From: an uncultured Desulfatiglans sp. | Lineage (GTDB): Bacteria > Desulfobacterota > DSM-4660 > Desulfatiglandales > HGW-15 | DNA: 64,000 bases | Direction of reading: 5' to 3' | NCBI GenBank assembly: GCA_964460435.1 | Contig: CAYWRH010000003.1 | Span: 13,547 to 77,546 of the forward strand | The notes under the pieces: generated by a model | What the model saw: the letters and a program-made list of their open reading frames with translations, nothing else | Database searches by the model: none | What the model was told of the DNA's origin: nothing | In this document: in pieces, positions 1-64,000 of the stretch | Layout: every line of letters starts with the position of its first letter | Numbering within the stretch: position 1 is the first letter of the stretch | Program-made: the position numbers and the translations under genes

Positions 1-696
1 GATCCCGTACAGATAAGAAAGCTGATCCATGAAATCAATAATCCTCTGAGCGCCATAAAGAATTTTCTCAAGGTGCTCAACATGAAACTTGATGATATAA
101 ATGTTGAGAGCAATGAGATAAGGATAATTGATGATGAACTCAATCGTATATCTAAACTATTAAAGGAGTTCAAGTCATCATCCTCCTCCGATGAACCAAA
201 GGTGAAATCCACATCGAGCATAAAGGATATCATTTCAGATACAATCATGCTCATAAGAAACAGCAGGGTAAACGGGCCTAAGGTTAATATTACAGTCCAG
301 ACCGGAGACAACATCCCTGAAATAATGCTGGACAGGGATGCCTTCAGGCAGGTCTTGATCAACCTTGTCAACAACGCCATAGAGGCGATGCCGGATGGCG
401 GTAACATCACAGTCATTGCGCAATATAAACCTGCGCCAAAGAGATTTGATTCAAGGTCAGACAGTACAGATGCGGAAAGAGAAAGCATAGAGATATCTAT
501 ATCTGATGATGGGCCAGGAATACCTGACAGCCTGAAGGCAAGTGTATTTAAAAAACAATCTACAACAAAGGCGGATCATGACGGCCTTGGGTTACTGATA
601 GTCTATGAACTTGTAAAAAGGATGGGCGGGACAATTACATTTAATAATAACAGCGACAGGGGCGCATGCTTTAAGATAACAATCCCTGTAAACTAG
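1..696 (+). CDS. Sensor histidine kinase, C-terminal part (5' end cut by window edge)
   Basis: Frame 1 is open from nt 1; track ORF 73..696 is only the first internal Met. H-box IHEINNPLSAIKNF at nt 25-66. HATPase_c boxes follow: LINLVNNAIEAM, SDDGPGIP, GLGLLIVYELV. Confidence 0.85.
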   Translation, partial: DPVQIRKLIHEINNPLSAIKNFLKVLNMKLDDINVESNEIRIIDDELNRISKLLKEFKSSSSSDEPKVKSTSSIKDIISDTIMLIRNSRVNGPKVNITVQTGDNIPEIMLDRDAFRQVLINLVNNAIEAMPDGGNITVIAQYKPAPKRFDSRSDSTDAERESIEISISDDGPGIPDSLKASVFKKQSTTKADHDGLGLLIVYELVKRMGGTITFNNNSDRGACFKITIPVN

Positions 697-784
697 GTAT
701 TTTTTAAGGGTATCTGTCAGAGATTAAGATTTTCCGGATGTAAAAAAGGGTTATCTGTTACATTATTATTCCAGAGGGGTTTTT

Positions 785-2719
785 ATGGATACAAATGCAA
801 AGATATTGATCGTTGATGATGATACGGTGGTGGCTGCCAGTGTAAAGGCTGTATTGGGCAGAAGAGAGTATGATATTACAGTAGTTAACGATGCCCTTGA
901 AGCGGTAGAACTCCTGCATCAGAGAAAATTTGATCTTGCAATCCTTGATGTTATGATGCCTGTAATGAACGGGTTCCAGATCATGGAATCTGTGACTGAC
1001 CTTGATCTTGACACCATATTTATAATCATGACCGGCGACGTAACTATGGATTCTGCCATAAAGGCGATAAGAAAAGGTGCCTCGGACTATATAAGAAAGC
1101 CCTTTGACGCAGATGAAATCATGATACGGGTTGAAAATGCATTGAGGCACAAGAGATCAAAGGATGAAAAAAGGCTGATACAGTCTGAAAAAAATCAGCT
1201 TGAGCTTCAGCTGAGGCAGTCACAAAAAATGGAGGCCATAGGCACGCTGGCAGGCGGGATGGCACATGACTTTAATAATACCCTAGGGATAATAATAGGC
1301 AATACAGAACTCGCTCTCAGGATGACCCCCAGAGAGAGCCAGGCCAGGCAGTTCCTGAACAATATTATCACAGCAAGCGCAAGGGCTGAAGAGATGGTGA
1401 GCAGGCTGTTAAGCTTTTCAAGGGTCACTGACGCCGTTAAAAAGCCTGTTGATCTGATTTCAAGCATAGAGGAGTCATTAAGGCTTATGAGGTCGAGCCT
1501 GCCATCAAATATTGAGATAAAAAGAGATTTTACCGTTTCACAGGTTGCTGTAATGGGTGATCAGACCCAGTTAAACCAGGTCATGGTAAATCTGTGCACA
1601 AATGCGGCCCATGCAATGAACGGGGCCGATGGGGTGATAGAGGTAAGCATCAAAATCAAGGATTTTGATTCTGATGTATGCGCAGATTTGGGAGACCTCC
1701 CGCAGGGCCGCTATGCAGAGATAACCGTTTCAGATACAGGGCAAGGGATACCAGAGGAGATAATTAAAAGGGTTTTTGACCCCTATTTTACCACAAAGGA
1801 GCCTGGAAAGGGCACAGGCATGGGGCTAGCTGTGGTGCACGGGATAATCAAAAACCATGGAGGGTCAATAAGGGTGCAGAGCAGTGTTGGCAAAGGCACT
1901 GTTTTTACCATCCATATTCCGGTCATTGATGCTATACTGGATAGTGAGCCTGCGCATGATCCTGAATTTGTCCAGGGCGGAAAGGAGAATATACTGCTTG
2001 TTGATGATGAATTCATGATCGCAGACACAATGAAGATCATGATGGAGCAGTTGGGATACAGGGTGAGCGCATTCACTGAAAGCAGCAGGGCTATTGAGGT
2101 ATTTGAGAGTAATCCGGACGCATTTGATCTAGTGATAACCGATATGACCATGCCAAAGATGACAGGCGATGTGCTTGCCGCAAAGATACAGGAACTAAAG
2201 GCAGATACGCCAGTTATTATCTGCACCGGATTCAATAACAGGGTTGAGCCGGAAAATCTTAAAAACAGGGGAATATTAGAAATCCTGACAAAACCTGTCA
2301 GGACAACCACCCTTGCAAAGGCCATAAAAAAGGTGCTGGATGCCAGGAAAAAGGAGAGAAGGGTTCATGACAGATTTGCCATGAAGGAGGATATCTTTGT
2401 AGTCTCTGCTTCAAGGCCTGAAAAGAAGCACAGTATGATAGATATAAGCAGGTCAGGCATGGCATTCAAATATTACAGCATAAAAAACCAGATTGTGGAA
2501 AACGGAAAATATTCTATTATGACCTCTGACAGGAGATTTGTTCTGGATGATATCCCCTGCAAAACCGTTTCTGATATTGTGCTGAACCATTCAAGGGACC
2601 TGACCGATGTTACTGTCAGAAGGCGTGGCATACAGTTCAGGGAGCTGACAGCAAAACAGTATGAATCCCTTGACTATTTTCTTGTTAACTATACCAGGGC
2701 AGCAGTTAATGCCTGTTAA
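785..2719 (+). CDS. Hybrid sensor kinase: REC - HisKA - HATPase_c - REC - PilZ-like C-terminus
   Basis: First receiver: KILIVDDD ... LAILDVMMP ... KPF. H-box GGMAHDFNNTLGII. ATPase boxes NLCTNAAHAM, DTGQGIP, GTGMGLAVVHGI. Second receiver: ILLVDDE ... LVITDMTMPKMTG ... TKP. Then RRVHDR (2357-2374) and DISRSG (2441-2458), resembling the PilZ RxxxR / DxSxxG motifs. Confidence 0.85.
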   Translation: MDTNAKILIVDDDTVVAASVKAVLGRREYDITVVNDALEAVELLHQRKFDLAILDVMMPVMNGFQIMESVTDLDLDTIFIIMTGDVTMDSAIKAIRKGASDYIRKPFDADEIMIRVENALRHKRSKDEKRLIQSEKNQLELQLRQSQKMEAIGTLAGGMAHDFNNTLGIIIGNTELALRMTPRESQARQFLNNIITASARAEEMVSRLLSFSRVTDAVKKPVDLISSIEESLRLMRSSLPSNIEIKRDFTVSQVAVMGDQTQLNQVMVNLCTNAAHAMNGADGVIEVSIKIKDFDSDVCADLGDLPQGRYAEITVSDTGQGIPEEIIKRVFDPYFTTKEPGKGTGMGLAVVHGIIKNHGGSIRVQSSVGKGTVFTIHIPVIDAILDSEPAHDPEFVQGGKENILLVDDEFMIADTMKIMMEQLGYRVSAFTESSRAIEVFESNPDAFDLVITDMTMPKMTGDVLAAKIQELKADTPVIICTGFNNRVEPENLKNRGILEILTKPVRTTTLAKAIKKVLDARKKERRVHDRFAMKEDIFVVSASRPEKKHSMIDISRSGMAFKYYSIKNQIVENGKYSIMTSDRRFVLDDIPCKTVSDIVLNHSRDLTDVTVRRRGIQFRELTAKQYESLDYFLVNYTRAAVNAC

Positions 2720-2722
2720 CGC

Positions 2723-3658
2723 CTATTTTACATCAAACTCAAAATTGGCATCCTTTGCATATTCTTCGACTGTGCCGGCATCAAGCATTATTGCCATCTC
2801 GATAAATGGTTTTTTGATGTCATACCATATGAGCGGGCCATGTGACAGCCCCTTTGGAAGCCATATACAGTAGTTGGTGTCAAACTCAAGTTTATCCCTG
2901 CCCACATCAAATCTCATGTGTCCGCCGAGTGAGGTCGGGTTGTCAGGGTCGCTCCCGAAATGGAGCACGATCTCGTCAAAATTGTAGTGGGTCATCCTTG
3001 GAAGCGGCGGTTCCACTATATCCCAGATATAACCGAATTCTATATAGTTGTTGTTTGCCTTGCACTGTCTTGAACTCATGTATGTCATGGTGGGGTACAT
3101 CCTGTAAGGCGCCTGTCTGGGGTCGCCAGCCTCCCTCAGGGGGCTCCTTATTACATACTGCTCATAGTTGATCTCATCCTTCTTTTTAGGCAGACTATCT
3201 TTCGGGTCAAACATGCCGCTATTTATTAAAACTGAGCTGTCGCCAGTCCCGAGTATAAACTCCATCATGATGTGGGGGCGGTTAACCTTGAGCCAGTTGA
3301 CAGGGCCGAGGCGCACCCCTTTCGGGATAAAAAGGCTTGTTGTATTGCTGAATTCTGTCCTGTATCCCCCGATATAGCACTCTATGGTTGCGCCAAGCGC
3401 CTGCGGGTTTTTATGATCCGTGCCCCAGAATATATAGATCCGGTCAAAATCGATGGCGTGCTCAAATATGTGCGGCTCAGGTCTAGAGGTGATAAAACTC
3501 ATATCTATATGATATGGCACGCCCGGAAAAAGCGTGTTGTTCAGGTAGGTCATTATGGGTTCACGGCCCTTAACCTTTGGAAAAAGGGTCATGTCAGGCC
3601 TTCTTATCGCATACTTCTCATACTCTGATTTTGATTTTAGATCCGCCATTGGGGGCAT
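2723..3658 (-). CDS. Hypothetical protein with two cupin-like repeats (bicupin-like)
   Basis: Track ORF runs to 3847, but GGAGG (3661-3665) precedes Met codons at 3658 and 3649, so I use the shorter form. The two halves share a pattern: PHIFEHAIDFDRIYIFWGTD...LGATIECYIGG...LFIPKGVRLGPVNW versus MTHYNFDEIVLHFGSDPDNPTSLGGHMRFDVG...IWLPKGLSHGPLIW. Confidence 0.5.
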   Translation of the reverse strand: MPPMADLKSKSEYEKYAIRRPDMTLFPKVKGREPIMTYLNNTLFPGVPYHIDMSFITSRPEPHIFEHAIDFDRIYIFWGTDHKNPQALGATIECYIGGYRTEFSNTTSLFIPKGVRLGPVNWLKVNRPHIMMEFILGTGDSSVLINSGMFDPKDSLPKKKDEINYEQYVIRSPLREAGDPRQAPYRMYPTMTYMSSRQCKANNNYIEFGYIWDIVEPPLPRMTHYNFDEIVLHFGSDPDNPTSLGGHMRFDVGRDKLEFDTNYCIWLPKGLSHGPLIWYDIKKPFIEMAIMLDAGTVEEYAKDANFEFDVK

Positions 3659-3882
3659 CTCCTCCTTAATTTGATTATTGCCTTGAGTTCTTTTTAAGGC
3701 GGCAATATTCTCAGGGAAGCATGAGTATGTCAAGTTAATCCATTGAATAGGAGATCTGTAATTGATTTTTAATGGCAGGGGGGATAAAAGGGATACGTGC
3801 AGGTATGGATCAGACAGAAGCGTGATTACAGTGCTGATCAATACCATCTTGAGAAATTAATGGATTATTAAAAGAGGATAAT

Positions 3883-5511
3883 ATGAGAACATTACCTGAA
3901 AAAAGATGCCTGTTTATTTTTGTACTTTTATTGCCTGCCATCTTTTCATTATATGGACAAGGTCAAAGGCCTTCTGATAAAGGGCAAATCACCCGGCCTG
4001 TTATGACAGAAAACGGCCCAGTAAGGGGTCTGTATGAGGATGGAATAAGTGTCTTCAAAGGGGTAAGATATGGCGCTCCTCCTGTTGGCAAACTCAGGTT
4101 CAGGCCGTCAATAAGGCCATTACCCTGGAAAGAGCCTTTAGATGCATTTAAATTTGGCAACAGGGCAATACAGGGTAAAGGGTTTGGCGCAGATGCTGCT
4201 GATGCGCCTTTAATGGATGAAGACTGCCTGTTTCTTAATGTGTGGACACCTGCGACTGATAATAATAAACGGCCTGTAATGGTATGGCTTCATGGCGGAG
4301 GTTTTTCATCAGGATCAGGCGCCGAGCAGTTCACTGACGGGAAGAACCTTGCCCGTAAAGGGGATGTGGTTGTAGTTACGGTTAATCACCGGCTGAATGT
4401 ATTCGGCTTTTTACAGCTAGGTGATGAATGGGGGCCGGAGTACTCCTCTTCAGGCCAGGCAGGCATGCTTGATATTGTCTTGAGCCTTGAGTGGGTAAAA
4501 TCAAATATTAAAAATTTCGGTGGTGACCCTGATAATGTAACAATATTTGGCGAGAGCGGGGGCGGCAGGAAGGTTGCCATGCTTATGGCAATGGAGCCTG
4601 CAAAGGGGCTTTTTCACAAGGCGATTATACAGAGCGGGTCAGGTCTTGATGCCCCTTCAAAGAGAGAGGCGGTTAATATGGGACAGGAACTCCTTAAAAA
4701 GCTCGGCATCAATAAAGGAGATAAAGATGCGCTCATCTCTATCGATGCCCTTAAAATATTTGATGCCCAGCCAATGGCATCAATATCTGGTTCAAACGCT
4801 CCGGGTGAGCTTACTGTGCCAACAACGGGGTTTATACCCTGTGTAGATGGTATTACACTTAAACGTAAACCATTTATACCAGATGCCCCGGCAATATCAG
4901 CAGATATCCCGCTTATGATTGGGTCGAACAAGGATGAGATGTCCATCTTCCGCACGGGTAATCCCAAATATGGCAAATACACGAATGAGGATTTTGAGGC
5001 ACATGTCCATGAAGTACTGCCCGCAAAGGCGAATGAACTGATCCCTGCTATACGTGAGGCATTTCCTGATTATTCACCAACAGACCTTATTAATGTTGCT
5101 GAATCCCTCAAGGGTTACTGGATCGCTACAGTATTCCAGGCTGAGCGCAAGGCAGCACAGGCAAAGGCCCCGGTTTATGTATATCTTATGGCATGGGAGA
5201 CCCGCGCAGATAATGGCAGACTCCGCGCACATCATGCCCTTGATGTACCGCTTGTGTTCAACAATGTAGAGTCCATGAGAAGCATGGTAGGGGAGGGACC
5301 TGAGCCGCAAAAAATGGCTGATATTATGAGCTCCGCATGGATTGCCTTTGCCAGAACAGGCAATCCGAACACAGAAGGGCTACCTGACTGGCCTAACTAT
5401 GACACGCAAAACCGCAGTACAATGGTCTTTGACACAATATGCCGTGTAACAAATAATCCATATGAGAAGATACGAAAAATACTTATAAAAGATTTACATG
5501 GTGAACCCTGA
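3883..5511 (+). CDS. Secreted type-B carboxylesterase (COesterase family)
   Basis: N-terminal signal peptide (FIFVLLLPAIFSLYG). Family blocks: GVRYGAPPVGKLRF, EDCLFLNVWTP, VMVWLHGGGF, nucleophile elbow FGESGGG. Confidence 0.85.
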   Translation: MRTLPEKRCLFIFVLLLPAIFSLYGQGQRPSDKGQITRPVMTENGPVRGLYEDGISVFKGVRYGAPPVGKLRFRPSIRPLPWKEPLDAFKFGNRAIQGKGFGADAADAPLMDEDCLFLNVWTPATDNNKRPVMVWLHGGGFSSGSGAEQFTDGKNLARKGDVVVVTVNHRLNVFGFLQLGDEWGPEYSSSGQAGMLDIVLSLEWVKSNIKNFGGDPDNVTIFGESGGGRKVAMLMAMEPAKGLFHKAIIQSGSGLDAPSKREAVNMGQELLKKLGINKGDKDALISIDALKIFDAQPMASISGSNAPGELTVPTTGFIPCVDGITLKRKPFIPDAPAISADIPLMIGSNKDEMSIFRTGNPKYGKYTNEDFEAHVHEVLPAKANELIPAIREAFPDYSPTDLINVAESLKGYWIATVFQAERKAAQAKAPVYVYLMAWETRADNGRLRAHHALDVPLVFNNVESMRSMVGEGPEPQKMADIMSSAWIAFARTGNPNTEGLPDWPNYDTQNRSTMVFDTICRVTNNPYEKIRKILIKDLHGEP

Positions 5512-5618
5512 TTATATATTAGAGGAACGCCTGTTCATAATCTTGACATTTAAAAATCCTCCTGTAAAATTTCGATAGATTAGAATAAATGATTTAATGT
5601 CTGAGGTGAATTTTTTGA

Positions 5619-6668
5619 ATGTTAAATAGGTTTTTGATATTTTTAATATTCTTTGCTTTGATCTTGTTAGTTCACCCCCCATTATATGCAGCCTGGCAGA
5701 TAGATGCCAGGGATTTTTATGAATGGATGTGTTCAAAGCATGTTTCTCAGGCATGCAGCCATCAGGGGAGAAATTCGTATCTGGGAAATTACAGTACAAG
5801 GCAGGAATGCGAGGATGCAAGGTATCAATCGTGCGGCGGGGGAGGCGATGCCGCATGCATGAACAGGAGTGTGTGTGTTGGCGAAGATGATGAAGATATT
5901 ACAACATCGGAAGAGGCAGATGCTTTAAGGGAAGAAGAGGAATCTGAAAGGCGTCAGATGGAGGTTAAAGAGGGTTTTGAAAGGTATCAGTCAAGATCAG
6001 ATGATTTCAGGAACAAGGTTATAGGAGAAAGATTTTTAAACAGCAATCCTTCAGGTCTATTTGAGCCTAAACAATCCACAAAGGCTAACCCGATTATAAA
6101 AAAGGATGAAAGAGAATCCATAAAGATATCGATTCAAAATGCATATTGTTCTGCATTAAGTGCAATAGATGCGGCGAGATCTGAATCATACAAAGATAAT
6201 TTTTCAGGCCTTGTAACAGGCATGGAAGAGGCGCGGGAAGCTGCTCAAAAGGGTTTTGACAAACCACCTTCTAATTGCCCTGATTTGGATATCCCTGTTC
6301 CTTCTCTCAGGACATCTCCTGAATTTGAAAAGATCAGGGTTACATATGACAGGCTGGAGAAGATTAACAATGAACTCACAGAAATTATTCCAAAGATCAG
6401 AGATGTTATTCAGGCCCAAAAACAGATAGAGGCCAGGGTAAAAGTGAATGAAAAGAAGATTGATGAGATCAAAAGATTAAAAAAAGAGAACAAAAAAACA
6501 GAATCGATTAAATCTGAAGATGAGCTGGATGATCTGCTGAAAGAGGCAGAGGGACTCAAAACCGAAGCCAACAGGCAAAGGGAGATTTCAGATCAACTCA
6601 CAAAACAGGTTGATGGTTATGAGTTGGAATTGAAAGCTGTTTCTTCAAAGATTTTAAAAGGGATGTAA
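5619..6668 (+). CDS. Secreted hypothetical protein, Cys-rich N-terminus plus long charged coiled-coil-like region
   Basis: Signal peptide MLNRFLIFLIFFALILLVHPPLYA. Eight Cys in the first ~70 mature residues. The rest is E/K/R-rich and helix-like. GAGGTG lies 10 nt upstream of the ATG. Confidence 0.6.
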   Translation: MLNRFLIFLIFFALILLVHPPLYAAWQIDARDFYEWMCSKHVSQACSHQGRNSYLGNYSTRQECEDARYQSCGGGGDAACMNRSVCVGEDDEDITTSEEADALREEEESERRQMEVKEGFERYQSRSDDFRNKVIGERFLNSNPSGLFEPKQSTKANPIIKKDERESIKISIQNAYCSALSAIDAARSESYKDNFSGLVTGMEEAREAAQKGFDKPPSNCPDLDIPVPSLRTSPEFEKIRVTYDRLEKINNELTEIIPKIRDVIQAQKQIEARVKVNEKKIDEIKRLKKENKKTESIKSEDELDDLLKEAEGLKTEANRQREISDQLTKQVDGYELELKAVSSKILKGM

Positions 6669-6669
6669 C

Positions 6670-7875
6670 ATGAGAGATATCATGAAAATTCATATGTTAT
6701 CTTTTTTAATGATAATTGCCTGTGCTCACATCAGCCTTGCAGATGAAGGCACTGTTTACATCAGAAATATTATAAAGGATTCACCCGCAGAAAGGGCTGG
6801 CCTTTGTGTCTATGACCAGATAGTGAGTGTTGATGGAACAGCAGTTAAAACTGTGAGTGAATTTTTGGATATCATGAATAATATCACAAGGGGCAATCAC
6901 TCTGTTTCTGTCATAAGGGATGGGAAAAAACTGGATTTCGGGTTTACACTAAAGGCAGATGATATAAAAAACGGTTTTGGTGTGAAAGCCTTAAGTGTAG
7001 ATCTTGAAAAGGCATCGGAATTTTTTGACCAAGGACTTGAGATCGCAGGCAGGGCAAAGTCTTCTGAAGAGATACAAAAGGCAATTGATGAGTTTTTACA
7101 GGCTGAATATTATGCCCCCTTTTTGCCAGAGGTGCACTATAACCTGGGTTTTCGCTACCTTGATATTGAGGATTATGAAAATGCAGAAAAACACCTTGAG
7201 AGGTATGTAAAGCTCTTTCCCAATGCCCCTGATATTGCAATGGCGCAGGAGGCCCTTGGCAAGGCCGCTTATATGAGAGACAGGATTGATTATGCCAGAA
7301 AAAGGATGCTTGATCCTGACTCCTGGTTATTTAGTGGTGAAGAGCCTGAGAGAGAGCCTTCAATAGGATTTATACCGGAAAGGATGGTTGCAACAGAGTT
7401 TAAATTATCCGATGATGGAAGGATTTATGCAAAAAATCCTGAAATTCTTCAAGCCTCAGACAGAGGCATAAAAAGGTATGTAAACAGGCAGAAATGGCTT
7501 TATGTTGATTTTAAGGGGAGATTTTTTGAATATGCCTATGCCTGGTGCTATGAATGCCCAGATGACAATGATCTTGATCCCTCTTTTATTGCCGAAGGTG
7601 CAGATAACCTCCTTACACAAAGGTTTATAGAGTTCATTGATGCAATATCTAAAAAATCCACCGCTTATACCATAAGAAGGGTCGCTGGTGAAATAAAGAT
7701 CAACGGGGATCGTATTATGATTGTTCAGACACATTATGCCTATACCTGGAACAAATGGGACTGGGGATATTACGCCGGCCTTTGGAGACAGTTTATAACC
7801 GATAAAAATGCCGGGAAAAGATTTCTGGATGAGAGCAAATATCTCAAATGCAGGGTAACCCATATTCTAAAATGA
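6670..7875 (+). CDS. Secreted PDZ-domain / TPR-like protein
   Basis: Starts 2 nt after the previous stop. Has a signal peptide. PDZ-like segment IRNIIKDSPAERAGLCVYDQIVSVDGTAV. TPR-like segment YNLGFRYLDIEDYENAEKHLERYVKLFPNAPD. Confidence 0.65.
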   Translation: MRDIMKIHMLSFLMIIACAHISLADEGTVYIRNIIKDSPAERAGLCVYDQIVSVDGTAVKTVSEFLDIMNNITRGNHSVSVIRDGKKLDFGFTLKADDIKNGFGVKALSVDLEKASEFFDQGLEIAGRAKSSEEIQKAIDEFLQAEYYAPFLPEVHYNLGFRYLDIEDYENAEKHLERYVKLFPNAPDIAMAQEALGKAAYMRDRIDYARKRMLDPDSWLFSGEEPEREPSIGFIPERMVATEFKLSDDGRIYAKNPEILQASDRGIKRYVNRQKWLYVDFKGRFFEYAYAWCYECPDDNDLDPSFIAEGADNLLTQRFIEFIDAISKKSTAYTIRRVAGEIKINGDRIMIVQTHYAYTWNKWDWGYYAGLWRQFITDKNAGKRFLDESKYLKCRVTHILK

Positions 7876-7891
7876 TAATAAACAACCTGTT

Positions 7892-9019
7892 ATGGGAGTT
7901 AAAAAGATGAAATGCCGTTTTTTTATTTTTTTGATAACAGCCTTTTTAATGGCCGCTGGAAACAGGTATGCTGAAACTAGCAAGGCAAACAATACTGTAT
8001 TTTTTCAAGGATTTTATTTAAGGGCAAAGGAACAGCTTGATGCTGCTGTTGAAAAGATAACAAGGCTTGAAGAAGAGATACAAAAAAACAGCGATACAAT
8101 AAACAGGGCAGAAAAAATCATTAATATTGCAAGCCAGAGGAATGATCATAATGCCAGGCAGGCTGAAAACACAGCAAGGGAGGCGGTTATTACGGCTACA
8201 GGCGCCCTTGAAAAGAATAAAGAGGCATTGAGACAATGGAGACTGAAAAGGATCAGGGCAGAGAATGCCATCCTCCTTATAAAAAATATGATAAACGATA
8301 ATACGGGCAATGGACAAAAAATAAGGGGTTTTGTATCGGATCATAATGGCATGGTAGAAATAGTAGGCGGTAATGGCAACAGGGTTTATCCCGGCGAAGA
8401 GCAGGCAGTTATTGTGGGGCAGGGTGATAAAATTATAACACATGATAATGGCTCCCTAAATATGCAGTTTCTTGATGGCAGGGGAGCAGCAAGGCTTGCT
8501 TCAAATACGCAGATCATCATGTCTGAGGATTCACCTGAAAAACAGGAGATATTGATAACCAAAGGGAAGATATATGGGGCCGTTGATAAGGCGGAAGAAT
8601 ATTATAATAAGATTAAAAACGGCATCAAAAATTATCATGACGATCTGAAGGCGATAGGTGAATATCTTGATGATGAAGATATTAAAAAGCGGGTTAACAG
8701 ACAGCTTCATATCAGCCTTTTGAATGTTTTGGGCGAGATACATCCTGGAGATGGCGAATATTACTATGTTGATGAATCAAATAAAATACACCATTACCGC
8801 ATAACAGCCGTCTGTGCTGTAAGGGGCACAAAATTTACTGTTGAAAACAGAGAAGACGGAAGCGGCACAATTACAGTACTGGATGGCCTGGTAGAAATAA
8901 CACCAAAAGGAGAAGAGACCTTAAAGATTGAGGGGGGCTATATGGTCAATTTCAGGGATAATAAATTTTCTGTGCCCCAGAAAACAGAAAATATAGATAA
9001 CTGGTGGGAAAATGAGTGA
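7892..9019 (+). CDS. Secreted protein, coiled-coil N-half and FecR-like beta-rich C-half
   Basis: Signal peptide FFIFLITAFLMAAG. Helical Q/E/K/R-rich region. C-terminal pattern (GDKIITHDNGSLNMQFLDGRGAARLASNTQI ... VRGTKFTV ... VLDGLVEI) resembles FecR-domain proteins. The family call is tentative. Confidence 0.5.
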   Translation: MGVKKMKCRFFIFLITAFLMAAGNRYAETSKANNTVFFQGFYLRAKEQLDAAVEKITRLEEEIQKNSDTINRAEKIINIASQRNDHNARQAENTAREAVITATGALEKNKEALRQWRLKRIRAENAILLIKNMINDNTGNGQKIRGFVSDHNGMVEIVGGNGNRVYPGEEQAVIVGQGDKIITHDNGSLNMQFLDGRGAARLASNTQIIMSEDSPEKQEILITKGKIYGAVDKAEEYYNKIKNGIKNYHDDLKAIGEYLDDEDIKKRVNRQLHISLLNVLGEIHPGDGEYYYVDESNKIHHYRITAVCAVRGTKFTVENREDGSGTITVLDGLVEITPKGEETLKIEGGYMVNFRDNKFSVPQKTENIDNWWENE

Positions 9020-9398
9020 AAAAAAGGCAATAGTAAAAACATCGCCTTTGTCAGCGGTGGCTACACTTGTTTTTTGTGTCTTGATGCTGATATTTGGTTT
9101 GGTTTTTTTAATAGAGGTGCTTCCTGATGAACCCTTTGCCCTATTTTTTAAGGCACTTTGGCTGCTTTTTTGTATAGGCGGCATCATCTATTCTCTTATT
9201 GTCCTTGGTTCATATTCAGGGCCGGATAAAAATAAGATCCCGCTATCGGCCACCGATGTGATAGAGATAAAGGATGAAGGAAAGGCTATTGATTTTGATG
9301 ATAGACTGAGAAAACTCGAATCACTAAAAAATGATCACCTTATCACTGAAGAGGAATACAGACAAAAGCGCGAAGAGATTCTAAAGGACAAATGGTAA
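9012..9398 (+). CDS. Small membrane protein with C-terminal SHOCT-like motif
   Basis: Overlaps the previous gene by 8 nt. Two hydrophobic helices. C-terminus RLRKLESLKNDHLITEEEYRQKREEIL matches the SHOCT pattern. Confidence 0.65.
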   Translation: MSEKKAIVKTSPLSAVATLVFCVLMLIFGLVFLIEVLPDEPFALFFKALWLLFCIGGIIYSLIVLGSYSGPDKNKIPLSATDVIEIKDEGKAIDFDDRLRKLESLKNDHLITEEEYRQKREEILKDKW

Positions 9399-9495
9399 CA
9401 ATTAAGTAAACAGATCGAATGGCCGCCCATTTAAAATTCCAGCAAAAGTTACGCTGGGCATGATATTGGCTGCAAATTCAAGGCTTAAAAGCCAT

Positions 9496-9536
9496 AAAAA
9501 AATGCGAAGGCCTATCACTGCCCTTCGCATTTTTTT
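9496..9536. terminator. Bidirectional rho-independent terminator between convergent units
   Basis: A-run 9496-9501. Stem ATGCGAAGG (9502-9510) pairs with CCTTCGCAT (9522-9530). T-run 9531-9536. The same structure forms on either strand. Confidence 0.65.
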
Positions 9537-9553
9537 CTTAACAGGATTAAAGG

Positions 9554-11071
9554 CTATACCCCTCCTGAAAATGCCTTCAGGGTGTAATAGAGATCATTCC
9601 ACTTGAGCTCCTTTTTAAAAGAGCTGATATCTGTTTTGTCATCTATTAACACCATCTCTATGCCGCACATTTCACAGAAATCTGTCAGCATCTCGGTTGT
9701 TACCTGTTTGCTGTACCCGGTATGGTGGGCGCCGCCGCCCAGTATCCATGCATGGGAGGCTGTTTCAAGATTTGGTTTTGGCTTCCATAGAACGCGCGCC
9801 ACAGGGAGCTTTGGAAGCCTCTCTTTGATGTTTACTGTGTAGACCTCATTCACCAAAAGCCTGAAGCGGTTTCCCATGTCAATGAGTGATGCGTTAACAG
9901 AATCCCCTTCCGGCACATTAAATACCAGCCTTACAGGGTCTTCCTTGCCACCGATACCAAGCGGATGTATCTCCAGCTTAACCTTTTCACAACCTGATAT
10001 GGATGGGCAGACCTCAAGCATGTGGGCTCCAAGTACCATTGGATTAGCAGGGTCCAGGTGATAAGTGTAATCCTCCATAAATGAGGTGCCGCCCGAGAGC
10101 CCTTTACCCATAACCTTCATGGCACGCACCAGAAGCGCTGTCTTCCAGTCCCCCTCTGCGCCAAACCCATACCCCTTTTCCATAAGCCTCTGGCATGCAA
10201 AACCTGGAAGCTGTTTCATGCCCTCAAGGTCTTCAAAGGTGGTGGTAAAGGCGCTGAAATTTCCGTCCACCAGAAAGTCCTCAATACCAGCCTCCAACCG
10301 GGCAGCCTCCTTGAGGCTATCATGCCGTTTGCCTCCGGGAAGCAGTTCCTTGTCAACAGCATAGATCTCTTTGTATTCTTTGATCAATGCGTCAATCCGG
10401 TCTGCTTTCACCGCCCTGATCCTTGCCACCAGGTCTCCCACTCCGTAACCATACACATCAAAACCAAAGGCGATCTGGGCAGCAACCTTGTCGCCTTCTG
10501 TGACAGCAACATCCCTCATGTTATCCCCGAAGCGGGCCACCTTTGCGCCCCTTATATCCCTGAGCGCCGCTGCAGCGCGTATCCATGAGCTGATCTTCTG
10601 CTGAACATTTTCATCTTTCCAGTAGCCTGAGACCACCTTGCGGGCTATCTTCATCCTTGTGTTGATGTATCCGTGCTCCCTGTCGCCGTGGGCAGACTGG
10701 TTGAGGTTCATGAAATCCATGTCTATCTCGCCCCAGGGTATATCCCTGTTGTACTGGGTGTGCAGGTGAAGGATCGGTTTATCTAACACCTTAAGCCCGT
10801 TGATCCACATCTTTGATGGTGAAAAGGTGTGCATCCAGAGGATTACGCCGGCGCAATGGTCATCTGCGCTTGCCCTGGTACAGAAATCCGTGATCTCCTG
10901 CGGTGTGGTCAGAATGCCCTTATACTGGATCTCAGCGGGTATCTGATCCTGCCTGTTCAGGTACCCGGCAATCTCTTCTGTATGTGACCGCACCTGTTTC
11001 AGGGTCTCATCCCCGTAAAGGTGCTGGCTCCCTGCAACCATCCATATAGAGATATTCTCGTATGCTTTCAT
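9554..11071 (-). CDS. araA: L-arabinose isomerase
   Basis: 505 aa. N-terminus [19 protein letters not shown], and the overall length and pattern are typical of AraA. Confidence 0.9.
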
Positions 11072-11108
11072 ATCCTTTTCCTTTCCTTATATTAGTTATT
11101 ATCAGTCA

Positions 11109-11783
11109 TCAAAACGCCTTATGCTCATGAACAAGTGTCTCGAGATGTGCCAGAGAGAGCTCATCAAGGTTATTAACAACAAGGTCTGCATTATTTAGGT
11201 GATCGTGGGTGGATAGTACACCCACGCAGGCCATACCGGCCAGGCGCGCTGCTTCAAGCCCAGCAGGCGCATCCTCAATCACTATGCAGTTAGCTGGCAA
11301 GACGCCAAGTTTCAGTGAGGCGGTTAAACACCCCTCCGGATGGGGCTTACCCTGGCTTACATCCTCAGCGCATATAAGAGCAGCAAATGTATCAGAGAGA
11401 TTGAGCGCTTCCAGTATTGCAGTTATGTTCATGCGCGGCGCTGATGAGACGATTGCCTGGGGCCAGCCGCCTGTTTTCGCATCATCCAATAGCTGCCCTG
11501 CGCCAGGCAGGAGCATAACCCCCTCTCTTTTCAGCGCCTCCCTGAATGCATGTTCTTTTGCATCACCGATCCTAACCACCTCAGCATCCGAAAGCCCTGC
11601 CCCTAAAAGGCTGCGTAATATCGCATCATTCCGCTGGCCAAAGGTTTTAAGGAATGTTTCCCATGTGAGATCATATTTTTCTTTTGACAGCACCTCTTTC
11701 CATGCGAGCCAGTGCGCCTCGCGGGTATCTGCCATAGTGCCGTCCATATCCCATATAATGGCAAAGGTGTTATTTCCCTTCAT
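11109..11783 (-). CDS. HAD-superfamily hydrolase (beta-phosphoglucomutase-like subfamily)
   Basis: Motif I: FAIIWDMDGTMADT. Downstream HAD motifs: VSSAPR, KPHPE, VIEDAPAGLEAARLAGM. Confidence 0.8.
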   Translation of the reverse strand: MKGNNTFAIIWDMDGTMADTREAHWLAWKEVLSKEKYDLTWETFLKTFGQRNDAILRSLLGAGLSDAEVVRIGDAKEHAFREALKREGVMLLPGAGQLLDDAKTGGWPQAIVSSAPRMNITAILEALNLSDTFAALICAEDVSQGKPHPEGCLTASLKLGVLPANCIVIEDAPAGLEAARLAGMACVGVLSTHDHLNNADLVVNNLDELSLAHLETLVHEHKAF

Positions 11784-11825
11784 GCCTATTCCCCTTTTTG
11801 AATAAGAGAGGTTTAAAGCCTGTTG

Positions 11826-13421
11826 CTACAAGCAGGTTACAGCAGCCTCTTCTATGGCAAGCCCCCTGTGATAGCGTTCAAAGAATTTATTAAACCCCTT
11901 TACATCCTCCGGGTCAGGTTTTACAGCCTTCTGGATGCTGTCACAAAAGACATTTGCAAGGAATTCAGGCAGGGTAACCTTTTTATCCTTTCGAACCATA
12001 AAGGCTGCAAGCAGTGCCATGCCCCATGCCCCCCCCTCTCCGGCGGTCTTCAGGGTGGAAACCGGTGTCCCTGTGGCCGCTGCCATGATCTTTTGACCAA
12101 CCTCCGGGGATTTGAAAAAACCGCCATGCCCTCTTATCTCATCAACCTTTGCGCCCTCTTCGTTAAAAAGCACATTAAGACCTGTCCGCAAGGCACACAA
12201 GGAGGTGAACAGATGGGTGCGCATAAAATTGGCCAGGTTGAATCGTGCTTCAGGTGAACGGACAAACAGGGGGCGGCCTTCAGTGAACCCGGTAATGTGT
12301 TCACCTGAAACATATCCGTAACTCATTAGCCCTCCGCAGTCAGGGTCGCCCTTCAGCGCCTGAGCAAGCAGGGTATCATAAAGAAGAGTCCTGGATACCC
12401 CTTTGCCCAGGCTTTCAAGCGCCTCGCCAAATAGATTTATCCAGCCATCATAATCGGTGCTGCAGTTATTTGAGTGGGCCATGCCCACAAGGTGCCCGTC
12501 AGGGGTGGTGACAAGGTCTACCTCATGGTGTACCTTTGTTAGCTCCTTTTCCAGGACAATCATTGCAAATACGGATGTGCCTGCTGATACATTGCCTGTC
12601 CTTTTTGCAACACTGTTGGTGGCTGCCATGCCGGTTCCCGCATCACCCTCAGGAGGCGCAACAGGAACACCAGGTTTAAGCATCCCTGAAGGGTCAAGCA
12701 GAAGGGCGCCCTCTTCTGTGAGCAGGCCGCCATTCTCCCCCGCGCACAGCACCTCAGGCAGGATTTCCCTGACCCGCCATCTGAACCCTTTTTCCTTTAT
12801 ATGGTTATCAAACAGGGCGCACATATCCATATTAAAATCCTTTGTTTCAAGATCAATGGGAAACATCCCTGAGGCATCGCCGATGCCTATTACCTTTTTC
12901 CCGGTGAGTCTAAAGTGGATGTAGCCTGCCAGGGTAGTCATAAAGGCGATATCCCTAACGTGCGCCTCATTATTGAGAACTGCCTGGTAAAGGTGCGCAA
13001 TGCTCCAGCGCTGGGGAATGGGATAATTAAAAAGATTGGTCAGCTCCTCTGATGCAGCCCCTGTTATATTGTTGCGCCATGTCCGAAAGGGGGTGAGCTG
13101 ATTGCCGTTACGGTCAAAAACCATATAGCCATGCATCATGGCGCTGAAACCAAGCGCCCGGATGTGGCTTAAATGGACACCGTATTTATCCCGGACATTT
13201 TGTGCAAGGTCTCTATAACAGCTCCTGAGACCTTCCCATATTCTCTCCAGTGGATAGGTCCATATGCCATTTACCAGGGAGTTCTCCCAGTCAAATCCCC
13301 CCGCGGCCAGAGGGTTGTGATCTTCACCGATCAGCACAGCCTTGATCCGGGTAGAGCCAAATTCAATGCCCAGTACAACATCTCCGCCTTTAATCATGGA
13401 CAGGGTTTTGTCTGTTTCCAT
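11826..13421 (-). CDS. FGGY-family sugar kinase, probable L-ribulokinase
   Basis: Phosphate-1 loop VLGIEFGSTRIKAVL plus FGGY-type C-terminal blocks. Sits between araA and araD. I use the ATG at 13421 (AGGA 8 nt upstream), because the track TTG start at 13487 would read through the promoter and operator. Confidence 0.75.
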   Translation of the reverse strand: METDKTLSMIKGGDVVLGIEFGSTRIKAVLIGEDHNPLAAGGFDWENSLVNGIWTYPLERIWEGLRSCYRDLAQNVRDKYGVHLSHIRALGFSAMMHGYMVFDRNGNQLTPFRTWRNNITGAASEELTNLFNYPIPQRWSIAHLYQAVLNNEAHVRDIAFMTTLAGYIHFRLTGKKVIGIGDASGMFPIDLETKDFNMDMCALFDNHIKEKGFRWRVREILPEVLCAGENGGLLTEEGALLLDPSGMLKPGVPVAPPEGDAGTGMAATNSVAKRTGNVSAGTSVFAMIVLEKELTKVHHEVDLVTTPDGHLVGMAHSNNCSTDYDGWINLFGEALESLGKGVSRTLLYDTLLAQALKGDPDCGGLMSYGYVSGEHITGFTEGRPLFVRSPEARFNLANFMRTHLFTSLCALRTGLNVLFNEEGAKVDEIRGHGGFFKSPEVGQKIMAAATGTPVSTLKTAGEGGAWGMALLAAFMVRKDKKVTLPEFLANVFCDSIQKAVKPDPEDVKGFNKFFERYHRGLAIEEAAVTCL

Positions 13422-13440
13422 TTTATATCCTGTTATTTTT

Positions 13441-13458
13441 TGCGTTATCGATAACGCA
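13441..13458. promoter_or_regulatory. LacI-type operator, perfect 18-bp palindrome TGCGTTATCGATAACGCA (copy 1)
   Basis: Exact palindrome directly downstream of the minus-strand -10 box and about 20 nt upstream of the kinase ATG. Confidence 0.7.
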
Positions 13459-13487
13459 ATATTATTAGAGGGCCCTGTTTTTGTCAA
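13459..13487 (-). promoter_or_regulatory. Sigma70-type promoter for the kinase-HAD-araA unit
   Basis: Read on the minus strand: TTGACA (13487-13482), 17 nt spacer, TAATAT (13464-13459). Confidence 0.55.
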
Positions 13488-13530
13488 TTATATCTTTTAG
13501 ATAGAGTAAATACCCTTCCGCTTAAAATCA

Positions 13531-13559
13531 TTGACACGAAAAATGAGAGATAATATAGT
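13531..13559 (+). promoter_or_regulatory. Sigma70-type promoter for the lacI-araD-GH51... unit
   Basis: TTGACA (13531-13536), 17 nt spacer, TATAGT (13554-13559). Confidence 0.55.
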
Positions 13560-13576
13560 GCGTTATCGATAACGCA
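13559..13576. promoter_or_regulatory. LacI-type operator, identical 18-bp palindrome TGCGTTATCGATAACGCA (copy 2)
   Basis: Exact second copy. It begins at the last base of the plus-strand -10 box, 118 bp centre-to-centre from copy 1. Confidence 0.7.
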
Positions 13577-13591
13577 TTGAGCGGAGATTTC

Positions 13592-14659
13592 ATGACAACC
13601 ATGAAGGATATCGCTGAGGCCGCAGGGATTTCTATCGGCACAGTGGACAGGATAATCCATAACAGGGGACGTTATTCTGAAGAAACAGCTGAACTGGTGC
13701 GCAAGGCCATGAAGGAGCTGAACTACATCCCCAACATCCATGCCAGGGGGCTGAAGCAGACAAAAAAACATATCTTCAGTGTTGTCCTTCCTTACAGGGA
13801 ACAGGATGGCGGGTACTGGCGTCTTATAGAAGAGGGGGTAATCAAGGCCGCTCAGGAACTTGCCTCCTTTGGAAATGATGTCAGCATATTCCCATTTGAC
13901 CGCTACTCCTCTTCATCCTGTATTGGTGCCCTTACCAGCGCGCTCTCATCTGATGCAGAGGGCCTGCTTATTGCCCCATGCCGCCCCGATGATATGAGGC
14001 CTCTTCTGGAGCATACGGGCATACCCTATATCTTTATTGATAACAATATCCCTGATCTCAAGATGAGAACCGCATACATAGGGCAGGACTCCCGCCAGAG
14101 CGGCATACTCGCCGGCAAGCTTATGAGCCTGCTCATAGCAGGCAAGGGCCCGGTAGGGCAGGATCAATATGTGCTGATTGTTGATCCGCCAGGCACCAAT
14201 TTTCATCTCCGTAACCGCATCGAGGGGTTCCGCTATTATATGGATGCAGTCGTGCCGGAAGTAAGGTTAATGACGCTGAAGGCAGAGGCGGATGATGAAC
14301 TGCACTTTCACATGAGGCTTAAGGAATTCCACACAAAGATAAAGCCCCTGCCCATAGGGATATTCGCAGCCAACTCCTCTGTGTACTATATCGCATCCTT
14401 TCTTGAAAAAGAGGGGGATGACTACATATCCATTCCGCTTGTAGGCTACGATATCATCCCTGGCAGGGAGTCTGCTGTGGAGAAGGGTATTATAGATTTT
14501 ATCCTTACACAGCAGCCGGAAGTCCAGGGATACCGTGGAATTATTATGCTCTATGATCATATTGTGCTCAAAAAAGAGGTAATTAAAGAGGTGATCATGC
14601 CTCTGAACATCATAACAAGGGAAAACATACATACCTTTACAGATTACGTGAACAGCTGA
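13592..14659 (+). CDS. LacI-family transcriptional regulator
   Basis: N-terminal HTH MKDIAEAAGISIGTVDRIIHNRGRYS, then a periplasmic-binding-protein-like sugar-binding fold. The track start at 13577 is also possible. Confidence 0.85.
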   Translation: MTTMKDIAEAAGISIGTVDRIIHNRGRYSEETAELVRKAMKELNYIPNIHARGLKQTKKHIFSVVLPYREQDGGYWRLIEEGVIKAAQELASFGNDVSIFPFDRYSSSSCIGALTSALSSDAEGLLIAPCRPDDMRPLLEHTGIPYIFIDNNIPDLKMRTAYIGQDSRQSGILAGKLMSLLIAGKGPVGQDQYVLIVDPPGTNFHLRNRIEGFRYYMDAVVPEVRLMTLKAEADDELHFHMRLKEFHTKIKPLPIGIFAANSSVYYIASFLEKEGDDYISIPLVGYDIIPGRESAVEKGIIDFILTQQPEVQGYRGIIMLYDHIVLKKEVIKEVIMPLNIITRENIHTFTDYVNS

Positions 14660-14678
14660 TTCATGCAAAGGAGGAGAT

Positions 14679-15386
14679 ATGAGTAATTTCAGGGAGCTCA
14701 AAGAGGCATGCTGGAGGGCCAATATGGAGATCCCCAGGCAGAAACTGGCGATCTATACCTTCGGCAATGTAAGCGCCCTTGATGCCAAAGAGGCAAAATT
14801 TGCCATAAAGCCAAGCGGCGTCCCCTATGATGAGATGAAACCCGATGATATGGTTATTGTGGATATGGATGGAAACAGGGTAGAGGGAAAATTAAACCCC
14901 TCTTCCGACACCCCTACCCATGCTGTGCTCTACCGCTCTTTGCCGGGCATTAAAGGCATCGCACACGCTCACTCACCCTATGCAGTAGCATGGGCACAGG
15001 CCTGCCGACCGATCCCCATTTACGGGACAACCCATGCTGACCATCTTTTTAATGACATCCCTGTCACCAAAGTGATGAGTGATAAGATGATAAAAGGGCA
15101 GTATGAGGAAGAGACTGGCCATCAGATTATAAATGCCCTGAAAGAAAAAAATCTCTCGCAGCTTGATGTGCAGATGATACTGGTAGCGTGCCACGGGCCA
15201 TTCACCTGGGGCGAAACACCGGATAAGGCGGTCTACAATGCGGTTGTGCTGGAAGAGATAGCCCGGATGGCCTACATAACAGAGCAGATTAATCCTGATA
15301 TCAAAAGGATGAAGGCGGCCCTGATAAACAAACATTATCAGAGAAAACATGGAAAAGAGGCATACTATGGCCAGGGAAAAAATTAA
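14679..15386 (+). CDS. araD: L-ribulose-5-phosphate 4-epimerase
   Basis: 235 aa. Class II aldolase/epimerase pattern: FRELKEACWRANMEIPRQKLAIYTFGNVSALD, HAHSPYA, GTTHADH. Confidence 0.9.
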   Translation: MSNFRELKEACWRANMEIPRQKLAIYTFGNVSALDAKEAKFAIKPSGVPYDEMKPDDMVIVDMDGNRVEGKLNPSSDTPTHAVLYRSLPGIKGIAHAHSPYAVAWAQACRPIPIYGTTHADHLFNDIPVTKVMSDKMIKGQYEEETGHQIINALKEKNLSQLDVQMILVACHGPFTWGETPDKAVYNAVVLEEIARMAYITEQINPDIKRMKAALINKHYQRKHGKEAYYGQGKN

Positions 15387-15402
15387 CCAAAGGAGGGTCA
15401 TT

Positions 15403-17370
15403 ATGAAAAATATATTTATCAGCCTTCTTACAATAAACCTTTTAGTAATTCCTTTAGCAAAGGCTGAAACAGTGAACATAAAGCTTGACCTCAAAAATCA
15501 GGGTGAGGCGATCAGCCCCTATATCTACGGTCAGTTCATCGAGCACCTTGGCCGATGTATTTATGGCGGCATATGGGCTGAGATGCTTGAAGACAGAAAG
15601 TTTTATTTCCCGATTACCGCAAATTATGCGCCCTATGTGAGTCTTGCAGATACAGGTTACCCCGTGGTAGGCGCATCCCCATGGGAGATAGTTGGCGATC
15701 CGGCCAGGGTTACGATGGTAACAAAGGAGCCTTTTGTCGGCGATCATACACCGCATCTAAGAGAGGGGGCAGCAATACAGCAGCATGACCTTGCAGTTAT
15801 TGCCGGCAAAAAATATACAGGCTATATCTGGCTTAAATCGGACAATAATAAGGATGCCCGTGTCAGCCTCTCCATGGTGATTGATAATAAAATTATTCCG
15901 CTTAAAACCATATCGCCTTCGAACAGTTATACAAAAACCGAATTTGAATTCACAGCCAATAAGGACAGCGACAGTGCAACCCTTAAAATAGAGGCGACCG
16001 CGGGAGATGTCTTTATCGGGACAGTATCACTCATGCCCGGGGATAATATCAAAGGCATGCGCAGGGATACGATTGCCCTGCTAAAGGAGTTGAATGCCCC
16101 CCTCTACCGCTGGCCCGGCGGAAATTTTACAAGCGGTTATGACTGGCATGATGGCATTGGTGACCGTGACCGCAGGCCTCCGCGCAAGAACCCGGCATGG
16201 ACAGGGGTGGAGCATAATGATTTCGGAACAGATGAGTTCATCGCCTTCTGCCGTGAGATAAATACTGAACCCATGATAGCCGCCAACACAGGCTTCGGCG
16301 ATGCCTACTGTGCGGCAGAATGGGTGGAGTACTGCAATGGAGGGGCAGAGACCACGGGCGGCAGGTATCGCATCAAAAACGGCAATGAGAAACCTTTCAA
16401 TGTAAAACGATGGTGTGTGGGTAACGAGATGTTCGGCGACTGGCAGCTCGGTTTCATGCAGCTCAAGCAATACACCATCAAACATAACATCGTTGCCAAG
16501 GCAATGTGGGAAAAGGACCCTGACCTTGTGCTTGTGGGTGTCGGTAGCTTTGACACCATTAATGCGGCATTTGATCCTGATTCAAAACAGAAAAACAGGA
16601 CATGGTCACGGGGTATGCTTGAGGAGTGCGCAGAATATATGAACATGCTCTCCGAACATTTTTATGTGGGTCGTGTCCCCTGGAATAATGATGGTCGCAA
16701 GCCTGTTCTTGAGCATGTGCCCATGGTAAAAAACTCCATCCGTGAACGGGTGGAGGCACACAAAAAATTACAGGCATCAATCGAAAGCCTTAAAGGTCGT
16801 TTTGTGCCCATCACCATGGATGAATGGAATTACTGGCACCGTGATTATGTATATGGAGAACTGGGCTGCATATATGATCTGCAGGATGCCCTTGGCATCG
16901 CAATGGGGCTGCATGAGTTTTATCGCCAGAGCAAGTTTATCCATGCAGCAAATTACGCGCAGACTGTAAATGTGATAGGCGCTATCAAGACCACTAAAAC
17001 CAAAGCGGAGTTTGATTCAACCGGGCTTGTGCTCAAGCTTTACCGCAATCAGTTCGGTTCAATACCATTAAGGTTTACCGGGGAGATAGGCGCCCTTGAT
17101 GTGATGGCAGCCCTGAATGAATCGGGTAAAACAGTCACATTAAGCGCTGTAAACCCTACAGAAAAAGAGATCGTAATAAAACTTGATGGTCTGAGTCTTC
17201 CACCATACGCAGCGCTATATGTTATCACAGGTGAAAAGGATTCATCGTTTAATGCACCCGGCAAAAAGAGGGGAGTGGATATTTATAACAGGGGCAGGGT
17301 ATCAATTAAAGGCGGGCTTAAGGCCGCACCTCTAAGCGCAAGCCTTTGGGAGATTGAGATTATAGATTAA
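15403..17370 (+). CDS. Exported GH51 alpha-L-arabinofuranosidase (long form)
   Basis: ATG at 15403 follows AAGGAGGG. Signal peptide MKNIFISLLTINLLVIPLAKA. GH51 blocks: YGQFIEHLGRCIYGGIW, YRWPGGNFTSGYDWHDGIG, WCVGNEMFG. Confidence 0.85.
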   Translation: MKNIFISLLTINLLVIPLAKAETVNIKLDLKNQGEAISPYIYGQFIEHLGRCIYGGIWAEMLEDRKFYFPITANYAPYVSLADTGYPVVGASPWEIVGDPARVTMVTKEPFVGDHTPHLREGAAIQQHDLAVIAGKKYTGYIWLKSDNNKDARVSLSMVIDNKIIPLKTISPSNSYTKTEFEFTANKDSDSATLKIEATAGDVFIGTVSLMPGDNIKGMRRDTIALLKELNAPLYRWPGGNFTSGYDWHDGIGDRDRRPPRKNPAWTGVEHNDFGTDEFIAFCREINTEPMIAANTGFGDAYCAAEWVEYCNGGAETTGGRYRIKNGNEKPFNVKRWCVGNEMFGDWQLGFMQLKQYTIKHNIVAKAMWEKDPDLVLVGVGSFDTINAAFDPDSKQKNRTWSRGMLEECAEYMNMLSEHFYVGRVPWNNDGRKPVLEHVPMVKNSIRERVEAHKKLQASIESLKGRFVPITMDEWNYWHRDYVYGELGCIYDLQDALGIAMGLHEFYRQSKFIHAANYAQTVNVIGAIKTTKTKAEFDSTGLVLKLYRNQFGSIPLRFTGEIGALDVMAALNESGKTVTLSAVNPTEKEIVIKLDGLSLPPYAALYVITGEKDSSFNAPGKKRGVDIYNRGRVSIKGGLKAAPLSASLWEIEIID

Positions 17371-17413
17371 CAAAGTCTGCACCAAGGTGACAGGCTTTGT
17401 TAATCTCATTTTT
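17367..17413 (+). terminator. Rho-independent terminator or attenuator between the two GH51 genes
   Basis: 13-bp stem TTAACAAAGTCTG (17367-17379) pairs with CAGGCTTTGTTAA (17391-17403). Loop is 11 nt, followed by TCTCATTTTT. The stop codon lies inside the 5' arm. Confidence 0.55.
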
Positions 17414-17434
17414 AAAAAACAATGAGAGGTAAAA

Positions 17435-18973
17435 TTGAATAAGCTAATTTTATTACTATTTTGTTTAGCTAATCTTTCCTTTTCCATTCATGCCGGGAAT
17501 GCGACAATTAAAATAGATGTCGATAGAAAGATAGGTGACATTGACCCTAAAATATACGGGGTGTTTATGGAGCCGATCCAGTTTAATCCTGCCGATTTTA
17601 AAGGAGAAGCTTCATTTCCGGAAAATACCCTGTATGGCATTCTCTATGATCCCGAATCACCTCTTGCCAATGAGGATGGTTTTAAAAGGAACTTCATTGA
17701 GGCAGGCCGCGAACTCAAGATCACCAACATGCGATGGCCGGGGGGAAATTATGTAGCGGGCTACAACTGGCAGGATGGCATTGGTCCGAAGGAGAAGAGA
17801 CCTGTGCGTAAGGAGCTTGCATGGGGAACACTTGATACCAACCAGGTTGGGACTGATGAATGGGTAAAACTCAACAGGGCCCTTGGAACTGAAAATGTGC
17901 TGTGTATTAACCTGGGAACCGGCACATTGAATGATGCCAGGTACTGGGTTGAATATACCAACTCGGAAGTGGGCAGCTATTATGCGGATCTGCGCGCAAA
18001 ATACGGAAACAAGGAACCCTACAGGATCAAATACTGGTGTCTGGGCAATGAGGTGGACGGCTCTCCCTGGATAATGGGGCACAAAGATGCTGAAGATTAC
18101 ACCAAGATTGCCAGAGAGGCCGCAAAGATCATGAGGTATACGGATAAGAGTATCAAGTTTATTGCCAGTGGATCATCATACTATGAACCCACCGGCAGGT
18201 GGATGGACTGGAACCTTAAGGTGTTAACTGAATTAAGGGATTTTGCTGATTTCATCTCAATACACCGCTACTGGGAGGATGATAAGGATTATTATATACA
18301 CATGGCGAAATGGGCTAATGATATTGAGGAAAAGATCCGGATAACAGCAGCCCAGATTCAGGAGGTGCGGACTAGATACAGGGTCAGTAAACCCATCTAT
18401 ATCTCCTTTGACGAATGGGCGCCATACAACAGAGGATATCAGGGAACACTGGCCACTGCCCAGTTCCTGAATTCCTTTATACGCCATGCTGATGTGGTCA
18501 AGATGGCTAACTATACGATGTTTACTACCCTTCTGGGCTATGATCAAAAAAACGGCTCATTCAAGACACATCTGTTTTATGCCTTCAAACTCTTCTCAAA
18601 TAACTGTCTTGGTGAATCGGTTGATGTCTTTGTTGATGGAGAGACATTTGATGTGGACGAACAAAATAAAAATATCCCCTATCTCGATGTCACTGCGGTC
18701 TATTCAAGGGAGCAGGATGCCTTGTTTGTAAATGTGGTAAACAGGCACAAAGATGAGCCGATCACTGCTGATATTATAAGCAGCGCAGGCGCTTTCATGG
18801 GAAAGGCTCAAATAAGCGAGATAAACATGAAGGACATCAATGCAGCATACAGGTTCGATGAGCAGGAAAAATACCTTCCTGTTACAAGTGACAAACCTGT
18901 GAAAGGAAACAGGATAGCCTATACATTTCCTGCGCATTCATTTACCCAGATAAAGGTTAAAATTGAAAAGTAA
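17435..18973 (+). CDS. Exported GH51 alpha-L-arabinofuranosidase (short form)
   Basis: TTG start after GAGAGG. Has a signal peptide. Blocks: YGVFMEP, MRWPGGNYVAGYNWQDGIGP, YWCLGNEVDG, FDEWAPY. Confidence 0.85.
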   Translation: MNKLILLLFCLANLSFSIHAGNATIKIDVDRKIGDIDPKIYGVFMEPIQFNPADFKGEASFPENTLYGILYDPESPLANEDGFKRNFIEAGRELKITNMRWPGGNYVAGYNWQDGIGPKEKRPVRKELAWGTLDTNQVGTDEWVKLNRALGTENVLCINLGTGTLNDARYWVEYTNSEVGSYYADLRAKYGNKEPYRIKYWCLGNEVDGSPWIMGHKDAEDYTKIAREAAKIMRYTDKSIKFIASGSSYYEPTGRWMDWNLKVLTELRDFADFISIHRYWEDDKDYYIHMAKWANDIEEKIRITAAQIQEVRTRYRVSKPIYISFDEWAPYNRGYQGTLATAQFLNSFIRHADVVKMANYTMFTTLLGYDQKNGSFKTHLFYAFKLFSNNCLGESVDVFVDGETFDVDEQNKNIPYLDVTAVYSREQDALFVNVVNRHKDEPITADIISSAGAFMGKAQISEINMKDINAAYRFDEQEKYLPVTSDKPVKGNRIAYTFPAHSFTQIKVKIEK

Positions 18974-18985
18974 AGGAGAATTATC

Positions 18986-20512
18986 ATGCTAAGAAGAGTA
19001 AGGGTTGAAAATGGTCTTGTAGAGGGTTTGCCTGCTGCTGACCCGCGTATTACATCATTCAAGGGCATCCCCTTTGCTGCCCCTCCGGTGGGTCAAAACC
19101 GCTGGAAGGCCCCCCAGCCGTTAAAGAACTGGGACGGTGTTCTATATGCCTTTAAATTTGCCCCCATCTCCATGCAGCATATCCCGGGTGAAGACCCTGA
19201 AATCATCTACACAAGGGAGTGGAATGTGGACACCTCCATTGAAATGGATGAAGACTCCCTGCATCTTAATGTCTGGACACCTGCGAAACGGGCGGATGAA
19301 AAGCTGCCTGTGTTTGTCTGGTATTTTGGAGGGGGTCTTCAGGAGGGAAATACCGCTGAGATGGAGTTTGACGGCGAGCGCATTGCAAGGCGCGGCATTG
19401 TTGTTGTTACAATCAATTACAGGCTGAATGTATTTGGTTTCATGTGCCACCCTGAGATTACAAAAGAAGCCCCTGATGCGCCGGCCAACTTCGGATTTCT
19501 TGATCAGCAGTTTGGTACACGCTGGGTAAAGCATAATATAGCCGCCTTTGGAGGGGACCCTGATAACATAACCATAGGGGGACAATCAGCAGGGGGCGGA
19601 AGCGTTATGGCGCAGGTTACCTCTCCCTCAAACAAGGGCCTGTTTCATAAGGCCATTGTGGACAGCGGTCTTACGATGACTGCCTATCCGGGAACCCTTT
19701 TCCACAAGGAAAAGAACCTGGCAGAGGCTGAACAGGCCGGCATAGATTTCTTTAAATTCCTTGGCGTATCTTCCCTTAAAGAGGCACGCAATCTGGATGC
19801 AGTATACTTAAGGGACAAAATGGTGGAATACAGGGCATTCTGGGGTCCTGTAATAGATAATAAATTTTATGTTGGCGATGCCAATGAGCTGTTCATGGCA
19901 AATAAATGTGAGCTTGTCCCCATGATGTTCGGACACACTGCAACAGAGTTTCCTGACAGGCCATTAGTCAAGTCGGTTAAGGAGTTTGAAAACTTTGCAC
20001 GGGATGCCTATGGATCAGATGCAGATGAATTTCTTGGGTTATGCAGATCAGAGACCGGGAGCATCTCTGAAATGCTTTATAAGGCAACTGTGAGCCATCT
20101 TGAGTACTCCATTCGGCTTATTGGAAAGGCAAAAAAACGAACAGGCGATAAGACCCCCATATATTACTGGGTGTTCAACGCTGAGATACCGGGCTGGGAT
20201 AACCCGGGGGCATTCCATTCGGTTGATCTATGGTTCTTTTTCGAGACCCTTGCCAAGTGCTGGAGACCCTTTGTTGGCAAGCACTATGACCTGGCGCGTA
20301 AAATGTGTAATTACTGGGCCAACTTTATCAAAAGCGGGAACCCCAACGGAAAGGATGCGGACGGAACAGAGATGCCTATATGGCGCCCATTTACTGAAGA
20401 TGACCCTAACAGGATATGTTTCTATGATGAGGTATGTGCTGATAACAGAGGGCCGGATGACCTGATGAAATTCTTGATGAGGCAATATTTAAAAAAACAG
20501 AAAGGGTGTTAA
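18986..20512 (+). CDS. Type-B carboxylesterase, no signal peptide (cytoplasmic)
   Basis: Blocks: FKGIPFAAPPVGQNRW, EDSLHLNVWTP, VFVWYFGGG, elbow GGQSAGG. Confidence 0.85.
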   Translation: MLRRVRVENGLVEGLPAADPRITSFKGIPFAAPPVGQNRWKAPQPLKNWDGVLYAFKFAPISMQHIPGEDPEIIYTREWNVDTSIEMDEDSLHLNVWTPAKRADEKLPVFVWYFGGGLQEGNTAEMEFDGERIARRGIVVVTINYRLNVFGFMCHPEITKEAPDAPANFGFLDQQFGTRWVKHNIAAFGGDPDNITIGGQSAGGGSVMAQVTSPSNKGLFHKAIVDSGLTMTAYPGTLFHKEKNLAEAEQAGIDFFKFLGVSSLKEARNLDAVYLRDKMVEYRAFWGPVIDNKFYVGDANELFMANKCELVPMMFGHTATEFPDRPLVKSVKEFENFARDAYGSDADEFLGLCRSETGSISEMLYKATVSHLEYSIRLIGKAKKRTGDKTPIYYWVFNAEIPGWDNPGAFHSVDLWFFFETLAKCWRPFVGKHYDLARKMCNYWANFIKSGNPNGKDADGTEMPIWRPFTEDDPNRICFYDEVCADNRGPDDLMKFLMRQYLKKQKGC

Positions 20513-20548
20513 CTATACAATTTTAGGTCGTAAGGGGAAGAGATATAA

Positions 20549-21637
20549 ATGTCAGAGATATTTAAACCGTTACAGATAAACAGTCTAATTATAAAAAACC
20601 GTTTTGTTCGTTCAGCAACAGTGGATAACCTTGGTGAAAACCAGGTGGCAACAGAGGCTCAGCTCAATTTTTACAGGGAGCTTGCAAGGGGCGGGGTCGG
20701 GCTCATCATTTCAAGCGGGCTATTCCCGAGCCTTGACGGCTGGGCTGCACCGGGTCAGCTCGGTATCCATACAGATGAAATGATACCATCCCTTAAGAAA
20801 ATAACCGACACTGTGCATGCAAATGGCGGTAAGATAGCAGCACAGCTCATGCATGCAGGCTGGTTCGGTAACCCGGGCCTGTGCGGTTTTCAGACGGTTG
20901 GCCCATCCGAGACAGTCAATCCGGCTAATAATCTCAAAGTAAGAGGGCTCTCTTCAGATGAGGTTGAGGAAAAAATTGATCAGTTTGTGAAGGCAGGGGC
21001 AAGGGCAAAAGAGGCCGGGTTTGACGGGGTGCAGATTCATGCAGCCCACGGCTGGCTTGTAAGCGCATTCCTCTCGCCTGTTACAAATAAAAGGAATGAT
21101 AAATGGGGCGGATCTGCTTCAAACAGGGCAAGGTTTGTGATAAAGATAACTGAGGGGCTGCGAAAGGCCACAGGGCCTGATTACCCCATCCTGATCAAGC
21201 TTGGAATCAGGGAATATCATCCTGAAGGTAAAAGTGCGCAGGAGGGGATTAATTCCGCCAGGATGTTTATTGATGCGGGCATGGATGCAATAGAGGTAAG
21301 CGAGGGTGTCGAAGAGATACCCTTTAACCATATCAGGCCAAATACAATGATCCCCTACTATGCTGACGAATGCAAAAAGGCAAAAGAGGCCATATCAAAG
21401 CCTGTAATACTGGTCGGCGGAATGAGAAACCTTTCTGATATGGAAAAGGCAGTGGATGAGGGGATAGCGGATGCAATATCAATGTGCAGGCCATTTATCA
21501 TGGATCAGCATATTGTTAAAAAATTCAGAGAGGGATTGTCAAAGAGATCCTTATGTACATCCTGCAACAAATGCATACAGACAATGCAGGAGAGAAACCT
21601 GCATTGTACATTTAACTCAGGATTGATTAATTTTTAA
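20549..21637 (+). CDS. Old Yellow Enzyme-family NADH:flavin oxidoreductase with C-terminal Cys cluster
   Basis: Blocks: KNRFVRSAT, AAQLMHAG, FDGVQIHAAHGWLVSAFLSP, NKRNDKWGGS. C-terminus CTSCNKCIQTMQERNLHC (C-x2-C-x2-C-x10-C). Confidence 0.8.
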   Translation: MSEIFKPLQINSLIIKNRFVRSATVDNLGENQVATEAQLNFYRELARGGVGLIISSGLFPSLDGWAAPGQLGIHTDEMIPSLKKITDTVHANGGKIAAQLMHAGWFGNPGLCGFQTVGPSETVNPANNLKVRGLSSDEVEEKIDQFVKAGARAKEAGFDGVQIHAAHGWLVSAFLSPVTNKRNDKWGGSASNRARFVIKITEGLRKATGPDYPILIKLGIREYHPEGKSAQEGINSARMFIDAGMDAIEVSEGVEEIPFNHIRPNTMIPYYADECKKAKEAISKPVILVGGMRNLSDMEKAVDEGIADAISMCRPFIMDQHIVKKFREGLSKRSLCTSCNKCIQTMQERNLHCTFNSGLINF

Positions 21638-21663
21638 ACATCTTTTCTAAAAGGAGATTTAAC

Positions 21664-23304
21664 ATGAAAATTAAACATTCAACCTGGCTGGCAAGCATAC
21701 TGTTTATTTTTTTCATAACCTTTGCATGTGATTCGCCGCCTGATAAAAATCAGGTTAAAGAGAGCAGCGCCCCTGATGTTAAGGAAGAGGTAAAGGCGGC
21801 GCCTGAGGTTACGACAAAGGTTGATGTAACCGGCGGAACAATTGAAGGTATTGAGCAGGATGGAATTTTAACCTATAAAGGTATCCCCTTTGCAGCGCCG
21901 CCTGTGGGAGAGTTGCGCTGGAAGGCCCCTGCCCCTGTGCAGCCCTGGACAGGCGTTAAAAAGGCAGACACCTTCTGTAATGCCTGCATGCAGGCTGCAA
22001 ACGCTATGGGCAACACGGCACCGGTGAGTGAAGACTGCCTCTACCTTAATGTATGGACCCCGGCTAAAAAGAGGGATGAAAGGCTGCCTGTTATATACTG
22101 GGTGCATGGCGGCGGTTACAGCGGAGGCTCTACCAGCACACCCATGTATGATGGCATTGGTTTTGCCAAAAAGGGCGTGGTTATGGTAAGTGTTGCCTAC
22201 AGACTGGGGCCATTCGGGTTTCTTGCACACCCTGAATTAAGCATGGAGAGCGGGAACGGTTCAGGCAATTATGGAATACTTGACATGGTACAGGGCCTGA
22301 AATGGGTAAAGGACAATATCGCAAATTTCGGCGGAGACCCTGGCAATGTCACCATATTCGGCCATTCAGCCGGCGGAGCAGCCATAAGCCTGCTTGCAGC
22401 CACCCCTCTTACAAAGGGGCTTTTTCACAGGGCCATCTGCATGAGCGGGGGATCGTTTACACCCCTTATGACAGAGAATCAGGCAGGCATTGGTCTGGGG
22501 CTCCCCACACTCAAACTAGCAGAATCAAACGGCGAACAGTTTTTAAAGGAGCTTAATGTAGCTGACATTAAAGCTGCCCGGGCATTGAGCGCAGATGATA
22601 TCCAGAATAAACTTGCTGGCGGAATGGGCGGAATGAGATTCAGGCCGGTGGCAGACGGTTATGTTATATCAAATGACCTTTACTCCCTGTACATGGAAGG
22701 CAAATTTAATGATACTCCTGTATTACTGGGCCATACATCCGATGAAATGGGAGCCTTCGGCGGAAACCAGAATATTACAAAGGCCGATTTTGTCAAACAG
22801 ATCAAGGAGCAGTATGGCAAAGGGGCAGAATTAATCCTCGGTGCATACCCCCATTCAACAGATGCAGAGGCAACAAGGGCATCAAAGGATATCAGGAATG
22901 ACAGCTCCTTCTCATGGAACACCTGGACATGGTCACGCCTTCAGTCACAGAAAGGGAAAAACAGTGCCTTTCAGTATTATTTTGATTATCATCCGAATGC
23001 GCCGGATGCAGGTTCAGGACATGGAAGCGATGTGCCATACGCATTTCAGACACTTGCTAACCCAGCCCAGCCGCCGAAAGAAGAGGATATGAAACTCTCT
23101 GATATGATAAGCACATACTGGGTAAACTTTGCGAAAACCGGCAATCCTAACGGCCAGGGGCTGCCTGAATGGCCGGCTTTCAGTGAGGCTGATCAAAAGG
23201 TGATGGTGTTTGATGGAGCGCCCGGGGCAAGGGTTTTGCCGGTTCTTGAAAGGTTGAAGGTAATGGATGTCTATTTTTCAGGGCTTAGGGGAAAGAGTGA
23301 ATAG
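21664..23304 (+). CDS. Exported type-B carboxylesterase
   Basis: Signal peptide ending FITFAC, so possibly a lipoprotein. Blocks: YKGIPFAAPPVGELRW, EDCLYLNVWTP, IYWVHGGGY, elbow FGHSAGG. Confidence 0.85.
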   Translation: MKIKHSTWLASILFIFFITFACDSPPDKNQVKESSAPDVKEEVKAAPEVTTKVDVTGGTIEGIEQDGILTYKGIPFAAPPVGELRWKAPAPVQPWTGVKKADTFCNACMQAANAMGNTAPVSEDCLYLNVWTPAKKRDERLPVIYWVHGGGYSGGSTSTPMYDGIGFAKKGVVMVSVAYRLGPFGFLAHPELSMESGNGSGNYGILDMVQGLKWVKDNIANFGGDPGNVTIFGHSAGGAAISLLAATPLTKGLFHRAICMSGGSFTPLMTENQAGIGLGLPTLKLAESNGEQFLKELNVADIKAARALSADDIQNKLAGGMGGMRFRPVADGYVISNDLYSLYMEGKFNDTPVLLGHTSDEMGAFGGNQNITKADFVKQIKEQYGKGAELILGAYPHSTDAEATRASKDIRNDSSFSWNTWTWSRLQSQKGKNSAFQYYFDYHPNAPDAGSGHGSDVPYAFQTLANPAQPPKEEDMKLSDMISTYWVNFAKTGNPNGQGLPEWPAFSEADQKVMVFDGAPGARVLPVLERLKVMDVYFSGLRGKSE

Positions 23305-23336
23305 GAAGTCATCATTTATATAGAGGAGAAAAGATC

Positions 23337-24818
23337 ATGAAACCATCAAAGGGTATCGGCATAACCCGCAGGGAGTTTGTAAAAAGCACAGCCATAACAG
23401 GAGCCGCCACAATAGCTTTAGGCGCAGGAGGAATGCTGTTTCCTGTGTCAGCAAGTGCGGCGGCGAGGCAGGCTGAAATTAACGGCAAGACAATCAGGGA
23501 GGCTGCCCGCGAGACAAAGGTATGCCGCACTGCCGATGTTGTGGTGGTTGGCGGCGGGCCTGGCGGTATTGGGGCGGCCCTGTCAGCAGCAAGGAACGGG
23601 GCTGATACAGTCCTTATTGAAAGGTATGAACATCTGGGCGGCATGGGAACAGGGGGTCTCGTCACCATTATCCCCGCCATGACTGATGTTTCAGGCAGGC
23701 AGGTGATAGCCGGAATTACCCAGGAATGGATAGAGAGGCTGGATAAACGGGATGGGGCAGACTACCCGAAAAGGGAGCACTGGGGCTCAACCGATAAAAA
23801 GCTTGTTGAATATTACAATAACCGCTCCTTTTTCTATGCGACAGGCAACAGGGTAGGATATTCCGCACATATCGATGCAGAGTTATCAAAGTGTCTGTTT
23901 CAGGACATGGTGGAAGAGGCCAAAATTAAGACCTATCTTCACTCCTGGGGAACAGAGCCCATAATGGAGGGCAACAGGGCCAGGGGCGTAATCTTTGAAA
24001 GCAAATCAGGCAGACAGGCGGTGCTCGCCAAGATCGTAATCGATTCAACAGGCGATGGCGACCTGCTGCCTTATGCCGGCGCAGAGTTTGAAACCCATAT
24101 TGAACGCACAATGAGGATTGCAAACCTCTCCTTTTCATACTGGATAGATAATGTTGATCTGAAAAAATATACGGAATATAAAAAATCAAATGCCAAGGAA
24201 CTTACCGAAAAGATGCGTGAACTGAAGAAGCTTGGCGGGACAGGAGGTTTTCTTACAAGCAACCTGAAAAACCAGGAGAATGTGGTCTGGTGCTTTCCAC
24301 GGTATGCAAACACTTGTCAGTATGATGTGGAGGAGCTTACACGGGTTGAGTTTTTAGGCCGCAAGGAGATGCTTATAACACACGATTTTTATAAAAAGCA
24401 TATTCCCGGTTTTGAAAAGAGCTTTATAGTCCTTTCAAATATGCAGCTTGGCACCCGCGGCGGAAGGAGGGTTATAGGAGATTATGTTGTAAAAAAAGAG
24501 GATATGAACTTAAAGACCCCTTTTAATGACACCATCGCCATATTCCCTAACCTGGATGATAAGAACCCCTTAATGTATATGCCCTATCGCTGCCTGATAC
24601 CGCGCAATGTGGATAATATGCTTGTTGCATGCAGGGCATTTTCGTCAGATGCGGTTATAAATGATGCCTTTAATCTGATACACCACTGTGTCTCCCTCGG
24701 ACAGGCAGCCGGGGCAGCGGCAGCACAGGCAATAAATGCAGGTGTTGATGTCAGGAAGGTTGACATCAGGGCTTTGCAGGCTACCCTTAAGAAGCAGGGG
24801 GTGGTTCTGCCCGGTTAG
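23337..24818 (+). CDS. Tat-exported FAD-dependent oxidoreductase (FAD_oxidored-like), paralog 1
   Basis: Twin-arginine signal GITRREFVKSTAITGAATIALGAG. Dinucleotide fold ADVVVVGGGPGGIGAALSAARNGADTVLIERYEHLGGMGTGG. Confidence 0.75.
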   Translation: MKPSKGIGITRREFVKSTAITGAATIALGAGGMLFPVSASAAARQAEINGKTIREAARETKVCRTADVVVVGGGPGGIGAALSAARNGADTVLIERYEHLGGMGTGGLVTIIPAMTDVSGRQVIAGITQEWIERLDKRDGADYPKREHWGSTDKKLVEYYNNRSFFYATGNRVGYSAHIDAELSKCLFQDMVEEAKIKTYLHSWGTEPIMEGNRARGVIFESKSGRQAVLAKIVIDSTGDGDLLPYAGAEFETHIERTMRIANLSFSYWIDNVDLKKYTEYKKSNAKELTEKMRELKKLGGTGGFLTSNLKNQENVVWCFPRYANTCQYDVEELTRVEFLGRKEMLITHDFYKKHIPGFEKSFIVLSNMQLGTRGGRRVIGDYVVKKEDMNLKTPFNDTIAIFPNLDDKNPLMYMPYRCLIPRNVDNMLVACRAFSSDAVINDAFNLIHHCVSLGQAAGAAAAQAINAGVDVRKVDIRALQATLKKQGVVLPG

Positions 24819-24877
24819 TTAATATACAGCTTTAAGCTGTCTACCAAATCTTATTTTTTTTAAGAGGAGTTTTGATT

Positions 24878-26368
24878 ATGAATTCTCAGAATAAAAAGGG
24901 GATAACACGGCGTGAATTTTTCAGAAATACAACTATTACAGGGGCAGCAATTGCTGCCGGAGCTGGCGGCATGCTGCTTGATGCACAGGCGAGCTCAGCC
25001 CAGCCCGCCGGTATTACAGAAAAGACAATCAAAGAGGCTGCCCGTGAGACAAAGGTATGCCGGACAGCCGATGTTGTGGTTGTAGGCGGCGGCCCCGGAG
25101 GTATTGCTGCAGCGCTGGCAGCAGCGAGGAGCGGCGCTGATACTGTTCTTATAGAAAGATATGAGCACCTTGGCGGCATGGGCACAGGCGGGCTAGTCAC
25201 CATTATACCCAATTTAAGCGACTTCAGCGGCAAACAGCAGATAGCAGGTATTACGCAGGAGTGGATAGACCGGCTTAACAGAAGGGAGGCGGCAGATTAC
25301 CCTAAAAAAGAGCACTGGGGCTCGGATGATAAAAAGCTTGTTGCCTATTATCAGAACCGCTCCTTTTTTAATATTCGTGAGCAGCGGGTAATATACTCCG
25401 TGCACATAGATGCCGAGATATCAAAATGCATTCTGCAGGAGATGATGGAGGAGGCCAAGGTAAAGACATACCTGCATTCCTGGGGCACAGAGCCCATAAT
25501 GGAGGGCAACAGGGCCAGGGGCGTTATCTTTGAGAGCAAGTCAGGAAGGCAGGCAGTGCTTGCAAAGATTGTGATAGACTCCACTGGAGACGGAGACCTT
25601 CTTCCATATGCAGGGGCCGATTTCAAGATGGACATTGAACGCACACTGAGGATCGCAAACCTCTCATTTTCATACTGGATAGACAATGTTGACCTTAAAA
25701 AATATGAGGATTACAAATCATCCCATGCCAAGGAACTGACAGATCATATGCGCGAGGTCAGAAAGGCCGGGGGGCATGGCGGATTTCTTACAAGCAACCT
25801 GAAAAACCAGGAGCATGTGGTATGGTGCTTCCCCCGCTATGCAAATAAAAGCCAGGTGGATGTGGAGGAGCTTACGCGTGTTGAGTTTCAGGGCCGGAAA
25901 GATATGCTCATAACTCACGATTATTTCAAAAAGAATATCCCCGGCTTTGAAAAGAGCTTTATCGTGCTTTCAAACCCGCAGCTCGGAACCCGCGGGGCAA
26001 GACGCGTTGTTGGAGAATATGTGGTTAGCGAAAAGGACATGAACACTGATACCCCCTTCCCTGACACTGTTGCAGTATTCCCTGATGTGGATCGCGGCAA
26101 GAACTCTATAAAATACCCTGTGACATACATGCCATACCGCTGCCTGATACCGGCAAAGGTGGACAATATGCTGGTTGCATGCAGGGCATTTGCATCTGAG
26201 ATGATTGTAAATGAGTACTTTAACCTGATACCCCATTGTATTGCCCTTGGCGAGGCAGCAGGGGTTGCTGCGGCCCAGGCCATATCCGGAAACGTGGACT
26301 TAAGAAAGATTGATATAAAGGAATTGCAGGCAACCCTTAAAAAGAGGGGTGTAATCCTTCCGGGATAG
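24878..26368 (+). CDS. Tat-exported FAD-dependent oxidoreductase, paralog 2
   Basis: ATG at 24878 lies 8 nt after AAGAGGAG; the track TTG is at 24872. Tat signal GITRREFFRNTTITGAAIAAGAG. Long blocks are identical to paralog 1, for example KTYLHSWGTEPIMEGNRARGVIFESKSGRQAVLAKIVIDSTGDGDLLPYAGA. Confidence 0.75.
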   Translation: MNSQNKKGITRREFFRNTTITGAAIAAGAGGMLLDAQASSAQPAGITEKTIKEAARETKVCRTADVVVVGGGPGGIAAALAAARSGADTVLIERYEHLGGMGTGGLVTIIPNLSDFSGKQQIAGITQEWIDRLNRREAADYPKKEHWGSDDKKLVAYYQNRSFFNIREQRVIYSVHIDAEISKCILQEMMEEAKVKTYLHSWGTEPIMEGNRARGVIFESKSGRQAVLAKIVIDSTGDGDLLPYAGADFKMDIERTLRIANLSFSYWIDNVDLKKYEDYKSSHAKELTDHMREVRKAGGHGGFLTSNLKNQEHVVWCFPRYANKSQVDVEELTRVEFQGRKDMLITHDYFKKNIPGFEKSFIVLSNPQLGTRGARRVVGEYVVSEKDMNTDTPFPDTVAVFPDVDRGKNSIKYPVTYMPYRCLIPAKVDNMLVACRAFASEMIVNEYFNLIPHCIALGEAAGVAAAQAISGNVDLRKIDIKELQATLKKRGVILPG

Positions 26369-26384
26369 CTATGAGGAGTATAGA

Positions 26385-27638
26385 ATGAGAAAATCGGTTA
26401 ATAACCTCTGGGCCGTGCTTGGTCCGGGCATTTTATACACTGCCGCTGCAGTGGGGGTGTCACATCTGGTCTACTCCACACGAGCAGGGGCGGTGTATGG
26501 ACTGGCATTGATCCCTTTCATTTTGTTTTTCTGTCTGATAAAGTATCCGGCCATTCGTTTCGGCAATGAGTTTGCCGCTGCTACAGGCCGGTCACTTGTG
26601 GACAGCTATATCAGCTTTGGAAGGTATACCCTCTGGCTTTTTGGCCTCTCCCAGATATTGAGCATGGTGTTTATTACAGCGGCAATAGGGCTTGTTACCA
26701 CTGCCCTTATCAATGCAGTATTAGGGGTTTCATTCAGCATGCTTTTTGATAACGGCATCCTTCTTGTAATTTGTGCGGTAATCCTGGTCACAGGGCGCTA
26801 CCATTTGCTTGAGCGGATGACTAAAGGCATAGTGATCCTGTTCACGCTCCTGATCATGCTGACCACTGTCAGCGCCCTGTTCAAGCTGAGACTTAACGGG
26901 GTGTCACCCGGCCATTTCAGATTTGATGAGGCAACCGTGCTTTATCTGGTAGCAATGGCAGGGTATATGCCCACGCCCATCGATGCATCTGTGCTGCAAT
27001 CCTTATGGGCACGCGCAAAGGCCAGGGACTTTGGCCGCGAGGTTACTGTGAGCGAGGCAAGGCTGGATTTCAATATCGGTTTTATCAACACCTTTGTGCT
27101 GGCCGTATGCTTTGTGCTTCTGGGCATGGTAGTAATGTACTGTAATGGCATAACGCCTGAAAATAATTCTATTGGTTTTGCCAATCAGGTTATCAGACTT
27201 TTTACAGAACTTGTCGGTAAATGGGCCTATTACCCGATAGGCATAGCAGCCATTACTGTCATGTTTTCAACCCTCATCACAGTGATGGATGGATATCCCC
27301 GTGTGATAGAGGCGCTTGTTATCGAGATGAGGCCTATGTCAGGCGGTAAATTTCTGGGCAGGCGTTTCTATGACTGGGTCATGCTGTTTCTGGTTATTGC
27401 AAGTTTGATTGTTATGGCCACATTGATGAAAAGCTTTGAGGCATTTATTGACATGACATCCGCTATTGCCTTTATTGTGGGGCCGTTTATCTCATGGCTT
27501 AACCATCGCAGTATGTTCGGAGGCCAGGTAAATTCTGATGATCAGCCAGGGGCTGTAATCCGTATATGGAGCATAATCGGGTTAATTATGCAGACCCTCA
27601 TATCGGTTTACTATATCTATCTTAGAATTGCAGGCTGA
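26385..27638 (+). CDS. Polytopic membrane transporter, Nramp-fold-like, metal-site motifs not conserved
   Basis: About 11 hydrophobic helices. N-terminus LGPGILYTAAAVGVSHLVYSTRAGAVYG parallels the Nramp LGPGFL..DPGN..AGA.(F/Y)G block but lacks DPGN. GYMPTPIDAS sits where Nramp has MPHN. The family call is tentative. Confidence 0.45.
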   Translation: MRKSVNNLWAVLGPGILYTAAAVGVSHLVYSTRAGAVYGLALIPFILFFCLIKYPAIRFGNEFAAATGRSLVDSYISFGRYTLWLFGLSQILSMVFITAAIGLVTTALINAVLGVSFSMLFDNGILLVICAVILVTGRYHLLERMTKGIVILFTLLIMLTTVSALFKLRLNGVSPGHFRFDEATVLYLVAMAGYMPTPIDASVLQSLWARAKARDFGREVTVSEARLDFNIGFINTFVLAVCFVLLGMVVMYCNGITPENNSIGFANQVIRLFTELVGKWAYYPIGIAAITVMFSTLITVMDGYPRVIEALVIEMRPMSGGKFLGRRFYDWVMLFLVIASLIVMATLMKSFEAFIDMTSAIAFIVGPFISWLNHRSMFGGQVNSDDQPGAVIRIWSIIGLIMQTLISVYYIYLRIAG

Positions 27639-27661
27639 TATGGCTTTGAAGGTTTTAATAA

Positions 27662-28879
27662 ATGATTAGAGAAAGACAAAAGATGCGCCTGTATGTGAGG
27701 CTTATATGCCTTATGATTACAATAGTATTACTGCTGCCATTACCTTTCTGGGTTCACAGCTCAAGGATATTTGTGCAGACAAGCCCCTTTGTCACAATAT
27801 GCACAATAATTTCAGGAGGGGCATTATGGCTGGGTTCAATCCTGGGCATTCTTTTTTCTATAATATCCCTGTTCAGAAAAAGGTTTTTCTGCCGCTATGT
27901 TTGCCCTGTCGGCCTGATACTTGACACTGTTTCAGGTATCAGACCCTCTGTAAAGCCCTGGTGGAAAGGCTCTCCCCCAATAGGGAGATACATAGTGTGG
28001 CTGACCCTTGCAGGTGCAATAATCGGATATCCCCTTTTTTTATGGATGGACCCTCTGGTCTTTTTAAACAGCGCATTTAGTGTCTACAGGGCATCGGATA
28101 TATCTGCTGTTTCAGCTTCAATTTCAGGAATGGTGATACTCCTTTTGCTTGCGATCACTTCCGGGAGCCTCTGGTGCGCCCGTGTGTGCCCTCTGAGCGC
28201 AACGCAGGATATTCTTGATGATGCAGCCTCTCTTTTAAGGAGATTTATAAAAAGAACAGAAACAGATGCAGAGGCAAAAAATAGATACAAGGGGCTTTTA
28301 CCATCCACACGCAGGGCGTTTATCGCAATTGCAGCAGGAGCGGGGCTGAGCATCCTGGCGAAAAAGGCGGCACATGCAGAATCAGGAGATCATCTTCTGC
28401 GTCCTCCCGGCGCAGTCAGGGAGGATGACTTCACAGCCCTTTGCCTGAGATGCGGTAACTGTATCCGCACCTGCCCCTCACGGATCATACATCCTGATAC
28501 AGGTGGCTTTGGTCTTCTCGGGTTTTTCACACCGGTAATCAGGTTTAACAGGGAATACTGCAATGAAAAATGCAACGCCTGCACAAAGGCATGCCCCAGC
28601 GGGGCTTTGCAGAGCCTTGATCTGGAGGAGAAGAACAGATATCTGATAGGGCTTGCAAAGGTGGACAAGTCATTGTGCCTGTGGGGCATGAGTGACTGCA
28701 ATACCTGTATACGCGCCTGCCCCTTTGAAGCAATAAAGATTACATGGAATGAAGAGGCATATGAATCATATCCTGCTGTTGACCCTAATAAGTGCAATGG
28801 CTGCGGCGCATGTGAGGCATTTTGCCCGACAGGAGATGTCAAGGCAATAAGGGTATGGAAACTAAAAAAAATAAACTAA
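27662..28879 (+). CDS. Membrane polyferredoxin, NapH/NosH-like N-half fused to a 4-cluster ferredoxin C-half
   Basis: Two CX3CP motifs (CRYVCP, CARVCP) among TM helices. Internal Tat-signal-like segment STRRAFIAIAAGAGLSILAKKAAHA. Then four Cys clusters: CLRCGNCIRTCP, CNEKCNACTKACP, CLWGMSDCNTCIRACP, CNGCGACEAFCP. Confidence 0.7.
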   Translation: MIRERQKMRLYVRLICLMITIVLLLPLPFWVHSSRIFVQTSPFVTICTIISGGALWLGSILGILFSIISLFRKRFFCRYVCPVGLILDTVSGIRPSVKPWWKGSPPIGRYIVWLTLAGAIIGYPLFLWMDPLVFLNSAFSVYRASDISAVSASISGMVILLLLAITSGSLWCARVCPLSATQDILDDAASLLRRFIKRTETDAEAKNRYKGLLPSTRRAFIAIAAGAGLSILAKKAAHAESGDHLLRPPGAVREDDFTALCLRCGNCIRTCPSRIIHPDTGGFGLLGFFTPVIRFNREYCNEKCNACTKACPSGALQSLDLEEKNRYLIGLAKVDKSLCLWGMSDCNTCIRACPFEAIKITWNEEAYESYPAVDPNKCNGCGACEAFCPTGDVKAIRVWKLKKIN

Positions 28880-28901
28880 TTATTTCAGGAGGTATCCCCA
28901 G

Positions 28902-29861
28902 ATGATAAAACAAATAAAGAGTGTTATGACAATTCTTGCGGCCATGTTGATAGTGTCAGGCTGTACAGGATCAGATAAAGATGACGGCACTATTACTGTC
29001 GGATTCTCACAGATAGGCGCTGAAAGCGCATGGAGGGTTGCCAATACAGAATCCATTCAGAGCGAGGCAGCAAAAAGGCCCAATATCAAACTGATCTTCT
29101 CTGATGCACAGCAGAAGCAGGAAAACCAGATAAAGGCTATTCGGAACTTTATTGCCCAGGGTGTGGATGTTATCGCATTTTCACCTGTTGTTGAAACCGG
29201 ATTTGAGGCTGTGCTCAGGGAGGCCAAAGATGCGGGTATCCCCGTTATCCTGATTGACCGTGCTGTAGATGTGCAGGATGATTCCCTATGGGTGACATTC
29301 ATGGGGTCAGACTTTGTTGAGGAGGGGCGCAGGGCCGCACGCTGGCTTGTTGAAAAGGGCTACACAGATGTAAAGATAGTGGAACTGCAGGGCACAGTGG
29401 GTTCAGCGCCTGCCATAGACAGGAAAAAGGGGTTTGAGGAGGTTATAAAGGAGCATCCCGGAATGGTGGTAATCAAAAGCCAGAGCGGCAATTTTACCAG
29501 GTCCGGCGGCAAAGAGATAATGGAGGCATTTCTTAAAACCGAAGGAAAGAATATCAATGTGCTCTTTTCACATAATGATGATATGGCCATAGGAGCCATA
29601 CAGGCGATAGAAGAATATGGACTGGCTCCGGGCAAGGACATTATTATTGTCTCAATTGACGCTGTGCGCGGCGCCTTTGAGGCCATGATAGAGGGAAAGC
29701 TTAACTGTACGGTTGAATGCAGCCCGCTCCTTGGGCCGCAGCTCTTTGATGCAGTGGAGACAATCGTTAAGGGTAAACCTGTTCCAAAAAAGATAGTAAC
29801 AGAGGAGGGTGTATTCCCGCAGGAGGTTGCGGCTGAGGTGATAGGCAGCAGGAAGTATTAG
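28902..29861 (+). CDS. ytfQ: ABC transporter periplasmic furanose-binding protein (YtfQ-like), lipoprotein
   Basis: Lipobox LIVSGC. Blocks closely match my recollection of E. coli YtfQ: VGFSQIGAESAWR, DAQQKQENQIKAIRNFIAQGVD, VELQGTVGSAPAIDRKKGFEE, SQSGNFTRSGGKEIMEAF, HNDDMAIGAIQAI. Confidence 0.8.
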   Translation: MIKQIKSVMTILAAMLIVSGCTGSDKDDGTITVGFSQIGAESAWRVANTESIQSEAAKRPNIKLIFSDAQQKQENQIKAIRNFIAQGVDVIAFSPVVETGFEAVLREAKDAGIPVILIDRAVDVQDDSLWVTFMGSDFVEEGRRAARWLVEKGYTDVKIVELQGTVGSAPAIDRKKGFEEVIKEHPGMVVIKSQSGNFTRSGGKEIMEAFLKTEGKNINVLFSHNDDMAIGAIQAIEEYGLAPGKDIIIVSIDAVRGAFEAMIEGKLNCTVECSPLLGPQLFDAVETIVKGKPVPKKIVTEEGVFPQEVAAEVIGSRKY

Positions 29862-29863
29862 TA

Positions 29864-31369
29864 ATGTCTGAATTGCTTGAAATAAGGGGCTTGAGCAGGA
29901 GCTTTCCGGGTGTTAATGCCCTTGACGCTGTGGATTTCACCCTGAGGAGTGGTGAGATCCATGCGCTCATGGGCGAGAACGGGGCTGGAAAATCAACCCT
30001 GATTAAGGTGCTTACAGGCGTCCACAAAAAAGAGAGCGGCTCCATTAAACTGTCCGGCAAAGGGTTTGAGGCATCCTCCCCCATGGACGCTGCCCGTAAA
30101 GGGATCAGCACCGTATACCAGGAGATAAATCTGCTTCCCAATCTTTCTATAGCAGAAAATATCTATATAGGCCGCCAGCCCATGAAAGGCGCCAGGATTG
30201 ACTGGAAAGCCATTAACATGAATGCCGGAGATGTTCTTGCCAGACTGGATCTTGAAATAGATGTAACTCTCCCCCTCTCCTCCTGCTCCACCGCTATCCA
30301 GCAGATGGTGGCAATTGCAAGGGCGCTTGATATCAGGGCAAAAATCCTGATACTGGATGAACCAACATCCAGCCTGGACATGGCAGAATGTAAAAACCTG
30401 TTCAGGATAATGAAGAGGCTTAAGGATGAGGGCATGGGCATCATCTTCATTACGCACTTTCTTGACCAGGTGTATGAGACATCCGACCGTATCACCGTCT
30501 TAAGGAACGGGCAGTTTATCGGTGAATACAAGACAGCAGAGCTTCCACGCTTCAAGCTGATATCAAAGATGCTGGGCAAAGAGCTGGAACAGGAGATGGT
30601 GTCGTCAGGCAAAAGACCGGGCGACAAATCTTCACGAAAAGAGCCCTTCATCACCCTGAATAATGTGGAAGAAAAGGGCGTTATATCTCCGATTGATCTT
30701 GAGATTTGCGAAGGTGAGGTGCTCGGCCTTGCCGGTCTGCTCGGTTCAGGCCGCACAGAGGTGGCAAAACTCATGTTCGGCATTAACAGGCCCACTTCAG
30801 GAACCATCATGATAGATAAACAACCTGTTGCCATTCACTCACCCAAGGATGCCATATCTCATTCCATCGCATTTTGTCCTGAAGACAGAAAAACTGAAGG
30901 TATTATCCCGGATCTTACTGTAAGGGAGAATATTATTCTGCCTCTTCAGGCCAGAAGAGGTTTCTTCAGGGGAATATCCCGAAGGGAGCAGGATAGAATA
31001 ACAGACCGTTATATAGAGCTGCTAAAGATAAAGGTATCTAGCAGGGAGCAGAAGGCCGGAACCCTGAGCGGCGGAAACCAGCAGAAGGTGATCCTTGCCC
31101 GCTGGATGGCCATGAACCCGCGTCTACTGATACTTGATGAACCAACGCGCGGCATAGATGTAGGAGCAAAGGCAGAGATTGAAAAATTGATCTTCAGATT
31201 AATGGAGGAGGGTCGCAGCATACTCTTTATATCATCGGAGCTTGAAGAGATCGTTCATACATGCAGCCGTGTTGCAATACTGAAGGAGAGAAAAAAGGTG
31301 GGAGAGATATCTGGTGAAAACATATCTGAAGAGAAAATCATGACAGCGCTTGCGCAGGAAGGTACTTAA
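29864..31369 (+). CDS. ytfR: Sugar ABC transporter ATPase, duplicated ABC domains (YtfR-like)
   Basis: 501 aa. Walker A GENGAGKST. Signatures LSSCSTAIQQ and LSGGNQQKV. Walker B ILILDEPTS and LLILDEPTRGIDV. Confidence 0.85.
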   Translation: MSELLEIRGLSRSFPGVNALDAVDFTLRSGEIHALMGENGAGKSTLIKVLTGVHKKESGSIKLSGKGFEASSPMDAARKGISTVYQEINLLPNLSIAENIYIGRQPMKGARIDWKAINMNAGDVLARLDLEIDVTLPLSSCSTAIQQMVAIARALDIRAKILILDEPTSSLDMAECKNLFRIMKRLKDEGMGIIFITHFLDQVYETSDRITVLRNGQFIGEYKTAELPRFKLISKMLGKELEQEMVSSGKRPGDKSSRKEPFITLNNVEEKGVISPIDLEICEGEVLGLAGLLGSGRTEVAKLMFGINRPTSGTIMIDKQPVAIHSPKDAISHSIAFCPEDRKTEGIIPDLTVRENIILPLQARRGFFRGISRREQDRITDRYIELLKIKVSSREQKAGTLSGGNQQKVILARWMAMNPRLLILDEPTRGIDVGAKAEIEKLIFRLMEEGRSILFISSELEEIVHTCSRVAILKERKKVGEISGENISEEKIMTALAQEGT

Positions 31370-31377
31370 GATAGATT

Positions 31378-32436
31378 ATGGGCACTGTAAAGAAAAAGAT
31401 TTCTCTTATTAATCCAGTTTCCTCTGAACTGGGCATCATCTATCCCCTGCTGGCCTTTATAGCTATACTTTTGTTCAATCTTGTTTTCACAGAGGGGTTT
31501 TTCCACATTGAGATAAAGAACGGCCACCTCTTCGGTTCACTTATAGATATATTCAACAGGGGCGCGCCGGTCATACTTGTCACAATCGGTATGACTCTGG
31601 TTTATGCTACCGGCGGTGTTGACCTCTCTGTCGGGGCAATCATTGCTATATCAGGCGCCCTTGCAGCGCAGCTTATCCGGCCTGATTATGTTAAAGGCAT
31701 CCTTGAATATGGTGATCAGACCTCTTTAATCACAGTGCTTCTTGTGCCCCTTGTCCTTTCTGTCATCCTTGGCCTCTGGAACGGCTTTCTTGTGGCCTAC
31801 ATAGGTGTGCAGCCCATCATCGCGACACTTATACTCATGACTGTGGGCAGGGGTATAGCCCAGCTTATCACACACGGGCAGATCATTGTTTTTGAACACG
31901 CTTCATTCCAGTTCATAGGAAGCGGCTTCTTCCTGGGCCTCCCCTTTCCTGTTATCATGGTGATTCTCCTCTTTGTTCTCACATGGGCGCTTACCAGAAA
32001 AACCACACTTGGTCTTTTCATTGAGGCATCAGGCGCAAATGGTCTTGCAAGCCGTTATATGGGCATACCCGTAAGGATGATAACAACCTTTACCTACGGG
32101 TTTTCCGGCTTCTGCGCTGGCCTCGCAGGATTGATCATTACAGCGGATATAAAGGCTGCGGATGCCAACAATGCAGGGATATTCATGGAACTTGACGCCA
32201 TTGCTGCTGTTATTATCGGGGGGACAATAAACGGCGGACGTTTTTCAATGGCAGGCGCTGTAATCGGCGCCCTTATTATCCAGTCACTGACCACAACCAT
32301 TATTACACGCGGTGTCCCGCCCCAGGTCGTTCTGGTGTTCAAGGCAGTAATAATCATCATTGTTGCGCTGATCCAGTCTAGAAAGCTTCGTGACCAGCTC
32401 TCCCTTATTTTACATTCAGGAGACAGATCATCATGA
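31378..32436 (+). CDS. ytfT: Sugar ABC transporter permease (YtfT-like)
   Basis: Polytopic. Ribose/galactofuranose-type permease blocks: GGVDLSVGAIIAISGA, TLGLFIEASGAN. Order matches ytfQRT-yjfF. Confidence 0.8.
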   Translation: MGTVKKKISLINPVSSELGIIYPLLAFIAILLFNLVFTEGFFHIEIKNGHLFGSLIDIFNRGAPVILVTIGMTLVYATGGVDLSVGAIIAISGALAAQLIRPDYVKGILEYGDQTSLITVLLVPLVLSVILGLWNGFLVAYIGVQPIIATLILMTVGRGIAQLITHGQIIVFEHASFQFIGSGFFLGLPFPVIMVILLFVLTWALTRKTTLGLFIEASGANGLASRYMGIPVRMITTFTYGFSGFCAGLAGLIITADIKAADANNAGIFMELDAIAAVIIGGTINGGRFSMAGAVIGALIIQSLTTTIITRGVPPQVVLVFKAVIIIIVALIQSRKLRDQLSLILHSGDRSS

Positions 32437-33419
32437 GATTCCGGCTGAGTCAGAAAAACATACCGATCCTTTCAACCTTTCTCGTATTCATACTGCTCTA
32501 TGTCGCTGGCGCATTTGCATACAAAGGTTTTTTTTCTCTCAGGGTTTTCATTAACCTTTTTATAGATAATGCATTTGTCGGCATCATTGCGGTTGGGATG
32601 ACCTTTGTTATCATATCAGGAGGTATTGATCTTTCTGTCGGCGCCCTTGTTGCATTTACCGGCGTGTTGAGCGCCAACCTGCTTTCACATACAGAGATGC
32701 CGCCATTTATGGTTATTATTATCTGTCTCTTCTGCGGTGCAGCGCTGGGCTTTTGCATGGGATGCCTGATACACCTTCTTGAAATGCCGCCGTTTCTTGT
32801 AACCCTTGTGGGTATGTTCCTTGCCCGGGGGCTATCATTCGTGATAAGCCTTGACTCTGTGCCCATCCGCAATGAACTGTTTCTTGCTATCTCAAAGGCA
32901 TCTATTCCTCTGGGAAGTGGAATCAAGATGCCTCTCTATGCAGTCAGCTTTATTATAATGGCCATTCTTGGCGCATATATCCTGCACTATACACGTTTCG
33001 GCAGAAATATTTATGCCATTGGGGACAATGAGAAATCGGCTATCCTCATGGGGCTTCCTGTTGGAAAGACCAAAATCCTTATATACACCATTAACAGCAC
33101 CATCTGTGCAGCAGGCGGGCTGGTCTATTCCCTCTATACCCTCGCAGGATATCCGCTTGCAGGGACAGGGCTTGAACTGGATGTAATTACCGCCGTTGTT
33201 ATCGGCGGAACCCTTTTAACAGGCGGAGTGGGCTTTATAGAGGGGACTGTAATAGGTGTCATGATACTGGGGCTCATCCAGACAATCATCACATTTCAGG
33301 GAAACCTGAGCACCTGGTGGACAAAGGTCTTTATCGGTATCCTTCTGTGCATCTTTATCCTTTTGCAGCGATATCTTACAGCAGGAAAGATTAAATCCAT
33401 TAAAAGGGACAATCAGTAA
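32433..33419 (+). CDS. yjfF: Sugar ABC transporter permease (YjfF-like)
   Basis: ATGA overlap with the previous gene. Blocks: GGIDLSVGALVAF, RFGRNIYAIGDNEKSA. Confidence 0.8.
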   Translation: MRFRLSQKNIPILSTFLVFILLYVAGAFAYKGFFSLRVFINLFIDNAFVGIIAVGMTFVIISGGIDLSVGALVAFTGVLSANLLSHTEMPPFMVIIICLFCGAALGFCMGCLIHLLEMPPFLVTLVGMFLARGLSFVISLDSVPIRNELFLAISKASIPLGSGIKMPLYAVSFIIMAILGAYILHYTRFGRNIYAIGDNEKSAILMGLPVGKTKILIYTINSTICAAGGLVYSLYTLAGYPLAGTGLELDVITAVVIGGTLLTGGVGFIEGTVIGVMILGLIQTIITFQGNLSTWWTKVFIGILLCIFILLQRYLTAGKIKSIKRDNQ

Positions 33420-33447
33420 TAAAACAGTAAGAATAATCCACAAAAAA

Positions 33448-33490
33448 CAAAGGCAGTTAAGATAAAACCATTAACTGCCTTTGTATTACA
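33448..33490 (+). terminator. Probable terminator of the long plus-strand unit
   Basis: 13-bp perfect stem CAAAGGCAGTTAA (33448-33460) pairs with TTAACTGCCTTTG (33471-33483). The T-tract after it is weak (TATTACA). Confidence 0.5.
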
Positions 33491-33599
33491 GGATATCTTA
33501 TTCAACTATCAAAATTGAAAAGAGAATAATCATCTTTTCAAATATTGCTTGACTCCATGCCTTATTTAAGCCTTGAATTGTGCAGACCCAGCGCTTCTG

Positions 33600-34991
<1,392 letters not shown>

Positions 34992-35097
34992 TCAAAACCC
35001 AGAAAAATTTGAGGGCTTTTATAAGTAATTCCTATTTCCGCAATCTGTTCTTGCAAAAAAGGCAACTAATGTATACAAGTATACAAAAGACCAAATT

Positions 35098-36396
35098 GTG
35101 TCAATAAAATTAAACCTGGCAAAAAGGAGTTATTCCTTGAAGAACTCAAAAACGGCTGTGCCGGTTACGATATGGAACCGTAATTTTATCTGCATATTGC
35201 TGATATCCTTTTTACTCTCAATTTCACATTTTTCAATAAACCCCCTTATTGCCTCCTATGCCCTTCATCTGGGGGCCAATGCCCATATTATGGGTCTTCT
35301 GACAGGTCTTTTTTTTGGCGTCGCCTTTTCAATGCGACCGGTATCAGGCCCTCTTCTTACCAAATTTGACAAACGAAAACTTATGATAATGGTTTTCTTT
35401 ATCGGTGGAGTGGCAAATATCGGTTATGCACTCTTTAACAGCATATCAGCCTTTATCGCATTCAGGCTTCTTCACGGCCTTCAGTACGCACTTGTAGGAA
35501 CCCTTACGATGACCATGGCAGGGGACAACATCCCCAGAGACAAAATGGGTTCAGGAATGGGTGTTTACGGCCTCAGTTCATCGCTGAGCATGGCAATAGC
35601 GCCGAGTTTGGGAATAGGTATTCTGCACCTTGGCACTCATTTAAAAAATGAAGGCCTCGGCTTTACATTCGTTTTTCTTTTTGCAGCGGCTATCTCCTTT
35701 CTGGCTCTCATTCCGGGTCTTCTCCTTTTGCCTGATAAAAAGACAAAAGAAGATCTATTAAGCACAGGGGCATGGTATAAAAATATAGTCTCCGTTCATG
35801 CGATTCCCATGGCTGTGGTTATGTTTTTTATTTATATGGGGTGGTCATTATACAATGTATACATTGTTGAGTATGCAAAAGAGCTGGGGATATCAGGGAT
35901 AAGCTCATTTTATACTGTGCTGGCAATAGTCCTTGTGGTTGCAAGACCGGCAAGCGGTTATCTGACAGACCGGTTCGGGCTAACCCGTATTCTTTTTCCG
36001 GGCCTTATAATAATGGCCCTTTCATATATAATAATAGGATATGCTAAAACAATCGGCGTAATGCTCATTGGGGCAGCTGTTGCCTCTGCAGGGTTCGGCG
36101 CATTTCAGCCTGCCCTCTATTCCATGTGCATGCTTTCCGAAACACCCTTAAAGAGAGGCGTTGCCAGCAATACCCTATATATAGGCATAGATGTTAGTCT
36201 TTTTCTGGGGCCTATTTTAGGAAGCATGGTGTATGATATGTATAACTACTCTGTCATGTTTAGGTCAGCTTCACTGGTGATATTGATGGCGCTTGTTGTA
36301 TTTTTTCTGATCCTGCCATCATATTACCGCAGGCGAAGAGAGCTGGAAAAGATGGATATGAAACAGGCTCCGCCCATCTTGTCCAAATATGATTAG
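35098..36396 (+). CDS. MFS transporter
   Basis: 12 predicted helices. Loop motif between TM2 and TM3: GPLLTKFDKRKL. An alternative TTG start at 35137 has the better RBS (AAAGGAG, 7 nt). Confidence 0.75.
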   Translation: MSIKLNLAKRSYSLKNSKTAVPVTIWNRNFICILLISFLLSISHFSINPLIASYALHLGANAHIMGLLTGLFFGVAFSMRPVSGPLLTKFDKRKLMIMVFFIGGVANIGYALFNSISAFIAFRLLHGLQYALVGTLTMTMAGDNIPRDKMGSGMGVYGLSSSLSMAIAPSLGIGILHLGTHLKNEGLGFTFVFLFAAAISFLALIPGLLLLPDKKTKEDLLSTGAWYKNIVSVHAIPMAVVMFFIYMGWSLYNVYIVEYAKELGISGISSFYTVLAIVLVVARPASGYLTDRFGLTRILFPGLIIMALSYIIIGYAKTIGVMLIGAAVASAGFGAFQPALYSMCMLSETPLKRGVASNTLYIGIDVSLFLGPILGSMVYDMYNYSVMFRSASLVILMALVVFFLILPSYYRRRRELEKMDMKQAPPILSKYD

Positions 36397-36513
36397 CACG
36401 GGAAAACATGGTTATGGAATGTTTGAATTATGGCGCAAGGCTCAGGGCACAAGGCACAGGGTTGTCCCTGCAGCTATTTGGTATCGTACAAAAATAAGAA
36501 GGAGGATTTATAA

Positions 36514-37470
36514 ATGAAATGTATAGTAATCTACTACTCATGGACAGGAAACACAAAACAGATCGCATCAGCAATACACTCAGGTATTAAGGAGATCTTT
36601 GATGAATGTGATATTATCTCCATGAAGGAGGTGGATATCAATAAATTAAGAGAATACGATCTGATTGGTCTGGGTTCCTTTGTGCAGAGTTTTAGGGAGC
36701 CTGCTCCTGTAACTGAATTTGTAGATGCCATGCCTGATATGACCGGCAAATATGGCTTTACCTTCTGTACGCACGGCACATGCGCAGGTAGCTACATAGA
36801 AAGGATGGTAAAAGGGCTAAGGGGTAAGGGTCTTAAAGTTACCGGGTGGAATGACTGGTATGGCAGCGGTTTTATACCTCTCATGCCAAAACCATATTAT
36901 ACTGATGGACATCCGGACCAGATTGACCTTGATGAGGCTAAAGAGTTCGGAAAGGAGATAGCGCAGCGCAGCCTCAGGATAGCCAGAGGAGAGACCCAGC
37001 TTATGCCTGAACTACCTGAAAGGGAGGAATACGACAGGCTTTATGGCGAACTGATGGACCTTGGCGGTAGGGAGCAGATGGCAGATATGGCAAAATTGAA
37101 ACCGGTGTATAATCCTGAAAAGTGTCTTTATCCGAAATGTTCAAAATGCATGGATAACTGCCCCACCAGAAGCATTGATCTGACCGATTCTCCAAAAATC
37201 AACTACAATACATGCGGCCCCTGCATGGTCTTTTTATGCGAGCAGCTCTGCCCGACAGGCGCAATGGAGGTAAACTGGGATATAGCGGATAATATCATGA
37301 ACACAATGACATCCATCTTTAAAAGGCTTGCCGAGCCAATGGAGAAATACAGGGAGCTCCGCCGTTTCAGAAGCCTTATAACAGCGGAAGAAGGTAGCGG
37401 CACCCCTTTATACAGGAAACAAAGACGCCCAAAGCTTGTTATCCGTGATGGTGTGATGAGAGAGAGCTGA
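36514..37470 (+). CDS. Flavodoxin-like domain fused to a 2x[4Fe-4S] ferredoxin domain
   Basis: Flavodoxin N-terminus MKCIVIYYSWTGNTKQIA. Two Cys groups later: CLYPKCSKCMDNCP and CGPCMVFLCEQLCP. Strong RBS GAAGGAGG. Confidence 0.7.
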   Translation: MKCIVIYYSWTGNTKQIASAIHSGIKEIFDECDIISMKEVDINKLREYDLIGLGSFVQSFREPAPVTEFVDAMPDMTGKYGFTFCTHGTCAGSYIERMVKGLRGKGLKVTGWNDWYGSGFIPLMPKPYYTDGHPDQIDLDEAKEFGKEIAQRSLRIARGETQLMPELPEREEYDRLYGELMDLGGREQMADMAKLKPVYNPEKCLYPKCSKCMDNCPTRSIDLTDSPKINYNTCGPCMVFLCEQLCPTGAMEVNWDIADNIMNTMTSIFKRLAEPMEKYRELRRFRSLITAEEGSGTPLYRKQRRPKLVIRDGVMRES

Positions 37471-37529
37471 TAAGCAGGGGTTACAAGCAGGAGAGAAATG
37501 TATGCTATAATCGTTATGGGAGGTTTAAT

Positions 37530-39461
37530 ATGACTAACTGGCATGATTTTGTTAACAGGGAAGGAACAACCCCCTCCTGGGCTTACCCGGTTGACTATGA
37601 AAAAGAAAATCAGATAGAGACAGATGTCCTGGTTATTGGCGGTGGTATTGCCGGATGCTGGGCAGCGATCAGCGCAGCGAGAAAGGGAGTCAGGGTGGCG
37701 CTTGTGGAGAAGGGTGATACGGTAAGGAGCGGAGCAGGCGGGCCCGGCTGCGACCACTGGGGCCAGTGCCCGGCCAACCCCCATTCAAAGGTCGACCCGG
37801 ATGAATGGGCGAAAATATTAGCTGAACATCCGGGAACAATGGCGGAGATACCTAAGGATATGCCTGAAATTTCCTACGGAAACGGCATAGCAAGCCAGAT
37901 CCAGTGCCGGGAGAGCTATGATACCCTTCTTGAGATGGAGCAGATGGGCGGGCAGATAAGGGATATTCATGACGAGTATGTAGGGGCTGAGGGCAGATAT
38001 GATGATACCAAATTTATGATCTCACCACGCACCAGCCCCAATCATGCCAATGAGATAGTTATACGCATCTGGGGCACCACATTCAAACCTGCCTTAAAAA
38101 AGGAGTGCCAGAGGCTGGGAGTAAAGATCTTTGACCGGGTCATGGTCACAAGCCTCTTGACCGAGAACGGCGAGCAGGGTGCAAGGGTTATAGGCGCAAC
38201 CGGCTTTAATAACCGCACGGGTGAGTTCATGATTTTCAAATCAAAGGCCTCTGTGCTTGCTGCTGCAGGCGATTTCTACATGTGGATGCTTAACACAGAG
38301 CATGCCGGCTGCCGTCAATTTCGTTCCAGAAATGCAACCGGCGATGGCCTTGCCATGGCCTGGAAGGCAGGCGCAGAGCTAGTCTTGATGGAAAAAACCG
38401 TGCCTCTCATGCTGGGCACAGGATACAAGCATAACTGGTATGGCGGCGCAGGAGACGCAAGTTATGAAAATCTTCAGCTTGTAGATGCCAACGGTAAAAA
38501 ACTACCCTGGCCCACACAGGGCTGGGCGGATGGGGGGGCAATGTTCCCGCCTCCTGATGTTATGGCCGCCATCCGAAAGGGTATTAGTAATGGTGAATGG
38601 GCGCTTCCATTTTATGGTGATTTCCCTGCCATGCCTGATATTGAGCGGCGTACAACATGGGATCTCATGCTGGGGCAGGAATCGACGACAAAGATTATTA
38701 CAAGTACCTATGAAAGGGCCGGATTTGATCCGTCCAGACATCTCCTTCAAAACTATGCCTTTATCGAAGGAGAGAATCACTCCCAGTGGCGGACTGCAAG
38801 GGGTGGCGGGCCGATAGTGGACTGGAATCTCAAGACAACCCTGGACGGCCTCTATGCTGCCGGGGAACAGCTCTTTTCATTCGGCGATCACAGCTTTGCA
38901 GCCACGACCGGCAGGTATGCGGGCCGCAAGGCAGCAGATTATGCGAATCAGACTGGCCAGCCCAAAATATGCAGGGAACAGGTCGATCTTGAAAAGGCCC
39001 GTGTCTATGCGCCGGTTAAACGCACTGGCGGCATCGAATGGAAGGAGCTGAACGCAGGTATTGCAAGGACAATGCAGTATTTCTGCAGTGAATACAAGAC
39101 AGAGCTCCTTTTAAACATGGGTCTTGACACGCTTAAGGAGATAGAAGAGGTGTTTGTACCCAGGCTATACGCCCTTGACCCGCATAAACTGATGCGAAGC
39201 ATTGAAGACTTAAGCATGCTTGCCCATGCACAAATGGTGCTGCACGCCTCCCTGGCCCGCAAGGCAAGCAGCAGGGTTCTCAATTTTTACAGGATAGATT
39301 ACCCCGAGATTGACCCGAAGGAATGGTCAAAGTTTATTACAATAAAGCAGGAGAACGGCAAGGTCAAAACAGGCGAGATGCCCTTAAGATACTGGGGTGA
39401 CATGAAGATAAATTACGAGTCATATAACAGGGATTATAAAGGGGTCTATAAAGCCAGATAA
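37530..39461 (+). CDS. FAD flavoprotein of the AprA / fumarate reductase superfamily
   Basis: Dinucleotide fold ETDVLVIGGGIAGCWAAISAARKGVRVALVEKGDTVRSGAGG. Its 643-aa length and the adjacent AprB-like ferredoxin recall adenylylsulfate reductase architecture. Confidence 0.7.
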   Translation: MTNWHDFVNREGTTPSWAYPVDYEKENQIETDVLVIGGGIAGCWAAISAARKGVRVALVEKGDTVRSGAGGPGCDHWGQCPANPHSKVDPDEWAKILAEHPGTMAEIPKDMPEISYGNGIASQIQCRESYDTLLEMEQMGGQIRDIHDEYVGAEGRYDDTKFMISPRTSPNHANEIVIRIWGTTFKPALKKECQRLGVKIFDRVMVTSLLTENGEQGARVIGATGFNNRTGEFMIFKSKASVLAAAGDFYMWMLNTEHAGCRQFRSRNATGDGLAMAWKAGAELVLMEKTVPLMLGTGYKHNWYGGAGDASYENLQLVDANGKKLPWPTQGWADGGAMFPPPDVMAAIRKGISNGEWALPFYGDFPAMPDIERRTTWDLMLGQESTTKIITSTYERAGFDPSRHLLQNYAFIEGENHSQWRTARGGGPIVDWNLKTTLDGLYAAGEQLFSFGDHSFAATTGRYAGRKAADYANQTGQPKICREQVDLEKARVYAPVKRTGGIEWKELNAGIARTMQYFCSEYKTELLLNMGLDTLKEIEEVFVPRLYALDPHKLMRSIEDLSMLAHAQMVLHASLARKASSRVLNFYRIDYPEIDPKEWSKFITIKQENGKVKTGEMPLRYWGDMKINYESYNRDYKGVYKAR

Positions 39462-39471
39462 GGAGATCATC

Positions 39472-39789
39472 ATGACACAGAAAAAACTGAATGCCTTACC
39501 CAATATTATTACACCGAACACACAGGTCATATTCAACCCTGATATATGTATCGGATGCAACCTATGTGTCGAGGTCTGCCAGGTGGATGTATACATGCCC
39601 AATCCTGTGAAAGGGAAACCGCCAATCATCCTTCATCCTGATGAATGCTGGTATTGCGGATGCTGCGTCACGGATTGCCCGTGTCCGGGTGCAATTAATT
39701 TCAACTGGCCCTTGCAGCAGAGAGGTTCATGGAAAGACAAAGTTACAGGCAAGGTGTACAGGGATAATGTGGCGTTTCCAATTCAATGA
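39472..39789 (+). CDS. AprB-like di-cluster [4Fe-4S] ferredoxin
   Basis: CIGCNLCVEVC ... PDECWYCGCCVTDCP. The second motif closely resembles the AprB CWECYSCVKxCP block. Confidence 0.7.
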   Translation: MTQKKLNALPNIITPNTQVIFNPDICIGCNLCVEVCQVDVYMPNPVKGKPPIILHPDECWYCGCCVTDCPCPGAINFNWPLQQRGSWKDKVTGKVYRDNVAFPIQ

Positions 39790-40070
39790 CAGGTGTTGAA
39801 CAGAAGGCCGTCATGCAGAATGCCAGCTCTGCCGCGCCGGTTGATGATGAAACCTGGTTTTATACATTTTCAGGTGGCATGATCGGTTATTTGCCAAAAC
39901 ATTGAATTTGGAGTAACCTTTTATTTATATAGTTAGCTGATAGCTGACCGCTGAAAGCCTCATCCAGAATTTCATTATTTATGGATGGAGACTATATAGC
40001 ATTATTAAACAGGTTATTCCCTGCCAGAGGCAGGGGATTAGGTAACAAATGATAAAAAAAGGAGTGTGAC

Positions 40071-41780
40071 ATGAACAGATTATTATCAGCATTTAATATT
40101 GTGCTTCTGGCTTTCTTGGCTGTCCCGTCTCTATCCATGGCTCAAAGCGCAGGAGATACCGGAACAGAGAAACAAGTTCAATACGAGGCATTGAGCCCCT
40201 GGGCAGATGTGGACCCGATTCCGGTGCGTGGAATCTCTCCCAGACTTGATAGCCTGAAAGGGAAAAAGATCGGGTTATACGTCAACACTAAACGCGCAGC
40301 CATGCCGATCGCAAAATCAGTTGATAAGAGACTGAAGGAGATGTACCCCGATATCCAGACAATAATTTATCAATCTACAGAACCTAATGTGAATGAGATC
40401 GAGACAAAGAACAAGGAAAAATTCACCGAATGGCTAAAGGGCATTGACGCTGCGATTGCCCTGGTGGGTGACTGAGGCTCCTGCACAAAGTACCTCGTCT
40501 ATACAGGAATATCAGTCGAGGACTTTGGCAAGCCGGTCGTGTTACTGGCAAATAATGGCTTTATCAACGACGCCCATTCAGCCGCATCAAGCAAAGGTAT
40601 GCCCGGGATCAGGATTATTGGAGAGACAGTGCCCTGCGAATCTACCGTCATTTCAGATATAGAAAAAGGGGTAGCGGAAGTAATGAAGGAGGTGGTTGAT
40701 GCCCTTGTAAGGCCTCTTACTGCAGATGAGAAATCCCCGAAACAGCAGACAGGCAAAACCCCAAGGGTCGCCTTTAAGGGAACCCTTCAGGAGATAAACC
40801 AGTTCTTTTACCGCAAGGGGTGGGGCGATGGCCTGCCCATTATTCCGCCTACAGAGGAGGCGGTTAAGGAGATGCTTAAAGGGACCGATCTGCCCCCGGA
40901 TCATATTGTGGCAAAAATCATCCCGAGAAAGGGAAAGGCCACTGTCGAGAAGATAGCTATCAATGCTGTGATGGCTGGCGCTCTACCCACCCACATGCCT
41001 GTCCTGATTGCAACAGTGGAGGCCTTTTCCGATCCAAAGGCCAGGTTTGATACATTTGAGGTTAGCACAGGTTCATGGGCCCCATCCCTGACCATAAACG
41101 GCCCTATCAGAAGAGATATACATATCAATTCCGGTTCCGGCTCGCTTAGTCCGGGGAATATTGCCAATTCTGCAATAGGAAGGGCAGTTGGCCTTATTGT
41201 CAAGAATATCGGCGGGGCAAGAAAGGCCGTTGAGGATATGGGAGTAATAGGTAACCCTGGCAAGTACAGTCTTGTGATTGGCGAGGATGAAGAGAATAGC
41301 CCCTGGGAGCCACTCAGTGTTGAGCGCGGCTTTAAAAGGGAAGAGAGCACTGTAACAGTCTTCTTTCCAAACACCTTTATCCAGACAGTACCCGGAGGAA
41401 CAGATGCAAAGGGAATTCTTGATACCCTTGTAACCATGGGCACTACAAGCATGTCGAGCGTCATACTGATTCCCTCATGGGCAAAGGTTTTATCAGGTGA
41501 AGGGTATACAAAGCAGATGGTCAAGGATTACATAGCACAACACAGCAAGCCCGTTGTAATCTCAGGTTTTGAAACCATAACGAATCCCGATAAAATGGAT
41601 ACAGAAAACCTCATGATCCTGGTAGCTGGCGGGCCCGGTTCGTTTATAGGCCTGTTAAAGAGCGTTGGCCCTGGTTTTTTCAACAACGCCCTTGTAACAA
41701 AAAAGATCGTGCTACCAAAGGATTGGAACAAACTGGTTGCAAAATACAGCAATCTTGTGCCGGTTTATGAGAGGTACTGA
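40071..41780 (+). CDS. Candidate selenoprotein (read-through of TGA 40473-40475): signal peptide, GrdB-like U-G-S-C domain, conserved W-G-DGLPIIPPT domain of unknown function
   Basis: Track ORFs 40071..40475 and 40539..41780 are in one frame with only the TGA between them. The fusion (569 aa) is colinear with the 574-aa paralog at 45491..47215. A hairpin lies 18 nt downstream. See findings. Confidence 0.6.
40493..40521 (+). promoter_or_regulatory. SECIS-like hairpin downstream of the in-frame UGA
   Basis: CCUCG(U)CU-AUA / UAU-(C)AG(U)CGAGG with a 6-nt apical loop CAGGAA. The loop starts 29 nt after the UGA. Confidence 0.4.
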
Positions 41781-41799
41781 TGTCAGGAAAGGTTAAATA

Positions 41800-44202
41800 A
41801 TGAAAGAGTATCTCTCCAGGATTGTCAGGGGGAATTTCCCCCTGTGCTTTGAAAAGGCGCGCCTTATTACGGAATCTTTTATAAAGACAGAAGGTGAGCC
41901 AGCCATAATCCGGTATGCAAAGGCCCATGCCAATGTCCTTGAAAATATCAGTGTAATTATTGATAAGGATGAACTCTTTGTTGGTGAAGGGGCGAGCAAA
42001 CCCTGGGGCGCTGAGATTGATCCGTTCCTGGGCATATGGAAAGAGGAGGCAATTAGGGGCGCAGTGGAAGAGGGAATTATCTCGATGGATGATTCAGACT
42101 GGCCCCTTATGCGCGAGCTTGGCAGCTACTGGGCAAAAAGATGTTCCGAGTATGCGCAGTCAAAGCTGCTTGATGAGAGATTTTTCAATTACCTCAGGGT
42201 TGGCATTACATTGCCGCCCATGAAAAACAGGGATGAGTTCAGGGGCGCATATGCTGGCAGCGGCCTCTGCCTCTCATTTAACTTTACCGATTGTTATACA
42301 GACTTTTCGCGATGGATGAAGGGGCTTAACCCCATAATAGGGGAGATAGATGAAGAGCTTAAAAATCTCAGATTTTTATCTCTGGAGGCTGTTAACAAAA
42401 AACAGTTTCTGGTTGCTTCGCTTATTGTGCTGAAGGCAATAGTCCGGTTTGCAGAAAGATATGCTGAAGAGGCTGAAAGACTGGCCGCTATAGAAGCAGA
42501 TGGTGCGTGCAGAAAAAATCTAAAACGTATTGCCACAGCCTGCCGAATTGTTCCGGCCAATCCGCCCGGGAATTTCTATCAGGCCATGCAGTCCTTATGG
42601 TTCAACCAGATCCTGTCTACACCCAGCTCAACACATAATTTCGGCAGGTTTGATCAGTATATGTACCCCTTCTATAAAAAGGATAGGGATGAGGGAAAGA
42701 TCACGGATGAAGAGGTACTGGATCTTTTGTGCGAACTGCGGGTAAAGAGCATGCGGCCTGAAAATATCAAGCTTTCAGCGGCCAAACGTTCACAGCACTC
42801 AGGGTTTGCCAAATGGCGAAATATGACAATCGGCGGCGTAACTTCTGATGGTAAAGATGCGAGTAATGAACTGACATGGCTCGTGCTTGAAGCGGCAAAC
42901 CGTGTGAGAACACCTCACCACACTATTACCATGAGGGTGCATGATAAAACACCCGAAGATCTGATGCTCAAGGCGCTTGAGGTGGTAAAAACCGGTATTG
43001 GAATGCCTGCATTTGCGCTGGATAAATCCTTTATTGATTATATGACTTCAGGCGGAATCCCCCTGAATGAGGCGCGTGACTATCACCTTGCTGGTTGTGT
43101 GGACCCTGCCATTCCTGGCAAACAGAGTTTTCTGGCAGGTCTCTTTTTTGTGGTTCCAAAGGTGCTTGAGATCTTTCTAAATAACGGGATAGACCCACGA
43201 ACAGGGCTCAATATCGGGCCGGACATATCTGATGTTGAAACCTTTAAAACCTTTAGCGATTTCTATGATGGCTTTAAGAAATATCTCAAACATTTTATCG
43301 GCATATGGCATGAACACAGCTTTCTAGTCTCAGGGCGATCCGGGGATGTATATGGATATAACGATATCGTTGAAATGGTTGAAACGCTTCTTATGCAGGA
43401 CGGGGTCAGGATGGGTAAGCCGCTCTCAAACAGGGACGCTGTGCCCCCATACGATTTCAGGGCTGTAATGATACCGGTTGGGGCAATTAACACAGCCGAT
43501 TCGCTTGCAGCCATTAAACAGCTTGTATTCGAAACAAGGCAGATTACCCTTAAAGAGCTGAAACAGGCCCTGAGCGCTAACTGGGAAGGCCATGATGATA
43601 TCAGGAGATTGTGCCTGAAGTCGCCCAAATACGGAAACGACAATGATTATGCAGACTCTATTGCAGCAGACCTCTATAATTTTTTCCTTAAGGAGGAATC
43701 AAATTACCATTCCTTTGGAAGGCCTGTAAACGCAAAGGTGAGGGGAATTGGAGGCGCCTCCATTTCATCCATGTTTGCGGGCGGGTCAATTATCGGGGCC
43801 ACACCTGACGGCAGATATGCCGGAACAACATTATCTGACGGAACAGTATCTCCTGCCCAGGGCATGGACAAAAAGGGTCCCACAGCCATGCTGAGGAGTG
43901 CCGCAAAAATCAACCAGGCAGCATGTTCATCTGCGCTTCTTAACATCAAGCTGCACCCGTCCTTTATTGGAGGCAGAGAAGGGCTTGCAAAACTCGGAAT
44001 GCTTATAAAAACCTATGCCGGTATGGGCGGCAAGTGGGTACAGCTAAATGTAGTTGGAAACGAGGAGTTGCTCGATGCACAGCAGCACCCGGAGAATCAC
44101 AGGGATCTGATTGTAAGGGTTGCAGGATACAGCGCCTATTTTACTGATCTTGGCAAAGGGGTGCAGGATGATATCATCCGGCGTATGGAAGTGGCCATTT
44201 GA
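41800..44202 (+). CDS. Glycyl radical enzyme (PFL2 / glycerol-dehydratase-like family)
   Basis: 800 aa. Cys loop HLAGCVDPAIPG (Cys codon 43096-43098). C-terminal glycyl radical motif RVAGYSAYF (Gly codon 44125-44127). Confidence 0.9.
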   Translation: MKEYLSRIVRGNFPLCFEKARLITESFIKTEGEPAIIRYAKAHANVLENISVIIDKDELFVGEGASKPWGAEIDPFLGIWKEEAIRGAVEEGIISMDDSDWPLMRELGSYWAKRCSEYAQSKLLDERFFNYLRVGITLPPMKNRDEFRGAYAGSGLCLSFNFTDCYTDFSRWMKGLNPIIGEIDEELKNLRFLSLEAVNKKQFLVASLIVLKAIVRFAERYAEEAERLAAIEADGACRKNLKRIATACRIVPANPPGNFYQAMQSLWFNQILSTPSSTHNFGRFDQYMYPFYKKDRDEGKITDEEVLDLLCELRVKSMRPENIKLSAAKRSQHSGFAKWRNMTIGGVTSDGKDASNELTWLVLEAANRVRTPHHTITMRVHDKTPEDLMLKALEVVKTGIGMPAFALDKSFIDYMTSGGIPLNEARDYHLAGCVDPAIPGKQSFLAGLFFVVPKVLEIFLNNGIDPRTGLNIGPDISDVETFKTFSDFYDGFKKYLKHFIGIWHEHSFLVSGRSGDVYGYNDIVEMVETLLMQDGVRMGKPLSNRDAVPPYDFRAVMIPVGAINTADSLAAIKQLVFETRQITLKELKQALSANWEGHDDIRRLCLKSPKYGNDNDYADSIAADLYNFFLKEESNYHSFGRPVNAKVRGIGGASISSMFAGGSIIGATPDGRYAGTTLSDGTVSPAQGMDKKGPTAMLRSAAKINQAACSSALLNIKLHPSFIGGREGLAKLGMLIKTYAGMGGKWVQLNVVGNEELLDAQQHPENHRDLIVRVAGYSAYFTDLGKGVQDDIIRRMEVAI

Positions 44203-44263
44203 CCTGTTATCTATTCCTGTCTCGATATAGACTGAAAATTTTATTATGAAAGGAGAGATCAAA

Positions 44264-44371
44264 ATGAGACAAAAAATTGTATCTGTTCTGATATTTTTCC
44301 TTTCTGTCAGTGTAACCTGTTTCACCCGAAAAGGCCAGGCTTCAATCAGTTCAAACAACATATACAATTAA
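44264..44371 (+). CDS. Possible 35-codon ORF (MRQKIVSVLIFFLSVSVTCFTRKGQASISSNNIYN)
   Basis: Too short for the track. Strong RBS AAAGGAGAG lies 5 nt upstream. The core is hydrophobic and signal-like. Its stop overlaps the RBS of the next gene. Confidence 0.25.
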   Translation: MRQKIVSVLIFFLSVSVTCFTRKGQASISSNNIYN

Positions 44372-44384
44372 AGGAGAAAATCAC

Positions 44385-45314
44385 ATGAAAAACATTTTCA
44401 TCAATATCTTTGTATTTGTATCTTTTTCACTTTTCTGCTCTTTTTCTATGTGCAGTGATGCATCTGCCTCAACCGGCAAAATGGACTCAGCCCTTCTGAT
44501 AAAGGTGATGGATCACTATCTTGGCCAGCTTGTAAAAAACAATCCTGAAGCTCTTTTGGTCGCAAAGGATCTCAAGGTCACAGAGAACGGTTACCCCATT
44601 AAGCTTGGCAAAGGGCTCTTTCAGACGGCAAAGGAGATAACCTACAGACAATATATGACAGACCCCTCAACGAATCAGGTTATGGTATTTGGCGTGGTAA
44701 AGGAATCTATGCTCCTTGCAAATTTCATGGTTCGATTAAAGGTTGTTAAAGACAAGATCACAGAGATTGAGACAATTGTTTCAAGAAAAGATGAGGCATC
44801 ATTTGCCAGCCCTGAAGCGCTTAAAGAGCCAAGACCCATATACGCAAAGGTGCTTTCCGAATCGGAGCGTTCTTCACGCGATAAACTTATAAAAATTGCG
44901 AACAGCTATTTTGACGGCATAGAACAAAACACAGGCGGGATAGTGCCATTCCACAAGGATTGCAACCGTTTTGAAAATGGCACCCAGACCACCAATAACC
45001 CGGCCACGATTGCGACTGGATGTAAAGAACAGTTTGATAACAAGGTATACGCCTATATCACTGAGGTCAGAGACCGGCGCTTTCTGATGGCTGATGAGGA
45101 AAAGGGGCTGGTATTTGGCATATTCATTTTTGATATGCCCGGCAAAAGGGAAGACTTTAAATATTTTCCAACACCCTTTGATGAACTTCCAGCCAGATTC
45201 TACAAGCCAAGGTCCCTGATACTTGCTGAGATGTTCAAGATTGTCGATGGACAAATCCTCTCTATTGAAGCAGTAATGGTTAATGCACCCTTCGGGGCTG
45301 TATCAGGCTGGTAA
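44385..45314 (+). CDS. Secreted hypothetical protein
   Basis: RBS AAAGGAGAA. Signal peptide FVFVSFSLFCSFSMCSDASA. No family motif recognised. Confidence 0.6.
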   Translation: MKNIFINIFVFVSFSLFCSFSMCSDASASTGKMDSALLIKVMDHYLGQLVKNNPEALLVAKDLKVTENGYPIKLGKGLFQTAKEITYRQYMTDPSTNQVMVFGVVKESMLLANFMVRLKVVKDKITEIETIVSRKDEASFASPEALKEPRPIYAKVLSESERSSRDKLIKIANSYFDGIEQNTGGIVPFHKDCNRFENGTQTTNNPATIATGCKEQFDNKVYAYITEVRDRRFLMADEEKGLVFGIFIFDMPGKREDFKYFPTPFDELPARFYKPRSLILAEMFKIVDGQILSIEAVMVNAPFGAVSGW

Positions 45315-45490
45315 TGTAAGAATGCAACAAGAGTGTCTGGAAAATGTTCCGTAGCGCTAATTGCTTAATATGCAGATTCGAGTTGAGTATATTTTATGCC
45401 TTGCAGTATACACTCCATGACTGTCTGTAATGGCGACAATGCCTCTAAAGTTAGCCCCATGAGGTCTGAAAACCGGAAGGAGATGAGGAT

Positions 45491-47215
45491 ATGCCTTTAG
45501 AAAGGTTTGAATTAAGAGTGCTTAACCCGAGGGGTGAGACCGAAAAAAATCCTGTTATGCCTGCATCTCCCCGCCTTAAGGGTCTGAAGGGAAAAAGGAT
45601 CGGGATAATAAGGATAAGGATTCAGGCAGGCGAAATACTGTTCCCTTATCTGGAAAAGGCATTAAGGGAGCAGGCCCCGGACACCATGTGGGAGATACTG
45701 GATATACCATTATCAGAAAATGGCGATGAAAGGGCAGAGAGGATCAGGGAGACGGTTCAGAAATATGACGGCATTGTTATTTCCATGGCAATATCAGGGG
45801 GCAGCACAACAAGGCTCACACCAGATGCGGTGTTTATTGAGAAGATGGGGATACCTGCTGCCTTTATAGTAACCAGATGTTTTGAGACTACTGCAAGATA
45901 TTTTGCCCGGAGTCAGGGTCTTCTGGATGTAGCCGTAGCCCCCTTTGCCTTTGATTATGTGCCCCCGGCAGATGAAATAGTAAGGCTGAATCTGGCGGAT
46001 GACCTTGCAGCCAAAGTTATCCACTCCCTCACCGAATGGTGCCCAGGGCCACCTGTTATTGAACCTGTGACCGAAAGGGTGCTCACCTACACAGGCATTT
46101 CTTATATGGATGCTTATGAAGGGATGGAAAAATCTTTTCTAAAGCATGGCTGGAGTGACGGCTTACCGATAGTGCCACCCACCAGGGAGGCCGTTAACAG
46201 AATGCTTGAGGGGACAGAGCTTTCTCCTGAACATCTTATTGCTGTGTTTCCTCCTGGACAGGGAAAGGCAACAGTAGAAAAAATTGCTGTTAATGCTGTA
46301 ATGGCAGGCTGTCTGCCCCAGTATATGCCCCTTATCCTTGCTGCTGTTGATGCTATTATTGACCCGGCCTTTGATCTTGTTGGTGTCCAGTCAACATCAG
46401 GGCAGCTTGCGCCCCTGTTGATAGTAAGCGGCCAGAAACTGATTGAAAAACTTAATATAAATGACAGTTACTGCACCCTTGGCCCGGGCTGGCGGGCTAA
46501 CAGCTCAATAGGCAGGGCGCTTAAACTTATAATGATGAACATCGGTCACACCTGGCCCGGTATCAACGATATGAAGGCATTCGGTAATCCGTTCAGGTAT
46601 GTCACCCTCATAGGTGAGAATGAAGCAGCATATTCAGGTGCATGGGAACCCTTAAGGGTTACTGAAGGTTATTCAAAAGATCAGCCCACATTGAGCGTGA
46701 TGCCTGCCATGTCATGGCAGCCTGACCTTGTGCTGCCCACTCCACCGGGCGTTGAAAGGATAATCGAACACATAACACTTCAGGCAAAGGCAAAATATGA
46801 CCGTTATGCAAATAACTGTTACTGCAATAATCTGGTACTGATATCACCCACTGCCTTTGATGCCATCCGCAGGGAAGGGGTGTCACAAAAGGAGCTGAAG
46901 CAGGCATTATATGAAAGGATTCAACTGCCAGGCTCTAAGGTTTTTGATGGCAGAGAGAGGATAGGGCTTATTAAATTCCCCAAATGGGTGGTTGATAAAC
47001 ATAAAGCAGACCCTGAAGCACCTGTGCCCATACTGATGAGCCCTGAGAGCCTTAAGATCTGTGTAACAGGAGGTCCTGGGCCTGATATGATCGCCTATAT
47101 AGGCACATGGGGGTATGGGCCTTCCCACTTTATTACCAAACCAATAAAGATACCTTCAGACTGGGATGAACTGCTGGAAAAATACAGGGGATGGGAAAGC
47201 CCAACTGTGAAGTGA
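45491..47215 (+). CDS. Sec-less, signal-less paralog of the 40071..41780 protein (unknown family)
   Basis: Blocks shared with the candidate selenoprotein: SPRLKGLKGKRIG, HGWSDGLPIVPPTREAV, GKATVEKIAVNAVMAGCLPQYMP. It has S-G-G-S where the other has U-G-S-C. Confidence 0.7.
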   Translation: MPLERFELRVLNPRGETEKNPVMPASPRLKGLKGKRIGIIRIRIQAGEILFPYLEKALREQAPDTMWEILDIPLSENGDERAERIRETVQKYDGIVISMAISGGSTTRLTPDAVFIEKMGIPAAFIVTRCFETTARYFARSQGLLDVAVAPFAFDYVPPADEIVRLNLADDLAAKVIHSLTEWCPGPPVIEPVTERVLTYTGISYMDAYEGMEKSFLKHGWSDGLPIVPPTREAVNRMLEGTELSPEHLIAVFPPGQGKATVEKIAVNAVMAGCLPQYMPLILAAVDAIIDPAFDLVGVQSTSGQLAPLLIVSGQKLIEKLNINDSYCTLGPGWRANSSIGRALKLIMMNIGHTWPGINDMKAFGNPFRYVTLIGENEAAYSGAWEPLRVTEGYSKDQPTLSVMPAMSWQPDLVLPTPPGVERIIEHITLQAKAKYDRYANNCYCNNLVLISPTAFDAIRREGVSQKELKQALYERIQLPGSKVFDGRERIGLIKFPKWVVDKHKADPEAPVPILMSPESLKICVTGGPGPDMIAYIGTWGYGPSHFITKPIKIPSDWDELLEKYRGWESPTVK

Positions 47216-47436
47216 ATTCCCCGCGTCATTCCCCGACTCGCTTGCCGACATAGTCTTGGCGGCGTCCCGATCAGGCTCCCCAAACACCTCATTTCCGACT
47301 CGATCGGGAATCCATCTGTTTTTCGCAGGGGCGTGATTTCGTCCTGCCTTAGCTTTAGCAGCAGCGGATTATTCCCAACCTCTCTTTAATTTTATCTATA
47401 TATTAACTGCTGAAGCGATTTTCTCAAATGTTTAGA

Positions 47437-47464
47437 AACCTATTGCCTCTATGTAGACCTATTG
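47437..47464. repeat. Direct 9-mer ACCTATTGC x2 (19-nt period) left of the TA pair
   Basis: Copies at 47437-47445 and 47456-47464. Confidence 0.4.
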
Positions 47465-47482
47465 CTTTTTTGCTCTTTATTA

Positions 47483-47794
47483 TCAAGGCTGCGCATCTTT
47501 TTGAACAGCCTGGGCTACCAATTTTACACCAAGTGCAGAGCATACACGGCTTATTGTATCAAAACGCGGGTGTGAGTTTGGCCGCAGGGCTTTGTATAGT
47601 GCCTCTCTTGATATCCCTGCAGCATTGGCCACCTCAGTCATACCTCTTGCCCGTGCAGCTACTCCAAGGGCGTGTGCCAGCTCTCCCGGGTCTCCATCTT
47701 CAATAACGATCGTCAAGTATGCGGCTATATCCTCTTCACTTTTCAGGTGCGCCGCCATATCAAAATCCGGCATTTCTGATATTTTTTTTCCCAT
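47483..47794 (-). CDS. Antitoxin, HTH addiction-module antidote protein (HigA-like)
   Basis: 103 aa. HTH segment GMTEVANAAGISREALYKALRPNSHPRFDT. Starts 3 nt after the toxin gene. Confidence 0.8.
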   Translation of the reverse strand: MGKKISEMPDFDMAAHLKSEEDIAAYLTIVIEDGDPGELAHALGVAARARGMTEVANAAGISREALYKALRPNSHPRFDTISRVCSALGVKLVAQAVQKDAQP

Positions 47795-47797
47795 ACT

Positions 47798-48094
47798 TTA
47801 ATCCTCCAATTCGGCAGCCATTTTTATAGCCTTTGCAATATCTGCTGCCTGTGTTTTCTTTCCACCACCAGCCAACATCACAATCATAGTTTCTCCCCTC
47901 TGGGCGTAATACATCCGCCAGCCCTGACCGAAATGCTCCCTCATTTCAAAAACACCAGCAGCAACAGCCTTGATATCTCCAAGATTCCCATTCTGTGCCC
48001 TGTCAATTCGGCGAGCCAACCGAATCCTAGTCATTCGGTCCTTTATCCCGTCGAGACATTTATCAAAATCAGGTGTTGTTTTGATCGTAATCAT
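47798..48094 (-). CDS. Toxin, addiction-module killer protein (RelE/HigB-like)
   Basis: 98 aa. Pattern FDKCLDGIKD...RIRLARRIDRAQNGNLGDIKAVAAGVFEMREHFGQGWRMYY is typical of this killer family. The toxin-first gene order is HigBA-like. Confidence 0.8.
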   Translation of the reverse strand: MITIKTTPDFDKCLDGIKDRMTRIRLARRIDRAQNGNLGDIKAVAAGVFEMREHFGQGWRMYYAQRGETMIVMLAGGGKKTQAADIAKAIKMAAELED

Positions 48095-48100
48095 GGAATG

Positions 48101-48129
48101 ATTGTAATCGATCGATTACGATTTATCAA
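48101..48129 (-). promoter_or_regulatory. Sigma70-type promoter of the TA operon, with an embedded 16-bp palindrome GTAATCGATCGATTAC (48104-48119)
   Basis: On the minus strand: TTGATA (48129-48124), 17 nt spacer, TACAAT (48106-48101). Only 6 nt separate the -10 box from the toxin ATG (48094), and there is no SD sequence. Confidence 0.45.
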
Positions 48130-48197
48130 CATGTTTTTGTCGCAATCTTTTTTTGTTTTGATCCCAGGATTCCACAGTTATTCGGATGGCGATTCCA

Positions 48198-48223
48198 TAA
48201 GGCAATGGAGTCTAAGGCAATGG
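48198..48223. repeat. Direct 11-mer TAAGGCAATGG x2 (15-nt period) right of the TA pair
   Basis: Copies at 48198-48208 and 48213-48223. The core AGGCAAT is the reverse complement of ATTGCCT in the left-flank repeat. Confidence 0.4.
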
Positions 48224-48610
48224 TGCCTACACTTTTCACAATAAAAAAATTAATCGTTTTGTTCTTTGAAAATTGAATATTAAAACTGGTGTGAGAAAAA
48301 TCCAATGATCCCAGCGGGAGTTACAATCAGGGTTATCAATATGCCCTTGCAGGGAACATGGCCAACAAAAGAGGTATTGTCGGGTGGGGTGTGCTGACAT
48401 TGGAATCTGCTGTTAACAGACCAAGGGTAAGACCAAAAAGTGTTAGGTTTGATGCTGAAGTAGCAGGCATAGCCAATAGAAGCATAATAAATAACTAGGA
48501 TCAGAAGCCAGTACAGATAACCTATCAGGGAGTAACTGTTTTATCTGCTGAATATATTCACAAATCCCTTTAACCTTCATCTACTAAAATATACTATAAA
48601 CTCTGTAATT

Positions 48611-49291
48611 TTATTTTGGCTTTGTTTTGCCTATGCGTTTGTAATACTCTTCAGGGATATCATTCGCATCTTTATATATGGCAAAATGGCATTCTCCAAA
48701 CTCCATTGGCTCGGATACTATGTGGGCAGCGCCCATTTTGCCTGTGGCCTCTATTGTAAGCATCTCCATAATCGGGCAGTGGCAGCAGTATATTGGAAAA
48801 TCCTTCATGCCCCATGTGGCAGGGTGGCGCTCCTTTATCTTTGCCAGGCCAAATTCAGGTTCATACAACCCCATCTTAATTAGTCTCTCTCCTGATCCGC
48901 ATGGCTTCATGGTAAGGGTGATCTTCTCATCGTCTTCTTTAATAACAACCGGCTGCATGTGGCCCCTTAAGCCGCTTGCCATCTCTTCCACCCTTGATCT
49001 CAAATCCGTTTTACCTGAAGGTTTAAATACAGACCTTCCTTCAATGCCATGCGCCTCTCTTTCAGCCTTCTCAACTGCATCTACTCCATAGTTCCTGTAG
49101 ATATAGGAAAGGAGCCCGCTCACCCACACCATATAACCATCATGCAGGTGCCCAATCTCGCTTTGCAGCCGCTCTGCAAGCCTCTTTGCCTTTTCCTTTT
49201 CACCAGCATCCACTGCCCTTTTAATAAGGTCAAGCGTGGGAGTCCCCATCTCCTTTAGCTCTTCATCAGTAAATATTCTTTTATCACTCAT
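48611..49291 (-). CDS. Hypothetical Cys-containing protein
   Basis: Coding-like composition. ATG at 49291 follows GAGAGGG; the track start is 49315. Cys motifs: KPCGSG, IYCCHCP, GECH. No family recognised. Confidence 0.55.
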   Translation of the reverse strand: MSDKRIFTDEELKEMGTPTLDLIKRAVDAGEKEKAKRLAERLQSEIGHLHDGYMVWVSGLLSYIYRNYGVDAVEKAEREAHGIEGRSVFKPSGKTDLRSRVEEMASGLRGHMQPVVIKEDDEKITLTMKPCGSGERLIKMGLYEPEFGLAKIKERHPATWGMKDFPIYCCHCPIMEMLTIEATGKMGAAHIVSEPMEFGECHFAIYKDANDIPEEYYKRIGKTKPK

Positions 49292-49469
49292 GCGGATACC
49301 CTCTCTTTCTTTCATAAAATGAATGGATGATACTATGGCTTTGAGTATAATTGATCATCTATTATTATACATCCATCCAATTGTCAAAAATGAAAACAAA
49401 ATTGATCAGGCATGCAAAACATGTTAATTATATATTATCCAATCAACAACAAGTCATAAAAGGGTTCAT

Positions 49470-50360
49470 ATGGCCATTAAATTCAAGGTGTTTCTCCACA
49501 GCTATCTTGGTTTTAACAGCAACTCCACCCTTTTTTACGGGGAAAAGGATGCCATACTTATAGATGCCTCACAGATAATGAGTGACAGTTACAGGATTGC
49601 TGCTGAAATTCTGCCCATGAGAAAAAAACTGACACATATCTATGTCTCCCATTTTCATCCGGATCATCATTTCGGGCTCTCTGTTCTTAAATTTGCCTTT
49701 CCTGATGCCAAGATTGTTGCCCTTCCGAGTGTGATACAGGATATCAAGGCTACCTCAAAAGACAAGATTGATATGTGGGCTATTGACTGCTTCGGCCCTG
49801 GTGAAATACCAAAGTCTGCAACAATACCGGCCCCGCTTACCGAACCAAGGCTTGAGCTTGAAGAAGAGGAGATCATCTTTTCAGACGGCTGGGAAGGTGA
49901 CAGTATTAATAATTCCATTGCATGGGTGCCATCCATACGCGTGCTGTGTGCCACTGATATAGCCTTTCATGGCTGCCACCTCTGGCCAATAGAAAGCAAT
50001 TTGGCCCGCAGGGTTACCTGGCGAAAGGATATCGGAAGGCTTAAGGAGTTTGATGCAAGGATTATCATACCAGGCCATTGCGACGAAGAAAAGATCAGGA
50101 TCATGGATGCTGTTCAGAAGGATGAACACAGTAAATACACGGACTGTGCTGACTGGTCAATAAATTATCTTGATAATTATGAAGAGATATACAGCACTGC
50201 AAAATCAGCGGAAGAGCTGGTTAAGAGGATATATAAAAAATACCCTGATGTAAAGGCTGAGGATTTTGCCATCCAGTGGCAGGCAAGATTGCTTTACCCC
50301 AAAAGCAGCCCTGACTGGCTTTTACCTCTACCGGGTGAACCGGGTAAAAATTTTTCTTAA
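49470..50360 (+). CDS. MBL-fold metallo-hydrolase
   Basis: Metal motif SHFHPDHHFG, with downstream His/Asp positions (CATD, PGH). Confidence 0.75.
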   Translation: MAIKFKVFLHSYLGFNSNSTLFYGEKDAILIDASQIMSDSYRIAAEILPMRKKLTHIYVSHFHPDHHFGLSVLKFAFPDAKIVALPSVIQDIKATSKDKIDMWAIDCFGPGEIPKSATIPAPLTEPRLELEEEEIIFSDGWEGDSINNSIAWVPSIRVLCATDIAFHGCHLWPIESNLARRVTWRKDIGRLKEFDARIIIPGHCDEEKIRIMDAVQKDEHSKYTDCADWSINYLDNYEEIYSTAKSAEELVKRIYKKYPDVKAEDFAIQWQARLLYPKSSPDWLLPLPGEPGKNFS

Positions 50361-50417
50361 TCCATCAGGTGGGTATGATGGTGACCCGCCTAAGGAATAG
50401 AACTAAGAATAAATTTT

Positions 50418-50493
50418 CACCACGGAGGACACAGAGGTCACAGAGATTTAATCTTTTAAGCTTTTGCTCCGTGTTTTCCGTGCTCTCCGTGGT
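50418..50493. repeat. Imperfect inverted repeat built from CACGGAG/CACAGAG heptamers
   Basis: Left arm CACCACGGAGGACACAGAGGTCACAGAG. Right arm CTCCGTGTTTTCCGTGCTCTCCGTGG. 19 of 28 positions are complementary. Confidence 0.5.
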
Positions 50494-50635
50494 TATAATA
50501 TTATATTTCCTATATCATCTAAAGCATGCAATAGAGTCCTAAACCAAAATCTCCTGCGCCCTTATCAGTCTGTTTTGCACATTAACCCCATTGGGGCATT
50601 TAACAGCACAGGAAGAGCAATAACCGCAATATAGC

Positions 50636-52126
50636 CTATGCCTCCGGCGCTGTCAGATCAGGCGGGGCAATAACATTTATATTCATCCTCACCATTGCAT
50701 CTGATATCTCCTTGCCAAAACTCCCGGCAATCATATTATGATGGATACCGACAATATTTTGCATGAAACCTTTGACATCCTTTATTTTAATCTCAGCCAT
50801 ATTTGTGCAGAATTTCCGCATCTTGCTGTATTCAGGCGGGGCATTCTTGAATGAAGGTGTTGCCCTGTCATCAACCATCTCTTTTGTTCTTCCCGGCCAT
50901 ATGACGAAATCCTTAAGATCCTTGCTGAATCCGCCAATGGTAACATCAAGACCTATGGGATATGCTATTTCACAGGTGCCGCCCTTGCCCAGACCATGAT
51001 AATCCCTTAAGGTGTATGGCTGCTGTGGTGCATCTGCGCCGAATATCCTTGTAGGTGCAACACAGTGGCGGAGTATTGTGCTTGAGTTCTTGATATCTAC
51101 TGATGATACATTGCTCTGGAAAGAGGGTCTTTTGCTGACCTCCTGTAACAGCATTGATGAGAGCATCATGCATATATCTGCTTCACAGGCAGCAGTTATG
51201 CCTTGGTCCCTGAGTCTCGTAAATGCGAGACATGGAAGGGGGATGGTTGCGTCTGCGCCAAAAGAAAAAGCCAGGCAGTCCACAGAAACGGCTGACAGGT
51301 TTTCTTTTTCAATGAGGGCTTTAAGCAGTATGTATATTTTAGAACTGTGAAGCAGCATTTCATCAGTAACATCTATAATCTTCACTGCGCCCTTCTTCCA
51401 TATTTCCATCTCTTTTCTAGCAGCAGATTCATCTACCTCTTTTATGAGTGTCTTGAGATCATCTATTGGCCTGTGCTCTACCTTCACACCCGTCTGGCTG
51501 TAGATATACTCCTCATTAAGGTTTGGAGACGGGATGCTTGTTGATCCAAATGGTTTGCTGAATACCAGCGCCTTCTTGTTTTCAAGCGGTCTTGGGGCAG
51601 CTACTATTTTTATAAGTTCAAGGGCATGTTCGGCTGAATTTGCAACAAGGGCATTTGTTCCCTTAATGCGGAATGATGCAACAAGGTCTGTCTCCCACAT
51701 TATCAGTTCCGGGTTTCCGGCAAGAATAATAACAGGGATATCCAGATGGCCTATCTGCTCTGCTATATTTCTGGATGACATGCCTATACCGGGCAGCGTG
51801 AAAAGGCAAATGTCCGCATCCTTTTCTTTAATGGATTTCAGGATGTCACCGGGGTTTTTAAAATCGGTTTTAAGCTGGCTCAGATTTATTTCATATTCAC
51901 TGATTGACTTAATTGATCCGAGAACCTTTTCAAATCTCTCCGGGGCATCACTTACAAAAATGAGATTTCTTTTTTTGCCCGCAGGGCTGGGTTTTACCCC
52001 GCCAATGTTTATTACTTTTTCACCTGCTAAAATCGAAACAGGAAAGGCTGCTGCCACCCCGGCCACTGCTGTAGTCTTAAAAAAACCGCGCCTTGTTACA
52101 TGAGTCCATTTCTGGCGATCTTCCAT
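50636..52126 (-). CDS. Tat-signal protein with sugar (fucose/arabinose) isomerase-like fold
   Basis: ATG at 52126 follows AAGGAGG; the track start at 52267 is rejected. Tat motif THVTRRGFFKTTAVAGVAAAFPVSILA. Later blocks (SAVSVDCLAF, GITAACEADICMMLSSMLLQ) recall the FucI/AraA-like family. The fold call is tentative. Confidence 0.55.
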   Translation of the reverse strand: MEDRQKWTHVTRRGFFKTTAVAGVAAAFPVSILAGEKVINIGGVKPSPAGKKRNLIFVSDAPERFEKVLGSIKSISEYEINLSQLKTDFKNPGDILKSIKEKDADICLFTLPGIGMSSRNIAEQIGHLDIPVIILAGNPELIMWETDLVASFRIKGTNALVANSAEHALELIKIVAAPRPLENKKALVFSKPFGSTSIPSPNLNEEYIYSQTGVKVEHRPIDDLKTLIKEVDESAARKEMEIWKKGAVKIIDVTDEMLLHSSKIYILLKALIEKENLSAVSVDCLAFSFGADATIPLPCLAFTRLRDQGITAACEADICMMLSSMLLQEVSKRPSFQSNVSSVDIKNSSTILRHCVAPTRIFGADAPQQPYTLRDYHGLGKGGTCEIAYPIGLDVTIGGFSKDLKDFVIWPGRTKEMVDDRATPSFKNAPPEYSKMRKFCTNMAEIKIKDVKGFMQNIVGIHHNMIAGSFGKEISDAMVRMNINVIAPPDLTAPEA

Positions 52127-52257
52127 CTTAAGCTCCTCCTTAGTGTATGTATCTGGGTTATCAAATTGGTCTTGCATTCTAATCGTATGGCGTGATTGAG
52201 TCAAACTATTCCCTTTAAAAAAATCAATATCAATTTTAAAAAAATTTTTTCCTCCCC

Positions 52258-52286
52258 TTGACTGCAAAATTATCCATGCTTATATT
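52258..52286 (+). promoter_or_regulatory. Possible sigma70-type promoter upstream of the hsp20 pair
   Basis: TTGACT (52258-52263), 17 nt spacer, TATATT (52281-52286). Preceded by an A/T-rich tract. Implies a 5' UTR of about 130 nt. Confidence 0.35.
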
Positions 52287-52422
52287 TTTGCCTGTAAAAA
52301 GATGTATCATATTGATAATACACATTATATTTGATTTCTTATTGCATTTTCCAAAGGTTTGGGAAAGGCAATATTAATCAAAATGAAATAAAAAAATAAA
52401 TAAATGAAAGGAGGATTTAGCC

Positions 52423-52878
52423 ATGTTATTTTTAAGAAGAGACCCATACTTAAGGGCATTAAACAACTGGAGCCCATTTGATGAACTTAACAGGATTAGA
52501 AGGGAGATGGATCTTCTGACAGACGGATTTACAAGAGGTATTGTCCGTGGGGCAGGTGTGTTTCCGCTTATTAACCTGACAGAAGACAAGGATGCCTATT
52601 ATATCCGGGCTGAACTTCCGGGAATGAAGGCTGATGAAATTGAGCTTTCCGTAACAGGAGACAGTGTAACCATATCCGGTGAAAGAAAGATTGTGAACGA
52701 AGATAAAAATGCAAAATATCACAGGCGTGAGAGAGAATCGGGCAAGTTCAGCAGGATACTGAGTCTGCCAGGCAAGGTTGAGGTTGATAAGGCTGAGGCA
52801 TCAAATGTGAATGGTGTTCTTACAATAAAGCTGCCAAAATCAGAGGCATCAAAACCAAGGCAGATAACCATAAAATAA
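52423..52878 (+). CDS. Hsp20 / alpha-crystallin small heat-shock protein
   Basis: Alpha-crystallin pattern YYIRAELPGMKADEIELSV...RRERESGKFSRILSLP...NGVLTIKLPK. RBS AAAGGAGG. Confidence 0.9.
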   Translation: MLFLRRDPYLRALNNWSPFDELNRIRREMDLLTDGFTRGIVRGAGVFPLINLTEDKDAYYIRAELPGMKADEIELSVTGDSVTISGERKIVNEDKNAKYHRRERESGKFSRILSLPGKVEVDKAEASNVNGVLTIKLPKSEASKPRQITIK

Positions 52879-52902
52879 ATAGATAGAAAGGAGGAACAAA
52901 TC

Positions 52903-53313
52903 ATGACCGGATCAGAAGCAAAGGCCTTGCAGGCCAAGGAAAAGGCTGAGGTATCAACCATGACTGAACAGACAAAGCCAGGGCTTGTCTTTACTCCTGA
53001 TGTAGATATTTTTGAGACAGAAAAGGGTTTGACACTGCTGGCTGATATGCCCGGTGTAAAAGCAGAGGATCTTAATATTGATCTGAAAGAGAATATCCTG
53101 ACACTCGATGGTGATGTTAAAAAACCGGAGGGCCAGAATGAGGTTGAACTCTTTACAGAATACAGGACAGGCAAGTATTACAGGCAGTTTAATCTCTCGG
53201 AGATAATTGATCAGTCAAAGATTGAGGCAAAGATGACAGACGGTGTTTTGAGGCTTACCCTGCCAAAGGTTGAAGCTGCAAAACCCCGCAAGATTGCCAT
53301 AAAGTCAGCATAA
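52903..53313 (+). CDS. Hsp20 / alpha-crystallin small heat-shock protein (second copy)
   Basis: LTLLADMPGVKAEDLNIDL...YYRQFNLS...DGVLRLTLPK. RBS AAAGGAGG. Confidence 0.9.
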   Translation: MTGSEAKALQAKEKAEVSTMTEQTKPGLVFTPDVDIFETEKGLTLLADMPGVKAEDLNIDLKENILTLDGDVKKPEGQNEVELFTEYRTGKYYRQFNLSEIIDQSKIEAKMTDGVLRLTLPKVEAAKPRKIAIKSA

Positions 53314-53326
53314 GAGATAAAAGGGA

Positions 53327-53362
53327 GATGGGGTTGCATGATTGTGGCCCCGTCTTTTTTTA
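53327..53362 (+). terminator. Rho-independent terminator after the hsp20 pair
   Basis: Stem GATGGGG (53327-53333) pairs with CCCCGTC (53348-53354), followed by T8. Confidence 0.6.
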
Positions 53363-53516
53363 TTTCATTCAGAATATAAACTGAATCCTGCGCCGTATAT
53401 GCATTATGTTGAGGGGTTTAAGACCCTTCTACAGCTATATAAGCCGGGGCAAGATTGAGAAAAATATAGATATCCCTTGTGTACAGGCTCTTCATAGTTT
53501 TTGCATGGAGGAAATT

Positions 53517-54176
53517 ATGCAGAAGGATTACTACCTTGTTCTGGGGATTAGCAGAGGATCTGATCTGAATAAAATAAAAAAGGCTTACCGCACCATAGCT
53601 AAGAGATATCATCCAGATGTCTCGGATGAAAAGGAGGGGAGCGAAAGGTTTCTGGAGATTAAAGAGGCATATGATACACTCAGCGATCATGAAAAGAAGC
53701 GCAGATATGACTCTGACCTCGAAAATGAAGATGCCGCTTACAGATTAACCCGCGTGCCAGGTCATATGCAGGATAGGATAAGAGGTTTCAGGCATGCTGA
53801 ATCCCTCTTCTCCACAAAGACTGATGATCTGTTTGGAGGGTTTATACCTGGTCTTTATGACCGGAGTGATGCGGGCATGCATGAAAAGGAGCTCTATTTT
53901 GATGCAGTCTTGACCCCTGAAGAGGCAGCATCAGGCGGGCTTTATCCCATTTCTGTCCCGGTTATGGCGCCCTGCCCAGTCTGTTCAGGGTCAGGCTTCT
54001 GGGAAGGGCTCTATTGCCCGCTCTGCGGCGGTTTCGGCAGGGTATCAACTGTTAAAAGATTTGCCCTGAGTATGCCCGCCAATGTGAGCGACGGCACGGA
54101 AATCAATCTTCCCCTTGAGGGCATAGGGTTAAAAGAGTGTTATTTGCACATTACTGTGCATATTGCCTATTATTGA
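53517..54176 (+). CDS. J-domain protein with a single Cys-rich zinc-finger-like segment
   Basis: ATG at 53517 lies 5 nt after GGAGGA. J domain DYYLVLGISRGSDLNKIKKAYRTIAKRYHPDV. Later CPVCSGSGFWEGLYCPLCGGFG. No G/F-rich region, and shorter than DnaJ. Confidence 0.8.
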   Translation: MQKDYYLVLGISRGSDLNKIKKAYRTIAKRYHPDVSDEKEGSERFLEIKEAYDTLSDHEKKRRYDSDLENEDAAYRLTRVPGHMQDRIRGFRHAESLFSTKTDDLFGGFIPGLYDRSDAGMHEKELYFDAVLTPEEAASGGLYPISVPVMAPCPVCSGSGFWEGLYCPLCGGFGRVSTVKRFALSMPANVSDGTEINLPLEGIGLKECYLHITVHIAYY

Positions 54177-54300
54177 ATATTATCACCGCTCCTGCAATAA
54201 CAGGCGCGGCTGCACTATAATGTTATGGTTACCGGGAAGGAAGGGGCGAAATTTTTCACCCCTTCACTGCACCCATTGGGCCCAGGGCCTTGAGCACTTT

Positions 54301-55635
54301 TTAATAGGTTCCGTACTCCTTTGCCGCTTCATTCATGGCCCTTATGTTTTCTAACTTTGCCTCATCAGCGGTTGCGCCAGGTGCAAGTATATAACCGCCA
54401 CCCTTTCCTACCTTCTCGATCAGCTTTTTTGAATGGGCCTTGACATCAGCAGCTTTTCCGGTGACCATCATTGATGTCGGCACATTCCCCATTATGCAGA
54501 ATCTGTTACCCAATATCTCCTTTGCCCTTACTATATCAGTCTGGTCAAAATACCATACAACGCCTTTATCAGGCAGATCCTGTATTAACTCAAGCCGCGA
54601 GTTGTAACCCCCTTCAGCAAAAAGCAGTGGCACAAGCCCTTCATTGATATATCCCTCTGCCACCCTTTTAAGGAAGGGCCAGTAGAATGTCTTGAATTGT
54701 GTTTCAGACATAAATCCATCTGCGCCCCTGTGCAGGGGGATAAAGACCACCGGGGTGCCTGCTGCAAAGGGCATCATGGCAGCTATCTTTATGCTCATAT
54801 CCGCCATCTTGTCCATGTTGGAAAGGAGCCTTTCAGGCCTTTGAAACATATCCATTATAATACCCTTGGTGCCTCTCAAACCTGCACCCAGGGCATCCAG
54901 GGGGGCACCTCCGCCAATGTCAAACCTGAAAAAATTGGGGAAACCCATTTTCAGCCCGCGGTCAGTAATGGCATCAAGTGCCTTGCGCCACTCTTTTTCT
55001 ATTTCATTGGCCTCGGCAAAGGCCCTGAACCCTGCCTGTACATCAGGGGCAGCAAAGGCTGCCAGCGTACTTGCCCCGCCAAAACTGCCCAGCATGGAGA
55101 GGGGCGGGAGTTTTGCAAAGGGCTCTGCTGCCCTGTGTGTCCGGGGTAGCATTACTCGCAGGTTAAAATCGGAGCGATCATTTTCATAGTGATCCCATTC
55201 ATTCGCCTTTAGTATCTCTATCTCCACATGCTGGGGTGATACATTATCCGGAAGGCCGCATCCTGCCCATTTGCTTGTCTTTACCCCCACAATCTCCATT
55301 GCCCTGCCGCTTCGTATAAGATGGGCATCAGGCAGCACATCAAGGTCAAAATCATCCATAAATTTATACCAGGCCTTTAAGAGCTTGTCTGAATCGTACA
55401 TTACCTCTTTAATTGTAAATCCTGCATGAAAGGCGGGCGCATAACCCGGGTGAGAGATTACCGGCACCCTGTCAGGTTCCTGAACCTTTATTGCGGCAAT
55501 TATCCTTTTGACCCTTGCCCTGTAAGCCTCCTGCGCTTCAGGGGTATTAAAGGCAATATCTTCAGGATAAAGCCAGCTGTTAAACCTTTTTTCTCGCTTT
55601 TCTTCTGCTGTAAGTTTTGCCCATTCCTTTTCCAT
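54301..55635 (-). CDS. Uroporphyrinogen decarboxylase (URO-D)-family protein, MtaA/CmuA-like
   Basis: 444 aa. C-terminal pattern GNVPTSMMVTG...GGGYILAPGATADEAKLENI and the overall layout resemble URO-D-fold enzymes. Moderate confidence. Confidence 0.65.
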   Translation of the reverse strand: MEKEWAKLTAEEKREKRFNSWLYPEDIAFNTPEAQEAYRARVKRIIAAIKVQEPDRVPVISHPGYAPAFHAGFTIKEVMYDSDKLLKAWYKFMDDFDLDVLPDAHLIRSGRAMEIVGVKTSKWAGCGLPDNVSPQHVEIEILKANEWDHYENDRSDFNLRVMLPRTHRAAEPFAKLPPLSMLGSFGGASTLAAFAAPDVQAGFRAFAEANEIEKEWRKALDAITDRGLKMGFPNFFRFDIGGGAPLDALGAGLRGTKGIIMDMFQRPERLLSNMDKMADMSIKIAAMMPFAAGTPVVFIPLHRGADGFMSETQFKTFYWPFLKRVAEGYINEGLVPLLFAEGGYNSRLELIQDLPDKGVVWYFDQTDIVRAKEILGNRFCIMGNVPTSMMVTGKAADVKAHSKKLIEKVGKGGGYILAPGATADEAKLENIRAMNEAAKEYGTY

Positions 55636-55736
55636 TGCGCCCTCCCATATGAATAAATATTTACAGTTTTGTCTTTAAAACCATTTACCTGATAATTTAT
55701 TATTACTTAGTGATTGTCAACAGTGAAAAAGAGCAA

Positions 55737-57101
55737 TCAGCATGACTCTCTGAGCCTTTTGACCAGGGCTTTCAGATCAGGCACCTTTCTTAACTGCTCC
55801 TCGTTCCAGCAGGATAATAGAGAGTTATTATGGAAAATGGGGTCGCGTTGAATATCATACCTTGCACATGCTACTGATTCATCCCATAAAGGTGTTCCCG
55901 GAAGGGGAGAGTATTCTGCAAGGTAGGGCACTGCGCCAGCCCTGTCAGCAAAGATCACAGTTTCTGTAACAGATTCCGCTGATTGACCGGGAAGCCCCAT
56001 AAGTATATAAGCCCCGATATCCTTTTTATTAAATCCGGCCTCTCTAAGGTTTTGCACTGCGGCCTCAAAATCGCCAAGAGAGACCTTTTTATCCAGCTCT
56101 TTGTGCATATCCATATCAGAGGTCTCAAGGCCAAGCCTTATTGTGGTGAACCCGGAAGAATAAAGGAGCCTTGCAATAGCAGATGTTATTTCTTTTACAT
56201 GCAGTGCATTGGGTGTATGAAACCTGGCCCTTAGGCCACTGGTTTTGATTTTTTCAAGAATGGGCACAATATGCCTCTCTGCGTCAATAAGCAGGGCATC
56301 ATCATAAAATGCAAAGTCGGCCACATTATATTTTGTATGCCAGTGAGTAATCTCAGAGACAACGTTACAAGGGTCTCTTCTTTTAAAGGCCGGATAAAGA
56401 GAGCTGCTTGCACAGTATTTGCATTTATAGGGGCATCCTGTTGTGGTGAGAATGGTTATATAGTCATTTTTTGTGTATGTATCAAAAGCGGGGTAAAAGG
56501 AGGTTTCATCCTCTCTTAACTGAACGTGACTTGTCTCCGCATGGATATCAAAACGGGCAAGGATGTCAGTCAATTCAGAAAGATTATCAAGATTAATCTC
56601 TTTTGCAACATAATCGGCCCCTGAAAATCTATCTGCATGGTCAGAACACAACCTTGCATAAATGCCCCCCAGTATAACAGGGACACCAGGGTGCATCTCT
56701 TTAGCTATCCTTATGGTTTCAATTACCCCGGGGTACCAGTAGGTCATAAGGGATGTTACAAGTATTGCAGAAGGTTTATCAACTGAAGTTAACATTCTCC
56801 TGTAAATATCAGGATGAATGCCGTATCTGCTGTATTTACGGGCGACATGTTTTAATGAAAAAGGCTTTTCTATCTCTTCCCTGAAATATTTTCCTGTTCC
56901 ATATCTTTTTACTGCCGGTTTTTTTGCTGAAAAGCTGTTCAGCATATCCGGGTTGTTTTTATCCATGCAGTCGATTACATGAATATTAAATCCCTTTCTT
57001 CTTAGAAATCCGGCAATATAAAGCAGGCCAAGTGGCTTGGACCACAAATCATGTGCAGCAAAATCATATATCCAGGGGTTGACAAGTATAACCGAATTCA
57101 T
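55737..57101 (-). CDS. B12-binding-domain radical SAM protein (class B)
   Basis: N-terminal B12-binding-like Rossmann domain (ILVNPW...LGLLYIAGFLRRKGFNIHVID). Radical SAM cluster TTTGCPYKCKYCAS. Confidence 0.85.
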   Translation of the reverse strand: MNSVILVNPWIYDFAAHDLWSKPLGLLYIAGFLRRKGFNIHVIDCMDKNNPDMLNSFSAKKPAVKRYGTGKYFREEIEKPFSLKHVARKYSRYGIHPDIYRRMLTSVDKPSAILVTSLMTYWYPGVIETIRIAKEMHPGVPVILGGIYARLCSDHADRFSGADYVAKEINLDNLSELTDILARFDIHAETSHVQLREDETSFYPAFDTYTKNDYITILTTTGCPYKCKYCASSSLYPAFKRRDPCNVVSEITHWHTKYNVADFAFYDDALLIDAERHIVPILEKIKTSGLRARFHTPNALHVKEITSAIARLLYSSGFTTIRLGLETSDMDMHKELDKKVSLGDFEAAVQNLREAGFNKKDIGAYILMGLPGQSAESVTETVIFADRAGAVPYLAEYSPLPGTPLWDESVACARYDIQRDPIFHNNSLLSCWNEEQLRKVPDLKALVKRLRESC

Positions 57102-57182
57102 AAATCCACAACCTTTTAGCCTTGAAATTTTACAGGTAACATAATAGGTTTAGCCATATTAATCAAGGAGCAGGATAATAAT

Positions 57183-57632
57183 ATGCGCGCTGTAGTGCAA
57201 AGGGTAAAGGAGGCAAGCGTAGAGATAGGTGGCGCCGTTGTGGGCCGGATATCAAAGGGTGTCTTGATATTCATTGGTGTTGGTGAAAAAGATACTGACA
57301 GAGAATGTGAATACATGGCAAACAAGATAGTCAACTTAAGGATATTTTCTGACGCAGATGATCTGATGAATCTTTCTCTGCTGGATATCAAAGGTGATGC
57401 TCTAATAGTCTCCCAGTTTACCCTGTGGGGCGATTGCCGCAAGGGCAGAAGACCATCATTCACAGAGGCTGCAAGACCTGAAAAGGCGATCCCGCTTTAT
57501 GAAAAATTTATAAAACTGATAAAAGAGCAGAATATCAATGTCTCTACAGGCAGGTTCCAGGAGATGATGGATGTTCACCTGATTAATGACGGGCCTGTAA
57601 CCATCCTGATTGATAGTGATAAAATATTCTAA
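57183..57632 (+). CDS. dtd: D-aminoacyl-tRNA deacylase
   Basis: 149 aa. Blocks: MRAVVQRV, SQFTLWGD, GRRPSF. Confidence 0.9.
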   Translation: MRAVVQRVKEASVEIGGAVVGRISKGVLIFIGVGEKDTDRECEYMANKIVNLRIFSDADDLMNLSLLDIKGDALIVSQFTLWGDCRKGRRPSFTEAARPEKAIPLYEKFIKLIKEQNINVSTGRFQEMMDVHLINDGPVTILIDSDKIF

Positions 57633-57634
57633 TA

Positions 57635-60055
57635 TTATTTTTCAGTCAACCTGTAAACCCCATCCCATTTTTCTCCGGCTGCTACCGGAGGATTATTGAG
57701 ATATTCTTCACATCTTTTAATATATACTTCCGATGGATTTATCTTTGCCTCGGGATAACGTTCAAATTTGATGGATTCCCTGAAACACTCTATGGCTCTA
57801 TTCCACTGCATGTTCAGATAATGGTTTACGCCCTTATCAAAGAGGTTTAAAAGCTCCTTTTCATGCTCTGTAAGCCCGCCCTTCATGGCGCATAATTCAT
57901 AAATCTTTACTGGCGCTGATCTCCCCACAACAATAACATTGTCAATATAACGCACCTCAACATGATTAATTGCACGATCCCTTTCACCCTTTTCATTAAT
58001 ATATTCCATGTTTAGGGTATGTTCACTCACTGCTGTATATATGCCATACTGTTTTGCCCCTGCCTCAAGGCGCGAGGCCAGATTAACTGCATCACCCATC
58101 ATGGTATAGTTCATGCGCATTTTGCTGCCCATATTTCCAACAACAATCTCTCCGCTGTTAATCCCTATCCGCATTCTCATGTCATGCACAATCTTTGGCC
58201 ACTTATCATAAGGATTCCAAATTTCAGATGGAACCCTTTTTATATTTCTGTCAGGCTCGCCGGGCAGCTGTTTTTCTTTGCTCCATTTTTTACGGAGATC
58301 AGAGAGCTTGTTCTGCATTTCAACAGCTGCCCTGCATGCACGGAGAGTGTGGTCAGGGATATTCATCGGTGCTCCAAGAAAGGCAATGATCGCATCCCCT
58401 TCATATTTATCAAGCGTACCCTTCTCTTTTAAAAGAATATCGGTCATGGAAGAGAGATATTCATTCAGAAGGTCAACGAGCTGAGGTGCGGTAAGTCTTT
58501 CAGAAAAGCGGGAAAAATTTTCAATATCGGTAAAGTATGCGGTTATGACCCTTGCCTCGCCGCCAAGTACGGGCACTGTTCTGCTTTTCACCATATCATC
58601 TATCAGTTCAGGCGACAGGTAGCTCGAAAAGGTCGAGTGCAGAAATCTCTTGTTCTTTTCTTCAACAAGAAAATGCCAGGTGGTGAGGGATGCATATAAA
58701 AGAATAACTCCAATGATGGGATAGACCATGTTTACCCACAGGCCATAATCTGAGAATAGCCACATACAGAGATATGTGTAAAGAGTAATTGCAAGGGCAG
58801 TTGTGGCCAGACCCGTTATTGCCCCTGATCTAGGTATAATAAAGGCAATAATAAGCCCAAGGATAATGACTGCAAGGTAATCATACTCGGGCACGGTTAT
58901 TGTCTTTTTTATGAAATCCTGATTGATTATATTTTCTATTACAGTGGCATGCACCTCAAGGCCCGGCTGAGCCGAATCAAAAGGCGTGTTCCTCATATCA
59001 TGGGCGCCCTGTGCTGTGGAACCGACAACAACAATTTTATCCTTGAATGTGCCCTTTTTAAAATTACCTTTGAGTATGTCTGTTACTGAATAACGGGGGA
59101 TAGTTCCTCCGGGCCCGTAATAGTTTATCAGCAGACCTCCCTTTTCATCTGTTGGCACAAAAAGCCTGCCTATCCTTACACCATCAATCCCATAATATTT
59201 TGTTATCTGCAATATGAGCGGAGGAGAGTCAAGATAGTTCCAGGCGCATTGAAGAGAAAAGGCGGTATAGACATCATCCCTATCCCTGTATTTTACTGCA
59301 AGCGGCATCCTCCTGATTATTCCATCATCTTCATACGGGAGATCAATATATCCTGATCCGCTGGCAGCCCCGCTTAATATCTCAAGGTTGATTTCAGGGG
59401 CATAGGGGTTTATATATGGATTTAAAAACGGGTCATAGTCATCACCCAGGGCCTCATCATAATCCATCATTGAGTAGAGGGAGTTGCCTATGACCTTGAA
59501 TCTTCTGTTAAACTCTTCAGTCTCTATATCATAACCAAGGCTCTCCCTGCTGCTGTGCCAGAAATAGGGCATAACCACCTTTGCCTTTGAGTTCTTTATT
59601 GCATCGGCAAACAGCATATCATTGTCAGACAGCCTTTTAATTTCATACAGATAAGAGAATAGATCATCATCCATTATGTTCATGACACTAAGCCTTTTTT
59701 CTATCTGGCTGATGATTTCCATGTTTATGCTTTTATCTGGCTCGGTAAAAAAGATATCCATCCCGATAACCTTTGCGCCATCATCAGAGAGCCTGTTTAT
59801 CAGGGTTGCCATTTTATGCCTCGGCCAGGGCCACATTCCCTCTTTATCAAGGCTTTTTTCATCTATCACTGCTGCGACAACAAGCCCTGAGAGAGGCCTC
59901 TTGCCCCTCCACTTTAACCGCTGGTCATAGGTCTTGAGTTCAAACAGATGAAAAATCTCGACCCCGTAACCGAGCATTAAAAGTACGGTAATGATAATCA
60001 GGGTAGAAATCGAAACAGGGTTAAATGAAAGAAAGTACCTGAATATTTTTTTCAT
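57635..60055 (-). CDS. CHASE2 sensor / class III adenylate-guanylate cyclase with C-terminal TPR-like region
   Basis: N-terminal TM helix. CHASE2 block DEKSLDKEGMWPWPRHKMATLI. Three TM helices. Cyclase blocks ITAYFTDIENFSRFSE and GDAIIAFLGAP. Confidence 0.85.
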   Translation of the reverse strand: MKKIFRYFLSFNPVSISTLIIITVLLMLGYGVEIFHLFELKTYDQRLKWRGKRPLSGLVVAAVIDEKSLDKEGMWPWPRHKMATLINRLSDDGAKVIGMDIFFTEPDKSINMEIISQIEKRLSVMNIMDDDLFSYLYEIKRLSDNDMLFADAIKNSKAKVVMPYFWHSSRESLGYDIETEEFNRRFKVIGNSLYSMMDYDEALGDDYDPFLNPYINPYAPEINLEILSGAASGSGYIDLPYEDDGIIRRMPLAVKYRDRDDVYTAFSLQCAWNYLDSPPLILQITKYYGIDGVRIGRLFVPTDEKGGLLINYYGPGGTIPRYSVTDILKGNFKKGTFKDKIVVVGSTAQGAHDMRNTPFDSAQPGLEVHATVIENIINQDFIKKTITVPEYDYLAVIILGLIIAFIIPRSGAITGLATTALAITLYTYLCMWLFSDYGLWVNMVYPIIGVILLYASLTTWHFLVEEKNKRFLHSTFSSYLSPELIDDMVKSRTVPVLGGEARVITAYFTDIENFSRFSERLTAPQLVDLLNEYLSSMTDILLKEKGTLDKYEGDAIIAFLGAPMNIPDHTLRACRAAVEMQNKLSDLRKKWSKEKQLPGEPDRNIKRVPSEIWNPYDKWPKIVHDMRMRIGINSGEIVVGNMGSKMRMNYTMMGDAVNLASRLEAGAKQYGIYTAVSEHTLNMEYINEKGERDRAINHVEVRYIDNVIVVGRSAPVKIYELCAMKGGLTEHEKELLNLFDKGVNHYLNMQWNRAIECFRESIKFERYPEAKINPSEVYIKRCEEYLNNPPVAAGEKWDGVYRLTEK

Positions 60056-60216
60056 AGCGGCTCTCCAGATTCTTGGGATCAGATTCTATGAGATATATCA
60101 ATATTGTCCAGTAAATACAAGGAATTCAATTGACATACTATCTTGATATTGTTAGCTTCAAGAGTCTGTTAAACAAGTATGTTTTATCCAGTTTAGAGAA
60201 GATTAAGGGTTTGAAA

Positions 60217-61500
60217 ATGACACAATTATTAAGTGCCAGGGCCGGGATCATTACGCCTGAGATGAAAATAGTGGCTGAAAAGGAAGCTGTTGATGCGGCT
60301 CTATTAAGGGAGAAGATTGCCCTGGGGCGCGTTGTAATTCCTGCCAATATCAACCATAAAAATTTGAGTCCCTGCGGAATTGGAGAAGGTCTCTCCATAA
60401 AGGTTAATGCAAATATCGGAACATCATCAGACCATGCTGATATAGATGAAGAGCTTGAGAAGATGAATGTGGCTATTGATGCAGGCGCTGATGCTGTTAT
60501 GGATCTCTCCACAGGAGGCAATATCAATGAATGCAGAAAAAGGATTATTAATGCATCAAGGGTGCCGATCGGCACTGTGCCCATATACCAGGCCGTGGTA
60601 GAGGCCATAAATAATAAGGGGGGAGTAATTCACCTCACGGTTGACAAGATATTCGAGGTGATAGAATCCCAGGTGGCTGAAGGTGTGGATTTTATTACAG
60701 TGCACTGCGGTCTTACAAGGGCGGCGCTTGAAACGCTTAAAAGACAGAAGAGGATAACCAATATTGTAAGCCGAGGCGGTGCGCTCTTGACCACATGGAT
60801 GCTGCATCATGACAGGGAAAACCCTCTTTATGAAAACTATGACAGGCTTCTGGAGATAGCAAAAAGGTATGATGTCACATTGAGCCTTGGAGACGGGTTA
60901 AGACCGGGATGCCTTGCTGATGCTACTGACCGTGCGCAGATACATGAACTCATGACCCTGGGGGAGCTTACCGATCTTGCCTGGGATCAAGGGGTGCAGG
61001 TTATGATAGAGGGGCCAGGACATGTGCCTATGAATCAGATAAAGGCAAATATACTGCTTCAAAAACAGCTCTGTAAAAATGCGCCATTTTATGTGCTGGG
61101 GCCCCTTGTGACTGATATAGCGGCAGGTCATGACCATGTTGCCTGCGCAATAGGAGGGGCAATAGCAGGGGAGGCAGGGGCCGATTTCTTATGTTATGTA
61201 ACGCCTTCGGAACATTTATCCTTGCCTACCATTGAGGATGTGCGCGAGGGGGTAATCGTAACAAAGATTGCTGCACATGCGGCTGATATTGCAAGGGGAA
61301 ACAAAGGCGCCATAGAACGTGATAAAAAGATGGCAATGGCAAGAAGGAACCTTGACTGGGAAACCCAGATGCAGTGCGCCCTTGATCCAATCAAGGCAAG
61401 ACGCATAAGGGGCGAGAATCCTCCGGGTGAGAAGGATGTCTGTACCATGTGCGGCAAGTTCTGCGCAATAAAACAGGTGAGGGAATACTTTAACGGCTGA
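60217..61500 (+). CDS. thiC: Phosphomethylpyrimidine synthase (short anaerobe-type ThiC)
   Basis: Starts at MTQLLSARAGIITPEMK; the track start at 60130 adds an unlikely extension. Blocks: MIEGPGHVP, YVLGPLVTDIAAGHDH. C-terminal cluster CTMCGKFCA. Confidence 0.9.
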   Translation: MTQLLSARAGIITPEMKIVAEKEAVDAALLREKIALGRVVIPANINHKNLSPCGIGEGLSIKVNANIGTSSDHADIDEELEKMNVAIDAGADAVMDLSTGGNINECRKRIINASRVPIGTVPIYQAVVEAINNKGGVIHLTVDKIFEVIESQVAEGVDFITVHCGLTRAALETLKRQKRITNIVSRGGALLTTWMLHHDRENPLYENYDRLLEIAKRYDVTLSLGDGLRPGCLADATDRAQIHELMTLGELTDLAWDQGVQVMIEGPGHVPMNQIKANILLQKQLCKNAPFYVLGPLVTDIAAGHDHVACAIGGAIAGEAGADFLCYVTPSEHLSLPTIEDVREGVIVTKIAAHAADIARGNKGAIERDKKMAMARRNLDWETQMQCALDPIKARRIRGENPPGEKDVCTMCGKFCAIKQVREYFNG

Positions 61501-62886
61501 TCATTTACCCAGACAGAAGTTGCTGAATATCCTGTCATAAAGATCATCTCCTGAACTTTCGCCTGTAACCTCTTCAAGATTTTCAATGCCGCTTTTAAGG
61601 TCAACGGCTATGATCTCTATCGGTTGTGTCTGCATCAGGTTTAAGGCCGCATTCTTGAAATGGTTAAGCGCCTGTGATAATGCGGTCTTCTGCCTTATAT
61701 TCGGGACAAGATGGTTTTCAAGGCCTGTATCACTCCCTGATATCTTTTCAACCATCCTCTCCTCCAGTATATCTATCCCTTCACCTGTAAGGGCGGATAT
61801 TTTTACAATATCAGATTCTCCAGCCAGCTCCCTTATTTCCTCTTCATTCACAGCCCCCGGTAGATCAATCTTGTTAAGGATGATTATGCACTTGTTGCTA
61901 TCTATTACTGAAAGCAGTTCCCTGTCATTTTCATCCAGAGGTCTGCTCTGATCTATTACCGCAAGTGCAAGATCAGCCTCTTTGAGTTTCTTTCTGGCAA
62001 GGTCGATGCCTATCAGTTCAATGGCATCTTTGCCTTCCCTGAGCCCTGCTGTGTCGGTTATCTTAAATGGGATTCCATTGATATAGAGTGTCGTCTCTAT
62101 CAGATCCCTTGTTGTGCCAGGTATTGGCGAAACTATAGCCCTCTCCTCCTTGATAAGACGATTTAGAAGGCTGGACTTACCGGTATTAACCCTGCCTGTG
62201 ATCACCGTATCTATCCCTTCTATCCAGATCTTTCTTGAAGAATGGGATTGAATGATTTTTTCAACCGGGGCAATAATATAATTTGTGAGCCCGGAAAGAA
62301 TGGCCTCATTACTGTGGGTTATTGATTCATCTTCAGGGTAATCAATTGCAACCTCTGCTATTGCAAGGAGATCAAGAGCCTTATCCCTTATCCCCCTTAT
62401 CTCTTTTCCTGATTCTCCGCTCAACTGGCGGTTTGAAAGGATAATCCCCCTTTCTGACTTTGCATTAATAAGGTCCATTACTGCCTCGGCCTGGATAAGA
62501 TCAATCCTGTTGTTCAGGAATGCCCTGAATGTAAATTCGCCGGGTTTTGCGAGCCTTATACCCTGTTCAAGGATTAACTGTAGTATTCTTGATAGCAGCA
62601 CCGGGCCGCTATGGGAGTTAATTTCAACAATATCCTCTCTTGTGTATGTGTGCGGGGCCTTCATGAATGAGAGGAGCACCTCATCAATCGCTTCATTTGA
62701 GGATGGATCAATTAAATGACCATGATAAAGCCTGTGACTTTTTATTGACCTGTCTTTTGATGATCTGAAAAGTCTTTCTGCAACAGCAAGTGAAAGAGGC
62801 CCGCTTATCCTGATTATACCGATACCGGCCATGCCGTAGGGGGTGGCTATTGCCGCAATCGTGTCATTTTCTGGAAGGTTTGACAT
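61501..62886 (-). CDS. mnmE: tRNA modification GTPase MnmE
   Basis: N-terminus TIAAIATPYGMAGIGIIRISG. G domain GRVNTGKSSLLN, DTAG, NKID. C-terminal FCLGK. Confidence 0.9.
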   Translation of the reverse strand: MSNLPENDTIAAIATPYGMAGIGIIRISGPLSLAVAERLFRSSKDRSIKSHRLYHGHLIDPSSNEAIDEVLLSFMKAPHTYTREDIVEINSHSGPVLLSRILQLILEQGIRLAKPGEFTFRAFLNNRIDLIQAEAVMDLINAKSERGIILSNRQLSGESGKEIRGIRDKALDLLAIAEVAIDYPEDESITHSNEAILSGLTNYIIAPVEKIIQSHSSRKIWIEGIDTVITGRVNTGKSSLLNRLIKEERAIVSPIPGTTRDLIETTLYINGIPFKITDTAGLREGKDAIELIGIDLARKKLKEADLALAVIDQSRPLDENDRELLSVIDSNKCIIILNKIDLPGAVNEEEIRELAGESDIVKISALTGEGIDILEERMVEKISGSDTGLENHLVPNIRQKTALSQALNHFKNAALNLMQTQPIEIIAVDLKSGIENLEEVTGESSGDDLYDRIFSNFCLGK

Positions 62887-62961
62887 CTTTTCCGGTTTGA
62901 CCTGGATAAACAGGCATCAGTAAATAAGTGCCATACCCGATGCCTGTTCAATTATAAAATT

Positions 62962-63732
62962 TTATCTTTTGGGGATTATTACAACCCTTTTAAGAAGCCC
63001 CTCTCCTCTGCTTCTGGTTTCCAGCTTTTCCACATTCTTGAGGGCCAGATGAACTATACGCCTGTCATGCGGGTTTAAGGGGCTTGTTGAGAATGGCTTT
63101 TTATATTTTTTGGCCTTGTTGCCTATCTTGAGAGCCATCTCTGTAAGTGCATCAACCCTTCTCTGCCGGTAATTCTCAGAGTCTATAATTACCTTTATCT
63201 TCTTGTCTGCATCCCTGTTTATAATTTTATTAAGGATGTACTGAAGCGCATCAAGTGTCTTGCCCTTCCTGCCTATCAGGATGCCTGAGGTGTCGCCTTC
63301 AATAACAAGGGATATTTTGCCCTTTGAGCAGCTCCCCCTTACGCTTGTCTCAACAGGTATGAGTTTAAGGATATTATCCAGCGCATCAATGGCGCTCTTC
63401 AAATAAGGCGCAAGATTTTCATCTGCCTCTTCTGTCTCCTCATTATCTTCTGCCTCCCCCTCATCAGCCTCTTCTATCTCTTCATCTGAGTCAGAGTTAT
63501 CAAAATGTTCAAGGTCGTTATAATTCTCAAAATCGTCATCGTCATCATCAAGGTCTGATTCTTTGATTGTTACCCTTATTTTGGTTTTTCTTGTGCCAAC
63601 AAGGCCAAAAATTCCTGCTGAACCCGGTTCAATAATTTCAAACTCCAGGTTTTCAGGCGATATCTTTAATTCACGAGAGGCATTGTTGATAGCCTCTTCA
63701 GCGGTCTTTCCTTCAAATTCATAACTGTCCAT
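62962..63732 (-). CDS. jag: Jag/KhpB-type RNA-binding protein (Jag_N - KH - R3H) with an acidic insert
   Basis: N-terminus YEFEGKTAEEAINNASRELKI. About 50-aa D/E-rich insert. KH-like IGRKGKTLDALQYI. R3H HDRRIVHLAL. Confidence 0.8.
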   Translation of the reverse strand: MDSYEFEGKTAEEAINNASRELKISPENLEFEIIEPGSAGIFGLVGTRKTKIRVTIKESDLDDDDDDFENYNDLEHFDNSDSDEEIEEADEGEAEDNEETEEADENLAPYLKSAIDALDNILKLIPVETSVRGSCSKGKISLVIEGDTSGILIGRKGKTLDALQYILNKIINRDADKKIKVIIDSENYRQRRVDALTEMALKIGNKAKKYKKPFSTSPLNPHDRRIVHLALKNVEKLETRSRGEGLLKRVVIIPKR

Positions 63733-63748
63733 GCATATCCTCCAATCT

Positions 63749-64000
63749 TTACACCGGCTTTTTGTTGATATAGTACTGCTGACCTATAGAAAGGATATTT
63801 TGTGTCAACCAATAGAGTACCAGGCCGGATGGGAAATTAATAAACATTACCGTGAACATTATCGGCATAAACATCATTATTTTTGCCTGGGCAGGGTCTC
63901 CTACCATAGGCTGCATCTTCTGCTGGATAAACATTGATAACCCCATCAAAAGGGTGAGCACCGGTATACCGTATGGAGGCTCCATAAATGGAATACCGAA
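63749..64000 (-). CDS. yidC: Membrane insertase YidC, C-terminal part (5' end beyond window)
   Basis: Frame is open to nt 64000. C-terminal YidC block [40 protein letters not shown]. Confidence 0.85.

Follow-up and report, generated by a model that had tools for sequence, protein, structure and literature searches.

Described polyferredoxins and the cassette in the window

NapGH-type proteins are quinol dehydrogenases that feed periplasmic reductases (Nap, Nos). In NapGH and NosGH, a membrane-bound NapH core bearing two CX3CP motifs and a periplasmic four-cluster ferredoxin serve a Tat-exported reductase, with menaquinol as the presumed donor. RdhC/PceC-type proteins are also NapH-like, carry CX3CP motifs and have their genes beside that of a Tat-exported catabolic reductase. 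They have been proposed to link the reductase to the quinone pool in organohalide respiration (PMC5928378). It has been reported that the MLMS-1 polyferredoxin (Q1NSB0), a NapH-NapG fusion, is experimentally dual Sec/Tat-inserted and Tat-dependent (Tooke et al. 2017, PMC5449189). That report dealt with membrane insertion only and named no redox partner.

In this study, we analyzed a 64,000-nucleotide stretch of DNA (the window) from a sediment sulfate-reducer-like bacterium, which carries a conserved and uncharacterized cassette (Table 1). The cassette genes were considered real because they have thousands of homologues and their order is kept in many genomes. An ORF check found all four plus-strand genes where the preliminary description had placed them. 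The gaps, given there as 16-53 nt, become 16-59 nt with ATG 24878 as the start of FAD2, which is more likely since an AGGAG ribosome-binding site lies 8 nt 5' of it and a 496-aa gene call is present on an identical JGI contig. The flanks were also as described, with two exported GH51-like genes, a COesterase, an OYE gene and a lipoprotein COesterase upstream, and a furanose ABC system of the YtfQ type (E 1e-113) downstream.

Table 1. Positions of the cassette genes and of two associated features in the window
Feature	Position	Strand	Remarks
Likely operon control region	13441..13576	.	paired palindromes and promoter-like site
Lipoprotein-type exported carboxylesterase (COesterase)	21664..23304	+	directly 5' of cassette; PF00135, E 1e-114
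FAD1, predicted Tat-exported PF12831 FAD-dependent oxidoreductase	23337..24818	+	493 aa
FAD2, paralogous predicted Tat-exported PF12831 oxidoreductase	24872..26368	+	498 aa; 496 aa with likely start ATG 24878
Divergent Nramp-related permease	26385..27638	+	417 aa; ~11 TM segments
Gene 4, predicted NapH-NapG fusion polyferredoxin	27662..28879	+	405 aa; alternative start M8 at 27683

Gene 4 had been described as NapH-like. Both of its CX3CP motifs (residues 77 and 172) and all four Cys clusters of ferredoxin type (residues 261, 300, 339, and 378) were found, but not as a NapH with cytoplasmic clusters of its own. Residues 40-191 matched NapH (E 3e-14) and residues 202-398 matched NapG (E 1e-27) in NCBIfam, and Pfam reported Fer4_5 twice plus Fer4 families. 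Judged from its sequence, gene 4 is a NapH-NapG fusion of the dual Sec/Tat polytopic polyferredoxin type. An internal twin-arginine motif (TRRAFI, residue 216) precedes the fifth transmembrane segment (residues 219-237), which is weakly hydrophobic (Kyte-Doolittle 1.52 versus 2.1-2.4 for TM1, TM2, and TM4) and is followed by KK. TRRxFI, the weak helix and KK were kept in all full-length homologues, and the two CX3CP motifs with the four-helix NapH core were strictly conserved. The MLMS-1 protein, also from a deltaproteobacterial lineage, likewise has a NapH core, a four-cluster NapG domain, and a twin-arginine motif directly before a weakly hydrophobic last segment with positive charges after it. 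However, gene 4 is shorter (the last segment of the MLMS-1 protein is at 338-359) and has no counterpart of the cytoplasmic Fe-S region found in NapH. Since gene 4 belongs to the dual Sec/Tat polyferredoxin type (Tooke et al. 2017), all four of the Fe-S clusters are predicted to be periplasmic. If they are placed as in the MLMS-1 protein, they should lie at the periplasmic face of the membrane.

Gene 4 scored far below the NCBIfam equivalog cut-offs for both NapG and NapH (52.9 bits for NapH, against 234). Because of this low NapH score and the missing cytoplasmic Fe-S domain, quinol oxidation by gene 4 is not assured. NapGH and NosGH also differ from the cassette in having two separate subunits instead of one polypeptide, and a molybdo- or copper enzyme instead of an FAD protein as the terminal enzyme. 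RdhC differs in its FMN-binding domain, in the lack of a NapG-type polyferredoxin, and in having a corrinoid Fe-S dehalogenase as its partner. The window operon contains neither nap nor nos genes.

The transporter between FAD2 and gene 4 had been called Nramp-fold-like, in agreement with an NCBIfam Nramp_1 match of 42.5 bits, under the cut-off of 50, and with homologues at 36-48% identity that carry PF01566. The permease itself had no Pfam match, and an invariant GVSH stands in place of the canonical DPGN motif. It was found in 9 loci and was absent from L003, L012, and the Acidobacteriota cassettes. The Nramp-like permease is an optional member of the cassette.

Predicted exported flavoproteins linked to the polyferredoxin

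FAD1 and FAD2 matched PF12831 (FAD_oxidored) in Pfam from end to end (E 1e-82, residues 67-484, and E 5e-84, respectively) and are 75-76% identical to each other. Their N-termini consist of TRREFVK or TRREFFR, a hydrophobic stretch, and an ASA or AQA site, respectively. In FAD1, the signal peptide covers about residues 1-42 and the catalytic domain begins at about residue 50; the AF2 model (pLDDT 87) is disordered over residues 1-47. R11, R12, and F14 of FAD1 were invariant in an alignment of 25 homologues, and [ST]RRxF was kept in every module-linked flavoprotein, even at just 29-31% identity. Cytoplasmic relatives align to FAD1 only from about residue 49 onward, and the nearest relatives outside the exported clade (≤66% identity) lack the N-terminal ~48 residues with the signal peptide. 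These features agree with the paralogous, exported pair of the preliminary description, and predicted export of both proteins by Tat is well supported.

In the tree, the exported PF12831 clade was monophyletic and nested within cytoplasmic relatives, which stand in non-sugar gene contexts. The FAD1-type orthogroup, with Desulfatiglans and Acidobacteriota members, was separate from the FAD2-type orthogroup, and each spanned two phyla. One Acidobacteriota MAG has FAD1-NapHG and FAD2-NapHG at two different places (loci L020 and L027). Because of these separate loci and the presence of both orthogroups in both phyla, FAD1 and FAD2 may be independent, substrate-specialized subunits on one shared conduit and not an obligate heterodimer.

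The preliminary description had made its proposal depend on linkage to polyferredoxins. Among the 28 loci that could be evaluated, which come from Desulfatiglans-like bacteria, Desulfobacterales, and Acidobacteriota (two phyla), 27 have a Tat-PF12831 gene directly 5' of NapHG, and the pairing held in pairs just ~30-40% identical to that of the window. Each cassette has one polyferredoxin gene in tight operon linkage. By conserved linkage, these results identify a Tat PF12831 flavoprotein as the redox partner of the cassette polyferredoxin. The flavoprotein-polyferredoxin cassette is portable among gene contexts.

Structure comparison gave no solved structure close to FAD1 or FAD2; the best matches, 3oz2 and 7koe_C, had a TM-score of ~0.40 and 13-15% identity. 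Our searches found no characterized enzyme close to the exported clade and no NCBIfam model specific for it, and TIGR02032 gave just 29-36 bits, where its cut-off is 159. The nearest folds include geranylgeranyl reductase, which reduces C=C bonds, and the ETF-QO-like FixC, which trades electrons with its [4Fe-4S] ferredoxin partner FixX. Both have the single-FAD GR2-type fold of the window flavoproteins but are cytoplasmic or membrane-peripheral, whereas the window pair is predicted to be Tat-exported. Oxidizing enzymes (proline dehydrogenase, amino-acid deaminase) are also among the fold relatives. Fcc3, UrdA, CrdA-D, and CirA-D, exported respiratory members of the fumarate/urocanate/cinnamate reductase superfamily, resemble the window pair in having a signal peptide, cytosolic non-respiratory relatives, and paralogues together. 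A previous report showed that the signal peptide separates respiratory flavin reductases from cytosolic relatives, that the substrate ranges of paralogues differ and include plant hydroxycinnamates, and that gut bacteria have multiple paralogous cinnamate reductases with differing specificities (bioRxiv 10.1101/2022.12.26.521950). However, these enzymes are FAD_binding_2 proteins with FMN-binding or haem domains and are fed via cytochromes or flavinylated domains, not by a NapGH-type polyferredoxin. The FAD_binding_2 match of the window flavoproteins in Pfam is confined to the dinucleotide-binding fold (residues 67-102).

Neighboring esterases and the direction of electron flow

The genes near the cassette were counted in the window and ~31 non-redundant loci. 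The commonest were exported esterases of several families, followed by GH51, aromatic-acid transporters, and URO-D-like genes. As raw counts, COesterase was present in 12 loci, PF00756 esterase in 11, PETase/DLH-like hydrolase and URO-D-like genes in 7 each, GH51 (including two Acidobacteriota loci), S15 CocE-type hydrolase and aromatic-acid-type MFS in 6 each, and GDSL in 5. Most neighboring hydrolases have signal peptides. COesterase was the commonest gene directly 5' of the cassette in Desulfatiglans-like loci (directly 5' of FAD1 in L003, L008, L009, L010, L011, and L017), and that of the window has a lipobox (...ITFAC). Another window esterase, at 33600-34943, resembles a feruloyl-esterase domain (E 8e-38). 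MFS genes adjoining the cassette in L040 and L041 matched the aromatic acid/H+ symporter family with 323-360 bits, and L041 also contains a tannase and a member of the DAPG/phloretin-hydrolase family. Other genes near cassettes encode cytoplasmic AprA-like, ferredoxin, and glycyl-radical proteins. For the hydroxycinnamates suggested in the preliminary description, these neighbors are circumstantial support, with the substrate itself read from context only. From this context, compounds released from plant material by the exported esterases are the most likely substrates.

Our main reading, with a probability of roughly 45%, is that the cassette encodes a periplasmic reductase complex that draws electrons from quinol and has two catalytic subunits with different substrate specializations, for which hydroxycinnamate-type enoates are the favored substrates. 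The two flavoproteins would load FAD in the cytoplasm and leave folded via Tat. The four N-terminal helices of the fusion, with both CX3CP motifs on the cytoplasmic side, would be inserted by Sec, and the fifth helix, after the internal twin-arginine motif, would be passed to Tat, bringing the four [4Fe-4S] clusters to the periplasmic face. Menaquinol would be oxidized at the NapH part, and electrons would travel over the four [4Fe-4S] clusters to the flavin of FAD1 or FAD2, where the periplasmic substrate would be reduced. By analogy with NapGH and NosGH, the flavoproteins are probably wired to the membrane quinone pool via the fused iron-sulfur protein, and we infer from the same analogy that electrons flow toward reduction. 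The substrates would most likely be alpha,beta-unsaturated aromatic acids, either hydroxycinnamates or related enoates/lactones. Exported esterases and GH51 enzymes from the neighboring genes would free them in the periplasm, and the cassette may serve as a respiratory or electron-sink reductase.

The NapGH-type precedent, the signal-peptide split and the nearest folds, including geranylgeranyl reductase and FixC, were counted for the reductive direction. Counted against the main reading were the different family (FAD_binding_2) of the known hydroxycinnamate, urocanate, and fumarate reductases, the adjoining aromatic-acid importers, which suit acid catabolism over excretion of a reduced respiratory product, and the many-family esterases, which could free many acids, alcohols, or lactones.

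With the same wiring, electrons could also flow into menaquinone from a dehydrogenase in the periplasm. The exported flavoproteins would then oxidize a periplasmic product of esterase or glycosidase action, for example an alcohol, a phenolic side chain, or a lactol, and electrons would run through the NapG clusters and the NapH core to menaquinone and sulfate respiration. The sequence contains nothing that fixes the electron direction, and p-cresol methylhydroxylase is a precedent for a periplasmic phenolic-oxidizing flavoenzyme in other anaerobes. The aromatic-acid importers and the AprA-like, ferredoxin, and glycyl-radical neighbors fit a catabolic route with a periplasmic first step before uptake, and the oxidizing fold relatives were also counted for this direction. 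However, to our knowledge, all characterized NapGH, NosGH, and RdhC-type modules are quinol dehydrogenases running toward periplasmic reductases, and the known periplasmic alcohol- and sugar-oxidizing flavoenzymes are of the GMC or VAO type, which differ in fold from the window flavoproteins. The split between signal-peptide-bearing and cytosolic forms also resembles that of respiratory reductases (bioRxiv 10.1101/2022.12.26.521950). On balance, we regard such reverse flow as unlikely.

Another reading, which we consider improbable, is that the polyferredoxin is not a quinol dehydrogenase and instead matures or reductively activates the exported flavoenzymes, or conducts electrons to them from a donor in the cytoplasm. 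The flavoenzymes would then be protective and could reduce quinones, nitroaromatics, or other reactive plant phenolics with no energy conserved. The divergent, truncated, and sub-threshold NapH part without a cytoplasmic Fe-S domain would allow such a role, and so would the NapGH homologues MauM and MauN, for which we know of no defined electron-transfer role. Detoxification would also suit the phenolic-rich substrates implied by the tannase and esterase neighbors. Yet the strictly conserved motifs and helical core are typical of NapH, and a single polyferredoxin gene per tightly linked cassette argues for a stoichiometric partner.

Operon context and likely control region

The cassette lies within a ~20-kb, 15-gene plus-strand operon from the LacI gene through the ABC permease (13577-33419), which also holds AraD. 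The preliminary description had placed the cassette inside a glycan-utilization operon and called sugar oxidation equally possible. Across loci, however, glycan genes were not what the neighborhoods had in common, the cassette did not belong intrinsically to glycan operons, and sugar oxidation was not an equal alternative. The same cassette also occurs in non-glycan contexts, and sugar genes were absent near most cassettes, including L001, L039, L041, and many Acidobacteriota loci. The L001 cassette is surrounded by TonB receptors, IclR, and a glycyl radical enzyme. The ABC system was near the cassette in only 4 loci. The association with the adjacent OYE was limited to one synteny group (4 loci). 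That the flavoproteins oxidize or reduce arabinofuranose or arabino-oligosaccharides before YtfQ-type ABC uptake, as an integral part of arabinan/arabinoxylan use, is very improbable. The single long operon, in which the cassette stands together with AraD, a LacI-family regulator gene, the furanose ABC system and two exported GH51-like genes, fits this, as do its putative paired palindromic operators and the recurring GH51-like genes. Against it stand the neighborhoods without sugar genes, the few ABC loci, the non-sugar contexts of the cytoplasmic relatives, and a flavoprotein fold that is not that of any known sugar oxidoreductase.

A perfect 18-bp palindrome, TGCGTTATCGATAACGCA, is present in two exact copies, at 13441 and 13559, and none of 100 shuffles gave two copies. 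The copies flank a strong promoter-like site, TTGACA-17-TATAGT, at 13531-13559. All gaps downstream of this region are ≤64 nt, and no terminator-like site was found between the operon genes (13577-33419). These sequence features suggest that the region is likely the operon control region, with the two palindromes as paired candidate operators.

The four genes of the cassette

The preliminary description had claimed four plus-strand ORFs encoding an exported flavoprotein pair, a permease, and a NapH-like polyferredoxin. All four were confirmed in the window, and their positions are listed with the surrounding features.

Features of the cassette and of its surroundings in the window
Feature	Positions	Strand	Description
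FAD1 (gene 1)	23337-24818	+	493 aa; PF12831 (FAD_oxidored), E 1e-82
FAD2 (gene 2)	24872-26368	+	498 aa; PF12831 (FAD_oxidored), E 5e-84
Nramp-like permease (gene 3)	26385-27638	+	417 aa; polytopic membrane protein
NapHG (gene 4)	27662-28879	+	405 aa; NapH-NapG fusion; CX3CP x2, four ferredoxin-type Cys motifs
Operon	13577-33419		15 genes, same strand, gaps <=64 nt
Upstream flank			LacI-family regulator, AraD, two GH51-like arabinofuranosidases with signal peptides, cytoplasmic COesterase, OYE, lipoprotein COesterase
Downstream flank			YtfQ-type furanose ABC transporter
Palindrome TGCGTTATCGATAACGCA	13441-13458 and 13559-13576		two exact copies, flanking the divergent FGGY-kinase / LacI-regulator promoter region
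L-arabinose route	9554-18973		AraA, FGGY kinase, AraD; two exported GH51-like arabinofuranosidases
Third COesterase paralogue	3883-5511		542 aa; PF00135, E 9e-104; ~18 kb upstream of the cassette
Esterase	33600-34943		resembles feruloyl-esterase domain of bifunctional xylanase/feruloyl esterase, E 8e-38
Cytoplasmic trio	36514-39789		EFR1-family flavodoxin/Fe-S protein, AprA-/fumarate-reductase-like flavoprotein, ferredoxin
Glycyl radical enzyme	41800-44202		uncharacterised
Family-less proteins	40071-41780, 44385-47215		p134, p413, p309/DUF8021-like, UGSC

FAD1 and FAD2 are 75-76% identical. Both matched PF12831 over the entire profile (positions 1-416 of 416) and scored 279 and 283 bits, where the cut-off is 27. 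Other FAD families in Pfam matched them only at the dinucleotide-binding motif (residues 67-102), in which the GxGxxG consensus reads VVVVGGGPGG at residues 68-77. A Tat signal is defined by an N-terminal S/T-R-R-x-F-L-K motif, a moderately hydrophobic h-region, and an AxA-type cleavage site. The N-terminus of FAD1 reads ITRREFVK...ASA and that of FAD2 reads ITRREFFR...AQA, and the RR and F of the motif were invariant among the homologues. Both proteins are predicted to be exported by Tat on the strength of these textbook signals. FAD2 more probably starts at ATG 24878, because an AGGAG box lies 8 nt before this codon and only 2 nt before TTG 24872, and because a 496-aa FAD2 gene was called on JGI metagenome contig 3300021561, which is identical to the window over the cassette.

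We then compared the flavoproteins with characterized families. Fumarate, urocanate, and cinnamate reductases match FAD_binding_2 over both the FAD domain and the capping domain, with the catalytic Arg/His residues included; FAD1 and FAD2 matched PF00890 at residues 67-102 only. The geranylgeranyl reductase model TIGR02032 gave 28.8 and 35.7 bits against a cut-off of 158.8. In the PDB, phmmer matches spanned residues 50-105 only; these were Rossmann-motif matches, and no close solved structure was found by sequence. An AF2 model built from 25 close homologues alone reached a pLDDT of 40.6, and an alignment of 74 more diverse sequences gave a confident model (pLDDT 87, pTM 0.86), in which residues 1-47 are disordered, in keeping with a signal peptide. 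The only folds that Foldseek retrieved from the PDB were generic single-FAD (GR2-type) ones, namely geranylgeranyl reductase (3oz2, TM 0.40) and, each at TM ~0.40, flavin halogenases, PHBH-type monooxygenases, FixC (7koe_C), flavocytochrome c3, and urocanate reductase. Residues R374, R377, R378, R418, and R433 were invariant in both exported and cytoplasmic members and would suit a carboxylate substrate. No Fe-S Cys motif was found in FAD1 or FAD2, so direct electron transfer would take place between FAD and a NapG-type cluster, by analogy with FixX/FixC.

Gene 4 was matched by NCBIfam models for NapH at residues 40-191 (E 3e-14) and for NapG at residues 202-398 (E 1e-27). The NapH part has the four TM helices of that family, with CRYVCP at residue 77 after TM2 and CARVCP at residue 172 after TM4. 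Its match stopped at profile position 216 of 286 and scored 52.9 bits against a cut-off of 234 (NF007013) and 47.6 against 213 (TIGR02163), and no Cys motif was found between residues 177 and 260. The NapG part has the NapG/MauM arrangement of an internal TRRAFI followed by four clusters at residues 261-388 (motifs at 261, 300, 339, and 378), and scored 96.8 bits against 269 (NF007012) and 82.4 against 179 (TIGR00397). The window operon contained no molybdopterin or mau genes.

Hallmarks of polytopic proteins inserted jointly by Sec and Tat were defined by Tooke et al. 2017 (PMC5449189): a NapH-NapG fusion, an RR pair just before the last TMD, a last TMD less hydrophobic than the Sec-inserted ones, and positive charges behind it. 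A fusion "polyferredoxin" of this kind from delta proteobacterium MLMS-1 was among their test cases, and its TMD5 region conferred Tat-dependent export on reporters; redox partners were not addressed. All of these hallmarks were present in gene 4. TRRAFI lies at residue 216 between the NapH and NapG parts, and is followed by TMD5 (residues 219-237) and then KK; the Kyte-Doolittle value of TMD5 is 1.52, compared with 2.31, 2.10, and 2.38 for TM1, TM2, and TM4. Judged by its sequence, gene 4 is a shorter variant of the described dual Sec/Tat fusion type. TMD5 lies at ~219 in NapHG and at ~338 in the MLMS-1 protein, and the cytoplasmic 2x[4Fe-4S] domain present in both the MLMS-1 polyferredoxin and NapH is absent from NapHG. 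From these motifs, the positively charged N-terminus, and analogy, both CX3CP motifs are predicted to be cytoplasmic, as in NapH, and the four-cluster domain periplasmic. The internal RR motif, both CX3CP motifs, and the Cys clusters were kept in all full-length NapHG homologues.

Canonical Nramp/SLC11 transporters carry DPGN in TM1 and the metal-binding MPH in TM6. In gene 3, an invariant GVSH stands in place of DPGN, and the TM6 motif is MPT(P). The protein had no Pfam match and no match in a PDB sequence search, and its NCBIfam score was 42.5 bits against a cut-off of 50. Its sequence marks it as an Nramp relative and not a canonical member, and the permease may lack divalent metal transport. 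GVSH and MPT(P) were also seen in relatives from Gammaproteobacteria and Myxococcota that still match PF01566.

Linkage of exported flavoproteins with NapHG across genomes

Scanning the NapHG protein against one genome per species yielded 32 loci, distributed among Desulfatiglans/Desulfatiglandales, Desulfobacterales, Acidobacteriota (including Bryobacteraceae and Solibacteraceae), and one Kiritimatiellia. Linkage was scored by mapping the window proteins onto the loci and by inspecting fragments and high-GC loci. A PF12831 gene was found directly upstream of NapHG in 27 of the 28 loci with enough upstream sequence, with the Nramp-like gene alone intervening in some of them. The exception was the Kiritimatiellia locus, in which a contig edge lies just past the gene. 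The flavoprotein-polyferredoxin linkage that the preliminary description had set as a test of its proposal was therefore upheld. Every module-linked flavoprotein carried [ST/N]RRxF, and the RR motif was still present in the distant pairs of loci L036 and L037 (flavoprotein 29-31% identical, NapHG 35-41%). It was absent from non-adjacent flavoprotein paralogues at the same loci.

The closest genomes, MAGs labelled uncultured Desulfatiglans sp. and Deltaproteobacteria bacterium, showed full synteny and 80-95% protein identity. Desulfatiglans-like loci have the layout FAD1-FAD2-(Nramp-like)-NapHG, and Acidobacteriota have single FAD1-NapHG or FAD2-NapHG units, which occurred at separate loci (L020, L027) in one MAG. 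Because of these layouts, we infer that the pairing would be functional and old, with FAD1 and FAD2 serving as alternative catalytic subunits. An obligate FAD1/FAD2 heterodimer was rejected in view of the single-flavoprotein cassettes of each type and of the separate loci in one MAG. Two loci contained a damaged NapHG gene: in L034 (9905-11216), frameshifts or assembly errors divide it into three ORFs, and it is reduced to a 131-aa remnant between a flavoprotein and an MFS gene in L040 (11567-11962). This suggests occasional decay of the polyferredoxin partner.

A first word-indexed search with the flavoprotein returned 3,819 proteins at E <= 1e-10. The best 120 of these shared 67-92% identity with the query, were ~490-500 aa long, save one 391-aa fragment, and bore source names of Thermodesulfobacteriota or Desulfobacteraceae. 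When 1.84 billion cluster representatives were searched exhaustively, 12,370 relatives emerged. Outside the exported clade, the closest representatives were <=50% identical and ~450 aa long and aligned only from query residue ~49; no signal peptide was found at their N-termini. In Chloroflexota and Dehalococcoidia, a profile search found cytoplasmic relatives with identities of up to 66%. Their neighbourhoods were too heterogeneous to point to a substrate, an S15 CocE-type hydrolase being the sole recurring feature. In a quick neighbour-joining tree, the Tat-bearing flavoproteins were monophyletic and split into FAD1-type and FAD2-type lineages, each with Desulfatiglans-like and Acidobacteriota members. 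Their sequences indicate that the exported clade is derived from cytoplasmic ancestors.

The exported clade was tight, with 67-93% identity across phyla. Between Acidobacteriota (L018-L028) and Desulfatiglans-like members, identity was 79-83% for the flavoproteins, unusually high for different phyla, and 59-66% for the NapHG partners. Flavoprotein identity as high as 82-83% between phyla suggests lateral transfer of the genes, very strong constraint on them, or a combination of the two.

Operon and gene settings

The cassette is probably co-transcribed with the arabinoside utilisation genes in this genome, because the 15 genes lie on the same strand with short gaps, no terminator-like site was found between them, and a promoter-like site with palindromes precedes them. 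Counts in the promoter/terminator scan equalled the shuffled expectation, and nothing in the scan argues against a single operon. A strong promoter-like site (11/12 matches) lies between two perfect 18-bp palindromes, and two copies of such a palindrome occurred in 0 of 100 shuffles. The pair probably represents LacI-family operators for the arabinose catabolic genes and the 20-kb cassette operon.

The L-arabinose route in the window is complete, and its host is Desulfatiglans-like, from a sulfate-reducer lineage. A literature search found no mention of Desulfatiglans together with arabinofuranosidase. The third COesterase paralogue is additional to the two within the operon.

The cassette is portable across gene settings. 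In L001 and L002 (genomes of 5.8-7.4 Mb), the same four genes lie amid TonB-dependent receptors, IclR regulators, and an MFS transporter, with a glycyl radical enzyme, a flavodoxin-FeS protein, and an AprA-like flavoprotein downstream. L003 has the GH51/esterase/OYE context of the window without the Nramp-like gene. Acidobacteriota and Desulfobacterales loci contain esterases, a tannase, a DAPG/phloretin-hydrolase-family gene, AFOR, URO-D-like genes, and MFS transporters.

ORFs of the window and ~31 non-redundant loci were clustered, and the cluster representatives were annotated; the resulting tallies are descriptive counts and not statistical enrichment. Recurrent neighbours were COesterase (12 loci), PF00756 esterase (11), Nramp-like permease (9), AprA-like flavoprotein and DUF8021-like exported protein (8 each), UGSC/p413 family, URO-D-like, and PETase/DLH-like hydrolase (7 each), GH51, S15 CocE/NonD-type hydrolase, and aromatic-acid/H+ symporter-type MFS (6 each), and GDSL lipase (5). 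Most neighbouring hydrolases carried signal peptides or lipoboxes, and the MFS genes adjoining the cassette in L040 and L041 scored 323-360 bits to TIGR00895. Because of this tally, we describe the shared theme as exported ester hydrolysis and aromatic-acid handling, with arabinofuranosidases as a frequent extra. The ABC sugar system and OYE were each seen in 4 loci, all of them in the synteny group of the window, and OYE was rejected as a conserved partner for this reason.

Direction and substrate of the proposed electron transfer

The overall logic of the cassette is the same as that of periplasmic reductases assisted by NapGH, NosGH, or RdhC, and we are confident of its architecture and periplasmic wiring. 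FAD1 and FAD2 would fold with FAD and then be exported by Tat. TM1-4 of NapHG would be inserted via Sec, and TMD5 with the cluster domain via Tat. The NapH core would oxidise menaquinol, the four [4Fe-4S] clusters would carry electrons to the flavin, and the flavin would reduce a periplasmic substrate. Menaquinol is thermodynamically able to reduce fumarate-type enoate C=C bonds.

To our knowledge, every characterised NapGH/NosGH module runs from quinol to a periplasmic reductase. The flavoprotein fold, as found with Foldseek, is kin to C=C-reducing and ferredoxin-linked flavoproteins. It has been reported that flavin reductases with a signal peptide are respiratory and those without are cytosolic and non-respiratory (bioRxiv 10.1101/2022.12.26.521950). 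Because of these three points, we lean slightly towards the reductive direction. The same wiring might be reversed, with a periplasmic dehydrogenase feeding menaquinone. The aromatic-acid importers adjoining the cassette and the cytoplasmic AprA-like and glycyl-radical genes fit this reversal, which is the less likely direction. A non-respiratory role, in protection or maturation, would be consistent with the divergent and truncated NapH part and is unlikely. A sugar-specific role of the flavoproteins fits the window but poorly fits most other loci, and is very unlikely.

Under the reductive reading, the substrates would be hydroxycinnamates or related enoates or lactones released by exported esterases, here from arabinose-linked esters. 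We propose this substrate type tentatively, from gene context and because several paralogous cinnamate reductases that differ in specificity are already known (bioRxiv 10.1101/2022.12.26.521950). Taken together, Tat-exported PF12831 flavoproteins with NapHG may form an unrecognised class of quinol-dependent periplasmic reductases that respire esterase-released hydroxycinnamates, related unsaturated acids, or lactones, in two lineages exchanged between phyla. We give this full reading a probability of about one in four. The hosts would be sediment Desulfatiglans-like sulfate reducers and Acidobacteriota that free plant-derived substrates by their own exported esterases, and the FAD1-type and FAD2-type proteins would be two ancient, substrate-specialised catalytic lineages.

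The cassette proteins fell outside the fumarate/urocanate/cinnamate reductase, geranylgeranyl reductase, NapH and NapG equivalog, and canonical Nramp families, and no description of the cassette was found in a literature search. An exported PF12831 flavoprotein as terminal enzyme, and hence the whole complex, appears to be undescribed. The clade is a large, uncharacterised one with a striking linkage, whereas its function and direction are what we infer. If the reading is true, the dual Sec/Tat "polytopic polyferredoxins", known until now only as a membrane-insertion curiosity, would gain a physiological partner and role, and PF12831 would be a new flavoenzyme family among periplasmic respiratory reductases. 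If NapHG does work as a quinol dehydrogenase, electrons would not need the cytoplasmic 2x[4Fe-4S] domain to pass from quinol to the periplasm. Uncultured sediment Desulfatiglans and Acidobacteriota would use plant phenolic acids as electron acceptors, beside or replacing sulfate, which would matter for the carbon and sulfur cycles of anoxic sediments and for the turnover of lignocellulose-derived aromatics there. Since the exported clade is large, conserved, and wholly uncharacterised, one biochemical assay would annotate many genes.

A cytoplasmic trio recurred near the cassette in 8 loci, consisting of an EFR1-family flavodoxin/Fe-S protein, an AprA-/fumarate-reductase-like flavoprotein (643 aa), and a 105-aa 2x[4Fe-4S] ferredoxin. 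It was found in L001 (18423-21455) and L007 (8708-10958), in both directly after the cassette, and in L030 (7134-9467), and may belong to the same pathway. The best match of the window's glycyl radical enzyme was the sulfopropanediol dehydratase HpsG, at 496 bits against a cut-off of 1000; a different glycyl radical enzyme follows the cassette in L001. The family-less proteins surrounding the window enzyme recurred beside Acidobacteriota cassettes (L021, L033).

Follow-up and report, generated by a model that had tools for sequence, protein, structure and literature searches.

The described glycyl radical enzymes (GREs) closest to the one considered here are the eliminases GDH (1r8w), PD (5i2a), CutC, HypD, IslA, and HpsG, which have the same fold and length, the same RVAGYSAYF motif, and a single Cys loop of the form G-C-V-x-P. 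Two residues after this Cys they carry a Glu, which we take to be the general base, and they are accompanied by microcompartment or aldehyde dehydrogenase partners. We compared these systems with a locus in a 64,000-nucleotide stretch of DNA from an uncultured Desulfatiglans sp. (here called the window), for which an initial annotation had proposed a new GRE system consisting of a GRE, two flanking paralogs acting as its redox or substrate-processing partners, and an AprAB-like flavoprotein set. The gene layout, open reading frames (ORFs), and spacings that it gave for the surroundings of the GRE all agreed with ours.

The GRE and the described eliminases

The GRE gene occupies positions 41800..44202 of the plus strand and encodes a protein of 800 amino acids (aa) with PFL-like (PF02901, 477 bits) and Gly_radical (PF01228, 100 bits) domains. 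Judged from the translation, the enzyme is intact. The predicted thiyl-radical Cys433 (codon 43096-43098, loop AGCVDP) aligned with C433 of GDH and was invariant in the clade to which the protein belongs, and the predicted glycyl-radical Gly776 (codon 44125-44127) was found in an RVAGYSAYF motif (residues 773-781) that 115 of 116 clade members share. Across the clade, GC[VLI]D, S-T-H-N, and TDCYTDF were conserved as well. The top PDB match of the GRE was GDH (1r8w), at 416 bits over the whole length. Compared to 1r8w, the GRE has Asp in place of E435 (GCVDP), Asp together with a 6-aa insertion in place of H164, Asn in place of S282, and Ala in place of D447. Of H164, H281, S282, and D447, presumably the diol-binding residues of GDH, only H281 was kept.

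A role as a 1,2-diol or glycerol dehydratase of the GDH/PD type was rejected, given the changed Glu and diol residues and a TIGR01774 score of 515.7 compared to a cutoff of 678.2. The models of other characterized GREs were rejected as well, with scores and cutoffs of 496/1000 for HpsG, 455/1050 for CutC, 450/1100 for HypD, 456/1100 for IAD, 370/1150 for HPAD, and 110/994 for PFL; the curated equivalog cutoffs of the eliminases were missed by about half. The GRE had been called uncharacterized and unlike any known GRE cluster type, and this description stands, with all NCBIfam equivalogs far below their cutoffs. By these sequence comparisons the GRE belongs to a widespread, uncharacterized clade that has a GC[VLI]D loop and lacks the diol dehydratase residues. 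The hosts of the clade are sediment anaerobes: Desulfatiglandales-type Deltaproteobacteria, Dehalococcoidia, Acidobacteriota, and Bathyarchaeia.

The UGSC-family selenoprotein and its paralog

UGSC was reported as an orphan selenoprotein family in 2007-2008 by Zhang and Gladyshev (PMC1976440, PMC2398784) and has ranked as a "major" one since 2008 (PMC2398784). The 2008 paper also contains a "UGSC/Unknown_1" fusion, of which Unknown_1 may or may not be the C-terminal domain (C-domain) described below. The gene at 40071..41780 (plus strand), which ends 19 nt before the GRE gene, encodes a predicted exported UGSC-family selenoprotein of 569 aa, made up of a signal peptide (approximately 40071-40145), the UGSC N-domain with a TGA for selenocysteine (Sec) at 40473-40475, and an uncatalogued C-domain (approximately 40746-41777). 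The TGA and a SECIS-like hairpin downstream of it together span 40473..40535. PF24696 matched the stretches before and after the TGA (profile positions 15-92 and 94-171), with 26.9 and 36.8 bits compared to a Pfam gathering score of 25. The TGA was kept as GD-U-GSC in 10 of 10 orthologs and in most of approximately 80 wider homologs. The hairpin 3' of it had a folding energy of -25.7 kcal/mol (z = -4.5) and matched no Rfam model; its stem bases were invariant among the orthologs, synonymous sites included, and in 83 homologs 63% of the stem cells paired, versus 26-48% with shifted partners. With its in-frame UGA, a reading frame kept on both sides, and this hairpin, 40071-41780 has the features of a bacterial selenoprotein gene, and Sec incorporation is predicted. 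The candidate selenoprotein of the initial annotation was thus upheld. Its signal peptide was conserved in kind in all 10 orthologs, and the protein is therefore predicted to be exported.

The same protein had been labeled GrdB-like. This label was not supported, since neither Pfam nor NCBIfam gave a GRDB/PrdB match at E <= 0.01, and the resemblance is one of analogy only. A UxxC-type Sec motif, given for PrdB in Table 2 of PMC2398784, is common to both, and the loci of UGSC homologs often contain a thioredoxin reductase (TrxR)-like gene and a small selenoprotein carrier, as in the TrxB/Trx/GrdA/GrdB logic. In contrast, no sequence similarity between the UGSC fusion and the GRDB/PrdB models could be detected, and the domain architectures differ.

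The protein encoded at 45491..47215 (plus strand), 574 aa long and predicted to be cytoplasmic, is a true paralog of the selenoprotein, as had been proposed (31% identity, E = 2e-61). It matched PF24696 at 67.3 bits, again compared to a gathering score of 25. With NF041046, the NCBIfam equivalog model for the 147-aa standalone UGSC form, the selenoprotein scored 73.8 and the paralog 39.2, both below the cutoff of 125. The two proteins had been assigned to an unrecognized family; this is correct for the C-terminal WxDGLPxxPPT domain but not for the N-domain, which in both is that of UGSC (PF24696/NF041046). Likewise, the 574-aa protein does lack Sec, as its earlier description as a Sec-less paralog implied, but it is not a Cys homolog: the U-G-S-C redox motif that is present in the selenoprotein is replaced by S/T-G-x-S, and its whole clade has SGGS or TGTS. 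The locus therefore resembles the described UGSC family in the fit of the N-domain to the model, in the U-G-S-C position of Sec, and in the hairpin 3' of the UGA, and differs from it in the fusion to the C-domain, in the signal peptide on 40071-41780, and in the Ser/Thr found at both redox positions of the 574-aa paralog. The AF2 model, which for the 574-aa paralog had a pLDDT of 84, contains a flavodoxin-like parallel alpha/beta domain and not the classic thioredoxin fold. The C-domain (approximately 350 aa) formed 4,786 clusters at 50% identity and is thus very common. It occurred alone, as a fusion with the UGSC domain, or in longer proteins (approximately 710-740 aa). It had no match in Pfam and no fold match or solved structural relative in the PDB.

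Gene neighborhoods and the proposed pathway

Nine Desulfatiglandales-type GRE loci, that of the window included, were compared. The order UGSC-Sec, GRE, DUF8021 was kept, with the selenoprotein gene upstream of the GRE in 9 of 9 loci and the DUF8021 gene downstream in 8 of 9 (81-91% identity), the ninth contig ending within the GRE. In the window, the DUF8021 protein (309 aa, 44385..45314, plus strand) had been described as secreted and of no recognizable family. Its signal peptide was borne out, and the precomputed Pfam annotation assigns it to PF26061 (DUF8021). Around and between these three genes the loci varied in a Tat cupin-like gene, extra esterases, a second GRE, and the AprA-like gene. 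The 574-aa paralog, whose gene follows that of DUF8021 by 176 nt, was absent from the other eight loci, and a GRE flanked by two paralogs is thus true of this genome only.

No radical-SAM activase was found in the 64-kb window plus 10 kb upstream (approximately 51 kb upstream and 22 kb downstream of the GRE) or within 10 kb of the GRE in the other eight Desulfatiglandales-type loci; this lineage differs from the GRE eliminases in that no activase adjoins the GRE. Of 19 loci with GRE orthologs in other phyla (67-79% identity; Dehalococcoidales, Acidobacteriota, Chloroflexi), 15 have an activase next to the GRE and 11 a carboxylesterase (COesterase). There the clade is accompanied by a carboxylesterase and flavoenzymes, unlike the eliminases with their microcompartment or aldehyde dehydrogenase partners. 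Two Dehalococcoidaceae loci (L015 and L031) have an operon of COesterase, activase, GRE, FAD_oxidored, and OYE, the last 67-68% identical to the OYE of the window, and in a further locus (L033) FAD_oxidored (80%) and polyferredoxin (62%) genes adjoin the GRE. The pairing of the GRE with the exported UGSC selenoprotein holds only in one bacterial order.

The corresponding genes of the window form a plus-strand block at 18986..28879, recognized by Pfam and NCBIfam matches and signal peptides, which consists of a carboxylesterase, an OYE ene-reductase, a second carboxylesterase, two Tat-signal FAD_oxidored flavoproteins, an Nramp-like membrane protein, and a NapH/NapG-like polyferredoxin. This block is probably tied functionally to the GRE clade. 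Closer to the GRE, an exported PF00756 esterase with a signal peptide (447 aa, 33600..34943, minus strand) has an upstream ortholog in L009 (87%) and GRE-proximal orthologs in L060 (72%) and L029 (66%), and an MFS transporter (35098..36396, plus strand; MFS_1, 161 bits), a candidate importer of the substrate, has upstream orthologs in L009 (78%) and L011 (85%). Many proteins of this island have Sec or Tat signals, and it also contains exported GH51-like arabinofuranosidases and sugar transporters.

The best explanation, to which we give somewhat better than even confidence, is that the region is a Desulfatiglandales-type variant of a widespread, uncharacterized GRE catabolic locus, located within an island that degrades ester-linked, plant-derived material. 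Exported hydrolases would cleave an ester to yield a small alcohol or acid, and the MFS transporter would take up the released product. The cytoplasmic GRE, activated in trans by a putative activase encoded elsewhere, would then transform this product by radical chemistry, probably an elimination or rearrangement that has Asp435 in place of the Glu of the known eliminases. The OYE, the AprA-like protein with its ferredoxin, and the EFR1 flavodoxin-ferredoxin could carry out redox steps or provide low-potential electrons, and the Tat-exported flavoproteins would be fed by the NapGH-like polyferredoxin. Extracytoplasmic steps on the substrate may also involve the exported UGSC-Sec and DUF8021 proteins. 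Because the homologs of both occur mostly without GREs, we infer this role from local conservation only. The UGSC-Sec protein would thus serve the pathway as an accessory in another compartment and would be neither a subunit nor a redox partner of the GRE. It is possible, although doubtful, that the C-domain defines a large undescribed enzyme family whose Sec fusions, in part exported, are selenoenzymes of a new class, and that in Desulfatiglandales one exported selenoenzyme and DUF8021 have become committed to a pathway in which a cytoplasmic GRE of new chemistry (GC[VLI]D, Asp base) acts on an esterase-released monomer.

That these genes adjoin within one order could reflect inheritance and not selection. 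In an alternative reading, nothing ties the UGSC fusions and DUF8021 functionally to the GRE: they would belong to a separate extracytoplasmic module, redox or hydrolytic, whose other members would be the Tat flavoproteins, the NapGH-like polyferredoxin, and the esterases, and the GRE would be their neighbor by shared ancestry. Consistent with this, an 80% ortholog of the 574-aa paralog directly follows an esterase/OYE/flavoprotein/polyferredoxin cluster in L001, where there is no GRE and the contig differs from that of the same genome's GRE. In addition, UGSC fusions recur in many unrelated contexts without a GRE, next to TrxR-like genes, standalone UGSC selenoproteins, DUF6282, URO-D, CoA-transferases, and molybdoenzymes. 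DUF8021 adjoins UGSC fusions without a GRE in L093 and L164, and its distant homologs sit in unrelated contexts, mostly lacking a GRE. However, the order UGSC-Sec, GRE, DUF8021 has outlasted repeated gene gains and losses around and between the three genes, and in other phyla the esterase/FAD_oxidored/OYE module accompanies this GRE clade; the modules are therefore not independent, and we regard the absence of a link as unlikely.

The initial proposal has a still smaller chance of being correct. It envisages a dedicated new system in which the UGSC-fusion paralogs serve the GRE directly, as redox or substrate-processing partners; on this view the selenoprotein would fill the activase slot. The selenoprotein gene does lie upstream of the GRE in all nine related loci and in the position that the activase occupies in other phyla, and UGSC fusions were more common near this GRE clade (within 10 kb in 4 of 19 other-phylum loci, plus one further locus) than near more distant GRE clades (3 of 54). 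In L060, from an acidobacterium, the GRE occurs with a 65-79% ortholog of the selenoprotein. Yet the selenoprotein has a conserved, cleavable-type signal peptide and the GRE has none, a caveat that the initial annotation had itself raised and that was both correct and important: direct partnership is disfavored because the selenoprotein is predicted to be exported and the GRE to be cytoplasmic. The C-domain of the selenoprotein contains neither Cys nor a radical-SAM motif and is therefore no substitute for an activase. The second paralog does not recur beside the GRE in the related loci and has no redox residues, and most orthologous GREs have no UGSC gene nearby, those of other phyla pairing with an activase and a carboxylesterase. 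The paralog family had been expected to be enriched near GREs, but none of 80 UGSC-fusion metagenome loci contained one, which largely refutes this expectation for the family as a whole.

The locus is thus not a demonstrated new GRE-plus-paralog system, and its significance lies elsewhere. In the GRE clade, an Asp replaces the eliminase Glu and all known substrate signatures are missing. Its operon context of carboxylesterase, activase, GRE, and flavoenzymes could lead directly to a GRE reaction that is new for the anaerobic turnover of carbon. To the UGSC family the locus adds a fusion to a very common uncatalogued domain, exported as well as cytoplasmic forms, and redox-dead paralogs, and these fusion forms sharpen the question of the family's role. 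The GRE locus, conserved in other respects, has lost its activase, and trans-activation thus becomes a question for genomes with multiple GREs. None of these points is the new system that had been proposed.

The AprA-like flavoprotein and the edges of the locus

Upstream of the selenoprotein gene, a flavoprotein of the AprA/FrdA superfamily (643 aa, 37530..39461, plus strand; FAD_binding_2, 68 bits, and Succ_DH_flav_C) is followed by a 105-aa 2x[4Fe-4S] ferredoxin (39472..39789, plus strand; Fer4 matches, two Cys clusters). The pair resembles AprAB in consisting of an FAD subunit followed by a small 2x[4Fe-4S] subunit, and no solved structure is closer to the flavoprotein than that of AprA. 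The top PDB match, A. fulgidus AprA (1jnr, 96 bits), was nonetheless restricted to fragments in the FAD-binding and capping segments, and the ferredoxin is shorter than AprB, which has approximately 150 aa. An APS reductase was rejected: the aprA model TIGR02061 gave 105.7 compared to a cutoff of 641.75, and a Met stands at the position of AprA R265, which we take to be catalytic. A close ortholog of the flavoprotein was found in 2 of the 9 close loci, the window and L014 (91%), with a probable third in L013; the ferredoxin has orthologs in L014 (94%) and L013 (90%). Present in a minority of loci and failing the AprA tests, the AprAB-like set is a variable accessory, not an APS reductase.

The initial annotation had also suggested that the flavoprotein/ferredoxin chain may use up a product of the GRE. 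It is very improbable that the GRE is an organosulfonate C-S lyase whose released sulfite is oxidized by this pair in the manner of a reverse APS reductase, since the top NCBIfam equivalog-type match of the GRE, the sulfopropanediol dehydratase HpsG, reaches only half of its cutoff and does no better than the generic TIGR01774 (516), and since neither sat, dsr, nor sulfonate transport genes occur within the 64-kb window, even though a distant flavoprotein/ferredoxin pair adjoins the GRE in L006 and L023.

Directly upstream of the flavoprotein gene, a cytoplasmic fusion of a flavodoxin with a 2x[4Fe-4S] ferredoxin (36514..37470, plus strand) belongs to the EFR1 family by its flavodoxin Pfam matches and an NF038196 score of 75.9 bits compared to a cutoff of 75, and has orthologs in L009, L011, and L014 (76-82%). 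Between the GRE and DUF8021 genes, the translation contains a small signal-peptide-like ORF of uncertain status (44246..44371, plus strand), with 41 aa, or 35 aa from the second Met (44264-44371); it was retained in L011 and L013 and missing from L014. The downstream edge of the locus is marked by a HigA/HigB-like toxin-antitoxin pair on the minus strand (47483..48094; PF21716, 111 bits; PF05973, 27 bits).

Gene order and conservation around the glycyl radical enzyme

The gene coordinates and gaps in the initial annotation were all reproduced by ORF listing and translation. Domain searches identified a flavodoxin plus 2x[4Fe-4S] fusion at 36514-37470 (a 75.9-bit match to the NCBIfam "EFR1 family," whose cutoff is 75), a FAD_binding_2/Succ_DH_flav_C flavoprotein at 37530-39461, a di-cluster ferredoxin at 39472-39789, and a UGSC fusion at 40071-41780 whose 569-codon frame carries a TGA at codon 135. 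These are followed by the glycyl radical enzyme (GRE) at 41800-44202 (PFL-like, 477 bits; Gly_radical, 100 bits), a signal-peptide protein at 44385-45314, and a 574-aa paralog of the UGSC fusion at 45491-47215 (31% identity, E = 2e-61). The signal-peptide protein, 309 aa long and earlier said to have no recognizable family, belongs to DUF8021 (PF26061) according to precomputed annotation. JGI metagenome contig Ga0226655_10000254 matches the window at 100% identity, and the nearest genomic relatives are Desulfatiglans/Desulfatiglandales-type MAGs. Promoter and terminator scans gave counts no different from those of shuffled sequence, and an Rfam search returned neither a riboswitch nor a SECIS match.

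A genome scan with the GRE yielded 80 loci, which were screened by tblastn with all proteins of the island, the wider region including the GRE, and with the activase of one related locus (L006); a 303-aa activase occurs in L006 and L016. Nine loci formed a close set with GRE identities of at least 84% (the window, L009 to L014, L019, and L023). An ortholog of the selenoprotein lay upstream of the GRE on the same strand in all nine, at a gap of 19 to 1,311 nt, and DUF8021 lay downstream in eight, the ninth contig stopping within the GRE; no close locus carried an activase. The EFR1 gene was present in four of them and an AprA-like ortholog (at least 90%) in two and probably in a third, at the edge of its contig. 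Other variable genes around or between the core three encoded Tat-signal cupin-like and DUF4352-like proteins, a second Sec UGSC fusion, several esterases and, in L009, even a second GRE. These results demonstrate that the selenoprotein and the exported DUF8021 protein bracket the GRE throughout one order, with no local activase. Among the nine loci, the 574-aa paralog was found in the window only, and flanking of the GRE by two paralogs is peculiar to this genome.

A second set comprised 19 loci from other phyla, with GRE identities of 67 to 79%. There, an activase lay within 10 kb of the GRE in 15 loci, mostly at 31 to 153 nt, a carboxylesterase was found in 11, and any UGSC fusion in 4, plus one further metagenome locus. 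Two of these loci, L015 and L031, share the gene order carboxylesterase, activase, GRE, FAD_oxidored, OYE, and their OYE is 67 to 68% identical to that at 20549-21637 of the window; in L033, the GRE is accompanied by orthologs of the window FAD_oxidored (80%) and polyferredoxin (62%). Near more distant GREs, UGSC fusions occurred in 3 of 54 loci, and distant DUF8021 homologs lay in unrelated settings.

Several smaller features were also noted. In relatives, the selenoprotein and GRE genes are separated by one for a Tat-signal protein of about 215 to 229 aa with a cupin-like H-x-H...E...H pattern (L023, 9251-9895; L014, 9208-9894; L009, 9213-9902; L011, 4665-5315; L013, 4898-5548); the window has lost it, and only 19 nt lie between the two genes. 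Between the GRE and DUF8021 genes, a small signal-peptide-like ORF (44246-44371, plus strand) stays open and retains its hydrophobic core in L011 and L013 and is missing from L014; it may encode a genuine micro-protein or be what remains of the signal peptide of a lost gene. Directly downstream of the 574-aa gene, a toxin-antitoxin pair (47483-48094, minus strand), with a HigA-like antitoxin (PF21716, 111 bits) beside a Gp49/HigB-like toxin, marks the point where synteny with related genomes breaks.

The GRE and the AprA-like flavoprotein

The GRE frame is intact, with both the glycyl motif RVAGYSAYF and Cys433 present; the enzyme missed each cutoff of the curated GRE equivalogs by about half and was approximately equally distant from solved GREs of all classes. 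In an alignment with glycerol dehydratase 1r8w, Asp takes the place of the catalytic Glu (GCVDP), and H164 corresponds to D (with an insertion of 6 aa), S282 to N, and D447 to A; these changes ruled out a diol or glycerol dehydratase. The motifs GC[VLI]D, S-T-H-N, and TDCYTDF were conserved across 116 clade members (65 to 100% identity), whose hosts include Desulfobacteraceae, Desulfatiglans, Dehalococcoidales, and Bathyarchaeia, and literature searches returned nothing relevant on this clade or on GRE-selenoprotein clusters. Taken together, these comparisons show the predicted enzyme to be an intact orphan of an uncharacterized clade. The GC[VLI]D Cys loop was also the rule in clades at 39 to 58% identity (L034 to L088), many from gut Clostridia and Lachnospiraceae, which suggests that the Asp variant may define a large uncharacterized GRE superclade.

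No activase was detected in the whole window, in a further 10 kb upstream, or in the flanks of 8 related loci. The EFR1 protein was considered as a cryptic activase and rejected: its N terminus is flavodoxin-like, and the two 4Fe-4S motifs of its C-terminal half align with nothing in the activase models except the ferredoxin insert, leaving the radical-SAM core unmatched. The second GRE of L009 (3711-6185, plus strand; 824 aa, 30% identical), between MFS and EFR1 genes, is likewise without an activase on its 14.5-kb contig.

Among solved structures, Archaeoglobus fulgidus AprA came nearest to the flavoprotein at 37530-39461 (96 bits, equal length), with the alignment limited to the FAD-binding and capping-domain segments. 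The aprA model scored 105.7 against a cutoff of 641.75, and the position that we take to be the catalytic Arg265 of AprA is Met. This score and this position ruled out an APS reductase; the flavoprotein is a predicted superfamily member with an AprB-like ferredoxin partner and belongs to the variable part of the locus.

The UGSC fusions and their C-terminal domain

The initial annotation placed both paralogs in an unrecognized family and called the selenoprotein GrdB-like. GrdB searches gave zero hits, which ruled out that identity, and the N-terminal domain of both proteins is Pfam UGSC (PF24696); the description holds for the C-terminal domain (WxDGLPxxPPT), which has no Pfam model. Profile positions 15 to 92 of PF24696 matched before the TGA and 94 to 171 after it, so the TGA occupies the family's selenocysteine position. 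UGSC-containing proteins are an orphan selenoprotein family first listed in 2007 (PMC1976440), were among the most abundant selenoproteins of the GOS data (PMC2398784), and are still of unknown function according to a 2026 review (PMC13188914). A fusion labeled "UGSC/Unknown_1" was noted in 2008 (PMC2398784) and is a possible counterpart of the present one.

The TGA within VGD-U-GSC and the reading frame on either side were kept in 10 of 10 orthologs, as was a hairpin 3' of the TGA with invariant stem bases, synonymous sites included (folding energy, -25.7 kcal/mol; z = -4.5). Of the more distant homologs, roughly 80 in number, about 70 share GD-U-GSC. Over 83 wider homologs, the hairpin stem was 63% paired, versus 26 to 48% in shifted controls, and RNAalifold found no consensus structure in 83 ungapped SECIS regions; pair counting thus lends the hairpin moderate support. 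The N terminus is built like a classic signal peptide, with charged residues at its beginning, a hydrophobic core, and a cleavage-type site (SMA|Q, SWA|Q, or SGA|Q), features present in all 10 orthologs despite drifting sequence. The wider Sec subfamily is mixed, some members having a signal and others beginning at a conserved YEVLSPW. At the sequence level, these results demonstrate a bona fide UGSC-fusion selenoprotein, predicted to be exported.

The 574-aa paralog and its entire clade carry S-G-G-S or T-G-T-S where the selenoprotein has U-G-S-C, so it is not a Cys homolog. A neighbor of the GRE in this genome only, it is predicted to be redox-dead at the motif. An ortholog at 80% directly follows an esterase/OYE/FAD_oxidored/polyferredoxin cluster in a genome whose GRE is on another contig, and other homologs lie among TrxR-like genes, standalone UGSC selenoproteins, DUF6282, URO-D, CoA-transferases, and a xanthine-dehydrogenase-type enzyme. 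TrxR-like, standalone UGSC, DUF6282, URO-D-family, and MBL-fold genes keep reappearing beside these homologs, which points tentatively to a thiol/selenol relay independent of GREs. MBL-fold, URO-D-family, and B12-radical-SAM genes also occur a few kilobases downstream in the window (49470-50360 and 54301-57101).

The C-terminal domain, about 350 aa long, is very common, with 4,786 representative clusters at E <= 1e-3 (3,004 at 1e-10). It is found by itself (about 340 to 370 aa), fused to UGSC (about 555 to 620 aa), and in longer proteins (about 710 to 740 aa). UGSC was the sole Pfam match in 35 family members and 10 other architectures. A profile search of PDB sequences gave no match, and Foldseek returned no credible PDB match for models of the full-length protein (pLDDT 84, pTM 0.86) or the domain (pLDDT 74). 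Five proteins (P0378, P0385, P0389, P0390, and P0399), of about 710 to 740 aa with the domain matching either the N- or C-terminal half, or standalone at about 350 aa, had no Pfam domain.

Functional unit and proposed roles

The island is rich in Sec- or Tat-exported hydrolases and flavoproteins and includes a NapGH-like polyferredoxin. Because genes of the esterase/OYE/flavoprotein block at 18986-28879 sit inside the GRE operon in other phyla, we infer that the unit of function exceeds the interval first proposed and takes in this block. The locus is a GRE catabolic cluster from an uncharacterized GRE clade combined with two orphan protein families; the novel system that had been proposed, a GRE with flanking paralogs, was only partly supported.

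We lean toward a model in which accessory proteins act in a compartment separate from the GRE. Exported hydrolases would free a small ester-derived compound, on which the selenoprotein and DUF8021 protein may likewise act outside the cytoplasm. The compound would be imported via an MFS transporter, converted in the cytoplasm by the GRE, activated in trans, and passed to subsequent redox chemistry by flavoenzymes and ferredoxins. It is possible, if unlikely, that the adjacency is purely historical. Beside the bracketing in the close loci stands the reverse co-occurrence check, which went against the proposed association: a GRE was found in none of 80 metagenome loci with selenoprotein homologs (35 to 80% identity), many on short contigs and about 20 with at least 5 kb on either side, and tandem paralogs were common there. 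The original model, with UGSC fusions as dedicated GRE partners, is doubtful despite the conserved upstream selenoprotein, since that protein and the GRE would occupy different compartments, making direct partnership unlikely. A sulfonate/sulfite route, for a locus whose flavoprotein failed as an APS reductase, is highly improbable. The locus merits pursuit for its GRE chemistry and also for a very abundant uncatalogued domain joined to a long-standing orphan selenoprotein family.

Other parts of the window were also surveyed. The 543-aa product of 50636-52267 (minus strand) bears a twin-arginine signal and matched no Pfam family. The stretch 23337-28879 (plus strand) encodes two FAD_oxidored (PF12831) flavoproteins with Tat signals, an Nramp-like membrane protein, and a polyferredoxin that fuses NapH- and NapG-like parts; as a set, they resemble a periplasmic reductase module fed by quinol. 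An arabinose/arabinan utilization block spans 9554-33419, with araA, ribulokinase-like and aldolase/epimerase-like genes, a LacI regulator, two exported GH51-like arabinofuranosidases, and a sugar ABC transporter, and sets the ecological context as plant cell-wall ester breakdown.

Follow-up and report, generated by a model that had tools for sequence, protein, structure and literature searches.

A conserved in-frame UGA that very probably encodes selenocysteine in a long-form UGSC protein gene of an uncultured Desulfatiglans

The window, i.e. the whole stretch of 64,000 nucleotides that was analysed, is part of an 82-kb metagenome contig of an uncultured Desulfatiglans sp. and contains two open reading frames, 40071..40475 and 40539..41780, which lie in one frame and are joined via a single TGA. 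This arrangement, described in a first-pass annotation made from the letters of the DNA, is borne out by both the translation and the ORF list. Translation of the entire region yields 569 sense codons with the TGA as the sole internal stop, and the flanking residues read DAAIALVGD, the TGA and GSCTKYLVYTGISVEDFGKPV, corresponding to VGD-U-GSC-TKY. Only one TGA-bridged pair of long ORFs of such a kind is present in the window. The features of the locus are compiled in Table 1.

Table 1. Features of the UGSC locus and its neighbours (positions refer to the window)
Feature	Position	Strand	Remarks
Shine-Dalgarno-like AGGAG	40060..40064	+	6 nt before ATG 40071; read from the sequence
Long-form UGSC gene, very probably a selenoprotein gene	40071..41780	+	569 residues; internal UGA read as Sec; own stop TGA 41778-41780
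Predicted Sec-type signal peptide, 24 residues	40071..40142	+	cleavage after S-M-A
UGSC domain, residues 53-213	40227..40709	+	spans the TGA; Pfam PF24696, 87 bits (gathering score 25)
UGA, almost certainly selenocysteine, residue 135	40473..40475	+	TGA in the same column of 162 of 190 homologous genes
Candidate SECIS stem-loop	40477..40534	+	outer helix 40477-40497 with 40517-40534; inner mini-hairpin, loop CAGGAA 40504-40509
TGC, Cys138, partner of Sec135 in the U-G-S-C dyad	40482..40484	+	read from the sequence and its translation
C-terminal domain, about 350 residues	40740..41777	+	no Pfam match; no PDB sequence relative
Glycyl radical enzyme (GRE) gene	41800..44202	+	20 nt downstream of the UGSC gene; PFL-like and Gly_radical domains
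DUF8021 (PF26061) protein	44385..45314	+	signal-peptide-like N-terminus; neighbour
Paralogue, 574 residues, uninterrupted	45491..47215	+	S-G-G-S, without signal peptide; model pLDDT 86.3, pTM 0.88; PF24696 67.3 bits

The fused protein was compared with the uninterrupted paralogue encoded further downstream, to which it had been described as colinear from end to end. BLASTP returned one segment that crosses the TGA and aligns residues 34-559 with residues 4-565 of the paralogue (30% identity, E = 4e-66), in agreement with this description. Likewise confirmed was the S-G-G-S of the paralogue at the U-G-S-C columns, and the whole clade to which the paralogue belongs carries [ST]-G-[GT]-S at these positions. 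The match to PF24696 covers profile positions 15-171 of 172, placing the protein in this Pfam family. The name 'UGSC family (seleno)protein', which the first-pass annotation had put forward, does exist and corresponds to NCBIfam NF041046, an equivalog model of about 147 amino acids. With 73.8 bits against a curated cutoff of 125 and an extra domain of about 350 residues, the 569-residue protein is a domain-level relative rather than a member of this equivalog.

The proposed Sec-type signal peptide is likewise present. The N-terminus, MNRLLSAFNIVLLAFLAVPSLSMA followed by QS, was assigned on three properties: its n-region is basic, its core is hydrophobic, with a maximum Kyte-Doolittle mean of 2.68 over 12 residues, and its end is A-x-A-like. 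The segment is kept in Desulfatiglans and Acidobacteriota orthologues (11 loci), whereas it is absent in the orthologues of Dehalococcoidia. Thus, the 569-residue protein would be exported, as judged from its sequence.

The test that proved decisive was the scoring of the U column in homologues, which had been put forward together with the candidate. For this purpose, 190 homologous genes from 160 public loci were aligned, 102 from genome loci and 88 from metagenome loci. An in-frame TGA occupies the identical column in 162 of them (81 of the genome-locus and 81 of the metagenome-locus genes). The genes bearing it come from several phyla that use the standard code, including Desulfatiglans, Acidobacteriota, Dehalococcoidia/Chloroflexi, Nitrospiraceae, Gammaproteobacteria and Tectimicrobiota, at identities down to about 30%. 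The motif around their TGA is D-U-G-[SAT]-C-T, and conservation extends to both sides of the codon. In the remaining homologues the U column is occupied by Ala or Met (both in Firmicutes), by Ser/Thr or, rarely, by Cys; the latter is encoded by TGC at two loci and possibly at a third, where the alignment is uncertain. The UGA therefore aligns with Cys or other sense codons between conserved flanks, the pattern by which selenoprotein genes are recognised. Moreover, Cys138 is retained in most of the Sec-containing homologues as well as in most of the Ala and Met forms.

In addition, the RNA directly downstream of the UGA is structured. A hairpin at 40493-40521 with the loop CAGGAA had been noted before; it is present and lies inside a longer helix that spans 40477-40534. 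The 73-nt segment at the TGA folds with a minimum free energy of -25.7 kcal/mol (z = -2.86), and 2 of 200 shuffled sequences were equally stable. The 48-nt window after the UGA is unremarkable in stability (rank 0.32). Since 48 nt cut the helix, this test was replaced by one of 62 nt: the 62 nt from the UGA are the most stable window of this length in the gene, with none of 259 within-gene controls being as stable. In several orthologues, the helix is no energy outlier in the 62-nt test (ranks 0.02-0.34). Identity at synonymous codons amounts to 0.62 as compared to a gene mean of 0.41, the gene-wide maximum being reached in the window that starts at residue 134. Across 30 orthologues 94.1% of the cells pair, as opposed to 30-52% when the partner strand is slid, indicating that the structure is conserved. 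Compensatory changes occur at two pairs, 15-54 and 25-45, and were matched by 13 of 500 shuffles; with 90% nucleotide identity across the region, covariation support for the stem-loop is thin. Among distant paralogues, 28 of 46 contain a hairpin of at least seven uninterrupted base pairs approximately 14-38 nt after the UGA, compared to 12.4% of control windows; their stem sequences differ and their loops are G/U-rich.

The consensus for bacterial SECIS elements comprises an apical loop of 3-9 nt with a G among its first two nucleotides, a distance of 16-37 nt from the UGA and a minimum free energy of at most -7.5 kcal/mol (PMC13188914). The loop length of 6 nt, the spacing of 28 nt from the UGA (as claimed) and the folding energy conform to these values, whereas CAGGAA has its G residues at loop positions 3 and 4 instead of 1 and 2. 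No Rfam SECIS family was detected, either in a gathering-score search of the window or in a lenient search around the TGA.

Taken together, these results suggest that 40071..41780 is very probably one gene encoding a long-form UGSC selenoprotein, and its in-frame UGA almost certainly encodes selenocysteine. Because the gene itself terminates with TGA, the reading of this codon would depend on its context. While the frame, the conservation of the TGA and the structured RNA were observed directly, we infer the actual insertion of selenocysteine at this position.

The fold of the UGSC domain was read from the model of the paralogue 45491..47215. This model predicts a flavodoxin-like (beta-alpha)5 arrangement, in which the position of the dyad falls between strand 3 (residues 94-100) and helix 3 (103-118). 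Among PDB entries, the model most resembles azoreductases, flavodoxin domains and lumazine synthase, all of them weakly (E of about 6e-4, TM 0.16-0.52). The domain thus appears flavodoxin-like rather than thioredoxin-like. Thioredoxin-fold selenoproteins with UxxC or CxxU motifs (Trx-like, Prx-like and DsbA-like) likewise carry a Sec/Cys dyad at the N-terminus of a helix, and exported versions exist in both groups. However, in these folds the dyad follows the first strand, whereas in the UGSC model it is predicted to follow strand 3. The C-terminal domain was modelled by AlphaFold with a pLDDT of 79.8 and a pTM of 0.85, and its best Foldseek match in the PDB is poor (E = 0.014, TM 0.26-0.30). 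Pfam yielded no match at E <= 10 for the C-terminal domains of either the Sec protein or the paralogue, and a family profile run against PDB sequences returned nothing below E = 0.13. Nevertheless, 4,792 cluster representatives match this domain at E <= 1e-3. The abundance of paralogues that lack both Sec and Cys indicates that it is independent of the dyad.

The neighbourhood of the family genes is variable, which rules out a conserved operon around the gene. Within the 64-kb window neither selA, selB, selD nor tRNA-Sec was found, and no further selenoprotein gene, a proxy for the Sec trait of the host, was detected. At one other locus (L022), however, selB, a thioredoxin reductase (TrxR)-like gene, the orthologue, selA, a second paralogue and tRNA-SeC all lie within 13 kb, and selB together with a TrxR-like gene also adjoins the family gene at two more (L101 and L127), giving three selB-linked loci. 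A TrxR-like gene adjoins the family gene in 16 of 160 loci, mostly directly downstream on the same strand; the TrxR-like neighbour scores 226 bits with TIGR01292. None is located near the window's own copy, and exported proteins would anyway be beyond the reach of a cytoplasmic reductase. The GRE gene downstream of the UGSC gene scores 515.7 bits with TIGR01774, under the cutoff of 678. Apart from the window, such a gene lies beside a family gene in 3 of 160 loci, none of them from a metagenome; given this limited recurrence and the variable neighbourhood, it was left out of the mechanism considered below. Homologues of the DUF8021 protein are found near family genes at seven loci. Other neighbours, namely SDRs, OYE-type reductases, CoA-transferases and FAD flavoproteins, are of a catabolic or reductive kind.

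Based on these data, translation would start at ATG 40071, and SelB with Sec-tRNA(Sec), brought in by the stem-loop 40477-40534, would decode the UGA at 40473. If selenium or the machinery is in short supply, ribosomes would stop at the UGA and release a fragment of 134 residues. The 24-residue signal peptide would direct this version of the protein across the cytoplasmic membrane. Sec135 and Cys138, placed by the model at the strand-to-helix junction of the flavodoxin-like domain, most likely cycle between a selenol/thiol and a selenenylsulfide, and the C-terminal domain probably holds the substrate or a partner protein. In the cytoplasmic relatives, the electrons would most likely be supplied by the dedicated TrxR-like flavoprotein of the adjacent gene. 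We put forward the redox cycle, the electron donor and any substrate as a proposal. Only tentatively do we extend it to the entire group: long-form UGSC proteins may possibly provide the catalytic subunits of Sec-dependent reductases that form a large class not recognised so far, with the Sec/Cys couple recycled in the cytoplasm by the TrxR-like flavoprotein as in Stickland reductases. The exported forms of diderms would perform the same chemistry in the periplasm with another electron supply, for which the DUF8021 protein is a candidate partner. In some genomes sel genes stand beside the family gene, as might be expected if the Sec machinery served chiefly this gene.

Alternatively, selenocysteine might be inserted and yet act differently, i.e. 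as the nucleophile that attacks the substrate in the manner of GrdB and PrdB instead of as a thioredoxin-like relay, with the C-terminal domain forming the pocket and Cys138 resolving an Se-C or Se-S adduct. We consider this rather unlikely. In the Stickland reductase (grd) operons a TrxR-like gene is adjacent, reminiscent of the TrxR-type genes near many UGSC relatives. The catabolic and reductive neighbours, as well as the multi-paralogue arrays formed by family genes in Dehalococcoidia and Chloroflexi, would suit such a role. Moreover, the UxxC type of motif is common to UGSC proteins and PrdB (PMC2398784, Table 2), and to this extent the resemblance to the selenocysteine site of GrdB that the first-pass annotation had pointed out stands. 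Sequence homology, however, was not detected: among 54 family members no match to PF07355, the family of GrdB and PrdB, was obtained even with the threshold at E <= 5, and the domain architectures differ. In addition, no partner of the GrdA, GrdE or PrdA type and no pyruvoyl-type partner subunit was found nearby. Many members lack Sec, some lack both Sec and Cys, and the window's copy, bearing a signal peptide, is apparently exported and hence away from NAD(P)H.

A genuine stop at the TGA would leave an exported N-terminal protein of 134 residues and a separate protein of 413 residues initiated at GTG 40539. In every public source, gene prediction divides the sequence in this way, and the nearest 120 database homologues are all called as the C-terminal ORF only. 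Furthermore, a representative library contains numerous proteins 340-370 residues long whose match to the C-terminal domain begins at about residue 10-20. We nevertheless judge this reading very improbable. The nearest purine-rich stretch lies approximately 17 nt upstream of GTG 40539, so that, as noted before, this codon has no convincing ribosome-binding site at a usable distance. The called starts among the 120 homologues are inconsistent (383-427 aa), which argues against a conserved independent initiation site. Moreover, protein-level conservation, down to 30% identity, extends over the 21 codons that separate the TGA from the GTG, the UGSC domain model crosses the TGA and homologues with a sense codon at this site are continuous ORFs. 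A TGA fixed at one column in 162 genes is likewise unexpected for an ordinary gene boundary. Finally, it is highly implausible that the TGA is a pseudogene lesion, an assembly error or a site of read-through by near-cognate Trp or Cys, as a single metagenome contig without Sec machinery in the window might suggest, because 162 independent genes share this codon at the corresponding site, the named taxa all use the standard code, the gene itself ends in TGA, a conserved structured RNA follows and, in relatives, the gene has selB, selA and tRNA-Sec as physical neighbours.

As a selenoprotein, the long-form UGSC protein is of an already described kind. UGSC-containing selenoproteins have been in the literature since 2007 (Zhang and Gladyshev 2007-2008), where a thioredoxin-like fold was guessed, unlike the flavodoxin-like model obtained here, and the survey of GOS sequences reports a 'UGSC/Unknown_1 fusion' (PMC2398784, Fig. 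S1A). The protein shares with this family the PF24696 domain, the U-G-S-C motif and a routinely mis-annotated gene, and differs from the shorter NCBIfam model in its C-terminal domain and signal peptide. Neither PF24696 nor selenoproteins of Desulfatiglans yielded a match in literature searches. For the gene and for every close public homologue, the annotation consists of a truncated 'hypothetical protein' and an upstream orphan ORF, and selenoproteome counts for Desulfobacterota, Acidobacteriota and Dehalococcoidia consequently miss a widespread family, one that is among the most abundant predicted selenoproteins of aquatic metagenomes. The linkage to TrxR-like genes and selB (at one locus also to selA and selC), the predicted flavodoxin-like fold and the large orphan C-terminal domain provide starting points for a first biochemical test. 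In both data sets Sec is far commoner than Cys, with 255 Sec and 21 Cys forms in GOS according to PMC2398784 and 162 TGA versus 3 Cys codons among the homologues aligned here.

Translation of the region 40071-41780 in one frame yielded 569 sense codons, with the TGA at 40473-40475 as the sole internal stop (DAAIALVGD*GSCTKYLVYTGISVEDFGKPV), which bears out the single interrupted frame described in the first-pass annotation. In the mechanical ORF list, the gene appears as two pieces, 40071..40475 and 40539..41780. An AGGAG motif is located 6 nucleotides upstream of the ATG at 40071, and inspection of the sequence revealed no AGGAG-like motif suitably spaced from the GTG at 40539, as had been suspected for this start. 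Moreover, BLASTP aligned the fused protein with the product of the uninterrupted paralog 45491..47215 in a single segment crossing the TGA (residues 34-559 versus 4-565, 30% identity, E = 4e-66), confirming that both are colinear. The terminator of the gene is likewise a TGA (41778-41780), and the reading of UGA is therefore context-dependent. A six-frame scan of the window yielded no convincing second case of long ORFs bridged by one TGA.

The 120 closest proteins in the database (69-91% identity) range from 383 to 427 residues in length and correspond to just the C-terminal 67-75% of the query; all have been cut at this one site, and the starts assigned to them vary. At the DNA level, the codon in the column of residue 135 was determined in 80 loci from species-representative genomes and 80 loci from metagenomes. 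Scoring this column, as proposed earlier, revealed TGA in 81 of 102 aligned genes of the genome loci and in 81 of 88 genes of the metagenome loci. Conservation of the site, flanked as D-U-G-[SAT]-C-T, reaches down to approximately 30% identity. The named sources comprise Desulfatiglans (closest, 89%), Acidobacteriota, Dehalococcoidia and other Chloroflexi, Nitrospiraceae, Gammaproteobacteria and Tectimicrobiota, all of which use the standard genetic code. Among the homologs without TGA, one group, chiefly from Clostridia, contains Met or Ala at the site and mostly retains the downstream Cys, the clostridial forms reading [MA]-G-S-C. Two loci of Betaproteobacteria, L067 and L076, clearly encode Cys (TGC) at this position; they read C-G-T-S, the second Cys being absent. 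A Cys codon is also possible in L068, the alignment of which is uncertain. In the clade of the paralog 45491-47215 (homologs P0121-P0240), [ST]-G-[GT]-S replaces U-G-S-C, with hydroxyl residues at both positions. Neither a pseudogene nor an assembly error nor an ordinary gene boundary can account for the TGA conserved at the residue-135 column. Taken together, a conserved TGA column with sense-codon homologs is the classical signature of a selenocysteine (Sec) codon, and judged by sequence 40071..41780 is one predicted selenoprotein gene, mis-split by ORF logic. In addition, tandem arrays of two or three family paralogs, every copy having an in-frame TGA followed by a hairpin, were observed in Chloroflexi (L046, L053) and Dehalococcoidia (L008, L013, L017, L019, L026).

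The 73 nucleotides that begin with the UGA adopt a long helix with interruptions (40477-40534), of which the hairpin noted in the first-pass annotation forms the inner part. This fold withstood comparison with shuffled controls (MFE -25.7 kcal/mol, z = -2.86; 2 of 200 shuffles equally stable). The 62 nucleotides from the UGA represent the most stable 62-nucleotide window of the gene (-24.5 kcal/mol), none of 259 control windows being as low, and the stability rank of this stretch in eleven orthologs is 0.02-0.34. Among sequence pairs of 32 orthologs, the same amino acid is encoded by an identical codon in 41% of cases gene-wide, versus 62% in the 15-codon window from residue 134, which is the gene-wide maximum (by hand arithmetic about 58% without the invariant TGA column). 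The 68 nucleotides of the element are 90% identical in 30 orthologs, the proteins of which are only 56-89% identical. In these orthologs 94.1% of the cells of the 17-pair helix are standard pairs, as compared to 30-52% with slid partners, indicating that the hairpin is conserved. Two compensatory double changes were observed, namely A-U to G-C at pair 15-54 in L132, by two synonymous third-position changes, and G-C to A-U at pair 25-45 in L086; two such pairs were reached in only 13 of 500 shuffles. At the same place (approximately nucleotides 14-38 after the UGA), distant paralogs contain a tight hairpin whose stem is quite different in sequence and whose loop is rich in G and U, e.g., GUG, GUU or CGUGU, and at least 7 uninterrupted pairs are present in 28 of 46 of them versus 12.4% of control windows. 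No Rfam family matches the element, as expected for bacterial SECIS elements. It agrees with the published bacterial SECIS model in loop size (6 nucleotides), spacing (28 nucleotides) and energy (PMC13188914, Fig. 2), but departs from it in the loop CAGGAA, which lacks the G that the model, strictly taken, places in the first two positions (PMC13188914). The stem-loop 40477-40534 is well supported as a conserved structure, and it is plausibly a SECIS, though no textbook case.

Neither tRNA genes nor selA, selB or selD were found in the 64-kb window, which is part of an 82-kb contig (JGI metagenome 3300021561). In relatives, linkage of the family gene to sel genes is direct: in L022, a locus of a gammaproteobacterial MAG, sel genes, a thioredoxin-reductase-like (TrxR-like) gene and two TGA-containing family genes lie within 13 kb, the seven features tabulated below occupying 10 kb (2954-13108), and in the metagenome loci L101 and L127 the family gene is flanked by selB and a TrxR-like gene. 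The neighborhood of family genes is otherwise variable, and this TrxR-like flavoprotein of approximately 300 residues with a CxxC motif (226 bits on TIGR01292, below the model cutoff) is the most telling recurrent neighbor. In 16 of the 160 loci it adjoins the family gene, mostly directly downstream on the same strand (besides L022, in L008, L010, L017, L023, L059, L063, L069, L071, L101, L114, L116, L123, L124, L127 and L134). In the nine genome loci with this neighbor, the family gene is always Sec-containing and devoid of a signal peptide. Further recurrent neighbors are SDRs, CoA-transferases, FAD flavoproteins, LysR regulators and ABC transporters, as well as OYE-type reductases next to Met/Ala forms; together, they indicate catabolic or reductive metabolism.

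Features of the sel-linked locus L022 and of the surroundings of the predicted selenoprotein gene in the window
Sequence	Feature	Position	Strand
L022	TrxR-like gene	2954-3859	-
L022	selB	3862-5766	-
L022	Ortholog with TGA	6001-7653	+
L022	selA	7802-9211	+
L022	selA-like fragment	10265-10501	
L022	Second TGA-containing paralog	12853-11369	-
L022	tRNA-SeC	13017-13108	-
Window	Plant-polymer utilization block	3883-26368	
Window	Sugar ABC transporter	28902-33419	
Window	Flavodoxin/ferredoxin, FAD flavoprotein and ferredoxin genes	36514-39789	
Window	Glycyl radical enzyme gene	41800-44202	
Window	DUF8021 protein	44385-45314	
Window	Toxin-antitoxin-like gene pair	47483-48094	-

The N-terminal part of the protein belongs to the UGSC family (Pfam PF24696; residues 53-213, 87 bits, gathering score 25), the domain spanning the TGA. 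The name 'UGSC family (seleno)protein', given in the first-pass annotation, indeed exists as NCBIfam NF041046, whose full 147-position profile is matched with 73.8 bits, short of the equivalog cutoff (125). By its sequence, the protein is thus a domain-level relative of the short UGSC form, outside the NF041046 equivalog. Of the suggested resemblance to GrdB, the UxxC motif type, common to both proteins, stands, whereas homology to GrdB was undetectable, none of 54 family members matching PF07355 at E <= 5. Since 2007, the 'UGSC-containing protein' has been on record among the predicted selenoproteins whose function is unknown (PMC1976440); a 2016 survey counted 26 sequenced bacteria with it (PMC5029168), and reviews of 2022 and 2026 still treat it as uncharacterized (PMC9312934, PMC13188914). 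A 'UGSC/Unknown_1' fusion is mentioned in PMC2398784. The gene described here is an unannotated addition to this known family, in a long, presumably exported architecture that is poorly described so far.

As had been proposed, the first 24 residues resemble a Sec-type signal peptide. Orthologs from Desulfatiglans and Acidobacteriota keep this segment, as do several distant paralogs; it is absent from all Dehalococcoidia orthologs and from the paralog of the window, which argues for exported and cytoplasmic forms within the family. In the confident structure model of the paralog (pLDDT 86.3, pTM 0.88), the UGSC domain forms a five-unit beta-alpha sandwich with the Sec position at the junction of strand 3 and helix 3. 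In the PDB, this domain best matches azoreductases, flavodoxin domains and lumazine synthase, all of them weakly (E about 6e-4); the modeled domain does not fit the thioredoxin-like fold suggested for UGSC in PMC2398784.

The C-terminal domain (40740-41777, approximately 350 residues) has neither a Pfam match at E <= 10 nor a sequence relative in the PDB. Its model is reasonable (pLDDT 79.8, pTM 0.85) and has no credible structural neighbor, the best Foldseek match having E = 0.014 and a TM of 0.26-0.30. The domain is common: in a library of 1.84 billion proteins, it matches 4,792 cluster representatives at E <= 1e-3, of which 937 reach E <= 1e-30. Many matches are 340-370 residues long, match from approximately residue 10-20 and may be stand-alone or truncated; some of about 710-740 residues apparently contain two copies. 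Its invariant positions hold polar or acidic residues (D253, T261, T291, N298, R371, E405, E407), and none is Cys or His. Abundant paralogs devoid of both Sec and Cys show that this domain has a role of its own.

In our best reading, Sec135 and Cys138 would constitute a selenol/thiol redox couple on a flavodoxin-like scaffold, which would serve the attached C-terminal domain. In cytoplasmic forms, a dedicated TrxR-like enzyme would recycle this couple. Useful leads into the function of the UGSC family come from the linkage to sel and TrxR-like genes, from a fold other than that of thioredoxin, and from the C-terminal domain, a very large orphan.

In the window, the gene is located 20 nucleotides upstream of a gene for a glycyl radical enzyme that falls in the PFL2/dehydratase group and scores below all equivalog cutoffs, and no radical-SAM activase was recognized nearby; this pairing recurs only in L001, L037 and L044. 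Upstream, an EFR1-family flavodoxin/ferredoxin, an AprA/FrdA-like FAD flavoprotein and a small 2x[4Fe-4S] ferredoxin are encoded, and a 72%-identical copy of the FAD flavoprotein is found near the family gene in L058 (Dehalococcoidia). The DUF8021 (PF26061) protein starts with a signal-peptide-like segment of its own and contains two conserved Cys. It is found again close to family genes in seven further loci (L001, L004, L006, L048, L087, L129 and L154), several of these being exported forms, and may be a periplasmic partner.

The window further contains a small two-gene pair resembling a HigB/HigA-type toxin-antitoxin module (PF21716 dnstrm_HI1420 and a weak PF05973 Gp49 match in the precomputed annotation). 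The plant-polymer utilization block, followed by the sugar ABC transporter, encodes three carboxylesterases, two arabinofuranosidase-like proteins, araA, an FGGY kinase, a class II aldolase, a LacI regulator, an OYE-type flavin oxidoreductase and two FAD_oxidored proteins.
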